Shown here: positions 1 through 37,142 of the stretch, in pieces
How positions within the stretch are numbered: the stretch's first letter is position 1
How the letters are laid out: every line of letters begins with the position of its first letter
Source of the DNA: Candidatus Kaiserbacteria bacterium
GTDB lineage: Bacteria; Patescibacteriota; Minisyncoccia; Phycocordibacterales; Phycocordibacteraceae
DNA length: 37,142 nucleotides
Direction of reading: 5' to 3'
Assembly (NCBI GenBank): GCA_011052355.1
Contig: DRJB01000015.1
Coordinates: 1 to 37,142, forward strand
Notes under the pieces: generated by a model
What the model was told of the DNA's origin: nothing
Database searches by the model: none
The model's input: the letters and a program-made list of their open reading frames with translations, nothing else
Position numbers and translations under genes: made by a program

Positions 1-138
1 CAAATAAAAGAAGACGTCGAGATTATAAAAATGGATATTGAGTTTATAAAGGGAGGAATGAAAAAGAAGGTTGATTATGATGAGTTCGTTGTGCTGGAGA
101 AAAGATTATCATTACTGGAATCAAGGGTCGCGCAATAA
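1..138 (+). CDS. 3' end of an ORF entering from the left edge (tail ...VVLEKRLSLLESRVAQ*), unknown function
   Basis: Own translation: frame 1 is open from base 1 to TAA at 136-138. No family recognised. Confidence 0.3.
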   Translation, partial: QIKEDVEIIKMDIEFIKGGMKKKVDYDEFVVLEKRLSLLESRVAQ

Positions 139-203
139 TTGGCGATATGGACATATACATTGTACATGACTCTATAAACGAAACGAGTCTATTTTCTTAA
201 ACT

Positions 204-488
204 ATGAAGCGCGCCGCCGTTTTTTATTTTGCAAATCTCGGAGCCGATGTCATCCGCTGTGTAAATGCTACAAAAAATAACAACGAGGATAGATACCGTG
301 ATTCACTTGCTCGCGCACATCGCACTCTTGAGCAGTTACGGAATACCGGTCGCCACGAAGCATATGAAGAGGGTCTTCTTATGATCCGCGGTTTGGAACT
401 CGCGCGCGCCACGCCGGAAGAACTTGCCTCTTTCCGTTCGTCATTAGATTCACTTATGTGTACCTTTTCCGCGCGTTTTGCAATGTAA
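204..488 (+). CDS. hypothetical small helical protein (94 aa)
   Basis: ORF track. No recognisable motifs. The antisense ORF 224-412 is treated as a shadow. Confidence 0.4.
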   Translation: MKRAAVFYFANLGADVIRCVNATKNNNEDRYRDSLARAHRTLEQLRNTGRHEAYEEGLLMIRGLELARATPEELASFRSSLDSLMCTFSARFAM

Positions 489-569
489 CTTACTATACTC
501 TTCCCTATTCTACAAAATTTTGAGTGTGTATATCACAAAATAAAAATGGCTCCTAACCCACGTTTCTGC

Positions 570-602
570 CCCCCACCGCGCGCCTCCGGCGCGCGGTGGG
601 GG
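570..602. repeat. GC-rich perfect hairpin (15-bp stem, loop tcc)
   Basis: Read directly: cccccaccgcgcgcc-tcc-ggcgcgcggtggggg. No T-run follows, so it is not a canonical intrinsic terminator. Confidence 0.6.
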
Positions 603-775
603 TAGAGCGATTAGATTGACCAAAACTGTTTACAAAAATTTTTTTTCTGTTAAAGTTAGGCACAGGTAAGGAAGCGATGGGCTAACCCTTATGTATGCAC
701 ATAATTTGTATGCTTGTACACACAGACACGCACTGCGCATAAGTACCCATCGTAAAAATACTTTACAAAATTCAC

Positions 776-1915
776 ATGCAAAAAGAACAAAGCACCGACA
801 CGTTCGTGTCAGATACAAAAACATCGCAAGGTTTATCACAATGGATTGACATAGAAACTCTTTCCACACCTCCCAAAAGAGATGATTTAATGGAGGGTAC
901 GATTGTTGCCATGGGACGCGGACAATTATATGTTGACCTGCCCCCTTTCGGTACCGGAATTATTTATGGTCGCGAATATCTCAACGCAGCTGATGTGTTG
1001 CGAAAAGCAAATATAGGCGACACCATTACCGCAAAAGTCGTGGACCCGTCAGGTATGGACGGCTATATTGAGTTGTCACTCAAAGAAGCGCGCCAAGCGG
1101 CAATTTGGAGCGAGGCGGAACAAGCCATTGTTTCCGAGACAACCTATATGTTGGAAATTGAAGGAGCAAACAGAGGTGGGCTCACCATGACATGGCAAGG
1201 TATGTCCGGATTTTTGCCTGCGAGCCATCTTTCAGGAGACCATTATCCGAAAATAGTTGATGGCGACAAAGAAAAAGTTCTTTCCGAATTGCAAAAATTA
1301 ATCGGAAAGGAATTATCGGTGCGCATCATCACTGCGGATGCAAAAGAAAAAAAGCTTATCTTTTCTGAAAAGACGAGCGCCCAGGATGAAGAGAAAATTT
1401 CTTTCGCGGATACGTATCATGTGGGAGATGTTCTTGAGGGAGAAGTAACGAGCATCGTTGATTTCGGCGTCTTTGTAAAACTCAATTCCGGGCTTGAAGG
1501 ACTTGTCCACATAAGTGAATTGGATTGGGGCTTAGTTGAGGATCCACACACACTATTTAAGGTCGGAGATCCGACACAAGTTAAAATTATTGAGATAAAA
1601 GATGGAAAAATCTCGCTTTCAATTAAGGCACTGAAAGAAAACCCATGGCACAATGCGGCAAAGAAATATAAAAAAGGCATGGAAGTTTCCGGAGTGATTA
1701 TCAGATACAACAAACACGGAGCGCTTGCTTCAATTGAAGAAGGTGTCGCCGGCTTGGTGCACATCAGTGAATTTGAAAACTCCCAAGAGCTTCGTGAGAC
1801 ACTTGAATTGGGCAATACCTATTCATTTAAGATTATGTTGTTTGAACCAAAAGACCAACGCATGACACTCTCACCGGCAAACAGTAAAAGAAATTTGAAA
1901 AAGAGAGGACTCTAA
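776..1915 (+). CDS. S1 RNA-binding domain protein (ribosomal protein S1-like, about 4 S1 repeats)
   Basis: Repeated S1/OB signatures, e.g. GDVLEGEVTSIVDFGVFVKLNSGLEGLVHISEL and MEVSGVIIRYNKHGALASIEEGVAGLVHISEF. Confidence 0.85.
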   Translation: MQKEQSTDTFVSDTKTSQGLSQWIDIETLSTPPKRDDLMEGTIVAMGRGQLYVDLPPFGTGIIYGREYLNAADVLRKANIGDTITAKVVDPSGMDGYIELSLKEARQAAIWSEAEQAIVSETTYMLEIEGANRGGLTMTWQGMSGFLPASHLSGDHYPKIVDGDKEKVLSELQKLIGKELSVRIITADAKEKKLIFSEKTSAQDEEKISFADTYHVGDVLEGEVTSIVDFGVFVKLNSGLEGLVHISELDWGLVEDPHTLFKVGDPTQVKIIEIKDGKISLSIKALKENPWHNAAKKYKKGMEVSGVIIRYNKHGALASIEEGVAGLVHISEFENSQELRETLELGNTYSFKIMLFEPKDQRMTLSPANSKRNLKKRGL

Positions 1916-1933
1916 TGGAAAGGGTGTAAGACT

Positions 1934-1979
1934 ATAAACCACCAATCGGCTACCTGCAGGTAGCCGATTGGTGGTTTAT
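1934..1979 (+). terminator. intrinsic terminator after the S1 gene
   Basis: ataaaccaccaatcggctacc-tgc-aggtagccgattggtggtttat, followed by the T-rich tract ttcattttctc. Confidence 0.6.
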
Positions 1980-1998
1980 TTCATTTTCTCTTCCGATA

Positions 1999-2595
1999 TT
2001 ATTTTGAATTTGCAAACTGCATCGCTTTTTCAATTCCGTCAGATACAAAGAGAGAGAGTACCTTGCGGGCGCGCGTACGCGCGCCCGCAAGGTACTCTCT
2101 CTCTTTGGGCGAAAATTTTCCAAGCACATGGGAAATCACTTTCTCATTACCTTTGGGTTTTCGTAACTTCCCCTTTGGCGTTATGGAAGAAATACCGATT
2201 TTTATTTGCGCGAAATCTTTCGTTTTTAACGCACCCATTATGCTCTCAACTCCCTTATGCCCGCCCGAACCGCGCCCAAAAGACATTTTGATAGCGCCAA
2301 CAGGCAAATCAAGGTCATCTCGCACCACGACCGTTTTTCGCGCAGCATTTTTAGAACGCACAAATTGCATAACAGACTTCCCCGAGTTATTCATCATGGT
2401 GTCCGGCAGAACTATTTTTACCGGCACGTTTTGCAACGTGCCGGCTGAAATTTGCGCATTAGATTTTTTTTGATAAACAAAATCCGTACATTTTTCTTGC
2501 ACCGCAAACTCTTTCGCCACTTCCCTTCCCACGTTATGGCGCGAATTCTCGTACTGATGTCCGGGATTCCCAAGGCCAACAATAAAAGTTGTCAT
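1999..2595 (-). CDS. pth: peptidyl-tRNA hydrolase
   Basis: FIVGLGNPGHQYENSRHNVG near the N-terminus, plus VLGKF...DGIEKAMQFAN at the C-terminus. Start moved to MTTF (ATG complement at 2593-2595), 13 codons inside the track ORF. Confidence 0.9.
   Translation of the reverse strand: MTTFIVGLGNPGHQYENSRHNVGREVAKEFAVQEKCTDFVYQKKSNAQISAGTLQNVPVKIVLPDTMMNNSGKSVMQFVRSKNAARKTVVVRDDLDLPVGAIKMSFGRGSGGHKGVESIMGALKTKDFAQIKIGISSITPKGKLRKPKGNEKVISHVLGKFSPKEREYLAGARTRARKVLSLFVSDGIEKAMQFANSK
2047..2106. repeat. perfect 60-bp palindrome lying inside the pth coding region
   Basis: aaagagagagagtaccttgcgggcgcgcgta|cgcgcgcccgcaaggtactctctctcttt. The arms are exact reverse complements. Confidence 0.9.
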
Positions 2596-2730
2596 ATGGC
2601 AACAAGTGTACCATTCCCAACCGCACATCACCACACATCACCACATAACAAAACCGTAAACAAGTATTTCGCATGAAGAAATGATCTCAAAAGTTTGACG
2701 TATAAAAAAGTGAGCATACAATAAGAATAC

Positions 2731-3318
2731 ATGGAAAAAAAAGGGAGCCTTGTGCGCGATATAATCACTCTTATTTTGCTCGTTGTGCTCGTAGTTGCTC
2801 CAATACGAATCTTCATAGCACAACCGTTTATCGTTGACGGCGAATCAATGTACCCGACATTTCAAAATGGCAATTATCTCATCGTAGATGAAATCTCCTA
2901 TCGCTTTGAAAAGCCCGCACGCGGAGATGTTATCGTATTTCGTTACCCAGGCAACCCATCAATCTTCTATATCAAAAGAATTGTCGGGCTCCCGGGCGAA
3001 ACCGTCACAATCAAAAACGGAAACATAACCATAACGGAACCAAACGGAGCATCGCGCACGCTCAATGAGCCATTCATCTCCGCCAAAGACAAATCCTATA
3101 ACATGACTGACAAGCTGACTGATACCCAATACTTCGTCATGGGAGATAATCGTCCGCGTAGTTCCGACTCACGTGTGTGGGGACCGCTCCCGGTGCACAA
3201 CATCATCGGGCGCGTACTGTTTCGTCTGGCACCGTTTAATGAGGTGAGTACCTTCCCCGGTGCGCACCATTTCAAACAAATCGTATCCACAAGCACTTCA
3301 TCAGGCGCATCATCATGA
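2731..3318 (+). CDS. lepB: signal peptidase I
   Basis: N-terminal TM segment, GESMYPTF (catalytic Ser box), YIKRIVGLPGE (Lys box) and GDNRPRSSDSRVWG. Confidence 0.9.
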   Translation: MEKKGSLVRDIITLILLVVLVVAPIRIFIAQPFIVDGESMYPTFQNGNYLIVDEISYRFEKPARGDVIVFRYPGNPSIFYIKRIVGLPGETVTIKNGNITITEPNGASRTLNEPFISAKDKSYNMTDKLTDTQYFVMGDNRPRSSDSRVWGPLPVHNIIGRVLFRLAPFNEVSTFPGAHHFKQIVSTSTSSGASS

Positions 3319-4469
3319 ACAAGAGAACAGAATACCATCCAAAAGATATTTTGCGCCACGTACAACATGTCGCTGATTATTACGGGTTCCTTCCGTTCTC
3401 ATCACTTACCCAAGCCAAGCAAGGCACACACATAAAACACGAACCATACCAAAACGTGTTTGCAAAAGAAAAATTGGATCCGATGGCGCAACTTACCGTT
3501 GCGTTTCTTAAACGAGTACGTAGCGCCGGATTAAAACCGTCAATTCAGCAACCATTGTTTGTGTGGCACACAAATATCACTCCGGGACGTACCGCGCCTA
3601 AACAATCTTTCATACAATTCCACGCTATCGGAGTTCCGCATGTTATCGCTGAGGCGGTGCTTCTGCATGCCACCAACACACTCATACGTAATGTGTATAA
3701 ATCAGAACCAACCATACGCCTTAACAGTATCGGCGATAAAGAAACTCGTGTACGTTTTACAAAAGAACTTGAACAGTATTTTCAAAAAAATGATGGCGAT
3801 GAAATACCGCAAGAGTGTATGTTGCAAGCCAAGCATGGTGTATTTTCAGGTGCGGAAGCGCTTGTCGCGCGCCACTGTGCAGATACGATGCCACAATCCA
3901 TTAATGTGCTGTCAGAGGCAAGCAGGAGGCATCTTGAAAATCTTATTGAATTGTTGGAAGAAACAAAACTTTCATATACGCTCGCTTCGGATCTTATCAC
4001 TCACGAGAACGCATGGTCTGAAACCTGTTTTGAGATACAGGTAGATGATGAGCGCGCCGCATGGGGGTCGCGATACGAACATATCACCAAATCATTCTTT
4101 GATATCGCTCTGCCAAGCGTAGTGATGATTGTGCGCTTGTATGTAAAACCGGTTCTTGTGGTGGCAAAACAAAAACGTAAATCACCGATTTTTATATTTA
4201 TTCATATCGGCATTGAAGCAAAACGTATCAGCATTATGTTTGCACAAGAATTTCAAAAAGCACACCTCCCTCTTTTGCAAATGATCGGCGTTGAGTCTTT
4301 AACAGAACAAATTCGTATCGCCGAAACACTTCACCCGCAATATCTTCTTATTATGGGTCGCAAAGAGGCACTTGAAGAAACGGTTATCTTGCGACACTGT
4401 TCTTCCTACACGGAAACCATTCTTCCACTTGATACACTTGTCCAAACAATAAAAGAAATGGTGCAATAG
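3315..4469 (+). CDS. HisRS-like class II aaRS paralogue with degenerate catalytic motifs and an HGTP-type anticodon-binding-like C-terminus
   Basis: YYGFLPF, a FIQFHAIGV-type motif-2 remnant, WGSRYEHI in place of GGGRYD, and a C-terminal alpha/beta segment IFIFIHIG...YLLIMGRKEALEETVILR. ATGA overlap with lepB. Confidence 0.5.
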   Translation: MNKRTEYHPKDILRHVQHVADYYGFLPFSSLTQAKQGTHIKHEPYQNVFAKEKLDPMAQLTVAFLKRVRSAGLKPSIQQPLFVWHTNITPGRTAPKQSFIQFHAIGVPHVIAEAVLLHATNTLIRNVYKSEPTIRLNSIGDKETRVRFTKELEQYFQKNDGDEIPQECMLQAKHGVFSGAEALVARHCADTMPQSINVLSEASRRHLENLIELLEETKLSYTLASDLITHENAWSETCFEIQVDDERAAWGSRYEHITKSFFDIALPSVVMIVRLYVKPVLVVAKQKRKSPIFIFIHIGIEAKRISIMFAQEFQKAHLPLLQMIGVESLTEQIRIAETLHPQYLLIMGRKEALEETVILRHCSSYTETILPLDTLVQTIKEMVQ

Positions 4470-4479
4470 TCAGACTTTC

Positions 4480-4616
4480 ATGAGGGGTTTCGTAAACCCC
4501 TCATCGGAAACCATTCTTCCACTTGATACACTTGTTTTATGAGGGGTTTCGTAAACCCCTCATAAAAACCCCTCATAGTAACGATGTAACAATGAGGGGT
4601 TTCGTAAACCCCTCAT
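4480..4616. repeat. three identical copies of the 25-nt palindrome ATGAGGGGTTTCGTAAACCCCTCAT (4480-4504, 4539-4563, 4592-4616) plus a half copy (about 4566-4576)
   Basis: Read directly. The spacers are 34 and 28 nt. The first spacer (4505-4535) duplicates CDS bases 4411-4441. Confidence 0.9.
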
Positions 4617-4760
4617 TGAGAATATAAATGCCAGCACTGTTGTTTGTGGGTATGTGGGCTTGATATCATTTTAGATGAGGTGATGCGAGTGCGCCATAGG
4701 TGGTGGACTCGTACAAGTGCTTGCCATATGCACTGAAAATATGTTATCCTCTGTGTACAC

Positions 4761-5021
4761 ATGAAAAGAGCCATACTGGTAGATATACAACGAAGCAAAA
4801 ATGAAAATCAGAAAGCGACTCTGCGTCGCTTCTCTCGCCAATCAAAAGAACTGCAATTGGTGCGAAAAATACGTTCGCATAGATATCATATTCGCTCAAA
4901 ATCAAAAAATGTTGAACGCACACATACATTGTCATCACTTGCGCGACGTAAACAATTTAATACATTGGTTAAGTTGGGAAAGATAGATTTATCTGACACC
5001 ACACGTCGCCACAAGAAATAA
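4761..5021 (+). CDS. rpsU: 30S ribosomal protein S21 (probable)
   Basis: Small basic protein with TLRRFSRQSKE, similar to ALRRFKRSCEK of E. coli S21. Sits directly upstream of ybeY. Confidence 0.6.
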   Translation: MKRAILVDIQRSKNENQKATLRRFSRQSKELQLVRKIRSHRYHIRSKSKNVERTHTLSSLARRKQFNTLVKLGKIDLSDTTRRHKK

Positions 5022-5026
5022 TTTCT

Positions 5027-5434
5027 ATGAAAATAGTGGCGGTACGCAATCTCACCCGCCAGCGTGTTTCGTGCGTGTCATTTGAACAGATAGCCAAAAT
5101 AATAGCTCCGGGATGGGAAATCTCTCTTGTGTTTATCGGTGCAACACGCGCACGCAACATCAACATATCCACGCGAGGCAAAAATTACATACCCAATGTT
5201 CTCTCTTACACTGTCAGAAAAAACACGGGAGAGATACTCATTTGCCCCACACAAGCGAAAAAAGAGGCAAAAAAATTCGCACAAACACATGGCTCATTTA
5301 TACTGTTTTTATTTATCCACGCATTACTCCATTTGAAAGGATACCGACATGGCATTACAATGGAACAATATGAGCACACATTACTCTCTCGCTTCACAAA
5401 ACAGAATAAACGAGCTCATCAATCAATGATATGA
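5027..5434 (+). CDS. ybeY: rRNA maturation endoribonuclease YbeY
   Basis: Metal-binding motif HALLHLKGYRHG (H-x3-H-x5-H), and size about 135 aa. Confidence 0.85.
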   Translation: MKIVAVRNLTRQRVSCVSFEQIAKIIAPGWEISLVFIGATRARNINISTRGKNYIPNVLSYTVRKNTGEILICPTQAKKEAKKFAQTHGSFILFLFIHALLHLKGYRHGITMEQYEHTLLSRFTKQNKRAHQSMI

Positions 5435-6606
5435 AGCGACGCATTGCCACCGGAATAGATATCGGTACCTATTATGTAAAAATAGTGGTGGTTGAAGAAG
5501 TGAAGGAGAAAGGTAGTCGCTCATTGCGCGTCATAGGAACCGGCAGTGCCCCAACGCAAGGCATGCATCGTGGATATATCGTCAATAAAAAAGAGGTGGC
5601 TGAAAGTCTGCGGGTTGCAAAGCACGCCGCCGAATCAATTTCAGGCATCACCATATCAAGCGCCTTCCTTTCCATAGGAAGTGTTTCTATGAAAGAAGTG
5701 CGGGTAACCGGGGAAGCGATTATTTCGCGCGCCGATCAAGAAATAACGGAAAATGATATGAACATCGCTCTGGGGAAAGCATACGAAGCTACCGGTGATA
5801 CGCTGTCTAACTATAAGATATTGCATGAGATACCGATTGAGTACCATGTAGACAGCATGCGTGTATATAACAGACCCATTGGCATGAAAGGAACTCGCCT
5901 TGAGATAACCTATCTTTTCGTTACTTGTTTGCAATCACATGTGGACGCGCTCATACAGGTCGCTGAAAGTGCGGATATAGAAATAACCGACTATACCGCC
6001 TCCGCAATCGCACAAAGTAATGTAGTGCTCACTCGTGACCAAAAAATGAAAGGGTGTGTGCTCACCGACATAGGCGCTGAAACAGTATCGCTTGTGGTGT
6101 ACGACGAGGGTATCCCCATTTCCGTGGCAGTGCTTGAGGGAGGCAGTAGCGCCATCACTGATGATCTGGCGCTTGCGTTTAAAATATCCATAGAAGATGC
6201 GGAACGAATAAAACGCGGGCGCCTCGGTGGTGCCATGTACTCGGGAAAAAAAATGGACGCGATCATCACTCGCCGAACGAACGCATTATTCAGCTTAGTC
6301 GCAAAGCATCTCAAATCAATACGACTTCGCGGATTGCTTCCGGCGGGCGCCATCATCACCGGAGGTGGTGCGAGCAATACCGGTATTGTGGAAACAGCAA
6401 AACGAATACTCTCACTTCCCGCAAGAGTAACCGATGTGTATATCATGGGAGATACCTCAAACGCAAAATTTCGTGACAGCACATGGGCGGTTGCATATGG
6501 CACTGCGTTCTGGGGACTTACCGGTGACACGGAAACAAGCGGGCGAAATGTTTTCGCGAAGATACGTACTTCCGCGCAGAGATTTTTTCATAATTTTCTG
6601 CCATAA
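5431..6606 (+). CDS. ftsA: cell division protein FtsA
   Basis: Actin-fold phosphate-1 motif GIDIGTYYVKIVV, later DIGAETVSLVVY and ITGGGASNTGI. Located upstream of ftsZ. Confidence 0.9.
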   Translation: MKRRIATGIDIGTYYVKIVVVEEVKEKGSRSLRVIGTGSAPTQGMHRGYIVNKKEVAESLRVAKHAAESISGITISSAFLSIGSVSMKEVRVTGEAIISRADQEITENDMNIALGKAYEATGDTLSNYKILHEIPIEYHVDSMRVYNRPIGMKGTRLEITYLFVTCLQSHVDALIQVAESADIEITDYTASAIAQSNVVLTRDQKMKGCVLTDIGAETVSLVVYDEGIPISVAVLEGGSSAITDDLALAFKISIEDAERIKRGRLGGAMYSGKKMDAIITRRTNALFSLVAKHLKSIRLRGLLPAGAIITGGGASNTGIVETAKRILSLPARVTDVYIMGDTSNAKFRDSTWAVAYGTAFWGLTGDTETSGRNVFAKIRTSAQRFFHNFLP

Positions 6607-6693
6607 TTTATGAAATGATTACAAAGTATGTCAATATTTGCATTATAATTAATTCTGGTATGATATAGAGGTATACCAAAAATATATAAAAAT

Positions 6694-7947
6694 ATGTCTA
6701 AACGTATAACATCCGAAATTGAAACATTTGCACGCATAAGAGTTGTTGGCATAGGTGGCTCAGGCGTTAATGCTATAAACCATATGGTAAACTCAAAAGT
6801 GAAAGGTGTTGAGTTTATTGCCATTAATTCTGATGCGCAAGATTTACATGGCTCTATGGCAAAGCGAAAAATCCATATTGGCAAAAATCTTACACGAGGT
6901 CTTGGCACCGGTATGAACCCCGACCTTGGGAGGCGCGCCGCTGAAGAAACAAGACAAGAGATACAAGAGGCACTTCAGGGTTCCGATATGGTCTTTGTTA
7001 CCTGTGGCATGGGTGGCGGTACCGGTACGGGAGCCGCACCGATCATTGCAAAAATTGCAAAAGAACTCGGCGCGCTCACTATTGCAGTGGTAACCAGACC
7101 GTTTTCATTTGAAGGCGCCCAACGTTCGCGCCTTGCAGACGAAGGGCTCATGGATCTTAAAAAAGAAGTTGATGCATTTATAGTTATTCCAAATGACAAA
7201 ATTTTAAGTATCGTTGACCAACAAACAAGCGCAAAAAGCGCATTCGCCATGTGCGATGAAGTATTGCGCCAAGCGGTTGAGGGTGTGTCCGATATTATCA
7301 CTACCCCGGGTGATATTAATACCGATTTTAATGATATACGAACCGTCATGGAAAATGCGGGACCTGCATTGATGGGTATTGGTATCGCCGAAAATGACGG
7401 ACGCGCCACGGAAGCGGCAACACGCGCGGTTAATTCCCCACTATTGAGTGTTTCCATAAATGGTGCAAAGGGTATCTTGTTTGTAGTCGCAGGCTCGGAT
7501 GACCTTGGTATTCTTGAAATACAAGAAGCGGCAAAAGTGATAAACGAATCAACCGACAAGGATGCAAAAATTATTTTCGGTATGATGCGAGATGAGAAAA
7601 TGAAAAAGGGACAAATTCGCATTATTGTCATTGCAACCGGTTTTCCTGAAGGAGCGCTTGGGCTTGATGGTGTGGCAAATACCGGGCGTTCACTGTTCTC
7701 TCTCCCTCAAGAAAAACAACAAGAGGAACGTAAGAAAATCTACAATGATGTTCTCAAACACGAAAAAGAAGAAGTCTCTGATACCAAGCCAAAAAAAGAA
7801 GAAAAAGCGGAGCCGGTAGTAACCATAATCCCCAAAAAAACTGAAAAAAACTCTGCAATACCGGAACCGAAGATGAAGACCGCAACAGAAGAGGACGAGG
7901 AAGTATGGGGAGCAATTCCACAATTTTTAAGGAGACATAAAAAATAA
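6694..7947 (+). CDS. ftsZ: cell division GTPase FtsZ
   Basis: GIGGSGVNAINHM, tubulin signature GGGTGTGAAP, RPFSFEG, a K/E-rich linker and the C-terminal peptide IPQFLRR. Confidence 0.97.
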   Translation: MSKRITSEIETFARIRVVGIGGSGVNAINHMVNSKVKGVEFIAINSDAQDLHGSMAKRKIHIGKNLTRGLGTGMNPDLGRRAAEETRQEIQEALQGSDMVFVTCGMGGGTGTGAAPIIAKIAKELGALTIAVVTRPFSFEGAQRSRLADEGLMDLKKEVDAFIVIPNDKILSIVDQQTSAKSAFAMCDEVLRQAVEGVSDIITTPGDINTDFNDIRTVMENAGPALMGIGIAENDGRATEAATRAVNSPLLSVSINGAKGILFVVAGSDDLGILEIQEAAKVINESTDKDAKIIFGMMRDEKMKKGQIRIIVIATGFPEGALGLDGVANTGRSLFSLPQEKQQEERKKIYNDVLKHEKEEVSDTKPKKEEKAEPVVTIIPKKTEKNSAIPEPKMKTATEEDEEVWGAIPQFLRRHKK

Positions 7948-7964
7948 TACGTTCTGTTTTCATA

Positions 7965-8016
7965 TTTCAAAAGAACCGGGGATTTCCATAAATGGAAATC
8001 CCCGGTTCTTTTGAAA
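7965..8016 (+). terminator. intrinsic terminator after ftsZ
   Basis: tttcaaaagaaccggggatttccat-aa-atggaaatccccggttcttttgaaa. GC core stem followed by a T-run. Confidence 0.7.
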
Positions 8017-8086
8017 TACCTTGTGTATCTTCACACCATACGCTAAAATAATAATATTACTATCTTTAATTCAAGACTCATGTACT

Positions 8087-9046
8087 ATGGAAAATGATAC
8101 ACGCAACAACTCATACGATCTCATTATCATCGGTGGCGGACCCGCCGGGTTTAGCGCAGGGATTTATGCGGCGCGTAAAAAACTCAAGACCGTCATACTC
8201 GCCCAAGAAATAGGCGGGCAAAGTGTCGTATCGGAAGGTATAGAAAATTGGATTGGCACTGTAAAAATCTCAGGTGAGGATTTGAAGAAAGCACTAAATG
8301 CTCACATGGAGGCATATAAAAATGATGCAATAGATCTTCACGAGGGAGAGAAAGTAACTCTGCTTGAACGCAACGGCGCTATGTTCCGGGCAACAACCGC
8401 GTCGGGAAATACATATAGCGCACGCGCGGTACTCATTGCCTCCGGTTCATCACGCCGAAAGCTTGACGTTCCCGGCGCACAAAAATTTGAACACAAAGGC
8501 GTTACCTATTGTGCCTCGTGTGACGGACCTCTGTTTTCCGGTATGGACGTGGCGATTGTCGGCGGAGGAAATGCGGGATTTGAAACCGCCGCACAACTTC
8601 TCGCCTATGTAAAATCTGTCACGCTCATTCACCGACGCAAAGAATTCAAAGCGGACCCGGTTACGGTTGAACACATACTCAAACACCCAAACATGCGCAC
8701 GGTTACCAATGTTGAACCAATCTCAATACAGGGAGATACTTTTGTAAAAAGCATCACCGTGCGCGATCGCGATTCCGCAGATACGCAAGAAATCGCAGTG
8801 TCGGGCGTATTCGTGGAAATAGGAACAATTCCAAATACCGATTTTGTAAGCAAGCTCGTCAATCTAAATACGTTTAACAGCATCATTGTTGAACCAAAGA
8901 CTCAACGTACGTCAGTTGAAGGTGTGTGGGCGGCGGGCGACTGCACCGATGAACTGTATCACCAAAACAATATTGCCGTAGGCGATGCTGTAAAAGCGCT
9001 TGAAAACTTATATCACTGGATTGCCACGCACGCAACAACATCATGA
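8087..9046 (+). CDS. trxB: thioredoxin-disulfide reductase
   Basis: YDLIIIGGGPAGFSAG (FAD), redox CASCDG, GGGNAGFETA (NADPH) and GVWAAGDC. Start placed at MENDT (ATG 8087), not the upstream TTG of the track ORF. Confidence 0.9.
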   Translation: MENDTRNNSYDLIIIGGGPAGFSAGIYAARKKLKTVILAQEIGGQSVVSEGIENWIGTVKISGEDLKKALNAHMEAYKNDAIDLHEGEKVTLLERNGAMFRATTASGNTYSARAVLIASGSSRRKLDVPGAQKFEHKGVTYCASCDGPLFSGMDVAIVGGGNAGFETAAQLLAYVKSVTLIHRRKEFKADPVTVEHILKHPNMRTVTNVEPISIQGDTFVKSITVRDRDSADTQEIAVSGVFVEIGTIPNTDFVSKLVNLNTFNSIIVEPKTQRTSVEGVWAAGDCTDELYHQNNIAVGDAVKALENLYHWIATHATTS

Positions 9047-10254
9047 CGCCACAGATGACCACACGCCAAGAAGCTCGTGAAAAAAGCGTCGCTCTTTTGC
9101 ATGAGCTGATAACCGACGTAGGTTTTCTGGCGGCAAAAGAAGACGTGGAAAATTATGAACGTATATGGTCGCGCGATGGCGTGGTGGCGGGTATCGCATC
9201 ACTGCTTATCGGCGATGAGAAACTTATCGCCACATTCAAAAAGACACTTGATTTGCTTGGTGCTCATCAAGATGAAACCGGAAGAATTCCAAGTAATGTT
9301 ACTCCGCGCAAAGGACATGTCAGTTACGGCACAACGGTGGGAAGAGTTGATGCAACGATATGGTATGTCATAGGAATTATGGCGTTCGCAAAACTCACAA
9401 ATGACACCTCATTCTTTGAAGAACGAAAACAATCTGTTGACAGCGCATTATTTTATTTGCGATGTCTGGAATTAAACGGTCGTGGACTGCTCTACATCCC
9501 GCAAGGTGGCGATTGGGCGGACGAATATATCAACCACGGGTACATTCTGTTTGACGAGGTATTATATTATTATGCACTTTCCGCATACGCACAACACACC
9601 GACGACCAAAAAACAATCACTCAGAAAAATAAGCTACGCAAACTTATTGCCATAAATTATTTTCCTGATGAGAAACACTGTGACAATCCGCTCGTATATG
9701 ACAAAGCATTGTATAGATATGCCGTAACACAACGCTCCACTCCCCTTCCGGCATCATATTTTACCAACCACAGCATCCGCTTCAATACCGATACATTTGC
9801 CATTGCTCTTTTACTTTCATGCGATATCTTGGAACAACAACAACGCGATGACATACGTGAATATGTGCGAGCGAATATAAAGCACAACTCATTTCCCATA
9901 TTTCCCGCATTTCATCCCGTCATCACACCAAAAGATATTGAATGGGCGCATCTTAATTTGAATTTCCTATATGAATTCCGTAACAAACCGAACCAATATC
10001 ATAATGGCGGATTGTGGCCACTGGTTCACGGATTTTTCATTTCATCATTTTCAAAAAAAGATGGCTTGGGTGCGCTTGACGATTTTGCAAATGTACTCGC
10101 ACGCGATAAATATATTTTCCCCGAATATTATCACGGCACCACATTCAAAGCTATGGGAACGACTCAACTTGGTTTTTCCGCGGCAAGTTATCTTATTGCG
10201 TACGAATCCATTGTGAATGGAAAAGATATTTATTCCATCATCTCCGGTGTATGA
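9043..10254 (+). CDS. (alpha/alpha)6 six-hairpin glycoside hydrolase, GDE_C / neutral-invertase-like
   Basis: IWSRDGV, GRIPSNV, GGDWADEY...ILFDEVLYYYAL and HNGGLWPLVHGFF resemble the amylo-alpha-1,6-glucosidase/invertase superfamily. The exact specificity is not callable. Confidence 0.6.
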   Translation: MTPQMTTRQEAREKSVALLHELITDVGFLAAKEDVENYERIWSRDGVVAGIASLLIGDEKLIATFKKTLDLLGAHQDETGRIPSNVTPRKGHVSYGTTVGRVDATIWYVIGIMAFAKLTNDTSFFEERKQSVDSALFYLRCLELNGRGLLYIPQGGDWADEYINHGYILFDEVLYYYALSAYAQHTDDQKTITQKNKLRKLIAINYFPDEKHCDNPLVYDKALYRYAVTQRSTPLPASYFTNHSIRFNTDTFAIALLLSCDILEQQQRDDIREYVRANIKHNSFPIFPAFHPVITPKDIEWAHLNLNFLYEFRNKPNQYHNGGLWPLVHGFFISSFSKKDGLGALDDFANVLARDKYIFPEYYHGTTFKAMGTTQLGFSAASYLIAYESIVNGKDIYSIISGV

Positions 10255-11066
10255 TTTTTCTTGTTACAGACCTAGACAGAACACTCTTGCCAAACGGTCC
10301 ATACGCCGATGACAAAAGTATTCCGGAATTATTTAAAAAATTGGAAACGGTTCCCCACATTCTTTGCTATGCAACTGGAAGAAATCTTCCAATGGCGCAA
10401 GAGGCGGTGCGCATGTGGCACATTCCCCTGCCGGATTTTCTTGTTGCGGAGGTTGGCACCTCCTTATACAGAAAATCCGGCAACGATCTTGTCACCGACA
10501 CCCGATGGCGCGAATATATTCTCTCTACGCAAAAAAACTGGAGTGGTGAACACATACGCTCCTCTCTTGGTACCTACGATGCACTCACGCTCCAAGAAGA
10601 AGAAAAACAAAATGAATTTAAGATAAGTTATTATCTCTCCGACCATACTAAAAAAGATGCAACGCTGGAGATAATACACCACACACTTGCACAAGAAAGC
10701 ATCACCGCACAAGTGTTGTGGAGTATTGACCCGCTTGCTGACAATGTCGGGCTTATTGACATTATTCCCGCAACGGCAACAAAAGCCGGTGCTGTGGAGT
10801 TTTTACGTACAAAAGAAGGGTTTGAAAAAGAACAAACATTCTATTGCGGTGATAGTGGAAATGATATACTTCCGCTCTCACGTTGTTACAAATCAATTGT
10901 AGTCAAAAATGCCCCAGAAGAAGTAAAAGAAGAAGTTTCTAAACGAGTTTCCGATGCCAAGTGTACCGATAATTTATATATTGCAACCGGAACACCTACC
11001 AAAAACGGAAACTACGCGTCCGGCATCATTGAAGGACTTGTTCATTTCGGAATTATAACGCTATAG
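10251..11066 (+). CDS. HAD-IIB phosphatase, sucrose-6F-phosphate-phosphohydrolase-like (S6PP family)
   Basis: LVTDLDRTLL (DxD), YATGRNL, PDFLVAEVGTSLY, GDSGNDILPL and IVVKNA. Confidence 0.7.
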   Translation: MIFLVTDLDRTLLPNGPYADDKSIPELFKKLETVPHILCYATGRNLPMAQEAVRMWHIPLPDFLVAEVGTSLYRKSGNDLVTDTRWREYILSTQKNWSGEHIRSSLGTYDALTLQEEEKQNEFKISYYLSDHTKKDATLEIIHHTLAQESITAQVLWSIDPLADNVGLIDIIPATATKAGAVEFLRTKEGFEKEQTFYCGDSGNDILPLSRCYKSIVVKNAPEEVKEEVSKRVSDAKCTDNLYIATGTPTKNGNYASGIIEGLVHFGIITL

Positions 11067-11088
11067 AGATGTCGCCCAGGGGTACCTT

Positions 11089-11598
11089 TCACCACGTACC
11101 AAGAAACTTCGGATAGTGTTTTCGTATAAAACCATCAATGCTGGCAAATCGCCAGCTTCTTCCAAGCCATAGCGCGACAAACACCAAGACATAAATAATT
11201 GCAGTACCGATATCGGTAGAACCTGATACATAAGGACCGCCAAGACCCTCCGCGGTTGTCCATATGACAAGTGCAAGCACAATACCACCGGAAATGGCGA
11301 CTTTTGTGAAAAAACCAAAGATAAGACCGACTGCAATGGCGGTTTCAGCGAGCGCTACGATAATAGCATAGAAATGTGGATCAACAGAAACAGTATGAAT
11401 CCAGAAATTAATCCATGCTTGAACTGCCACCGGCTGACCCTGTGCACCATTAACAAGATAACTGGTAAAATTATTTATAAATGCCGGTCTCCACTTAAAC
11501 GAAGCATCAGCAAGCCACACCAACCCAAACACCACGCGTAACACCGCAAATGATTTATCCTCATGTGATTTCATATAAGTAAGTATATCTCCCAACAC
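11089..11598 (-). CDS. DoxX-like integral membrane protein
   Basis: About 4 TM segments. The N-terminal LRVVFGLVWLADASFKW resembles DoxX-family helix 1. Confidence 0.45.
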   Translation of the reverse strand: MLGDILTYMKSHEDKSFAVLRVVFGLVWLADASFKWRPAFINNFTSYLVNGAQGQPVAVQAWINFWIHTVSVDPHFYAIIVALAETAIAVGLIFGFFTKVAISGGIVLALVIWTTAEGLGGPYVSGSTDIGTAIIYVLVFVALWLGRSWRFASIDGFIRKHYPKFLGTW

Positions 11599-11660
11599 AA
11601 ATATCAGTCAACATATCATCGCAACACCATCTGTGGATAGCGTGTTATGCTGTTATCATA

Positions 11661-12188
11661 ATGAGAACCTTTGCGACGCACCTCAATATAATTATTTCCG
11701 CCATGTGGACTGTGCTTTCCAAATGGACATACCAGGTTGCATTTGTCATATTGGCTGTACTTTTTGTGGCATTGTATATTTCAATTCCGGTAATGCTCAT
11801 ACCGGGGAATACATTCACCTTTCAATTGAGTTTATACACGCCCGCGGATTACGCCATATTTATTTCCATTTCAATACTCACCTCATTACTTGTACTTATG
11901 CAGGTTTTTTCTTTTCTTCACTCGCGCACATACAGCGCGCGCGTCATTGGGCGTGGCAGTGTCGGAGTGTTTTCCGGAATATTTTCAGGAATGTTTGCGA
12001 GTGTAACATGTGTTCCGTGCGCCATTGGATTTCTTGGGATTTTCGGGGGGGTGGAAAGTACGCTTATCATCAGTAAATATCAATACTACTTTATCGCCGT
12101 GGCAAGTATATTTGTGCTATGGGGAATGTATCACGCATCTCGCCGAGTGATGGGATACTGCAAAGAGTGCGATATACAGAACCAATAA
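11661..12188 (+). CDS. polytopic membrane protein with an intramembrane CxxC (TCVPCAIG) and a C-terminal CxxC (YCKECD)
   Basis: ORF track. Hydrophobic segments and two Cys pairs. The overlapping ORF 11633-12076 in another frame is rejected. Confidence 0.5.
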   Translation: MRTFATHLNIIISAMWTVLSKWTYQVAFVILAVLFVALYISIPVMLIPGNTFTFQLSLYTPADYAIFISISILTSLLVLMQVFSFLHSRTYSARVIGRGSVGVFSGIFSGMFASVTCVPCAIGFLGIFGGVESTLIISKYQYYFIAVASIFVLWGMYHASRRVMGYCKECDIQNQ

Positions 12189-12254
12189 CCATCACGATGC
12201 TCACTGTACTATTTATATAGTGTGCATAAGTATTACCTATGTAAAGAATATGAT

Positions 12255-12263
12255 TGCTATAAT
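12255..12263 (+). promoter_or_regulatory. extended -10 element TGCTATAAT, 6 nt upstream of ATG 12270 (candidate leaderless start)
   Basis: Read directly. No -35 element was evaluated. Confidence 0.3.
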
Positions 12264-12269
12264 AAAAAT

Positions 12270-13784
12270 ATGCAAGATGAAGAAAAGAACTTAAAAGAGT
12301 ACAGTCCAAAAACTAACGCATTTAAGACACTGATAGATAAAATATATATTCACCGGATGCCGTCATACGGCAATAAGATATTCTTTTCGCTTGGATTTCT
12401 TGCACTTACTTGTTTAACGGTACTTGTGGCAACCGGTATTGTGTTGGCGTTTATGGGCCAAACATGGTGGCTCACAAATCCATGGGGCATATACTTCCGC
12501 AGTGTACACTTGTGGACCGTACAAGCATTTTTTGTAATACTTATATTGCATATTATTGTGGGTTTCTCTACCAGTGGGTTCCGTCCACCACGCAGAATGG
12601 TGTGGGTTTTTGGAGCCATTATATTTGCACTGGTACTTATTCAAACAGAGTTTGGCTACGGTTTGCGTGGTGATTTCTCTTCCCAATATCGCGCGGTCGC
12701 CGGTGCAGATTTTTGGAATGGTGCTCATTTAGGTTATTGGCTTAATCCTCTCAATTACTCGCAGGCATTTGCCATACATGTCGTCATTATTCCTCTTGCC
12801 ATATTATTTTTATTCGTTCTTCACTACATTCTCGTACATACCTATGGTATTTCAAAACCACTTCGCAAAGACATACCCTACAAAGAGGTACCGGCAAATC
12901 ACAATATACTATTCATTCGTGGCGGGGTACTCGTTGTGGCGATTTTGGTGTTGGCGCTCTTCTTTCACTCGCCATATGTTCCGGCAGTACGCATAGCCAA
13001 CATAGCAAATCAAAACCCAACGCTCGTGGCAACAACGATGTTGCAAGAGTTTAATCACACTTCAGGTACGGCAACGTATTTTGACTCCATTGATCCTTAC
13101 ACATTTAATACACGAAGTGTCTTTGTGGTTACCCCTTATAAGCAGTTCTTGATACATAATCAAAACAACAACGCCTGGACAACATTTGTCAATGCATCAC
13201 CAGCTCAACAAAAAGCATATATACAACAAGCAAAATCGTATGTCACCGCTACAAGTACCAACAATGTAGGAACTAGCACGAACGCTGTTGCAAGCACCAC
13301 AAACCCTGTCATCTCCATGATACACACACTAATGCCCATAGCGAAAAGCGGATTGTATCAATCATTATTGAACCAAGAAAATCAAAACTCTAACTACACA
13401 TACACCTTACGCTTCCTGCTTGATATGAATGTATTGCATGACAAAGCAGCATCGCTTCATATGGATACTGCTGAGTACGGTATGGCAAAAGATGAAAATG
13501 AGGCTCATGGTATATGGGTGCTTCCTCCCGGTTCATGGTGGCTCTTACCACTTGGGTGGTCTAACAGCGCTTTTAATCTATTAGAAAATCCCTATGGCGA
13601 CCAAATCGCAGGTGAGATACTTGGAGCGCTCTTGCTCATATTCATTCTCTTCCCCTATATTCCCTATCTAAATCGTCTTCCGGAATTATTGCCTCTTGCA
13701 CCGATTATTCAAAAAGAACCAAAAGAGAAAGAAAGAGGAGAGGAAAAGGAGCCTGACAAAAAAGAAAACGAAGAGATACATTAG
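12270..13784 (+). CDS. di-haem cytochrome b (b6-type N-terminal domain)-like membrane protein with a long unique C-terminal extension
   Basis: VATGIVLAF (helix A). H-x13-H in SVHLWTVQAFFVILILH (helix B). PPRRMVWVFG resembles the PRExxW box. H-x14-H in AIHVVIIPLAILFLFVLH (helix D). The track ORF starts at 12222, and I prefer ATG 12270. Confidence 0.7.
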   Translation: MQDEEKNLKEYSPKTNAFKTLIDKIYIHRMPSYGNKIFFSLGFLALTCLTVLVATGIVLAFMGQTWWLTNPWGIYFRSVHLWTVQAFFVILILHIIVGFSTSGFRPPRRMVWVFGAIIFALVLIQTEFGYGLRGDFSSQYRAVAGADFWNGAHLGYWLNPLNYSQAFAIHVVIIPLAILFLFVLHYILVHTYGISKPLRKDIPYKEVPANHNILFIRGGVLVVAILVLALFFHSPYVPAVRIANIANQNPTLVATTMLQEFNHTSGTATYFDSIDPYTFNTRSVFVVTPYKQFLIHNQNNNAWTTFVNASPAQQKAYIQQAKSYVTATSTNNVGTSTNAVASTTNPVISMIHTLMPIAKSGLYQSLLNQENQNSNYTYTLRFLLDMNVLHDKAASLHMDTAEYGMAKDENEAHGIWVLPPGSWWLLPLGWSNSAFNLLENPYGDQIAGEILGALLLIFILFPYIPYLNRLPELLPLAPIIQKEPKEKERGEEKEPDKKENEEIH

Positions 13785-13821
13785 AGTTTCTTGTCAGATA
13801 TTTTTAGTCATTATATTCAAT

Positions 13822-14415
13822 TTACTCTTTAATATTATTAAGGAGCTCCGGGAATTCTTTAACTTGGAAATGTCCACTATTTTTAAAAATATGTTTTTTT
13901 GCGCTTGGGAGTGCTTCTGCGTATGCCTCAAAATCTCCGAAGTCAACGACAGGGTCGTCCTTTGATTGATACAAATGTATATGCGAAACTTGCTGTTCAA
14001 TCTTCTCTAAAGAATTACCCAATGTAAAGCCCGCCTTTCCGCAACTTCTATCACCAAACGGAGCCGCCAATAAATGTAAGGATTCTATCTTCTTCGGAAA
14101 AATATTTTCAGAGAGATATTTTGTGAGAAAAATACCACCCAAACTATTTCCGATAAGCACAACCCCATCGTGGACATATGGGATATATTTTTCAAACCAA
14201 ATTTTCCATTCATCATATTTTGCATTCCAAGCGCATGGCATTTGTGGAGTAATCAACTGAAAATTATCTCCCAGTTTTTCAGCAAAAGAATGTCCCCACT
14301 TCTTTGGTTGCTCAGTCACCGGGTTTGCCAGCTTTGTTGTGCGCAGGAAATTCATATACTCTTCGTATGTTCCCCAAGCTTCCCCACCATGTATCAAAAT
14401 CACTTGTCTTTTCAT
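13822..14415 (-). CDS. alpha/beta serine hydrolase (YdeN/RBBP9-like)
   Basis: VILIHGG, nucleophile elbow GNSLGG, DDPVV and GHF near the C-terminus. Confidence 0.7.
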   Translation of the reverse strand: MKRQVILIHGGEAWGTYEEYMNFLRTTKLANPVTEQPKKWGHSFAEKLGDNFQLITPQMPCAWNAKYDEWKIWFEKYIPYVHDGVVLIGNSLGGIFLTKYLSENIFPKKIESLHLLAAPFGDRSCGKAGFTLGNSLEKIEQQVSHIHLYQSKDDPVVDFGDFEAYAEALPSAKKHIFKNSGHFQVKEFPELLNNIKE

Positions 14416-14464
14416 ATAGTATTAACTACACTGTACAATAACATATACCTACTTGCCACCATTT

Positions 14465-14690
14465 TTATACCATGATTGTGTTATTGCGAGCAATGATGTA
14501 TCCAAGTAATTCCGGAAACTCCACATACCCCGCTAATTCATTGAGATGCCACCGTCTGGGATGACTGTAGTTTTGACCCCAAGTTTTCGGCAAAATCTTT
14601 TGATTCATCAAGTGGTACGTATGGATTATTGTCTCCATGGAATACCGCAACATTCCCGGCACTGCCTTTGATTTTGTTCCAGTCAAAATT
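14465..14690 (-). pseudogene. 5'-truncated, frameshifted remnant of a second YdeN-like hydrolase (C-terminal ~70 aa only)
   Basis: Own three-frame reading of the minus strand gives FDWNKIKGSAGNVAVFHGDNNPYVPLDESKDFAENLGSKL, then VIPDGG, then HLNELAGYVEFPELL in three different frames. A stop lies immediately upstream of FDW. It is a paralogue of the C-terminus of the 13822-14415 product (DDPVV...GHF..EFPELL). Confidence 0.55.
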
Positions 14691-14925
14691 CTTATGCCCC
14701 ACGTATTATTAATGCTGTTTTCATAATTATTTAAAAAAAATTTACTATGCGGAGAGATTGTAACCTTTGCGCGAACCTTTTTTGAGCGAAGCTCCTAACT
14801 TTCCATGCGCCGAGCGCGTGGTGGCTTGCAACAATATCTTACGCGCGGAGAACATGGTGACTCTAAACTTAATCTTACGCATTTGAGTCAACTGTGACGC
14901 GCCACACGCCTCTGCTATCGCTACG

Positions 14926-15047
14926 GCGAACCCGCCCGACAAAACCATTTCCTTACCTTTCTTTTTTCACCTGTCGGCGGAGGAGTTTGGAGAGGAGGCA
15001 AACAAAAAATTGAAAAGGAAATGGTTTTGTCGGGCGGGTTCGCTCAG
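14926..15047. repeat. MITE-like palindromic element, copy A (29-bp perfect terminal inverted arms 14926-14954 / 15015-15043)
   Basis: gcgaacccgcccgacaaaaccatttcctt ... aaggaaatggttttgtcgggcgggttcgc. A related copy lies at 19297-19416 in the same orientation. Confidence 0.8.
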
Positions 15048-15070
15048 AGTTCATTATAACCTAAGTTGGG

Positions 15071-15096
15071 GTATTCTACAATAGGATATACAATAC
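15071..15096 (+). promoter_or_regulatory. candidate C-box-like operator: GTATTCTA-N10-TACAATAC, ending 5 nt before the C-gene ATG
   Basis: Imperfect inverted repeat read directly. Two TACAAT hexamers overlap it. Confidence 0.3.
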
Positions 15097-15101
15097 TAAA
15101 T

Positions 15102-15329
15102 ATGGATAAGTCAATTCATTCAACAAAATATAAAACTGTACTTCAAAATTTACTTAAAGCTCGCCATGAGTTTGGTTTAATGCAGGTTGAAGTTGCAGAA
15201 AAACTTAAAAAACCTCAATCGTTTGTATCAAAAATTGAGCGTGGTGAGCGGAGGTTAGATGTTATTGAATTGGAAGCTTTTGCAAAATTATATAAAAAAA
15301 GTGTGGATTGGTTTTTAATTAAAAAATAA
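15102..15329 (+). CDS. XRE-family HTH protein, controller (C-protein)-like
   Basis: LLKARHEFGLMQVEVAEKLKKPQSFVSKIERGERRLDVIEL is a classic HTH_3 pattern. 75 aa, stop 2 nt before the next ATG. Start placed at ATG 15102 inside the track ORF. Confidence 0.8.
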   Translation: MDKSIHSTKYKTVLQNLLKARHEFGLMQVEVAEKLKKPQSFVSKIERGERRLDVIELEAFAKLYKKSVDWFLIKK

Positions 15330-15331
15330 TT

Positions 15332-16018
15332 ATGACAAAATTCAAAGAATTTACAAATTTTCTAAAAACAGTACAACTTCAAAAATATCGTAAGGAATAC
15401 AGCACAATAAAAATTGTTGAGATGGATTTACCTAAAAATATTCAGGCGATAGAATTACTCTATACAGTCTATTGGGAGGAGAAAAAATTTGTATCGTTTG
15501 AAGATTTTTATAAAAGATATTTACAAGAAAAAGGATCTACTATCGATGAATTCAGAATTAAAACAACAATGTGTGAGGATTGTTTCCGTCGCGGGCTTAA
15601 AGCAAGAATTTACAGAACTTGGGCGGGTTTAATTACTCAAATACATGCTGGATATGTTGCAGAGTCTGTTTTTGGTGATGGTACAGTGTTAATGTCAGAG
15701 AAACTTGATCATCAAGGAGCAGATATAAGGGTAGAATATAAAAGACACGCACTCAACTATCAGGTTAAAAAAACATCGCATGCGGGTGTTAAAAGTAGTA
15801 AACCTTTAGCGAGAAAAAATGTTATGGACGGAGAGCCTATTGATATTTTATATGAAGTACCAGCATGTTTATCTGATCCAAAAACAAAGAAAGGAGAATT
15901 TAGAGTTCCGTACTTAAGATTTTTAGAAGACACTAGGACAGAAACATTTGAAAATGGATTTGTTGTATTTACCGCAGATACTTTCTTGCCAAAGAAAAAA
16001 GAAATTGATGCAAACTAA
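15332..16018 (+). CDS. putative type II restriction endonuclease (PD-(D/E)xK-like)
   Basis: Position (C gene, then this gene, convergent with a methyltransferase). Candidate catalytic core is GADIRVEYK...NYQVKK (D-x12-QxK). No family recognised by eye. Confidence 0.5.
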   Translation: MTKFKEFTNFLKTVQLQKYRKEYSTIKIVEMDLPKNIQAIELLYTVYWEEKKFVSFEDFYKRYLQEKGSTIDEFRIKTTMCEDCFRRGLKARIYRTWAGLITQIHAGYVAESVFGDGTVLMSEKLDHQGADIRVEYKRHALNYQVKKTSHAGVKSSKPLARKNVMDGEPIDILYEVPACLSDPKTKKGEFRVPYLRFLEDTRTETFENGFVVFTADTFLPKKKEIDAN

Positions 16019-17538
16019 AATAATTTTGCTGATACTTTTGTCTCCTTGAGCCATTTTTGTGCAATTTTAATATAGTCAGGATTGATTTCAAAACCTATAT
16101 AGTTTTGTTCTAGTTCTTTGGCAACAACACACTCTGATCCAGTTCCTACAAAAGGAATTAGTACAACCCCACCTTTTTGAGGCAACGATGATTTAATAAG
16201 TTTACGAGTTATCTCTAAAGGTTTTTGTGTAGGGTGCTTCATTACATCGTGCTCTCTGTGTTTTTTTAATTGTTTTGGTTCAAAAACACCTTTGCATGTT
16301 TTACATAAAAACCACCGTTCGGTCATTCCTGCTCCACCAGCAAGAGCTGGTACTTTTATAACATCTCGAGGTAAAGCTCCTCCCTCATGTGCTTTATAAA
16401 CGGTTTCTTTTTCTCCGTTACTAAACCTACCAGCAGTTGCCTTTCTTTTTTTTCCAGCCGCACCATTAAGAAAACCATCTGTGTATGGTTCGCGAACATC
16501 GTCACGATTAAAAACAGGCTTATCTTTCCATGCACATATAATTGATTCATGGCTTCTTTGCCAAAAATGTAACGAAGCAACATTTTTGTTTGTGTAGTGC
16601 CAAATTAGCCATCGTTTATTTATAGGTATCTCAACCGAAAGATGTGCTAATATTTCACTAAAGCCATATATAAAAAGTGTTCCTGTTGGTTTCATTACGC
16701 GAATACACTCATTTATCCAACTTTTACACCATTCAACGTATTCACCAAACTCTCTTTTATCAATATTATTACCGAAATCTTTACCGATATTATAGGGGGG
16801 GTCTACAACAACCACATCACAACTATCATTTGGAAGTTTCCTTAATTCTTGAATAGCATCTCCTAAAATAATTTTATTTAGAGGCAATTTAGAATCCCTT
16901 TTTATTTTGTCTGAGGTAATTATAGATTCTGTTTGTAGTTCCTCTTCATTTTTTATAACATCAATTACAATACCTTGGATAATTAACTCCCTATTTTTTT
17001 GAATTATAATAGGTTCAAGTTTCTCGTTTGCAGGCTGTAGTCTTACATGACCACGCTCTTTATAAAATTTCTTTAGTGTTGCTTCATATCCATCAATCAA
17101 AGCCACGACTTTTTCACCATTGCTAGCTGTGTTTTGATATTTAGCTAGAATAATGTCTCCATTGTGAATATTTTCATCAATCATACTATCTCCAACCACA
17201 CGCAAAGCATAAAATTCTCCCATTCTAGGAACTCGTGATTGTGGGACAGCTATTGTTTCTCTGTCCTGTATTGCCTCAATTGGTTGCCCAGCCGAAATCA
17301 TTCCAAGAAGTGGAACATTTATCATCTTTTCTTTTTCATAAACATCAAGCGAACGAGGTTTATTTTCTCCTTTGTGTAGCAAACCTAAATTTTCCAACTT
17401 TTTTATATGGTAGTGTATTGTTGAAACAGATTTTAGTTTTAATTTCTTTTTAATCTCTTCAAAAGAAGGAGCGTAACCTTTTTTCTTTTTATGTATTTCT
17501 ATAAAGTCTAAAATTTCTTTTTGTCTTTTTGTAGTCAT
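16015..17538 (-). CDS. LexA-like repressor (wHTH + S24 autopeptidase) fused to a beta-class N6/N4 DNA methyltransferase
   Basis: N-terminal KEILDFI..GYAPSFEEI..STIHYHIKKLENLGLL. VPLLGMISA-GQP (Ala83-Gly84), GDSM (Ser118), TLKK (Lys156). Then VVVDPPYNIG (motif IV, checked in the DNA at 16801-16803 for Asp), HPTQKP, and the C-terminal motif I FVGTGSE. Confidence 0.85.
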   Translation of the reverse strand: MTTKRQKEILDFIEIHKKKKGYAPSFEEIKKKLKLKSVSTIHYHIKKLENLGLLHKGENKPRSLDVYEKEKMINVPLLGMISAGQPIEAIQDRETIAVPQSRVPRMGEFYALRVVGDSMIDENIHNGDIILAKYQNTASNGEKVVALIDGYEATLKKFYKERGHVRLQPANEKLEPIIIQKNRELIIQGIVIDVIKNEEELQTESIITSDKIKRDSKLPLNKIILGDAIQELRKLPNDSCDVVVVDPPYNIGKDFGNNIDKREFGEYVEWCKSWINECIRVMKPTGTLFIYGFSEILAHLSVEIPINKRWLIWHYTNKNVASLHFWQRSHESIICAWKDKPVFNRDDVREPYTDGFLNGAAGKKRKATAGRFSNGEKETVYKAHEGGALPRDVIKVPALAGGAGMTERWFLCKTCKGVFEPKQLKKHREHDVMKHPTQKPLEITRKLIKSSLPQKGGVVLIPFVGTGSECVVAKELEQNYIGFEINPDYIKIAQKWLKETKVSAKLF

Positions 17539-17551
17539 ATTTTTATGATTT

Positions 17552-17601
17552 GATTTTCTAATTACTTTCGATTATAATTATATAGAAAATGAGTAGAAAA
17601 T
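17552..17601. promoter_or_regulatory. candidate operator in the divergent intergenic region: ATTTTCTA (17553-17560) inverted to TAGAAAAT (17583-17590), repeated at 17594-17601
   Basis: Read directly. AT-rich context, so a chance occurrence is possible. Confidence 0.25.
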
Positions 17602-17614
17602 ACAAATAAATTAT

Positions 17615-18994
17615 GTGGATATGAATCTAGAAAATATAAATTACATAACAGAAGAAAAATTGCCCGAGGTTAAAACCCTAATTATAGGGATATCTTTATT
17701 TTTGGGTGCTTTTGTTCTTGTTGATAATTTTATAAATCAATTTATTAGTTTAGAAGTCAAAGCTGTAATTTATACGGTGCTTATACTTTCATGGATTTCA
17801 TTTTGGACATTTAAGAAATTTCGTTTACCAAGAAGTAAAAAAGAGGAAGTTGGAATTGTAATTTCTATTTTTTCAGAAAATGAAAAAGAGAGACAGAGGC
17901 TGAAAGCCGATTTTATTGGCAAATTAAAAAAGGATTTTCAACAAGAAGGAATTTTAAATTTTTCTGAAATAATTTTTTTAAAGAATCATTTTTCAAAACA
18001 AATTATAGAATCAAACAATCCAAAAGGTATTTTAGAAAAATTTAACAAAAAAATAAAAGCCCACTTTTATGTTTGGGGTGATGTTAAAAAAAGGACAGAC
18101 GGAGATGAAGGAGAAAAATATTTTTTGAACTTTCAAGGTTATGTTGTTCACAAGCCGATTTCTCAGAATTTAAGTCAAGAGATTTCAAGAGATTTTTCAA
18201 AGGTTCTTCCTTCTGAGGTAAATTTTTTAGAAAAGAGAAGCTTCAGAGGATTTGAGGCTTCGGCAAAGATAGTGCACCTGGCAACAAAATATATTATTGG
18301 AGTTGCTGCTTTTGTTTCTAATGATCCACGACTAGCCTTGCAACTTCATAATGGATTAAAGGAACAGTTTAATACATTTAAACCCTTACCGCCTCACATA
18401 CAGGAGATTAGAAATCGTATACCAATTTTAATCTCAGATGAGCTATTTTGGATTGCAAAGTGGTATTTTGAAAATAATAATATAGAAAAAACAAAAGAGT
18501 TTATACAAAAATCAATAGATGAAAATAATAATAACTATGGAGCATGGTTACTCAAAGCAATGATAGATTTTTCAGTGGACAACAATATAGATGAGGCTCT
18601 TAAGAGTACAAAAAAAGCAAGAGGGTATACTAAAAATAGTTATGAGTGGAGATACAATGAAGCCTTTCTATATTTTTGGAAAGAGGATTACACCAACGCT
18701 TTGCGCTTATGTCAGAAAATTAAAAAACAAAATTATTTAACAGAAGAAGTTACTGTCAAAGAGGTGCGTAAATTTAATTTAAATATTTTGCAAAACAATC
18801 CATCGAAACATCAGTTATATTTTTGGATTGGTTATTTAAGCTGGTTTAAAGAAAAAAATATAGTAAATGCTTTACAAGATTTTGAGAAATTTGAAGAATT
18901 GGCTGATACTAACATGGATATTTTAAAACAAAAATCCTCAGCTTATTTAATAGAAATAAGACAGAAAATGAAAATTGGCATAAAAAATAAATAA
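17615..18994 (+). CDS. membrane-anchored (2 TM) protein with a central alpha/beta region and C-terminal TPR-like repeats
   Basis: Hydrophobic LIIGISLFLGAFVLV and VIYTVLILSWISFWTF. TPR-like YGAWLLKAMIDF..DEALKS, YNEAFLYFWKEDYTNALRLC and YFWIGYLSWFKEKNIVNALQDF. GTG start at 17615, alternative ATG at 17621. Confidence 0.7.
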   Translation: MDMNLENINYITEEKLPEVKTLIIGISLFLGAFVLVDNFINQFISLEVKAVIYTVLILSWISFWTFKKFRLPRSKKEEVGIVISIFSENEKERQRLKADFIGKLKKDFQQEGILNFSEIIFLKNHFSKQIIESNNPKGILEKFNKKIKAHFYVWGDVKKRTDGDEGEKYFLNFQGYVVHKPISQNLSQEISRDFSKVLPSEVNFLEKRSFRGFEASAKIVHLATKYIIGVAAFVSNDPRLALQLHNGLKEQFNTFKPLPPHIQEIRNRIPILISDELFWIAKWYFENNNIEKTKEFIQKSIDENNNNYGAWLLKAMIDFSVDNNIDEALKSTKKARGYTKNSYEWRYNEAFLYFWKEDYTNALRLCQKIKKQNYLTEEVTVKEVRKFNLNILQNNPSKHQLYFWIGYLSWFKEKNIVNALQDFEKFEELADTNMDILKQKSSAYLIEIRQKMKIGIKNK

Positions 18995-19045
18995 GGGGCA
19001 ACGCTTGCGCGCGCAATTGGGTGGGGTAAGCGCAATATGATTTGC

Positions 19046-19075
19046 TTGTGCGTTTAGCACAATCCTTTTTCTTTT
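19046..19075 (+). terminator. intrinsic terminator after the TPR gene
   Basis: ttgtgc-gttta-gcacaa followed by tcctttttcttttc. Confidence 0.45.
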
Positions 19076-19264
19076 CAGTACGATTTACACAAAACTTTAA
19101 TCGGAGGCAATGAGCGAGCCACGAGAACACCGCAGAGGCTTGGCGAAGTATGAGCCAGCCATGCGAGGTGTTTCTCGTTGGCGAACGGACGGACAATTTA
19201 CCACAGGCATAGCGCCAAGTTTGCGAAGAAATGGAGGAGTGGTGGCAGAAAATAGAAAGAAAAA

Positions 19265-19273
19265 TGTTATAAT
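19265..19273 (+). promoter_or_regulatory. extended -10 element TGTTATAAT pointing into repeat copy B and the hairpin-rich region
   Basis: Read directly. No -35 element identified. Confidence 0.25.
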
Positions 19274-19296
19274 ATCAATAAGCCATTTTGGAATTT

Positions 19297-19416
19297 CTGA
19301 GCGAACCCGCCCGACCAAAACCATTTCTTTACCTTTCTTTTCACCTATCGGCGGAGGGGTCTGAGGAGAAGCAGAACAAAAAATTGAAAAGAAAATTATT
19401 TTGGTCGGGCGATCGC
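19297..19416. repeat. MITE-like palindromic element, copy B (left arm intact, right arm degraded)
   Basis: ctgagcgaacccgcccgaccaaaaccatttc ... ttggtcgggcgatcgc. Aligns along its length with copy A. By eye, the centre and right arm are more diverged than the left arm. Confidence 0.75.
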
Positions 19417-19600
19417 ACTCGTCGCAACGAGTGCGATGTGGCGTGGTGGAGTCGTCGTCTCTCGCGCCCTGCAGGGCGCGAGAGAAAGCACGCGGAGCGT
19501 GGAAAACACTTTTGGATTCTGGATTCGGCAGGGGGATTCAGAACAGACGGCACTTCGTACCGACCATATTTTTGGTTCAGAAACCCTTTTCGAAAATCTG

Positions 19601-19687
19601 CGGAGAGGGAGGGATTCGAACCCTCGATGGAGTTTCCCCCATGCCGGTTTTCGAAACCGGTGCCTTCAACCACTCAGCCACCTCTCC
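19601..19687 (-). tRNA. tRNA-Ser (anticodon CGA), long variable arm, no encoded CCA
   Basis: The reverse complement reads GGAGAGGTGGCTGAGTGGTTGAAGGCACCGGTTTCGAAAACCGGCATGGGGGAAACTCCATCGAGGGTTCGAATCCCTCCCTCTCCG. Anticodon loop is TTCGAAA. Confidence 0.95.
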
Positions 19688-19775
19688 ACTGAATAAACAC
19701 ATAACCCCGTTAATGTGTGACCACGTTAATGACCAACAAGTGGTGTAGGTATTTTAACATACACACCAAACAAAA

Positions 19776-19818
19776 GGATGCAGCCCTATACCTTCAGTAA
19801 AGGCATAGGGCTGCATCC
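19776..19818 (-). terminator. hairpin plus T-run downstream of the small minus-strand ORF
   Basis: ggatgcagccctat...atagggctgcatcc. On the minus strand it is followed by ttttgtttgg. Confidence 0.4.
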
Positions 19819-19820
19819 GA

Positions 19821-19922
19821 TAGAGAAGTGTTAGGCAGCTTGCTCTTCTGTTCCTGTTTCTTCGGGAGCTGTTGCTCCTTCAGGTGTTGCTTCAGGTGCA
19901 GGATTGGTTGTGTTTGTGTTAT
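19821..19922 (-). CDS. candidate 33-aa acidic, Thr/Pro/Glu-rich peptide (MDSDNTNTTNPAPEATPEGATAPEETGTEEQAA)
   Basis: Own translation. ATG to TAA, followed by the terminator above. Below the ORF-track length cut-off. No family. Confidence 0.25.
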
Positions 19923-20189
19923 CTGAATCCATATTTTGTTATAGGTGTCCAGTTTCGTCTTGTAAAAAACGAAACCTTCCAGTTATTAGACCGGCAATGT
20001 AATATCGACCTACTTCATTAACCTACCACATACTCAAAAATAAATCAAGTGCAAATGTCTATTGCCTAGCATTTTTAACCACTATAATAAAGACATACTA
20101 TAGCTAAATTATATTTGTGTATTCAGGCAGAAATCAGCACTCCTCTGGCTATTCCGATAAAAATATGCCATTATACATACACGGTTTTT

Positions 20190-20261
20190 GGCCTCATCGT
20201 CTAACGGCTAGGACAGCGCCCTTTCACGGCGTAAATCGGGGTTCGATTCCCCGTGGGGTCA
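20190..20261 (+). tRNA. tRNA-Glu (anticodon UUC), no encoded CCA
   Basis: GGCCTCATCGTCTAACGGCTAGGACAGCGCCCTTTCACGGCGTAAATCGGGGTTCGATTCCCCGTGGGGTCA. Anticodon loop is CTTTCAC. Confidence 0.95.
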
Positions 20262-20267
20262 CATACA

Positions 20268-20306
20268 ACACACAATGGGAGCCCCGCGGGGGCTCCCATT
20301 GTGTGT
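20268..20306. terminator. 18-bp perfect hairpin between convergent tRNA-Glu and tRNA-Met (candidate bidirectional terminator)
   Basis: acacacaatgggagcccc-gcg-ggggctcccattgtgtgt. Weak T-runs on both sides. Confidence 0.5.
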
Positions 20307-20314
20307 AATCCTTG

Positions 20315-20385
20315 TTGCGGGGGCCGGAATTGAACCGGCGTCTGGGGGTTATGAGCCCCCCGAGGTACCTCTCCTCTACCCCGCT
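20315..20385 (-). tRNA. tRNA-Met (CAU), initiator-like
   Basis: The reverse complement reads AGCGGGGTAGAGGAGAGGTACCTCGGGGGGCTCATAACCCCCAGACGCCGGTTCAATTCCGGCCCCCGCAA. 1:72 mismatch (A-A), G:C run closing the anticodon stem, and an acceptor 3' strand (CCCCGCA) identical to E. coli tRNA-fMet. Confidence 0.85.
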
Positions 20386-20479
20386 ATCGCACAGTATACA
20401 ACAAATGATATTACATTCAAGTATTGTGCGGTGGACAACTTAGTTGGATGCCGGTTTGGTTGGGTATGCATTTTACTAA

Positions 20480-20520
20480 ACCACAGGGTCGGAACATCCC
20501 AGATGTTCCGACCCTGTGGT
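20480..20520. repeat. orphan 18-bp-stem hairpin between tRNA-Met and the cupin gene
   Basis: accacagggtcggaacatc-cca-gatgttccgaccctgtggt. Confidence 0.6.
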
Positions 20521-20606
20521 TTCAGGTTCATGTCCGATACGGACAACAGGTACTGTGGATAAACAATTATACCTCACGGCACGCCTGTCATATACTTTAA
20601 AGAAAC

Positions 20607-20966
20607 ATGCAAACCTCTTATCACTATCACGAAAACCGCCCGTGGGGTTCTTTTGACCAATTCACTCACGATACGCAAACAACAGTAAAGATATTAAACG
20701 TCTCGGCAAACAAACGTCTTTCTTTGCAAAAACACAAACACAGAAGTGAGTTTTGGCATGTCATCTCCGGGAACGGCACTGTAACAATTGAGACAAAAGA
20801 ACTCCGTGCGCGACAAAATGATGAATTTGAAATACCAGCTGATACAATACATAGGATTACAGGTGGCAATGAAGGAATACGCCTGCTTGAAATAGCGACA
20901 GGGAATTTTGATGAAAATGACATTATTCGTATTGAGGACGATTTTGGCCGCACAGACGCGCCATGA
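20607..20966 (+). CDS. cupin-type mannose-6-phosphate isomerase (type II PMI C-terminal-domain-like)
   Basis: RPWGSFDQF, LSLQKHKHRSEFWHVISG, HRITG and DIIRIEDDFGR. Confidence 0.85.
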   Translation: MQTSYHYHENRPWGSFDQFTHDTQTTVKILNVSANKRLSLQKHKHRSEFWHVISGNGTVTIETKELRARQNDEFEIPADTIHRITGGNEGIRLLEIATGNFDENDIIRIEDDFGRTDAP

Positions 20967-22042
20967 CACTGATCTTTTATATACTCGCACTTTTTCTCAC
21001 CTCATTTGTTGCCGGAATTCTCATAGGTGTTATCTTTTCGCCACTGTTGCGAAAAGAAATAACAGGTCATGCACCAACCTACCAAAAGAAACACCATGCT
21101 GTTGAAATGCTACAACGCAGTACACACAATCCAATATTACAACCAAGAGGAAACGGTTTTGAAGAGTTGGCTGTATTTAATGCCGCCGCATTTGACCTTG
21201 ACGGTTCGGTACACTTGCTTTATCGCGCCATGGATAAAAACAACACCTCAACAATCGGGTATGCACGTACAAAAGATGCTCTCCACATTGATGAGCGTCT
21301 TGACACACCCATATATACACCACGTGCGGATTTTGAACAAAAAAAGGGAGACCCTCATTGGAACTCAGGTTGTGAAGACCCGCGCGTATCAATCATTAAT
21401 GAGCGAATACACATGACATACACTGCGTACGATGGCGTACACTCTCCGCGCGGAGCATACACCTCAATCTCTATTGATGATTTTCGTAAACACAAATGGG
21501 AAAAATGGAGTATGCCGGTTTTAATTACTCCTGAAAACGTAGATGATAAAGACATTGGTCTTCTACCGCAAACCATACAAAAAAATTATCTGCTGTATCA
21601 CAGAGTGTATAACAATATATGTGCTGACACTGTCTCCACCCTTTCTTTCAGAAAACCGATAACACTTTGCATTGAGATATTATCGCCACGCTCCCACATG
21701 TGGGACGAAGTGAGAGTTGGTATCACGGGACCGCCCATACGTATTTCCGATGGATGGCTTTTGATATACCATGGTGTCTCACACGATAACACTTATCGCT
21801 TTGGCGCCGCTCTACTGAAAGAAAATGGGATGGAAATAACCGCGCGCACCATTGAACCGATTTTTGAGCCGACCGAACCATATGAAAAAAACGGTATCGT
21901 CAATAATGTGGTATTTTCTTGCGGAGCGGTGATGCGCGGGGATACAATTTTTGTATATTATGGCGGTGGAGACAGAGTGCTTGGTGTGGCAATAGGTAGT
22001 GTGGATCACATAGTGCATAAACTACGCACACAAACAACATGA
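20963..22042 (+). CDS. GH130-family glycoside phosphorylase/hydrolase (beta-mannoside-type) with an N-terminal TM segment
   Basis: NPILQP...AVFNAAA...LLYRAMD, GCEDPRV, GWLLIYHGV, YRFGAALL and VVFSCG...IFVYYGGGD. Confidence 0.8.
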   Translation: MTLIFYILALFLTSFVAGILIGVIFSPLLRKEITGHAPTYQKKHHAVEMLQRSTHNPILQPRGNGFEELAVFNAAAFDLDGSVHLLYRAMDKNNTSTIGYARTKDALHIDERLDTPIYTPRADFEQKKGDPHWNSGCEDPRVSIINERIHMTYTAYDGVHSPRGAYTSISIDDFRKHKWEKWSMPVLITPENVDDKDIGLLPQTIQKNYLLYHRVYNNICADTVSTLSFRKPITLCIEILSPRSHMWDEVRVGITGPPIRISDGWLLIYHGVSHDNTYRFGAALLKENGMEITARTIEPIFEPTEPYEKNGIVNNVVFSCGAVMRGDTIFVYYGGGDRVLGVAIGSVDHIVHKLRTQTT

Positions 22043-22800
22043 CACAACCTGAAGTATTTATTTTTGATTTAGATGGGACAATCGCGGAAAGCAAGCAACC
22101 TATCACCGCACGCATGGCGGAAATGCTCACACAATTACTCGCGCACTCGCGCGTGGCAATCGCCTCAGGAGGAAAATTTAAGCAACTGCACAAACAAGTT
22201 GCCAACCAGCTCCCCGCTAACACACAGTTGGAAAAATTATATTTCCTACCCACCTCCGGAGCGGCACTTTATTATTATCGCGATACAAAGTGGCACACGG
22301 TGTATGAAAAACTCTTAACTGATACGGAAGCTATACACATTACAAAAGCAATTGAACAAGCTGTTAAAAGCACACGTGTCATCTTTCCGAATACCACACT
22401 CTATGGAACACAAACTGAATTTCGCGGAACAGAAGTTTCATTTTCAGCGCTTGGGCAAAATGCTCCACTGGAACAAAAACGTACGTGGGACCCCACACGA
22501 GAAAAAAGAGAAATACTGCACGCCTCTCTTGTGCCGTTGTTGAGTGAGTACGAAGTACACATCGGCGGAATGACCACTATTGATATTACCCAAAAAGGAA
22601 TTGATAAAGCATATGGCATAGAAAGGCTCTCGGAATTTCTTTCTATACCAATAACACACATGTTATACATCGGGGACGAATTGCAAAACGGTGGCAACGA
22701 TGAGGCGGTGTTACGTACGCAAGCACACACACATAAAGTAACAGACCCCCGTGATACGTATCGCTTTATTACAGAACTACTCACACACGAAGATATATAA
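22039..22800 (+). CDS. HAD-IIB hydrolase, phosphomannomutase-like
   Basis: FIFDLDGTIAES (DxDGT), IASGGKF and GDELQNGGNDEAV. Confidence 0.7.
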   Translation: MTQPEVFIFDLDGTIAESKQPITARMAEMLTQLLAHSRVAIASGGKFKQLHKQVANQLPANTQLEKLYFLPTSGAALYYYRDTKWHTVYEKLLTDTEAIHITKAIEQAVKSTRVIFPNTTLYGTQTEFRGTEVSFSALGQNAPLEQKRTWDPTREKREILHASLVPLLSEYEVHIGGMTTIDITQKGIDKAYGIERLSEFLSIPITHMLYIGDELQNGGNDEAVLRTQAHTHKVTDPRDTYRFITELLTHEDI

Positions 22801-22812
22801 TTTCGCACGGAA

Positions 22813-23820
22813 GTGTATAATGAATGTATGTCAATGCGAGAACAAATTTCGCTCATGCCGGCGCAGTTTCATTGGGAGCCGACATACGAACGAGAAAATA
22901 AACTGAGCAAAGATTCTTTACAGAATGTTTTTTTGTGTGGCATGGGTGGTTCACATCTTGGAGCGGATTTATTATTGCGCGAAGCACCCGCACTTCCTTT
23001 AACAGTGCGTCATGAATACAGTCTGCCGATTATCCCCGAGGAACAACTCGCGCACACGCTCGTTATAGTGAGCTCATATTCCGGCGAAACTGAAGAAGCG
23101 CTTGATGTATTACATACCGCTCTGCAAGAAAACATACCCTGCGCCGCAATCACCTCGGGAGGGACATTACTTGCGCAAGCACGCGATGCCGGTATTCCCA
23201 CAATTATATTTCCCAAAGACGGCGTTGAACCACGTATGACACTCGGGTATGCACTGCGAGCACTTACAAAACTCCTCAATGAGGAAGAACTGTTCGTGAA
23301 TATCAAAAAAAGTGGTGAGGAACTTTCAACAGACACGCGAGAAAAAGAAGGTGCGTCCCTTGCAGATATATTTGCACACAAAATCCCTGTTTTTTATACC
23401 TCTACTCGAAATGTTGCAGTTGGTTATATTTTGAAAATCACTCTCAATGAAACGGCAAAGATACCAGCATTTGCAAACACCATTCCCGAAGCATGCCACA
23501 ACGAACTCTCCGGATATGACGCCGTCGCTTCATCAAAAGAAATTATACACACGTTGCTTCCGGTTTTTGTAACCGATGAAAAAGACCACCCGCGCATACG
23601 CGCGCGCATGCGCTTGATGCGCGAAATATTTACCAAAAGAGAAATATCTTCTTGCGAGATGGCGATTGCTCCACAACTCTCCTCGCTTGCGGGAGCCATT
23701 GAAGTGATACAAACCGGTACGTCTGTGGCGGTGGAACTAGCCAAGCGAGATGGCGTACCGGACGCACACACCCCAATCATTGATGACTTCAAACAACGGC
23801 TTGCAAAAATACCATGGTGA
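22813..23820 (+). CDS. bifunctional phosphoglucose/phosphomannose isomerase (SIS domain)
   Basis: CGMGGSHLGADLL and VIVSSYSGETEEAL, size about 330 aa. GTG at 22813, alternative ATGs at 22828 and 22834. Confidence 0.8.
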   Translation: MYNECMSMREQISLMPAQFHWEPTYERENKLSKDSLQNVFLCGMGGSHLGADLLLREAPALPLTVRHEYSLPIIPEEQLAHTLVIVSSYSGETEEALDVLHTALQENIPCAAITSGGTLLAQARDAGIPTIIFPKDGVEPRMTLGYALRALTKLLNEEELFVNIKKSGEELSTDTREKEGASLADIFAHKIPVFYTSTRNVAVGYILKITLNETAKIPAFANTIPEACHNELSGYDAVASSKEIIHTLLPVFVTDEKDHPRIRARMRLMREIFTKREISSCEMAIAPQLSSLAGAIEVIQTGTSVAVELAKRDGVPDAHTPIIDDFKQRLAKIPW

Positions 23821-24626
23821 TACTGGTAGACATTGGCGGAACAAAAACGCGAGTAGCGGTCAGTGCTGACGGGAAAACCATCTTCGGAAAAGAAACTTTT
23901 GATACTCCTGACACTCCCAAAGAGGGTCTGGAGCGCGTGCGAACCACTGTGCAAAAGCTTTATAATGGAGAACCACTTGAAATGGCGATAATTGGTATTG
24001 CCGGTGTGTGTTCGCCAGACCGTACCGAGTTGGTACAATCACCACACCTTCCAAAGTGGGTACATCATTTTACCGTATCCGACGCAACTATTTCTCTTGG
24101 AGTTCCGGTATATTTTGAAAATGATGCGGCGCTCGGAGCGCTTGGCGAAGCGACTGAGGGCGCCGGAAAAGACTGCTCAATAATGGCGTACGTTACCGTC
24201 GGTACCGGTGTTGGTGGCGCACGCATAGTTAACAAAACCATTGACCGGACTTATTTCGGTTTTGAAATCGGACAACAGCTTGTGTCGTTTGAAGGAGAGG
24301 CACAACTACTTGAGAAAGTGCTTTCCGGGAGCACTCTTGAAAAACGCTATGGCACATCATCAAAAAATATTAAAGATGAAAAAATGTGGAATGAAGTGGC
24401 ACAAATATTCGCAGACGGACTGTACAATACCATAGTGCACTGGTCGCCCCAGTGCGTGGTGCTTGGTGGCTCGGTAATGAAAGACATTCCATTGCAAATT
24501 GTCGCGGAGAGACTTGTTGAGCGCATGCATATCTTCCCCGAGCTCCCGCGCCTTGTGCGCGGCGAGCTCGGGGATTTGTGTGGCATATATGGTGGCATGG
24601 CGCTCGCGCACACCTTGCACAGATAG
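23814..24626 (+). CDS. ROK-family sugar kinase (glucokinase-like)
   Basis: ILVDIGGTKTRVAV, ENDAALGALGE and VTVGTGVGG. Confidence 0.8.
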   Translation: MVILVDIGGTKTRVAVSADGKTIFGKETFDTPDTPKEGLERVRTTVQKLYNGEPLEMAIIGIAGVCSPDRTELVQSPHLPKWVHHFTVSDATISLGVPVYFENDAALGALGEATEGAGKDCSIMAYVTVGTGVGGARIVNKTIDRTYFGFEIGQQLVSFEGEAQLLEKVLSGSTLEKRYGTSSKNIKDEKMWNEVAQIFADGLYNTIVHWSPQCVVLGGSVMKDIPLQIVAERLVERMHIFPELPRLVRGELGDLCGIYGGMALAHTLHR

Positions 24627-24642
24627 CAACACAGAATTTTAT

Positions 24643-24684
24643 GCCCACCCCTCGCCCGGCGCCAGCGCCGGGCGAGGGGTGGGC
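24643..24684 (+). terminator. GC-rich perfect hairpin after the ROK gene
   Basis: gcccacccctcgcccggcgc-ca-gcgccgggcgaggggtgggc. No clear T-run follows. Confidence 0.45.
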
Positions 24685-24820
24685 TCCTCCACTCACACAC
24701 CCGCATACACAATAGTTATACACACACAATCTCCTATACACCCAAGCATAATTGGTACATAGTATATATAAACACTATATATGTGTCCGCTCGTGAATTT
24801 TATTTCTTAAAAATAATACT

Positions 24821-25240
24821 ATGAATCATAACCTGCGAGAACTTGCTAAATTATTAACCGGAGTAGTGCTTGCTGATGCAACGGCAATTGTGTGGATGGC
24901 GGGAATACATATGCTTCCATTGTCATTTATGGGAGCAACCATCACCAATGCCACCGTCCTTCCAGTTGTATTGTTTGATGCTATGCTCGCGCTTATTTTG
25001 GTGCATTATGGATGGGGCATCGCGCTTCCCGTGCGCACCGTGCGTGAACGTACGATGCTCTACGCAATTGGAATACTCTTCGCCGCCGTTGCGTTGTTGC
25101 ACTGGGTAAGAATTGCATTTGGACTTCCTCTTTACCTTGGAACCTTGCTCATCCCGGTTTGGCTTTCATGGATTGCGGTCATCATCACCACGTATCTATC
25201 TTATATAAGCTTCCATTTTGCGCTTTTGCGCCGAAAATAA
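24821..25240 (+). CDS. hypothetical 4-TM membrane protein
   Basis: ORF track, hydrophobic throughout. Immediately upstream of the P-type ATPase. Confidence 0.5.
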   Translation: MNHNLRELAKLLTGVVLADATAIVWMAGIHMLPLSFMGATITNATVLPVVLFDAMLALILVHYGWGIALPVRTVRERTMLYAIGILFAAVALLHWVRIAFGLPLYLGTLLIPVWLSWIAVIITTYLSYISFHFALLRRK

Positions 25241-25265
25241 TCAATCGCGCGTTAACGCCATACTT

Positions 25266-27698
25266 ATGAATGCAGTTACCGCACACACAAACACGCATGA
25301 ACCGGCAGGGCTTTCGTCAGCTGAAGCGCAACATATCAGAAAGGAGAACGGCGCGAACATTCTTGAAGAAAAAAAACAGAGATTTATCGTAAAAGTATTC
25401 TTGTGGGTTATAACTCCAATTTCGCTCATGCTTCTTGCGGCGTCCGGGCTTTCTTTTGCGGTGGGCAAAGCGGGAAATGGATTGATTATTCTTGCGCTTT
25501 TTTTGGTAAATTTCGGTATTCGCATTTGGCACGAAGGGAAAGCCGATAAGGCAATCGCAAAACTGCAAGAACATCTCACTGTATATTCACGGGTGAAGCG
25601 CGACGGAGCATGGCAAAAAATACCTTCTAAAGAGCTCGTACCTAAGGATATAGTAATGCTTACTGTTGGTGCTGTGGTACCGGCAGATGCGCAAATTATA
25701 TCTGAAACCAACCTCTCACTTAATGAATCCATGCTCACAGGGGAATCACTTCCCCGCTCACGAACGGTGGGAGAAACGGTATATTCCGGTTCTTTCGTTT
25801 CTACCGGCAACGCGTTGGTAACCATAACCGCAACCGGTAATCATACTTATTTCGGAAAAACACTCGCGTCTGTTGAACACACAAAGAAACGAAGTGCGCT
25901 TGAGCAAGACATTTTGACAATCTCGCGCTTCCTTTCCATATTCGCCATCATCGTCATCGCTATTCTATCCATATTCCTGATGAGCCATCCAGGCATCAAG
26001 CTCATTGAAGTCATTACTCTTGATATTTCGCTTCTTATCGCGGGCATTCCGGTAGCATTGCCCACGGTTATGAGCCTTATTATAAGTGTCGGTGTGCTTG
26101 AGCTCGCAAAAAAACATACAATCGTGCGACGTATCGCTTCACTTGAGAATCTATCCAACGTAGACGTGTTGCTTTCCGATAAGACAGGCACACTGACGGA
26201 AAATCGTATTCGCGTTGATAAGGTTGTAACACTCACGGCGCAAGATGAAAAAGAGGTGCTGAAGTTTGCGGTGAGCGCCACAGATTCTGCGGAAGGAAAC
26301 GCGCTTGAAGGAGCTATCATTGAAAAAGCAAAAACACTGTTAATCAGTAGCTTGCCACAACAAAAATTTATCCCGGGCGATTCGCAAAGAAAGCGAAGCA
26401 CCGCAATAGTAACCGAAGGAAGTGATACGTGGACAATAGCGCTTGGCGCGCCAAGCATCATTCGCACATTGTGCAAATTCAAATCGCCGACGATATTAAA
26501 ATTGTTTGATGAGGAAGTTTCGCAGGCAGCGCAACGCGGCGACCGCACTCTTGCGGTCGCCGCCGGGAAAAATACCACCGAAGAGCACGACCTTCAGCCG
26601 ATAGGCATATTGTTTCTCTCCGACACACTGCGCGCAGACGCTAAAGAAACCATCGCAACCATGCACGATGAAGGAATAAATGTAAAAATGCTCACCGGTG
26701 ATGGTATTCAAATAGCACAAAAAGTTGCCAAAGAACTTGGGCTTAATGGAAAAATTCTTCCGCGCTCAATTTTTGATTCTCTTGAGACACTTCCCGCGGT
26801 AATGGAAACCGCGGATGGTTTTGCCGAGGTACTACCGAAAGATAAATACTTAGCGGTTGAAACAATGAAGAAGAGCCATGTGGTTGCGGTGACGGGCGAC
26901 GGCGTAAATGATGTTCCGCCCATTAAAGCGGCAGATGTGGGCATTGCAGTAAAAAACTCGGTTGATGCCCTGCGTAGCACCGCAGACATTGTTATTCTTA
27001 CAAATGGCATATCTGTAATAAACGATGCCATTATTGACGCACGAAAAGTATTTATGCGCATTTATCACTATTCCGTATATCGTATCTCGGAAAGCGCTCG
27101 GCTTATCTTGACTATTGGACTTATCGGCATATTGGTTGGAAATTATCCATTGACAACCGTGCAAATTATTTTGCTTGCCGTTCTTAACGATCTCCCTATC
27201 GTTTCTCTTGCGTTTGACCACGTACATACCGCGCATACTCCGGAAACAATTGACGTGCGTCGCCGATTTTTCTTGGGCACCACGTATGGTATCACCGGTG
27301 TTGTAAACAGTATGCTGACACTTTATATTGTATTGTTTATGTTGCACTTGCCCTGGGGACAAATACAAACATTATTCTTCCTTCAGTTGGTGGTATCGGG
27401 AAATTTCCTTATCTACGTAGCCCACACGGAAAAGCGGTGGTTCCGCTATCTTCCAAGCTGGCAAGTGATGGTGGCAATTTCTTCAACGCAAGTGGTCGCC
27501 ACACTATGGGCGTTGAGTGGTTGGTTCACCACCGCCATTCCTTTATGGGTGGTCGGCTTCGTATGGGTGTGGTCGTTTGCGTGGATGCAAACATCAGAAA
27601 TGGGCAAAATGCTTGTTGCTCGTTTCGTTAAAGCAAAATCCGGAAGTCCGCAAGCAACTGCCATCGCCGCGCAGATGGGCGCCGGGAAAACGGTATAA
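25266..27698 (+). CDS. P-type ATPase, type IIIA (H+/Mg2+-pump)-like
   Basis: GLSSAEAQHIRKENGANILEE, TGES, DKTGTLTEN, MLTGDG and GDGVNDVPPIKAADVGIAV. Start placed at ATG 25266. Confidence 0.9.
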   Translation: MNAVTAHTNTHEPAGLSSAEAQHIRKENGANILEEKKQRFIVKVFLWVITPISLMLLAASGLSFAVGKAGNGLIILALFLVNFGIRIWHEGKADKAIAKLQEHLTVYSRVKRDGAWQKIPSKELVPKDIVMLTVGAVVPADAQIISETNLSLNESMLTGESLPRSRTVGETVYSGSFVSTGNALVTITATGNHTYFGKTLASVEHTKKRSALEQDILTISRFLSIFAIIVIAILSIFLMSHPGIKLIEVITLDISLLIAGIPVALPTVMSLIISVGVLELAKKHTIVRRIASLENLSNVDVLLSDKTGTLTENRIRVDKVVTLTAQDEKEVLKFAVSATDSAEGNALEGAIIEKAKTLLISSLPQQKFIPGDSQRKRSTAIVTEGSDTWTIALGAPSIIRTLCKFKSPTILKLFDEEVSQAAQRGDRTLAVAAGKNTTEEHDLQPIGILFLSDTLRADAKETIATMHDEGINVKMLTGDGIQIAQKVAKELGLNGKILPRSIFDSLETLPAVMETADGFAEVLPKDKYLAVETMKKSHVVAVTGDGVNDVPPIKAADVGIAVKNSVDALRSTADIVILTNGISVINDAIIDARKVFMRIYHYSVYRISESARLILTIGLIGILVGNYPLTTVQIILLAVLNDLPIVSLAFDHVHTAHTPETIDVRRRFFLGTTYGITGVVNSMLTLYIVLFMLHLPWGQIQTLFFLQLVVSGNFLIYVAHTEKRWFRYLPSWQVMVAISSTQVVATLWALSGWFTTAIPLWVVGFVWVWSFAWMQTSEMGKMLVARFVKAKSGSPQATAIAAQMGAGKTV

Positions 27699-27730
27699 TA
27701 AATTTATTCATCATTACTCAATCAAATATC

Positions 27731-29392
27731 ATGAACGAAAAAACAAAAGAAAATCTGAAACGCACATTTAAGGGAGAAATAACCGATGCGCAAGAAGATA
27801 TACAGAAAGCAAGCAGAGATACCAGTCTTTTTACACTCACCCCCTCATTAATAGTTTATCCGACAAACACAGAAGATGTTTCCGCATTGGTAAAAACGGT
27901 TGCAATGGCGAAAAAAGATGATAGTGCAATTTCAGTTACCGCACGCTCGGGTGGTACAGACATGTCAGGTGGTCCACTCACCACTTCAATAGTGGCAAGT
28001 TTTACAAAACATATGAATCATGTTATTGAAGTTGGTGATGACTATGCCATTACGGAGCCAGGTGTTTATTATCGCGATTTTGAAAAAGAAACCTTAAAGA
28101 AAAACATGCTACTCCCCTCTTATCCGGCAAGTAGAGAGATATGTGCTATGGGTGGCATTGTCGCAAACAATTCCGGCGGGGAACGCACCCTTGAGTATGG
28201 AAAAACGGAACGATATGTGGAGGAGCTTGAAGTGGTGCTTTCTGATGGCTCAGTCACCACATTCAAAGCGCTTACTCCGGAAGAACTTGAGGAGAAGAAA
28301 AAACTTAATACTTTGGAAGGAGATATCTATCGCCGTATGGATACTCTCATTACTGAAAATGCGAAATTGATAGAAACTCGCAAACCGAAAGTCTCAAAAA
28401 ATTCAGCGGGTTATGCCCTGTGGAGCATACGAGATAAAAAAACCAATACTTTCAACCTCGCAAAACTTATCTGTGGCTCACAAGGTACACTTGCTCTGTG
28501 GACAAAAGCAAAATTGGGACTCGTGGTGCCAAAACCGCATCGAGCGATGCTAGTTATTTTTCTTACCGGTATGGATATACTTCCCGAGGTGGTACACAGA
28601 GTTCTTGCTGAAAAGCCGGAATCTTTTGAATCCTATGATGATAAAACATTTACATTGGCGGTAAAATTCATTCCCGAGATGCTCAAACAAATGGGCTTTG
28701 TAAAAGCGGCGCGATTGGGAATTGATTTTATTCCTGAGATTGAAATGGTGGCAACCGGTGGTGTTCCAAAAATGCTTCTCATGGCGGAATTTGCCGAAGA
28801 TACCATTGAGGAAGCGGACGCTAAGGCAAACAAAGCTAGAGAGGCATTGCAAGACCTTCATCTCCAAACAAAGATAGAAAAGAACGAAAAAGAATCAGAA
28901 AAATATTGGATTGTGCGACGAGAAAGTTTTTCACTTCTGCGAAAAAACTTGCACGGACTTTATGCAAGTCCATTCATTGATGACTTCGTTGTACCACCGG
29001 AAACCTATCCGAAATTCTTTCCGGAACTCAACGCACTTCTTGATCAGTATAAAGACCACTTCATTTACACCATCGCGGGACATGCCGGAAGCGGAAACTT
29101 TCATATTATTCCGCTGATGAATATCGCGAAACCGGAAAATAGAAAAGTGGTGCTTGAGCTTGCTCCGAAAGTTTATGACCTTGTTATTCGCTATGGTGGT
29201 ACCACCACAGGTGAACACAATGACGGCATTATTCGCACACCATACATTCCACAATTATTCGGTAAAGAAATGGAAAAACTTTTTGAGCAAACAAAACAGA
29301 TATTTGACCCCGCGGACATATTCAACCCCGGTAAAAAAGTCAATGGCACTTTTGAAGACATTGAGCGCGACATGCTTCGTTCAAATACATAA
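27731..29392 (+). CDS. FAD-linked oxidase/dehydrogenase (GlcD / D-lactate dehydrogenase-like)
   Basis: FAD_binding_4 pattern PTNTEDVSALVK...VTARSGGTDMSGG. C-terminal GGTTTGEHNDG. Confidence 0.85.
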   Translation: MNEKTKENLKRTFKGEITDAQEDIQKASRDTSLFTLTPSLIVYPTNTEDVSALVKTVAMAKKDDSAISVTARSGGTDMSGGPLTTSIVASFTKHMNHVIEVGDDYAITEPGVYYRDFEKETLKKNMLLPSYPASREICAMGGIVANNSGGERTLEYGKTERYVEELEVVLSDGSVTTFKALTPEELEEKKKLNTLEGDIYRRMDTLITENAKLIETRKPKVSKNSAGYALWSIRDKKTNTFNLAKLICGSQGTLALWTKAKLGLVVPKPHRAMLVIFLTGMDILPEVVHRVLAEKPESFESYDDKTFTLAVKFIPEMLKQMGFVKAARLGIDFIPEIEMVATGGVPKMLLMAEFAEDTIEEADAKANKAREALQDLHLQTKIEKNEKESEKYWIVRRESFSLLRKNLHGLYASPFIDDFVVPPETYPKFFPELNALLDQYKDHFIYTIAGHAGSGNFHIIPLMNIAKPENRKVVLELAPKVYDLVIRYGGTTTGEHNDGIIRTPYIPQLFGKEMEKLFEQTKQIFDPADIFNPGKKVNGTFEDIERDMLRSNT

Positions 29393-29447
29393 ATATAATA
29401 CACAAATATGTATTGCTTTATGTGTGACTTACTTATAAAATATAAGT

Positions 29448-29693
29448 ATGAGTAACGGGGGAGTTCAATTTGAAGAACCGGGATACCGCGCGCCAAGTCG
29501 CACGGAATCGCATAGTACGTTTATAGATTTCCTTATTAAAATAGGTATCGTGAAGAGCAAACAACAGGCTACCTATGTCTTGCTTGGAATTATAATAGTC
29601 ACTGTAATTATCACTTTCTTTGTGCTAAGTTCAAGTAAGCCACATTTTATCCCAATACATCAGGAACAAGCGCCACCAGGATGGACTCCATAG
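29448..29693 (+). CDS. small single-TM protein
   Basis: ORF track. TM segment YVLLGIIIVTVIITFFVL. Confidence 0.4.
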   Translation: MSNGGVQFEEPGYRAPSRTESHSTFIDFLIKIGIVKSKQQATYVLLGIIIVTVIITFFVLSSSKPHFIPIHQEQAPPGWTP

Positions 29694-29703
29694 ATAATAC
29701 TTC

Positions 29704-30189
29704 ATGATTACCAATAGATACACAGCTAAAGAACAAGGGTTTACACTTATTGAATTACTCGTTGTAATAGCTATAATAGGACTTCTCTCTGCCGTCATAG
29801 TGGCAAGCCTCAATGCCGCAAGATTAAAAGCAGACGACACCCAACGTATTTCCGAGCTACACCAAATACGTAAGGCATTGGAGATTTATTATGATACCAA
29901 CAGAAGCTATCCTACTGGTTCATTTGATTCAAGAAATAGCTCATGGAAAACATTTTCTAACTATCTGGTACCAGCATATATGCCGAAAGTTCCTGTTGAT
30001 CCGAAAAATGGAGGTGGAGAAGGTGCTATATGTGGAAACTGTGGAGAATATTTTTATAGCTCTAATGGACAAAAGCTCATTATTTCAACATATCTTGCCA
30101 TAAATAATTCGCCTACATCAAACCAGTATGGACCATATTACTCAATAACTGCAAATTGCGCGCCAACCAGCTTCTGGACTTGTAACTAA
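29704..30189 (+). CDS. type IV pilin / pseudopilin with prepilin N-terminal methylation motif
   Basis: GFTLIELLVVIAIIGLLSAV. C-terminal Cys pairs. Confidence 0.85.
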   Translation: MITNRYTAKEQGFTLIELLVVIAIIGLLSAVIVASLNAARLKADDTQRISELHQIRKALEIYYDTNRSYPTGSFDSRNSSWKTFSNYLVPAYMPKVPVDPKNGGGEGAICGNCGEYFYSSNGQKLIISTYLAINNSPTSNQYGPYYSITANCAPTSFWTCN

Positions 30190-30200
30190 ATTACCATTTG

Positions 30201-30271
30201 TGCGGATAGGGAGAATCGAACTCCCGCCCGATGCTTGGGAAGCATCTGTTCTACCACTAAACCATATCCGC
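30201..30271 (-). tRNA. tRNA-Gly (anticodon CCC), no encoded CCA
   Basis: The reverse complement reads GCGGATATGGTTTAGTGGTAGAACAGATGCTTCCCAAGCATCGGGCGGGAGTTCGATTCTCCCTATCCGCA. Confidence 0.95.
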
Positions 30272-30316
30272 TTGAAATAGATTGAAGTTATGTTAAAGGT
30301 GTCTGACCTCTTTAAC

Positions 30317-30682
30317 CTACAAATGCAGTATACGCTTCCACCACGGTTTTTTTATCGGCGTAGTTGTCGCAACAACGGGCGGTACGACAATGATAACACT
30401 CTCGCCACGCCTGGCAACTCCGAATGCCGTACGAACTGATGCTGAATATCCGCGTGCCGTATCAAGCGTACGCATATTTTGTTCAAGTATGTTTGCTCTG
30501 TGTTTTAACACCTGCGCTTCACGTTGCGTATGTTGGGCGGTTTTCCATGCGATTTGAGCTTTAAAAAAAAGTCCCATGATTAAAGACCCTAACCACACTA
30601 TGACAAGTATAAATATGCCGATTAATATGCCTTGCCGTATGTAATTTGTGTCGTTATTTTTCTTACGCGATAATGAAGACAT
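30317..30682 (-). CDS. FtsB/DivIC-like septum formation initiator (TM + coiled coil)
   Basis: Single TM, a helical segment, then a RRGESVIIV-type tail typical of the family. Weak call. Confidence 0.45.
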   Translation of the reverse strand: MSSLSRKKNNDTNYIRQGILIGIFILVIVWLGSLIMGLFFKAQIAWKTAQHTQREAQVLKHRANILEQNMRTLDTARGYSASVRTAFGVARRGESVIIVVPPVVATTTPIKKPWWKRILHL

Positions 30683-30706
30683 TACTCACAGTATACCGTA
30701 AAAATA

Positions 30707-32509
30707 CTATTCGTAATCACGCACCATTTTCATAAAGACTTCTTCGGGAATATGCACTTTGCCGTGCGTGGCAAGACGTTTTTTTCCTTTTTTTTGTTTT
30801 TCAAGCAGTTTTTTCTTTCTGGTAACGTCTCCTCCGTATAGATAGCCGGTTACGTCTTTGCGCATTGCGGAAAGAGTGCGCGAGGCAATGATGCGACCAA
30901 GCGCATACACTTGTATTTTTGTTACAAACATTTGCCGTGGCAATACTTTATATAATTTTTCAACAATATGCTCCGCCTCTTCTTGCACACGCCTGCGCGA
31001 CACCACTCGTGCAAACGCCGGAATGGGTTCTTCCGCGATGCGTACTTCAATTTTAACCACGTCGGCTTTGCGCTCTTCAAGAATTGTATACGATAAAGAA
31101 GCGTACCCGGAGGATACATTTTTTACCCTATCAAAAAAACCACGCATGAGTTCTCGTAAAGGCATCTCAATGGCAAGCTCAATGCGTCCATCTAAATATG
31201 TTTTGGTATCCAATACCGCCCCCTCATGCTCATAAAAAAGTTGCATAAGCAGTGAAAGTGCCTCCGGCGGAGTAATGAGTACTACACGAGCCCATGGTTC
31301 CTCAATTGAGATAATCTCCCCGAAATCAGGAAATCTTGAGGGCGTATAGATAACTTCGCGCTTTTTTTGTGTTGTTACCGTATAGGAAATAGTCGGGATG
31401 GTGGCAATGAGAGTAAGTGAAAACTCTCTGTGCAAACGCTCCATAACTATTTCAAGATGAAGCATTCCCAAAAAACCACACCGAAACCCGCGCCCTAACG
31501 TACCGGAAGATTCTTCTTCAAAAGAAAGTGAGGAGTCCGCCAAATGCAATCTCTCAAGCGCCCGCTTGAGGTCCGGAAAATCATCCTGACTCTCCGGATA
31601 CACACTCGCCCACACCACCGCGTGTGGTCGCTCAAAACCCTCCAATGGTGGTAATGTTCCGTGAGTGGTAGCAACCGTGTCACCTACCGCAACCACGCCG
31701 GGCTCTTTGATACCGGTTACCACGTAGCCGGTATCGCCTGCTTCAAGACATTCAACCGGCACTTCGTCAGGTGTAAAAATACCAACCTCAAGCGCAGTGT
31801 ATTGCTTAAGGGCGGCGCGCAATATAAGCGTGTCACCTTTTTTGATTGACCCGTCAAATAAACGCACATACACACTGATGCCACGGTGAGTGGAATATGA
31901 AAAGTCAAAGACTAGCCCCCGCGCTTCGTCGTATGACGAAGCGCGGGGTGAGGGCACACGCTTCACTATTTCTTTAAGAAGTGTATCAATTCCCTCCCCT
32001 GTCTTTCCTGATACTGAAATAATTTCCTCCCTGTTAACCGAGAGAAGTTTCATTATTTCATCATGCACATCAGAGATACGCGCAAGCGGGGAATCTATTT
32101 TAGTGACGACTGGTATAATAACACACCCGACTTTTTTTGCCATGGAAAGTGTGGTGAGTGTTTGCGCTTGTACACCCTGCGTTGCATCAACCAATAGCAA
32201 CACACCCTCAACCGCTTTGAGCGCGCGCGACACCTCATACGCAAAATCAATATGTCCGGGCGTATCAATAAGATTTAATGTATATATGGTGCCATCATCT
32301 GCGCGATAGCGCATACGCACCGGTTGCATTTTTATGGTAATACCGCGCTCGCGCTCCAGCTCCATGCGATCAAGCACTTGGTCGCGCATTTTTCGCTTAT
32401 CAATGGTTTCTGTGCGCTCAAGCAACCTATCGGCAAGCGTTGATTTCCCATGGTCAATATGGGCGATAATGCTGAAATTGCGTGTATGTAAAGTGTTGTT
32501 TTTGTTCAT
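30707..32509 (-). CDS. lepA: translation elongation factor 4
   Basis: NFSIIAHIDHGKSTLADRLL, DTPGHIDF, TKID and the LepA-specific C-terminal region. 600 aa. Confidence 0.97.
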   Translation of the reverse strand: MNKNNTLHTRNFSIIAHIDHGKSTLADRLLERTETIDKRKMRDQVLDRMELERERGITIKMQPVRMRYRADDGTIYTLNLIDTPGHIDFAYEVSRALKAVEGVLLLVDATQGVQAQTLTTLSMAKKVGCVIIPVVTKIDSPLARISDVHDEIMKLLSVNREEIISVSGKTGEGIDTLLKEIVKRVPSPRASSYDEARGLVFDFSYSTHRGISVYVRLFDGSIKKGDTLILRAALKQYTALEVGIFTPDEVPVECLEAGDTGYVVTGIKEPGVVAVGDTVATTHGTLPPLEGFERPHAVVWASVYPESQDDFPDLKRALERLHLADSSLSFEEESSGTLGRGFRCGFLGMLHLEIVMERLHREFSLTLIATIPTISYTVTTQKKREVIYTPSRFPDFGEIISIEEPWARVVLITPPEALSLLMQLFYEHEGAVLDTKTYLDGRIELAIEMPLRELMRGFFDRVKNVSSGYASLSYTILEERKADVVKIEVRIAEEPIPAFARVVSRRRVQEEAEHIVEKLYKVLPRQMFVTKIQVYALGRIIASRTLSAMRKDVTGYLYGGDVTRKKKLLEKQKKGKKRLATHGKVHIPEEVFMKMVRDYE

Positions 32510-34164
32510 GATGCTCCAAAAGTAGGTATCTTACTTTTAAGGAAATGATGCACTGCACGTCGCATGTCGCGAAATTCCGAGTTACGCAACAGATAAAGAG
32601 TAACCCCGGCACCGACAAGCCCCACCATACCGGCAATAACGCCCTGCGTGAAGACTGATACAAGAGTGGTCAAAGGTGCGATAGAACCGGCAAATGAAAG
32701 AAAAATTCGCATAAGATATCCGGCAACAACGGCGGCAAGTAGTCCCTGTACAAAAGGACGCAACAATGACCGATTAAATCCCGGCGCTATACGATGAAAT
32801 GAAGCCAGCAACAATACAGCGATGATTATCTGCCCCAACATAATAGCAAATGCAAATATTAATACAATGTTTCCGGGAACATCATGAACGCGAAACAATG
32901 CACCTACCGTTGAAAGCACTATCGGTGCGCGATGTAAATACCACAACCCGCCACCGGCAACAAGTATTGATACCGTTGCTCCAACAAGTTGATATAGCAG
33001 TGGGCGCCATGAATACTGTATCGCATAAAATGCCCGAGAAAGAAGAAATACCAGACCCTGCGCCACAAGAGCGACAACCAATATCGCAAGCACCGCAGCA
33101 ACAAGGCGCGTATCATTCCAATTGAAATGACCGGAGCCCAAGATGACGCGAACTATGTGCGCACGCAACACAATGACGATACCGGCGACGATAAGCGACC
33201 ACACAATGATATGCCGCGATGATGCTGATAACATTTTGGTAAACTCGGTGCGTTTTTCATCTCCGGCAAGTTCTGAGAGTATCGGGAATGCCGCAACCGC
33301 ATATGATGTTCCAATCAGCATAAGTGGCACAGATTCAAGATTGGTGCCAAAGGTAAATACCGATATGGTTCCAGACCCGACACGTGCGGCAAGAGCGGTG
33401 ATAAGCAACACAACCACTGAGCTCACGCCAAGCGCAAGAGTTCTTGGAATTGATTCTCTCATCACAGGCATCATCACCGCTCTTGATGGCCACATTAAAT
33501 GTGGCATGAGTTTCGCCTTCCATAGTACCGGAATATGAATTGCAAGAAATGCAACGGAGCCCAATATCACCCCATACCCTATGCCAATCAATCCAACATA
33601 CGGATAAAACACCACCGCACCTATGATAATACCTATGTTGTATAGAATTGAAGAAAACGAGAATATAATGAACTGCCGGTGAACCTGCGTCACACTTGCA
33701 GCGATACCCGAGAGACCCAGAAGAATCGGTTGCAATAGAAGTAGACGCGCAAGTAAGACAAAGGTATCGCCATATGAAGATGCTATTAACCGTGGGAACA
33801 GTGCGGTGAGGATTTCCGGCGTGAATATCGCAACCACAATCGCAATGACGCCGGTAATGATAAGAAGAAAAGACACGGCATGGGAGATAAGCTCCTTGGT
33901 TTCTTCTTGCGATGCGTTTGTAATGCGAGGGATAAGCACGTATGCGGAAGTAAGCGATGCTACTAACACAAACATAAGGTTCGGTATCTTGAACGCGGCA
34001 TAATAAATATCAAGAGGCGTACTGGCGCCAAATACATGCGCGAATATTCTATCTCGTATCAACGCAAGCACTTGCGATCCCAACGTGAGCATCGCAAGCA
34101 AATACGCAGCCTGATGTAGGCCGCGTATTGGTGTCGCGAATTTCCGTAGGAAATTTCTAACCAT
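32506..34164 (-). CDS. murJ: lipid II flippase MurJ (MviN family)
   Basis: LGSQVLALIRDRIFAHVFGAS..LDIYYAAFKIPN, with about 14 TM segments. Confidence 0.85.
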   Translation of the reverse strand: MVRNFLRKFATPIRGLHQAAYLLAMLTLGSQVLALIRDRIFAHVFGASTPLDIYYAAFKIPNLMFVLVASLTSAYVLIPRITNASQEETKELISHAVSFLLIITGVIAIVVAIFTPEILTALFPRLIASSYGDTFVLLARLLLLQPILLGLSGIAASVTQVHRQFIIFSFSSILYNIGIIIGAVVFYPYVGLIGIGYGVILGSVAFLAIHIPVLWKAKLMPHLMWPSRAVMMPVMRESIPRTLALGVSSVVVLLITALAARVGSGTISVFTFGTNLESVPLMLIGTSYAVAAFPILSELAGDEKRTEFTKMLSASSRHIIVWSLIVAGIVIVLRAHIVRVILGSGHFNWNDTRLVAAVLAILVVALVAQGLVFLLSRAFYAIQYSWRPLLYQLVGATVSILVAGGGLWYLHRAPIVLSTVGALFRVHDVPGNIVLIFAFAIMLGQIIIAVLLLASFHRIAPGFNRSLLRPFVQGLLAAVVAGYLMRIFLSFAGSIAPLTTLVSVFTQGVIAGMVGLVGAGVTLYLLRNSEFRDMRRAVHHFLKSKIPTFGAS

Positions 34165-34169
34165 ACTTG

Positions 34170-36599
34170 CTATTTACCGGATGAGGTTTTGATTGGAGTT
34201 CCGGATGAGAGATTTTTTGCTGATGATTTATGGAACGGATTGACTCCTTTTTCAAGCGCTCCTATAATCGGCGCGATGGTGCGTTCATTGCCGGATGACA
34301 ATTTAACAATCGCCTTAAGCTCTGTAATTGCTTTTTTATAGTCTTTTTTATTTGCATAGGCAACCGCCAGGAAATAATGCGCATTGGCATATTTCGGATT
34401 GATAGTAATGGCACGCTTAAGTACCGGAATGGCTCCCGACATATCTCCCGTTGCTTCACGTAATACTCCAACCTGGAACAAGACATACGGATTATTTGGA
34501 GAGAAGTATGCCGCTGACTGCGCCGCCGTAAGAGCTTCTTTTGCTTTCCCCAACTGTACATCAACTTGCGACAAAAGGAATATGGCTTGCGTATAATTTT
34601 GTTTTAGTGCGATTGCTTTCTTCAGGAAAGAATTAGCATCGGCATATGAGCGATTTTCTACCGCCGCTTGCGCCTGCGTGTACAAGATGAGCGGGCTTAC
34701 CGGATTAAGTGATGCCGCTTTGAAGTATGCCGACTGTGCCGCTACATACGAACCGGATACTTTCAGAGGAATGGCGATTTGATACAGATTTCCAAGCGCA
34801 AACCAGTTTATATATGAATCTGCATTGATACGTATCGCCGCCTGCGCGTTTGCAATTCCCTGTGAAAGGATGCTTTGAATTTGCTTTTGGAATGCGGGAG
34901 ATGTTGATGTTGCCGTTCTTTCAAGCTGGCGTACCGCTGTTGCGGCAATGACCGCGCGAGTACGATAGGCATCGTCACTTTTTGCAAAACGCAATGAGTT
35001 CAGCGCTGATGAATCAGCAGCGGAAATGTTACCCACATAGAGATTTTTTTGTGATTGCGTCAGATATACTTGCGCCGTGTATCTTCCCACAACCATATAT
35101 GCTCCCGCGAGGAATACCAATAAGAATAGCGTCAGGATGAAAATAACGGAAAAACTTGCGCGAGGGCTTTCCATGAAAGAAATGACACGCGTGTTTGAAT
35201 TTTTTCTGTAGCGAAGTGTGGATATAAATATACCCAAGAGAAGAAACCCAAACGCAATTGAGATCGGTCCGGGAACAGTGAATATAAGTTCCAAGAAGAC
35301 AAACAGAGAGCCCAAAAATGCAATGAGCGAAACGGTGCGCAATGAAGTATTTTCATATTCCTTTACAATGAATGAACGAATACCCACGGTGATGAGTGCT
35401 ACCAAAAGGAAGAGCCATGCGATGGTACCCACAATACCGGTGGTGATAAACGAAGTTGGAATAAAGCCAATACCGCCGGTAAAGTTAGTGTTCCAAAATG
35501 GCGTTGCGTTTATAGATTTGTTTCGCAAAAGAAGCCATTGTTTTGTGAACGTGTCGGGACCGGAACCGAAAAGTGCTGTGGTGCCGTACGACGCATGCTC
35601 AATGCGCATGGTTGATTGCCACGAAGGACGCACATTGAGGAAATTGATATGCAGTGTATTTTTCACCGTACCGGAGATTGCCGCTCCGCCCAAGATGAAA
35701 AATAATGAAACTACAAGCACAATAAGCGGAGCGACAATACTGTAAGATGGAGCATCTGTGTCCCATACCATTTCGTGTGTTTCAACATCGGCAACGGCAA
35801 CGCCATCCTCGGTTTCCACCTCTATAAAGGTATCGGCGCGTTGTGAGAAAGGCGTAACACGACGCATGACACTTTCCACAAAAAGTCCCAATGCGGTGAT
35901 ACTCACCAGCACCCATGTAGCAATACTGTACGCAATAATCATGTACAGCAAAGAAAAAGCGAGAAGGACACCAAAATACCATTTCGCTCGGCGCGTAAGC
36001 GGAATAAATCTGAAAGCCAACATCACCATAACTGCCACAAGCCCCGAGAATAGTGTGAGATCAGACCATGACCCGAGCACGGAAAGAAGTGGGGAAATGG
36101 CATTCGGATATATATAATGAACAATGATGAACAATGCTTGTACCACGAAGATAAACATTGCTAAAATTGCGCTGATACGAAGGAAGTGTCGGTAGTGTAC
36201 AGGCATTTCTATGATAAATGCCGCAAGAGTTCCGACCAAACCCATCAGAAACAAAAAACCAAATGTATCCGCCTCAAATGAATGACCGAAAACCGAAATT
36301 GCAAGAGGGGCTCCGGAAAATACGGTGGAAAGACCATAGGCAAGCGGAACGCTCCATAAAGCTCCAATAAGAAGAAGTGGTGGGAGTGATATATTACCGA
36401 CAGAGTATCGTGCCAACACATATAATACGAGTGCCACGATACTACCAAGCGCAAGAATGGTTATCTTTGTTGAGAAGATTGGAAATATGGTATTTGGTAT
36501 TACCACCACTGCCGCGAGAATGAATAATGCTAAGAATATCCATAGAGCTGATTTATCATATGAACGGTCTTGTGATGAAAATGAAAATCTAGAAAACAT
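34170..36599 (-). CDS. O-antigen ligase/polymerase-like polytopic membrane protein with C-terminal TPR repeats
   Basis: Many TM segments, LFGSGPDTF after the large loop, and a C-terminal TPR run (YINWFALGNLY, AEANSFLKKAIALKQNY-like units, ANAHYFLAVAYANKKDYKKAI). Confidence 0.7.
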   Translation of the reverse strand: MFSRFSFSSQDRSYDKSALWIFLALFILAAVVVIPNTIFPIFSTKITILALGSIVALVLYVLARYSVGNISLPPLLLIGALWSVPLAYGLSTVFSGAPLAISVFGHSFEADTFGFLFLMGLVGTLAAFIIEMPVHYRHFLRISAILAMFIFVVQALFIIVHYIYPNAISPLLSVLGSWSDLTLFSGLVAVMVMLAFRFIPLTRRAKWYFGVLLAFSLLYMIIAYSIATWVLVSITALGLFVESVMRRVTPFSQRADTFIEVETEDGVAVADVETHEMVWDTDAPSYSIVAPLIVLVVSLFFILGGAAISGTVKNTLHINFLNVRPSWQSTMRIEHASYGTTALFGSGPDTFTKQWLLLRNKSINATPFWNTNFTGGIGFIPTSFITTGIVGTIAWLFLLVALITVGIRSFIVKEYENTSLRTVSLIAFLGSLFVFLELIFTVPGPISIAFGFLLLGIFISTLRYRKNSNTRVISFMESPRASFSVIFILTLFLLVFLAGAYMVVGRYTAQVYLTQSQKNLYVGNISAADSSALNSLRFAKSDDAYRTRAVIAATAVRQLERTATSTSPAFQKQIQSILSQGIANAQAAIRINADSYINWFALGNLYQIAIPLKVSGSYVAAQSAYFKAASLNPVSPLILYTQAQAAVENRSYADANSFLKKAIALKQNYTQAIFLLSQVDVQLGKAKEALTAAQSAAYFSPNNPYVLFQVGVLREATGDMSGAIPVLKRAITINPKYANAHYFLAVAYANKKDYKKAITELKAIVKLSSGNERTIAPIIGALEKGVNPFHKSSAKNLSSGTPIKTSSGK

Positions 36600-36721
36600 A
36601 TATTTATTTTGTTAATGAAGAACGTGTGATAAGACACGCTATTGATAATAATATTGATTGCCCAAAGTACATACCATTAGTGTACTACAGGTGCATAATT
36701 TTATCTACGCCGTTTTCCACA

Positions 36722-36752
36722 GAAAAAGACCGGGGTATGCCCGGTCTTTTTC
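36722..36752 (-). terminator. intrinsic terminator downstream of rnpB
   Basis: agaccggg-gtatg-cccggtct, flanked by A/T runs. On the minus strand a T-run follows the stem. Confidence 0.6.
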
Positions 36753-36756
36753 GTGT

Positions 36757-37142
36757 ATGAGGGGAATCAATTCTATAAGCCGAGTTCTGTCTTACCATAC
36801 ATATACATGTGTATGGTAAGGACAACCATCTATCTTAGGACCGCCGTTGCCGGACAGCCTCTAGCGGCGCTCTTCCCGCCCCCTTCGCGCGCTTGCGCGC
36901 GAAGGGGGCGGGAAGCACGGCCTTGCACAAAGGTAAGGATTTTGCCGTTTCACCTTCGCAGTCACCATAGCGAAGCTCATCTTCAAACTTTAAAAAAGCT
37001 GAAGATGCCCCGATGTTTCCATCTGACGGGCGTCTCTGCTCGCACCTCTTGTCTCACGACAGACGGGCGTTACCCGCTACCCTGCTCCACCTCTGCACTT
37101 GCGTGCAAGCGCAAAGATGGCTGTGCTCGGACTTTCCTCTCC
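36757..37142 (-). ncRNA. rnpB: RNase P RNA (bacterial type), 5' end cut by the window edge
   Basis: The reverse complement starts GGAGAGGAAAGTCCGAGCACAGCC (conserved GAGGAAAGUCCG, P4 5' strand), then GGGTAACGCCC, and ends ACAGAACTCGGCTTATAG (P4 3' strand). The 3' end is approximate. Confidence 0.85.

Follow-up and report, generated by a model that had tools for sequence, protein, structure and literature searches.

The stretch of DNA analysed here, hereafter the window, comprises 37,142 nucleotides of a Candidatus Kaiserbacteria genome, and at positions 15046–18994 it holds an AT-rich block of four genes, all of which are intact. When GC content is taken in 500-nt windows, it ranges from 0.24 to 0.37 within 15001–19000 and from 0.38 to 0.50 in the flanks, with sharp switches at about 15045 and 18995, in agreement with an earlier reading of this DNA (the sequence-only reading), which had described an abrupt change of composition over a block of four genes. 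From left to right, these genes encode a controller (C) protein, a TaqI-family restriction endonuclease (REase), a DNA methyltransferase fused to LexA (LexA-MTase), and a 2TM-TPR membrane protein; integrases are absent among the island ORFs.

The left border of the block is built of several elements. The outermost, at 14465–14702 on the reverse strand, appears to be a C-terminal fragment of a serine-hydrolase paralogue, namely a frameshifted, 5'-truncated pseudogene that faces the island. The fragment runs over two frames, matches Pfam Ser_hydrolase at E 0.07, and shares a 9-aa match (EFPELL) with the neighbouring 197-aa serine hydrolase, so that the hydrolase pseudogene proposed for this flank can be retained only tentatively. 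Next comes a GC-rich segment (14745–14925), which is probably the terminal part of a mobile element and shares homology with the terminal inverted repeat (160 nt) of a sister element, L001 (76% identity over 89 nt, positions 14762–14850, blastn E 2e-13). In L001, the two 160-nt arms (6634–6793 and 10590–10749) are 96% complementary and bracket the cargo, whereas the window has one homologous arm and two hairpin copies; no copies were found elsewhere. The left hairpin copy, a palindromic repeat of ∼118 nt (14926–15043), abuts the block and forms an almost perfect hairpin when folded (dG −71 kcal/mol, z −9); it has no Rfam family match, and its homologue in L001 adjoins the C gene.

On the right, the repeat-bracketed segment includes a spacer, GC-rich in composition (18995–19300), with neither an Rfam match nor similarity in other loci. 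The right copy of the palindromic repeat (19301–19411) starts 306 nt past the stop codon of the TPR gene and is 76–82% identical to the left copy, although its right arm is degenerate, and thus two copies do bracket the block, as had been noticed from the letters. Further on lies a tRNA-Ser(CGA) gene (19600–19687, reverse strand), whose 3' end points toward the island; it had been named as the right flank, and while it is present in that orientation, it is 605 nt away and not adjacent. A search of the far border for repeats of the tRNA found none above 10 nt. The location 3' of tRNA-Ser and the absence of the entire segment from a sister genome (L063), where the tRNA-Ser gene lies 25 nt after cytochrome b, are those of a tRNA-associated island. 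Among 34 homologous modules, 16 have a tRNA gene no more than 1.5 kb from the methylase stop codon, on the side of the REase and C genes, and 14 of these 16 point the same way as the REase gene; the tRNA-Ser of the window, unlike them, is on the TPR or cargo side.

The first gene of the block (15102–15329, forward strand), read earlier as an XRE/C-type HTH gene, encodes a controller protein of the XRE/HTH_3 type (Pfam HTH_3, 2e-10; PADLOC control-protein models); the ORF spans 15066–15329, and translation probably begins with the ATG at 15102, for a protein of 75 aa. Upstream, a C-box-like operator/promoter, ATAACCTAAGTTGGGGTATTCTACAATAGGATAT, occupies 15056–15089 on the same strand, and its inverted TAGGAT/ATCCTA half-sites are kept 5' of the C gene in L001, L012, L016, L024, L025, L044, and L045; in total, the ATCCTA...TAGGAT boxes are conserved in eight loci. 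Homologues of the protein, with 53–61% identity, occur in 11 other loci, again in this position, and across the module the C gene is optional (∼12 of ∼40 loci). The second gene (15332–16018, forward strand) has its ATG 2 nt after the HTH stop codon and encodes 228 aa, both as first described, and the nuclease candidate can now be identified as a TaqI-family Type II REase (PF09573 RE_TaqI, E 2e-30; PADLOC REase_II, 6e-23), with 106 bits against a Pfam gathering cutoff of 26 over model positions 1–219 of 229. The REase has 1073 homologues; its residues D126, D131, N142-Y143, and V145-K146-K147 are invariant, and Q144 is not.

The third gene (16015–17538, reverse strand) is convergent with the REase gene, which it overlaps by 4 nt, and encodes the 507-aa LexA-MTase with the domains LexA_DNA_bind, Peptidase_S24, and N6_N4_Mtase, which bears out the convergent fusion named in the sequence-only reading. 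Its winged helix-turn-helix (wHTH) covers residues 1–62 and is followed by a predicted cleavage site at Ala83-Gly84 and by the S24 dyad Ser118 and Lys156. The N-terminal 197 aa score 177.5 bits on the TIGR00498 lexA model (cutoff 110.95; residues 3–197), and the whole of the LexA part can be aligned to Thermotoga maritima LexA (3k2z, E 2e-29). The methyltransferase part (residues 220–507, DPPY at 246–249) aligns to the N6A enzymes M.BceJIV, M.RsrI, and M.MboIIA; it is a β-class N6/N4 enzyme and probably makes m6A. In 120 of 120 homologues with 70–100% identity, A83, G84, S118, and K156 are invariant, as are the DPPY and FxGxG motifs of the methyltransferase, and the adjacent REase and methylase genes, with their intact catalytic motifs, have the make-up of a Type II restriction-modification (R-M) system.

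The LexA-MTase and its convergent REase form a mobile module that recurs in at least 45 CPR loci, 11 of which also have the C gene. Where downstream sequence is available, a convergent REase is found in ∼29 of 37 loci, with an overlap of 4–18 nt, mostly 8 nt. Moreover, full LexA is fused to β, α (D12), γ, and C5 methylases, that is, to all four DNA-methylase classes, and one further locus (L074) has the same promoter layout and convergent ORF. The core is a two- or three-gene R-M module, in a LexA-methylase design that is widespread in ultra-small CPR bacteria and apparently undescribed there; our literature search found no paper on LexA-fused methylase modules with swappable cargo. The GC content of the module is 0.357 ± 0.025 regardless of that of the host, and the same module occupies unrelated neighbourhoods across CPR classes. 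Together with the absence from the sister genome, these findings uphold the horizontal acquisition suggested by the sequence-only reading, and the combination of a TaqI-family REase, a C-protein whose C-box is conserved, and a methylase with a LexA proteolytic switch does likewise for its view of the block as defence DNA. Overall, we consider it probable, at about 0.7, that the block is a horizontally acquired TaqI-type R-M system, with a complete LexA joined to its protective methylase, plus a passenger gene.

The methylase and TPR genes diverge from a promoter/operator region (17539–17620) that contains a 47-bp near-palindrome with overlapping −10 boxes. Four TTTCTA/TTTCGA half-sites, at 17554–17571 on the forward strand and 17583–17600 on the reverse strand, lie around these boxes, and a TTGATT-17-TATAAT promoter (17550–17578) is directed at the TPR gene. 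Across loci, the methylase promoter has a tandem direct repeat with an 11-bp period, whose unit covaries with the recognition helix of the LexA part: TTTCTA occurs with SVST(A/I)H(F/Y)H, ATTTTAGG with SIVTIHEH, ATTTTCGGG with AIGTIHEH, GTTCGGT with AKSGVSEH, TGCTCGGGT with SPST(T/A)HEH (two occurrences), TTCAC with SLGTAHKH, and TTTCGGT with SVATVHQ. From this covariation, we infer that the methylase represses its own promoter and that DNA damage relieves the repression. In the window, exact or one-mismatch copies of the operator number two in the methylase-TPR intergenic region and one in the TPR gene (18951–18968), and allowing up to two mismatches brings the matches in the window to eight. 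Within the window, the predicted operator is a direct repeat in the promoter of the gene itself, and not a palindromic SOS box serving an SOS regulon. Canonical LexA binds inverted and not direct repeats, which counts against this reading of the operator.

The LexA part could also be a DNA-binding and dimerisation module only, repressing its own gene constitutively, never cleaved, and uncoupled from DNA damage. Autoregulating N-terminal HTH regions are established in M.SsoII, M.EcoRII, and M.MspI, and wHTH-only methylases that lack the S24 domain exist here as well (L047–L049 and L051), partnered by the same REase family, so that cleavage is dispensable for a working system. A recA gene was not found in the part of the genome that was examined, which is uninformative. 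Against this stand the complete conservation of the Ala-Gly site and the Ser/Lys dyad and the retention of a complete S24 domain in fusions with methylases of four unrelated classes, both of which point to selection on catalysis and not on dimerisation alone; we therefore regard a LexA part that is never cleaved as rather improbable.

The fourth gene (17621–18994, forward strand) lies in what can be called the cargo slot of the module. Its ORF, of 457 or 459 aa from a start at 17621 or 17615, diverges from the methylase gene across a gap of 76–82 nt, and so the divergent membrane TPR gene is where it had been placed. In the AlphaFold model of the protein (pLDDT 90), a pair of long helices at the N-terminus is accompanied by an α/β domain and a TPR solenoid. 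PADLOC and PHROGs gave no match for the protein, and NCBIfam no specific one. It belongs to a CPR-wide single-gene family, which occurs elsewhere solo, beside gatB, beside a Rep/recombinase element, or beside a different R-M system.

The sequence-only reading took all four genes as one composite anti-phage cassette, with the membrane TPR protein as the dedicated partner, either sensor or effector, of the C-protein, REase, and LexA-MTase. It is true that the genes share a single AT-rich, repeat-bracketed block, that the TPR and methylase genes share a palindromic operator/promoter of 76–82 nt that includes a good promoter directed at the TPR gene, and that the TPR and LexA-MTase families are both highly conserved and both confined to CPR and their relatives. 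However, no match to the TPR protein was found in any of the 45 or more other LexA-MTase loci (tblastn, E ≤ 1e-3), the genes upstream of the methylase across loci amount to 121 unrelated singletons, and the TPR family leads its own life in the settings listed above. In L001, which has the closest module (methylase 85% identical), the slot holds an unrelated 366-aa gene, and homology with the window ends at the −35 box of the methylase promoter. The co-occurrence test is negative, as the four families are found together nowhere outside this organism, and a single four-gene system is accordingly very doubtful. As far as gene neighbourhoods tell, the TPR gene is an unrelated, interchangeable passenger and not a component of the system, and the occupant of the slot differs from genome to genome without exception, often being a known or candidate defence gene, such as one for a CBASS cyclase, a Schlafen-type protein (Schlafen/PDC-S19), PDC-S39, or HEPN. 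The methylase and TPR genes may still be coupled in their regulation, given that the DNA between them forms a single palindromic operator/promoter, and the TPR gene, sharing this operator in the present sub-lineage, may be co-repressed and damage-inducible.

That the fusion is instead a housekeeping SOS repressor of the host with an orphan epigenetic methylase, outside any mobile R-M system, would suit the NCBI label “transcriptional repressor LexA” and the score above the lexA equivalog threshold (TIGR00498), but is most implausible against the nearly constant pairing with a convergent nuclease gene, chromosomal sites that differ between genomes, the lack of a counterpart at this locus in the sister genome, the foreign composition, and an operator specificity that diversifies rapidly, unlike a regulon-wide SOS box.

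Regarding specificity, TCGA occurs 10 times in the host part of the window where 72 occurrences are expected, an observed/expected ratio of 0.14 and the lowest of 16 palindromes. By comparison, the flanks of loci that carry the module give 0.42, CPR loci that lack it 0.77, and the sister genome 0.79; inside the island there is no clear depletion (4 observed against 7.2 expected). This host avoidance fits a TaqI-like target, and the REase is probably TCGA-specific. As loci with a partner nuclease unlike TaqI are also poor in TCGA (0.44), and GGCC and GATC are depleted in the host as well, the depletion is not specific proof. It also pulls apart from the composition of the block, since the AT-rich character suggests a recent arrival and the strong avoidance of TCGA a long exposure.

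The module inserted into the Candidatus Kaiserbacteria genome on the 3' side of tRNA-Ser. In the course of events that we propose, the C-protein with its C-box, encoded 2 nt before the REase, would provide the classic delay of restriction upon entry into a new cell. The LexA winged helix would bind the 11-bp-spaced repeats between the −35 and −10 boxes of its own promoter, and the methylase would thereby be autorepressed. DNA damage, of which one likely source would be self-restriction breaks under lagging methylation, would give rise to RecA filaments, and these would trigger S24 self-cleavage at Ala83-Gly84. With the S24-MTase body cut loose from its DNA-binding domain, repression of the promoter would end, and the pulse of methylase that follows would act as a Type II equivalent of restriction alleviation. 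Much more tentatively, LexA-methylase modules could be expression platforms gated by DNA damage, in which an outward promoter under the same LexA operator drives the upstream cargo. If so, they would amount to a two-tier defence, with restriction first and then RecA activation, by degraded phage DNA or self-damage, cleaving the LexA-methylase, raising methylase levels, and turning on second-line effectors; the 2TM-TPR family would then represent a new effector of defence or abortive infection that consists of a single gene.

Among known systems, TaqI R-M of Thermus aquaticus (TCGA) has a REase of the same family, PF09573, and the TCGA avoidance of the host fits the same target. However, M.TaqI is a γ-class enzyme with a TaqI_C domain, whereas the methylase here is β-class (PF01555), and the TaqI system has neither the C-protein nor the LexA fusion, both of which are present here. 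The C-dependent systems PvuII, BamHI, Esp1396I, and AhdI are alike in the small HTH gene just 5' of the REase gene, co-transcribed with it, and in the conserved inverted-repeat boxes 5' of the C gene; they differ in that the methylase here has a separate repressor domain in place of control by the C-protein, and that the C gene is only optional. M.SsoII/M.Ecl18kI, M.EcoRII, M.MspI, and M.ScrFIA also carry an N-terminal DNA-binding domain on the methylase and an operator within its promoter, which implies autorepression, yet the domain here is an entire LexA in which the self-cleavage apparatus is conserved, it is joined to all four methylase classes, and the operator is predicted to consist of direct repeats in tandem. 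LexA of the SOS response and S24 proteins such as lambda CI and UmuD share the wHTH, the S24 Ser-Lys autopeptidase, and the Ala-Gly site; in contrast, the LexA described here is fused to an enzyme, is carried on mobile elements, has a predicted direct-repeat site and not a palindromic SOS box, and diversifies in operator specificity between copies. Finally, CapH/CapP of CBASS and the ClpXP-dependent alleviation of Type I restriction resemble the present system in logic alone, in that proteolysis, or a repressor sensitive to a protease, ties defence or restriction activity to DNA damage; the proteins are unrelated beyond a generic HTH similarity (C-protein against PADLOC capH, E 2e-4), and here the switch is carried by the methylase itself.

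The central element of the AT-rich block is a gene for a 507-aa protein in which, as identified from its sequence, a complete LexA precedes a beta-class N6/N4 DNA methyltransferase, and this fusion, together with a tandem-repeat operator that covaries with it, makes up a widespread and apparently undescribed variant of restriction-modification (R-M) regulation. Residues 3–197 score 177 bits against the lexA equivalog model, whose curated cutoff is 111, and the LexA part aligns end to end with the LexA of T. maritima. The closest solved methylases are the N6-adenine enzymes M.BceJIV (PDB entry 8URK, as found by literature search), M.RsrI, and M.MboIIA. Among 120 homologues of 70–100% identity, the Ala83-Gly84 cleavage site, Ser118, Lys156, the DPPY motif, and the SAM-binding motif are invariant. 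In public annotation these proteins appear merely as "transcriptional repressor LexA", a label that the present identification corrects; a role for it as the housekeeping lexA of the host was considered and rejected. No description of LexA-methylase fusions was found in the literature searched, an absence that does not prove novelty. The methylase domain also carries an insert (residues ∼413–435) with a conserved C-x2-C ... H ... H pattern (ERWFxCKTC..VFEP..LK.H..H...KHPTQKP), which possibly binds zinc as a small element of the target-recognition region.

The gene lies where windowed GC drops to 0.24–0.37 (about 15045–18995) from 0.38–0.50 in the flanks, in agreement with the abrupt switch at 15046–18994 noticed in the sequence-only reading, and the four genes described there are all intact ORFs. 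These are an HTH_3 protein of 75 aa, with its best start at ATG 15102; a 228-aa ORF, whose ATG does lie 2 nt past the HTH stop; the 507-aa ORF, convergent to the latter with a 4-nt overlap; and a 457-aa ORF, divergent from the 507-aa one. The two copies of a palindromic repeat said to bracket the block were found as well (∼118 nt, 14926–15043 and 19301–19411). Folding of the left copy gives an almost perfect hairpin (dG -71 kcal/mol, z -9), homologous to the hairpin adjoining the C gene of L001, the locus with the closest module; no additional copies of the repeat occur in any compared locus outside this organism. Regarding the borders, tRNA-Ser(CGA) is present on the right (19600–19687) with its 3′ end facing the block, but it is 605 nt off instead of adjacent as had been proposed, while the truncated hydrolase pseudogene on the left (14465–14702) is plausible but weakly supported.

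Two GC-rich stretches (18995–19300 and 19412–19599) separate the TPR gene, the right repeat copy, and tRNA-Ser; they contain local hairpins and no convincing ORF, and resemble no other compared locus, the sister genome included. Rfam, at both gathering and E-value thresholds, returned tRNAs only, with no match for the hairpin repeat or these spacers. Further right, perfect or near-perfect hairpins with 18–21-nt arms (19776–19818, 20268–20306, and 20478–20522) flank a tRNA-Glu/tRNA-Met cluster and are probably terminators or processing signals. To the left, a cytochrome b gene (12222–13784; PF00033 and PF13631 among precomputed Pfam hits), conserved in 11 related contigs, is unexpected in a Kaiserbacteria genome because respiratory chains are generally described as absent from CPR bacteria.

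The 228-aa product, put forward earlier as a nuclease candidate, is by sequence a TaqI-family restriction endonuclease (REase): PF09573 (E 2e-30, almost the full model length) and PADLOC REase_II both match it, and NCBI already gives the TaqI-family name to several of its 1073 homologues. Residues D126, D131, N142-Y143, and V145-K146-K147 are invariant among 29 homologues, and we read D131 with Q144-V145-K146 as a putative PD-(D/E)XK-type core, in which Q144 is not invariant. A PDB sequence search with the REase gave no match, nor did a phage-origin check by tblastn against phage GenBank. The HTH protein can be assigned as a controller (C) protein; 11 other loci have a homologue (53–61% identity) in the corresponding position, together with the REase/LexA-methylase pair, and an ATCCTA/TAGGAT box pair precedes the C gene in every locus with readable upstream sequence.

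The regulatory part of the argument rests on a conserved block of ∼95 nt that precedes nearly all methylase genes and consists, in order, of TGTGGATAAC, a TTGAYT -35 element, a 17-nt spacer, and TATAAT. The spacer contains two direct repeats with an 11-bp period, and across loci the repeat unit covaries with the recognition helix of the LexA winged helix. Most loci, the window included, combine TTTCTA with SVST(A/I)H(F/Y)H. The exceptions pair ATTTTAGG with SIVTIHEH (L028), ATTTTCGGG with AIGTIHEH (L030), GTTCGGT with AKSGVSEH (L033), TGCTCGGGT with SPST(T/A)HEH (L034 and L041), TTCAC with SLGTAHKH (L020), and TTTCGGT with SVATVHQ (L074). The two repeat copies vary in step with each other, which on comparative grounds is strong evidence that the LexA part of the fusion would bind this tandem-repeat operator and repress its own promoter. 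Moreover, because the cleavage apparatus is invariant, the fusion is predicted to undergo RecA-stimulated self-cleavage, which would derepress methylase synthesis following DNA damage, with self-restriction as one likely source of that damage. A search for RecA in the DNA analysed gave none, a negative that is uninformative.

The first element of the block, TGTGGATAAC, reads on the opposite strand as TTATCCACA, the DnaA-box consensus. Of 42 methylase promoters, 37 contain it, at -85 to -95 relative to the LexA-methylase ATG (loci L010–L056) and, where measured in four loci, at a fixed 28–30 nt upstream of the -10 box; similarity between loci ends exactly at this element. The window has it at 20554–20562 and, inverted and with 8 of 9 matches, at 17614–17622. 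It is also found with a C5 LexA-methylase fusion, as a one-mismatch variant, CTGTGAATAAC, with a gamma-class fusion, and before unrelated genes such as the mannose-6-P isomerase/GH130 operon of the window. Candidate explanations are a DnaA site, a CPR promoter element, and a recombination junction.

The composition of the host sequence (1–14925 and 19412–37142) bears on the target. Of the 16 palindromic tetramers, TCGA has the lowest ratio of observed to expected sites there (10 against 72, O/E 0.14), and it again ranks as most depleted when the flanks of module-bearing loci are pooled (O/E 0.42). CPR loci that lack the module have a ratio of 0.77, and the sister genome one of 0.79. This depletion fits a TaqI-like recognition of TCGA by the putative endonuclease but is indirect evidence: the ratio is 0.44 in loci with non-TaqI partner nucleases, and GGCC (O/E 0.15) and GATC (O/E 0.30) are strongly depleted in this host as well, which implies pressure from further restriction systems. 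A methylation-sensitive promoter was dropped as a main claim, since the TCGA enrichment in the methylase promoter is weak (10 of 42 loci, 4.6 expected).

The LexA part is not confined to one class of methylase. A search of 1.84 billion cluster representatives returned many proteins of 430–890 aa that share only the N-terminal LexA part, and all 10 that were scanned are DNA methylases, covering the beta N6_N4, alpha D12, gamma N6_Mtase/Eco57I/TaqI_C, and C5 classes. The gamma-class fusion of L074, a Nealsonbacteria locus, has the same layout, with a convergent ORF downstream and defence and TA neighbours, and its promoter reads CTGTGAATAAC, tandem repeat, TATAAT. The C5 fusion of L076 has the same promoter, so that the promoter/operator cassette accompanies the LexA part in both other-class fusions examined. 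The presence of LexA on four methylase classes, along with this travelling cassette, points to a general, convergent design and not to a one-off fusion. Variation extends to the partner nucleases, which are of Endonuclease VII/His-Me types in L054 and L055 and a ThaI-like ORF in L010 (a weak match, E 0.008, below the Pfam cutoff), and to domain content, as in the 1129-aa triple fusion LexA/beta-MTase/gamma-MTase(TaqI_C) of L014 (6001–9390). Shorter methylases with the wHTH only, without the S24 peptidase, are paired with the same TaqI-family REase in L047, which has two (3889–5064 and 6150–7247), L048, L049, and L051; their existence shows the peptidase to be an add-on to a simpler, putative autorepression design.

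That the block was acquired horizontally, as first proposed, is borne out by comparison. In the sister genome (L063; cytochrome b 79% and FtsZ 89% identical to the window), tRNA-Ser(CGA) follows cytochrome b by 25 nt and the entire 13785–19599 segment is absent, and the module keeps a GC of 0.357 ± 0.025 over 32 loci, with host flanks spanning 0.27–0.52. The closest module, L001, has a methylase 85% identical to that of the window in a host of about 0.55 GC. There, a 160-nt inverted repeat (arms 6634–6793 and 10590–10749, 96% complementary) encloses the entire AT-rich island, from cargo gene through LexA-methylase, REase, and C gene to hairpin, which suggests a non-autonomous transposon-like unit. 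Window positions 14745–14925 are homologous to this repeat, and the homology between the window and L001 stops at the -35 element of the methylase promoter. No integrase is present among the island ORFs or the called genes of the other module loci inspected, and a search for an att-like duplication of the tRNA-Ser 3′ end found none. The module is strikingly tRNA-associated: in 16 of 34 loci a tRNA is found on the REase/C side no more than 1.5 kb from the methylase stop (14 of the 16 co-oriented with the REase gene), and on the opposite side in only 2 of 38. These tRNAs are mostly tRNA-Ser, with four anticodons, and tRNA-Asn; the tRNA 3′ end is 13–31 nt from the REase ATG in five loci, and L017 keeps a tRNA-like 3′ remnant with the tRNA itself missing.

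The sequence-only reading had taken all four genes as one cassette whose families should co-occur elsewhere. Among 45 loci from GTDB genomes and several metagenome contigs, all encoding a LexA-methylase, about 29 have a convergent TaqI-family gene that overlaps the 3′ end of the methylase gene. The TPR protein has no match in any such locus outside this organism, and the genes upstream of the methylase are 121 singletons unrelated to one another. The TPR family itself comprises at least 123 CPR proteins (40–76% identity), encoded by single genes in unrelated settings: by an integrase and C5-methylase pair, by a Rep/serine-recombinase element, or after gatB. The four-gene cassette thus does not hold, and the true unit is (C)-R-LexA-M; what survives of the proposal is the extra proteolytic switch in a foreign defence island.

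The 2TM-TPR protein is modelled by AlphaFold with pLDDT 90 as two long N-terminal helices, an alpha/beta domain, and a TPR solenoid; the middle domain modelled alone reaches 58. Fold searches gave just generic TPR solenoids and GT2-TPR viral models at TM < 0.3, PADLOC and PHROGs had no match, and NCBIfam gave just a sub-threshold TPR match. The 82-nt region between this gene and the methylase contains a 47-bp near-palindrome, with four TTTCTA/TTTCGA half-sites surrounding overlapping -10 boxes, and a TTGATT-17-TATAAT promoter faces the TPR gene. In the majority class, alignment places a conserved AAGTCAAG by the methylase ATG, corresponding to TTGACT on the opposite strand, which in our reading would lie at promoter distance from a -10 box.

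In L001 this slot is taken by a 366-aa gene that is unrelated. Of 32 loci, 25 have a divergent upstream neighbour, and in 12 the neighbour is itself AT-rich. In other genomes the occupants of the divergent slot include a CBASS cyclase (PADLOC E 3e-105), a protein of the Schlafen AlbA_2/PDC-S19 type, PDC-S39/DUF4209, and HEPN with PycTM, and L010 has a ThsB-TIR protein two genes away; the regions concerned are 5000–5923 in L016, 4878–5993 in L024, 4097–5896 in L012, 6694–7889 in L003, and 6776–7213 in L010. With known and candidate defence genes among its divergent neighbours, the slot behaves like a defence-cargo position. That it is co-regulated by the LexA operator, and that the 2TM-TPR gene is an undescribed defence gene, is a speculative reading from position that we consider rather unlikely.

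To our knowledge, CPR/Patescibacteria largely lack CRISPR, so LexA-methylase modules may be a major, mobile part of their immunity. The natural helix/operator variants already provide a code of specificity for winged helices of the LexA type, and such a set could serve the construction of orthogonal repressors. R-M systems must keep the toxin, the REase, and the antidote, the methylase, in balance, for which C-proteins, antisense RNAs, and HTH-fused methylases are the known means of control. If the proposed loop is true, a LexA-repressor methylase would add to these a damage-sensing feedback, in which breaks arising through under-methylation or general DNA damage would lead to more methylase synthesis. 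The direct-repeat binding predicted for the fused LexA would also depart from that of canonical LexA.

What the first reader, a model, noticed from the sequence alone, without database searches (positions are those of the whole stretch)
16015..17538. Complete, apparently cleavage-competent LexA module fused in frame to the DNA methyltransferase of an R-M-like cassette
The 507-aa ORF is more than an MTase with an HTH.
- Residues 1 to about 65 look like the LexA winged-helix domain.
- The linker carries VPLLGMISA-GQP, with Ala83-Gly84.
- The S24 fold follows, with GDSM (Ser118) and TLKK (Lys156). These positions almost match E. coli LexA (Ala84-Gly85, Ser119, Lys156).
- After a short linker comes a beta-class MTase: motif IV VVVDPPYNIG, HPTQKP, and motif I FVGTGSE at the C-terminus.
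Some R-M methyltransferases carry N-terminal HTH regions for autoregulation. A self-cleaving SOS-type repressor covalently attached to the protective methylase is different. It would make methylase targeting or expression, or repression of a neighbouring gene, respond to RecA*/ssDNA or another cleavage trigger. That could act as a damage- or infection-triggered switch that tips the R/M balance or derepresses the divergent TPR gene. I do not recognise this as a described system architecture.
Basis: partly seen in the sequence, partly recalled or inferred. Interest (0 to 1): 0.85.

Follow-up and report, generated by a model that had tools for sequence, protein, structure and literature searches.

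The report
Self-cleaving LexA repressor fused to restriction-modification methylase
A DNA-protecting methylase of a bacterial restriction system carries a complete DNA-damage-sensing LexA repressor on its front end; this undescribed fusion is widespread in ultra-small (CPR) bacteria and probably lets the system switch itself, and sometimes a neighbouring defence gene, on when DNA is damaged.

Summary
ORF 16015-17538(-) encodes a 507-aa protein with LexA_DNA_bind, Peptidase_S24 and N6_N4_Mtase domains. Its N-terminal 197 residues pass NCBI's LexA equivalog cut-off. It is not an artefact: the identical protein occurs on six contigs from several data sets, and relatives occur in 45 mostly CPR/Patescibacteria species.

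The gene belongs to a low-GC island that holds a C-protein-controlled, TaqI-type Type II R-M cassette. TCGA is about 7-fold depleted in the host flanks.

The same LexA head is fused to at least five unrelated DNA-methyltransferase families, next to different restriction enzymes where I looked. Ala83-Gly84, Ser118 and Lys156 are invariant.

The fusion's own promoter carries an 11-nt-period direct repeat (TTTCTA-N5-TTTCTA). In relatives the repeat sequence changes together with the recognition helix, which argues for autorepression.

In this window a second, overlapping, operator-bearing promoter faces the divergent TM-TPR gene. In relatives that position holds variable defence-type genes.

Self-cleavage and its outcome are inferred, not shown. 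I favour methylase induction after DNA damage.

I found no published description. I rate it a new variant of N-terminal-HTH autoregulated methylases.

The parts
16015..17538 (-). LexA-S24-MTase fusion gene (507 aa plus stop)
   Evidence: ORF; Pfam and NCBIfam domains; identical protein on 6 contigs.
17353..17532 (-). LexA winged-helix DNA-binding domain (residues 3-62; recognition helix S37-VSTIHYHIKKL)
   Evidence: PF01726, 57 bits. The recognition helix co-varies with the operator across loci.
17287..17292 (-). Predicted autocleavage bond Ala83-Gly84
   Evidence: Invariant in alignments A1 and A2. Aligns with E. coli LexA A84-G85.
16963..17313 (-). Peptidase S24 domain (residues 76-192), with Ser118 at 17185-17187 and Lys156 at 17071-17073
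   Evidence: PF00717, 97 bits. S118 and K156 are invariant. Foldseek TM-score (target-normalised) up to about 0.8 to LexA C-terminal domains, including RecA-bound LexA.
16894..16947 (-). Flexible linker between the LexA C-terminus and the MTase (about residues 198-215)
   Evidence: AF2 pLDDT below 50 for residues 198-211 (26 for the 201-210 block). E. coli LexA ends at the aligned position of VIKN.
16018..16890 (-). Beta-class N6_N4 DNA methyltransferase (motif IV DPPY at 16792-16803, motif I FVGTGSE at 16132-16152)
   Evidence: PF01555, 133 bits. PADLOC MTase_II. PDB relatives M.BceJIV, RsrI, MboIIA and CcrM.
17577..17605 (-). Promoter of the fusion gene: -35 TTGTAT (17600-17605), 17-nt spacer, -10 TATAAT (17577-17582)
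   Evidence: Read. Homologous to the TTGAYT-17-TATAAT promoter conserved in about 35 related loci. The generic promoter scan missed it because the -35 matches only 3 of 6.
17583..17599 (-). Predicted operator: direct repeat TTTCTA-CTCAT-TTTCTA (period 11) filling the promoter spacer
   Evidence: Exact match; 3 matches at up to 1 mismatch in the window against 0.3 expected. Period 11 is best in 28 of 38 promoters against 4.5 in shuffles. Co-variation with the helix.
17550..17578 (+). Second, outward-facing promoter TTGATT-17-TATAAT with an operator-like repeat TTTCTAATTACTTTCGA (17555-17571); its -10 overlaps the -10 of the fusion-gene promoter
   Evidence: Promoter scan, 10 of 12; operator match with 1 mismatch. 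The same arrangement occurs in L056, and antisense promoters occur in the L005 group and L052.
17614..17622 (+). DnaA-box-like 9-mer TGTGGATAT (one mismatch from TGTGGATAA, the complement of TTATCCACA), overlapping the TPR start codon
   Evidence: A perfect TGTGGATAA lies at the equivalent place in most related loci.
17621..18994 (+). Divergent cargo gene: protein with a hydrophobic N-terminal region followed by TPR-like repeats (457 aa from the ATG)
   Evidence: Weak ANAPC3/TPR hits. Called as 457 aa on the identical contigs. Absent from all 45 related species loci. No PADLOC hit.
15332..16018 (+). TaqI-family Type II restriction endonuclease (228 aa), convergent with the MTase; the two stop ends overlap by 4 bp
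   Evidence: PF09573, 106 bits. PADLOC REase_II. Adjacent in 29 of 45 loci. TCGA observed/expected 0.14 in the host flanks.
15102..15329 (+). C (controller) protein gene, 75 aa, HTH_3
   Evidence: PF01381. Homologues lie upstream of the REase in at least 10 loci.
15053..15091 (+). C-box-like conserved operator region upstream of the C gene (ATTATAACCTAAGTTGGGGTATTCTACAATAGGATATAC)
   Evidence: Conserved across 9 loci, while the sequence further upstream diverges.
14926..15043 (.). Left copy of an imperfect hairpin repeat of about 120 nt that bounds the low-GC island
   Evidence: GC profile.
19296..19411 (.). Right copy of the hairpin repeat that bounds the island, about 190 nt from tRNA-Ser

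Best explanation
The gene encodes the modification enzyme of a mobile, C-protein-controlled, TaqI-type (probably TCGA, N6-adenine) Type II R-M cassette. A complete LexA repressor has been grafted onto its N-terminus as a portable control head.

Step 1 (shown by comparative evidence): the LexA winged helix binds an 11-nt-period direct repeat, TTTCTA-N5-TTTCTA, that fills the spacer of the gene's own promoter. The protein therefore represses its own synthesis and holds the methylase at a set point.

Step 2 (inferred from invariant catalytic and cleavage residues): a RecA*/ssDNA signal, or an equivalent one, stimulates S24 self-cleavage at Ala83-Gly84. This detaches the DNA-binding head from the S24-methylase body.

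Step 3 (inferred): the promoter is derepressed and methylase rises. Because M and R are convergent and overlap with no terminator between them, R transcription may fall. The result would be a built-in, host-independent autoimmunity brake or 'restriction alleviation', acting when the chromosome is cut by its own enzyme or otherwise damaged.

Step 4 (structural inference for this window): the same operator region overlaps an outward-facing promoter. The divergent TM-TPR gene here, and variable defence-type genes in relatives, would then be co-repressed and co-induced.
For: Architecture and intact motifs.

Selection on cleavage chemistry: only 13 residues are invariant among 43 fusion proteins that are 28-52% identical to the first sequence of the alignment. 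Four of the 13 are A83, G84, S118 and K156, and four more lie next to the cleavage or catalytic motifs (G79, G116, M119, T154).

The head is a regulatory module rather than part of one enzyme. Among 43 long relatives of the LexA part, the partner domain is N6_N4 in 30, Eco57I-type in 7, D12/Dam-type in 5, N6_Mtase in 5, MmeI-type in 4 and C5 in 2. Each one examined lies next to a different REase family: Alw26I, Tsp45I, BsoBI or AlwI.

Operator:
- It lies between -35 and -10 of the gene's own promoter in about 34 loci and is rare elsewhere in 433 kb.
- Period 11 is best in 28 of 38 promoters against 4.5 in shuffles.
- The half-site changes with the recognition helix: SVSTxHF/YH with TTTCTA or TTTCGA; SAVSTAHQH with TTTCGTA or TTTCGGT; SAPSTVHQH with TTCGGTA; SAGTVHEH with TTTCGGG; SPSTxHEH with GCTCGGG; SIVTIHEH with TTTTAGG; SLGTAHKH with TTCAC.
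- Direct-repeat LexA motifs of period 11 are an established type, and one paper cites the Patescibacteria SOS study for this class (PMC8565304; PMC7739468).

Autorepression by an N-terminal HTH on the methylase is an established R-M control mode (PMC3874152). The same review notes that unbalanced R-M activity induces SOS.

Variants that keep only the LexA DNA-binding domain on the same MTase still have the repeat operator (L038).

Active TCGA restriction in this lineage: TCGA observed/expected 0.14.

Outward promoter and abutting divergent genes.
Against: - No experiment shows binding, cleavage or induction.
- A host LexA box in the M promoter would give SOS induction without a fusion, so the fusion may serve another purpose.
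- In E. coli, by my own knowledge (Neher et al. 2003), both LexA cleavage fragments are degraded by ClpXP. If the S24-MTase fragment were degraded, damage would lower methylase rather than raise it.
- Variants without S24 exist (L036-L040), so cleavage is dispensable for at least some members.
- The window's -35 (TTGTAT) is weak. Promoter-like matches are not enriched in this AT-rich island (21 against 16.8 expected), so the promoter calls rest on cross-locus conservation.
- RecA was not found in the window or the loci, so its presence in this genome is assumed from general knowledge of CPR genomes.
Confidence: 0.55

Rival explanations
1. Damage- or infection-triggered suicide switch. Self-cleavage marks the S24-MTase fragment for proteolysis or otherwise inactivates it. 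Methylase protection then lapses while the stable REase persists, and the cell is killed by its own enzyme (abortive infection or post-segregational-killing logic).
For: - The cleavage chemistry is strictly conserved.
- Cleavage would leave the N-terminal fragment ending in ...I-S/A-A, resembling the E. coli LexA ...VAA end that ClpX recognises (my own knowledge).
- The cassette sits among defence-type genes.
- R-M systems are known addiction modules (PMC3874152).
Against: - The cleavage site lies about 130 residues upstream of the MTase and is separated from it by a flexible linker, so cleavage alone should not inactivate catalysis.
- Cleavage also derepresses the promoter, so new protein keeps being made.
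- In L054/L055 the REase is in the same operon downstream of the fusion, so both would rise together.
Confidence: 0.15
2. Plain autorepressor. The S24 domain serves only as a dimerisation module that positions two winged helices on the direct repeat. Self-cleavage does not happen or has no physiological role.
For: - Variants with only the DNA-binding domain and no S24 carry the same kind of operator (L038, L040, L036, L037).
- HTH-MTase autorepressors without any protease are well known.
Against: - Ala-Gly, Ser and Lys are invariant across fusions down to about 28% overall identity. Dimerisation alone would not require this.
- The module scores as a true LexA equivalog, and its closest structures include LexA bound to RecA filaments.
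Confidence: 0.15
3. SOS-gated expression platform. The main role of the LexA head and its bidirectional control region is to keep the neighbouring, interchangeable defence cargo silent until DNA damage or phage replication triggers cleavage. The cargo is the TM-TPR protein here, and Pycsar, Schlafen, SMODS-like, trypsin-like or DUF4238 genes elsewhere. The methylase is then mainly the carrier that makes the repressor self-reporting.
For: - The upstream neighbour is divergent in 31 of 41 loci.
- In about 15 loci its start codon lies 3-30 nt beyond the conserved box, leaving no room for a promoter of its own.
- A conserved antisense promoter shares the palindromic -10.
- The window and L056 have operator repeats in both promoters.
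- The cargo is of defence-island type.
Against: - The cargo is not conserved, and 10 loci have co-directional neighbours.
- The antisense promoter is not evident in the L001/L003/L058 groups.
- Defence islands are variable anyway.
- There are no transcript data.
Confidence: 0.1
4. It is the organism's housekeeping SOS repressor, which happens to carry a methylase, or the LexA head tethers the methylase to operator sites for site-directed epigenetic marking.
For: NCBI annotates these proteins simply as 'transcriptional repressor LexA'. The module passes the LexA equivalog threshold.
Against: - The gene lies in a roughly 30% GC island within a roughly 44% GC genome, next to tRNAs.
- Relatives are 70-85% identical across different CPR classes, which indicates horizontal transfer.
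- One locus (L045) also has a separate host-type lexA with a different helix and a palindromic box.
- The operator is confined to the gene's own promoter.
- The presumed target TCGA is not a consistent part of the operator.
Confidence: 0.05

Closest known systems
Type II methyltransferases with an N-terminal HTH that autorepress their own gene (the class reviewed in PMC3874152; M.SsoII/M.Ecl18kI, M.EcoRII and M.MspI are examples I recall from my own knowledge)
   Same: A DNA-binding domain sits at the N-terminus of the modification enzyme. The operator overlaps the enzyme's own promoter. The purpose is to set the M level relative to R. In Ecl18kI a divergent gene is co-controlled by promoter competition.
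   Different: Here the head is a full LexA (winged helix plus S24 autoprotease with an intact cleavage site and Ser/Lys dyad), not a short HTH. That adds a potential damage-inducible off-switch. The head is joined to many MTase classes, and the operator is an 11-nt-period direct repeat.
LexA, the SOS repressor (TIGR00498; PDB 1JHH, 3JSO, 3K2Z, 8TRG)
   Same: Same two-domain fold, Ala-Gly cleavage site and Ser/Lys dyad, scoring above the equivalog cut-off. The protein probably autoregulates. Direct-repeat operators of period 11 are known for some LexA lineages.
   Different: It is covalently extended by a roughly 290-aa DNA methyltransferase. It is encoded in a mobile R-M cassette. No regulon was detected beyond its own control region. 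It coexists with a host-type lexA in at least one genome.
C-protein (controller) regulated R-M systems
   Same: This cassette also has a 75-aa HTH_3 C gene with conserved C-box-like repeats directly upstream of the REase.
   Different: The C protein times R expression. The LexA head is a second, separate controller acting on M and has no counterpart in described C-regulated systems.
DNA-damage-responsive regulators of anti-phage systems (for example CapH/CapP of CBASS and WYL-domain regulators such as BrxR/CapW; named from my own knowledge, with WYL regulators mentioned in the PMC10693628 abstract)
   Same: The concept is the same: a repressor next to a defence system is inactivated by a DNA-damage signal. 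For CapH/CapP the inactivation is proteolytic. Defence expression then rises.
   Different: Those are separate regulator proteins. Here the sensor-repressor is fused to the enzymatic component and uses LexA-type self-cleavage.
Restriction alleviation of Type I R-M (ClpXP degradation of HsdR; PMC11109961)
   Same: The proposed physiological outcome is the same: less self-restriction when unmodified sites or DNA damage arise.
   Different: The mechanism is entirely different. There it is post-translational destruction of R and is not an SOS function. The mechanism proposed here is transcriptional induction of M through repressor self-cleavage, in a Type II system.

Membership tests
LexA (SOS repressor, TIGR00498) | N-terminal LexA-type winged-helix DNA-binding domain | tested here: met
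   PF01726 over residues 3-62, 57 bits against a cut-off of 23.7.
LexA (SOS repressor, TIGR00498) | S24 C-terminal domain with a Ser/Lys dyad and an Ala-Gly cleavage site | tested here: met
   PF00717, 97 bits. A83-G84, S118 and K156 align with E. coli A84-G85, S119 and K156 and are invariant.
LexA (SOS repressor, TIGR00498) | Score above the curated equivalog cut-off | tested here: met
   177.5 bits against 110.95.
LexA (SOS repressor, TIGR00498) | RecA*-stimulated autocleavage | not testable with these tools
   Needs biochemistry. The only indirect support is structural similarity to RecA-bound LexA C-terminal domains.
LexA (SOS repressor, TIGR00498) | Controls a multi-gene SOS regulon as the cell's master repressor | tested here: inconclusive
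   The operator was found only in the gene's own control region, both in the 37-kb window and in 433 kb of related loci. Whole genomes were not available. A separate host-type lexA is present in L045.
Beta-class N6/N4 DNA methyltransferase (PF01555), Type II R-M | Motif IV (D/S)PPY placed before motif I FxGxG (beta order) | tested here: met
   DPPY at 246-249 and FVGTGSE at 463-469, both invariant. PF01555, 133 bits.
Beta-class N6/N4 DNA methyltransferase (PF01555), Type II R-M | Cognate restriction endonuclease adjacent | tested here: met
   An RE_TaqI-family ORF is convergent and abutting in the window and in 29 of 45 loci.
Beta-class N6/N4 DNA methyltransferase (PF01555), Type II R-M | Methylates a defined target (expected TCG-m6A) | not testable with these tools
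   Only indirect support: TCGA is the most depleted 4-mer palindrome in the host flanks (observed/expected 0.14).
HTH-fused autorepressing methyltransferases | DNA-binding domain fused N-terminally to the MTase | tested here: met
HTH-fused autorepressing methyltransferases | Operator overlapping the MTase's own promoter | tested here: met
   A conserved direct repeat lies in the -35/-10 spacer and co-varies with the recognition helix. This is comparative evidence, not a binding assay.
HTH-fused autorepressing methyltransferases | Homology of the head to the SsoII/EcoRII-type N-terminal regions | not tested
   No sequence comparison was made with those proteins. Pfam assigns the head to LexA_DNA_bind plus S24, which those proteins are not known to contain (my own knowledge).
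C-protein controlled R-M system | Small HTH C gene upstream of and co-oriented with the REase, preceded by C-boxes | tested here: met
   HTH_3 gene of 75 aa at 15102-15329. Conserved repeat region at 15053-15091.

The most novel reading that the evidence does not exclude
The LexA head, its co-evolving direct-repeat operator, the overlapping bidirectional promoter pair and the constant DnaA-box-like 9-mer together form a portable 'damage- and replication-sensing control cassette'. This cassette has been plugged repeatedly onto all classes of R-M methyltransferases. It also offers an outward-reading, SOS-gated expression slot in which interchangeable defence genes (Pycsar, Schlafen, SMODS-like, trypsin-like, the TM-TPR gene here) are kept silent until RecA* triggers self-cleavage. 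That would be a two-layer immune switch peculiar to CPR bacteria.
Probability: 0.2. Interest if true: 0.85.

Novelty: new variant of a known kind. Interest (0 to 1): 0.72.

Why it matters
R-M systems must balance killing invaders against killing the host. The known solutions are C-proteins, HTH-methylase autorepression, and ClpXP-based alleviation for Type I systems.

A methylase that carries its own self-cleaving SOS sensor would be a new solution that does not depend on the host. It could couple Type II R-M expression directly to DNA damage, including damage the system inflicts itself.

The recurrence of the fusion across five methylase families, and across many CPR lineages whose biology is barely accessible to experiment, suggests strong selection.

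The family also supplies a natural series of matched helix/operator pairs for studying how LexA specificity evolves and how direct repeats are recognised.

It flags thousands of database entries named only 'transcriptional repressor LexA' that are really R-M methylases.

The key claims can be tested directly with a purified protein and a 90-bp DNA fragment.

Tried and rejected
- Assembly or frameshift artefact: rejected.
- LexA operator upstream of the C/R operon: not found. The conserved sequence there is a separate C-box, and its TTCTAC is part of that box.
- Methylation-sensitive operator with TCGA inside it: TCGA lies in the control region of the window, L056 and L015/L026, but not in the main group. 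Rejected as a general feature.
- TGTGGATAA as a general CPR promoter element: rejected. It occurs about once per locus, at this promoter, and only about 12 other times in 433 kb.
- The flanking 120-nt hairpin repeats as part of the mobile cassette: they are absent from the other loci.
- The TPR gene as a conserved partner: absent from all 45 related species loci. It has no PADLOC hit.
- Rfam scan of the island: only tRNAs.
- AF2 model: only moderate quality (mean pLDDT 67.7, target-recognition region and linker low). I used it only for domain-level matches.
- The Sanchez-Osuna 2017 paper on the Patescibacteria SOS system could not be read. I therefore could not compare the published CPR LexA motif with these operators.
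- Phage and plasmid collections: no fusion gene. The only wide-coverage hits are adjacent but separate cI and MTase genes in two records of one Acinetobacter phage.
- A second LexA or a RecA in the window: none.
Full report

Yes. ORF 16015-17538 on the minus strand encodes 507 aa.
- Pfam places LexA_DNA_bind at residues 3-62, Peptidase_S24 at 76-192 and N6_N4_Mtase at 241-495. All are far above the gathering thresholds.
- NCBIfam's LexA equivalog model TIGR00498 scores 177.5 bits against a cut-off of 110.95, over residues 3-197.
- In an alignment with E. coli LexA these residues fall on A84-G85, S119 and K156. The LexA part runs to the position where E. coli LexA ends, and a linker of about 20 residues then leads into the methylase.
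- An AlphaFold model is only moderate (mean pLDDT 67.7). It shows a confident LexA part, a disordered linker (residues 198-211) and a confident methylase core.
- Foldseek matches full-length LexA for the N-terminal part, including LexA on RecA filaments. It matches beta-class N6-adenine methylases (M.BceJIV, MboIIA, CcrM, RsrI) for the C-terminal part. No solved chain contains both.

**2. Not an artefact, and not rare**

- The identical protein lies on six contigs found across NCBI, ENA and three Logan runs, with the same neighbours.
- More than 120 clusters at 90% identity, 505-510 aa long and 70-85% identical, carry the same three Pfam domains.
- A scan of GTDB species representatives found 45 loci. 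Nearly all are in CPR/Patescibacteria lineages: Kaiser-, Falkow-, Campbell-, Taylor-, Giovannoni-, Jorgensen-, Magasanik-, Yonath-, Yanofsky-, Kuenen-, Nomura-, Buchanan- and Staskawiczbacteria, among others.
- NCBI names them only 'transcriptional repressor LexA'.
- No such fusion exists in 50,697 phage or 72,556 plasmid records.

**3. Context in the window**

- The gene lies in an island of about 4.3 kb with roughly 30% GC, in a genome of roughly 44% GC.
- The island is bounded by an imperfect hairpin repeat of about 120 nt, at 14926-15043 and 19296-19411. It lies next to tRNA-Ser, tRNA-Glu and tRNA-Met genes.
- The island holds four genes:
  - a 75-aa HTH_3 C-protein gene (15102-15329), preceded by a conserved C-box-like region (15053-15091);
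  - a TaqI-family endonuclease (15332-16018; 106 bits);
  - the fusion gene, convergent with the endonuclease so that their ends overlap by 4 bp;
  - a divergent protein (17621-18994) with a hydrophobic N-terminal region and TPR-like repeats.
- The TaqI-like REase is adjacent in 29 of 45 related loci. The TPR gene is adjacent in none of them.
- In the host flanks, TCGA is the most depleted 4-mer palindrome: 10 observed against 70 expected. This fits long exposure to an active TCGA-specific system.

**4. The LexA head is a portable module**

I searched residues 1-200 against 1.84 billion representative proteins.
- The closest relatives are mostly 390-890 aa long, with LexA at the N-terminus. 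Ordinary LexAs of about 200 aa become common only at about 48% identity and below.
- All 43 long hits contain LexA_DNA_bind and Peptidase_S24.
- Their partner domains are N6_N4_Mtase (30), Eco57I-type gamma (7), D12/Dam-type (5), N6_Mtase (5), MmeI-type (4) and C5 DNA_methylase (2).
- Only 13 residues are invariant across these 43 proteins. They include A83, G84, S118 and K156, plus G79, G116, M119 and T154 beside them.
- The four such genes I looked up each sit next to a different restriction-enzyme family: Alw26I, Tsp45I with a C-protein, BsoBI, and AlwI.
- Among the 45 loci there are also three with the same head on a different N6_N4 methylase (L042-L044). Several have only the winged helix, without S24, on the same methylase (L036-L038, L040).

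**5. What the head binds**

Upstream of the fusion gene, about 35 loci share a near-consensus promoter, TTGAYT-17-TATAAT. Its spacer is filled by a direct repeat, TTTCTA-N5-TTTCTA.
- In the window this is TTGTAT (17600-17605), TTTCTACTCATTTTCTA (17583-17599) and TATAAT (17577-17582) on the minus strand.
- In an unbiased search over periods 7-15, period 11 gives the best repeat in 28 of 38 promoters, against 4.5 in shuffles.
- The repeat is essentially confined to this promoter in 433 kb of loci. It is not found upstream of the C/R operon.
- The half-site changes together with the recognition helix:

| Recognition helix | Operator half-site | Loci |
|---|---|---|
| SVSTxHF/YH | TTTCTA or TTTCGA | main group, window, L052 |
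| SAVSTAHQH | TTTCGTA / TTTCGGT | L054 |
| SAPSTVHQH | TTCGGTA | L051 |
| SAGTVHEH | TTTCGGG | L053 |
| SPSTxHEH | GCTCGGG | L023, L030 |
| SIVTIHEH | TTTTAGG | L017 |
| SLGTAHKH | TTCAC | L009 |

The period stays at 11 in every class.

This co-variation is the strongest evidence that the head is a working DNA-binding domain acting on its own promoter, that is, an autorepressor. Direct-repeat LexA motifs with an 11-nt period, such as GTTC-N7-GTTC, are an established class. One paper cites the Patescibacteria SOS study for this class. I could not read that study itself.

**6. A second promoter and the divergent gene**

In the window the plus strand carries TTGATT-17-TATAAT (17550-17578).
- Its spacer holds an operator-like TTTCTAATTACTTTCGA.
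- Its -10 overlaps the -10 of the fusion-gene promoter within a palindromic TATAATTATA.
- It points at the TPR gene.
- The closest relative, L056, has the same layout in front of an unrelated gene.
- The large L005 group has a conserved antisense TTGACT-18-TATAAT that shares the -10 in the same way.

Across loci the upstream neighbour is divergent in 31 cases and co-directional in 10. In about 15 loci its start codon lies only 3-30 nt beyond the conserved block, leaving no room for a promoter of its own.

These neighbours are variable and of defence-island type: a Pycsar cyclase with PycTM, Schlafen/AlbA_2, an SMODS-like nucleotidyltransferase, trypsin-like peptidases, DUF4238, DUF4209 and SEC-C proteins.

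The TPR gene itself, however, is strain-specific cargo.

**7. How it most likely works**

- Shown by comparison: a real LexA head on an R-M methylase, a co-evolving operator in its own promoter, and strict conservation of the cleavage chemistry.
- Inferred: a RecA*-type signal triggers cleavage at Ala83-Gly84, removing the DNA-binding head and derepressing the promoter or promoters.
- My preferred outcome is a rise in methylase. Because M and R converge without a terminator, R transcription may also fall. This would be a host-independent brake on self-restriction. Unbalanced R-M activity is known to induce SOS, and N-terminal-HTH autorepression of methylases is an established mode (PMC3874152).
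- A fusion, rather than a host LexA box, makes sense for a mobile cassette. LexA specificities differ between hosts, while RecA is conserved (inference).

Rivals:
- a suicide switch, if the S24-methylase fragment is degraded;
- S24 serving only as a dimeriser, which the S24-less variants favour but the invariant dyad argues against;
- the head serving mainly as an SOS gate for the neighbouring cargo;
- a housekeeping LexA. This is disfavoured by the low-GC island, the evidence of horizontal transfer, the private operator, and a separate host-type lexA in L045 with a different helix and a palindromic box.

**8. Comparison with what is known, and novelty**

It works like the HTH-methylase autorepressors, and it qualifies as a LexA by every sequence criterion. 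It differs from both:
- no described R-M methylase carries an S24 autoprotease;
- no described LexA carries an enzyme.

Seven full-text searches and targeted reading found no description. This included a 2013 review of R-M regulation and a 2026 preprint on CPR methyltransferases. I cannot exclude a mention in REBASE or in papers that are not held.

I rate it a new variant of a known kind, with interest 0.72.

**9. Limits**

- There are no experimental data and no whole genomes.
- The promoter calls rest on conservation in AT-rich DNA.
- The loci are related, so counts of promoters are not independent. The seven or eight operator classes are the independent units.

Noticed in passing
window 17614-17622 (+); related loci, e.g. 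L001 5915-5923 and L045 5927-5935 and 1359-1367: A perfect DnaA-box 9-mer (TGTGGATAA, the complement of TTATCCACA) lies 35-40 nt upstream of the -10 of the LexA-MTase promoter in most loci. It stays constant while the operator changes, and it marks the edge of the conserved block. It is rare elsewhere in 433 kb. The window has an inverted copy with one mismatch that overlaps the TPR start codon. A copy also lies upstream of the stand-alone host-type lexA in L045. It may link expression to DnaA or replication status, or it may be a junction or recombination site.
   Followed up: partly
window 14926-15043 and 19296-19411: Two copies (76-86% identical) of a hairpin-forming element of about 120 nt flank the low-GC island as direct repeats. 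They are not found in the other loci. They may be a host repeat that served as an insertion site, or a MITE-like element.
   Followed up: partly
window, excluding 14900-19500: TCGA (observed/expected 0.14), GGCC (0.15) and GATC (0.30) are strongly depleted in the host DNA. This suggests a history of exposure to TaqI-, HaeIII- and MboI/DpnII-type restriction.
   Followed up: partly
L036 3889-5064 and 6150-7247; L037 5725-6936; L038 and L040 from 6001: Variants carry only the LexA winged helix (no S24 domain) fused to the same or a related methylase (365-403 aa). L036 has two such genes in tandem R-M units. L038 keeps the period-11 TTTTCTA operator.
   Followed up: partly
L058 2867-4902; L013, L005, L012, L034, L044, L054, L001, L018, L052 upstream of the fusion gene: The divergent genes abutting the control region are variable and of defence-island type: Pycsar cyclase plus PycTM, Schlafen AlbA_2, SMODS-like NTase, trypsin-like peptidases, DUF4238, DUF4209 and SEC-C-motif proteins. 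L058 also has a large serine recombinase beside the C gene.
   Followed up: partly
L004 6820-7566, L015 7526-8152, L021 7555-8364, L030 7557-8204: In five loci (these four plus L003), a methylase domain 76-81% identical to the window's has no TaqI-like gene after it. In these four it is followed instead by an unrelated convergent ORF of 208-269 aa. These may be non-homologous isoschizomer endonucleases.
   Followed up: no
L003 6001-9390: A 1129-aa ORF in which the LexA-MTase reads on into about 620 further residues. It is followed by another methylase-like gene and was not characterised.
   Followed up: no
L054 3121-8282: A LexA-Dam-type methylase heads a same-strand operon with an AlwI-family endonuclease, a second N6_N4 methylase and a DpnI-like (methyl-dependent) endonuclease. 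This is an odd combination, and the LexA-controlled promoter would drive R as well as M.
   Followed up: no
window 12222-13784 (+): A 504-520-aa cytochrome b-like protein (PF00033/PF13631 on the identical contigs) occurs in what is labelled a Kaiserbacteria (CPR) genome. CPR bacteria are generally thought to lack respiratory chains.
   Followed up: no
window 16015-16018 and 16336-16351: The M and R genes converge and overlap by 4 bp with no intergenic terminator. The only terminator-like hairpin downstream of R lies about 320 nt inside the methylase coding region on the + strand. This suggests convergent transcriptional interference or antisense control.
   Followed up: no
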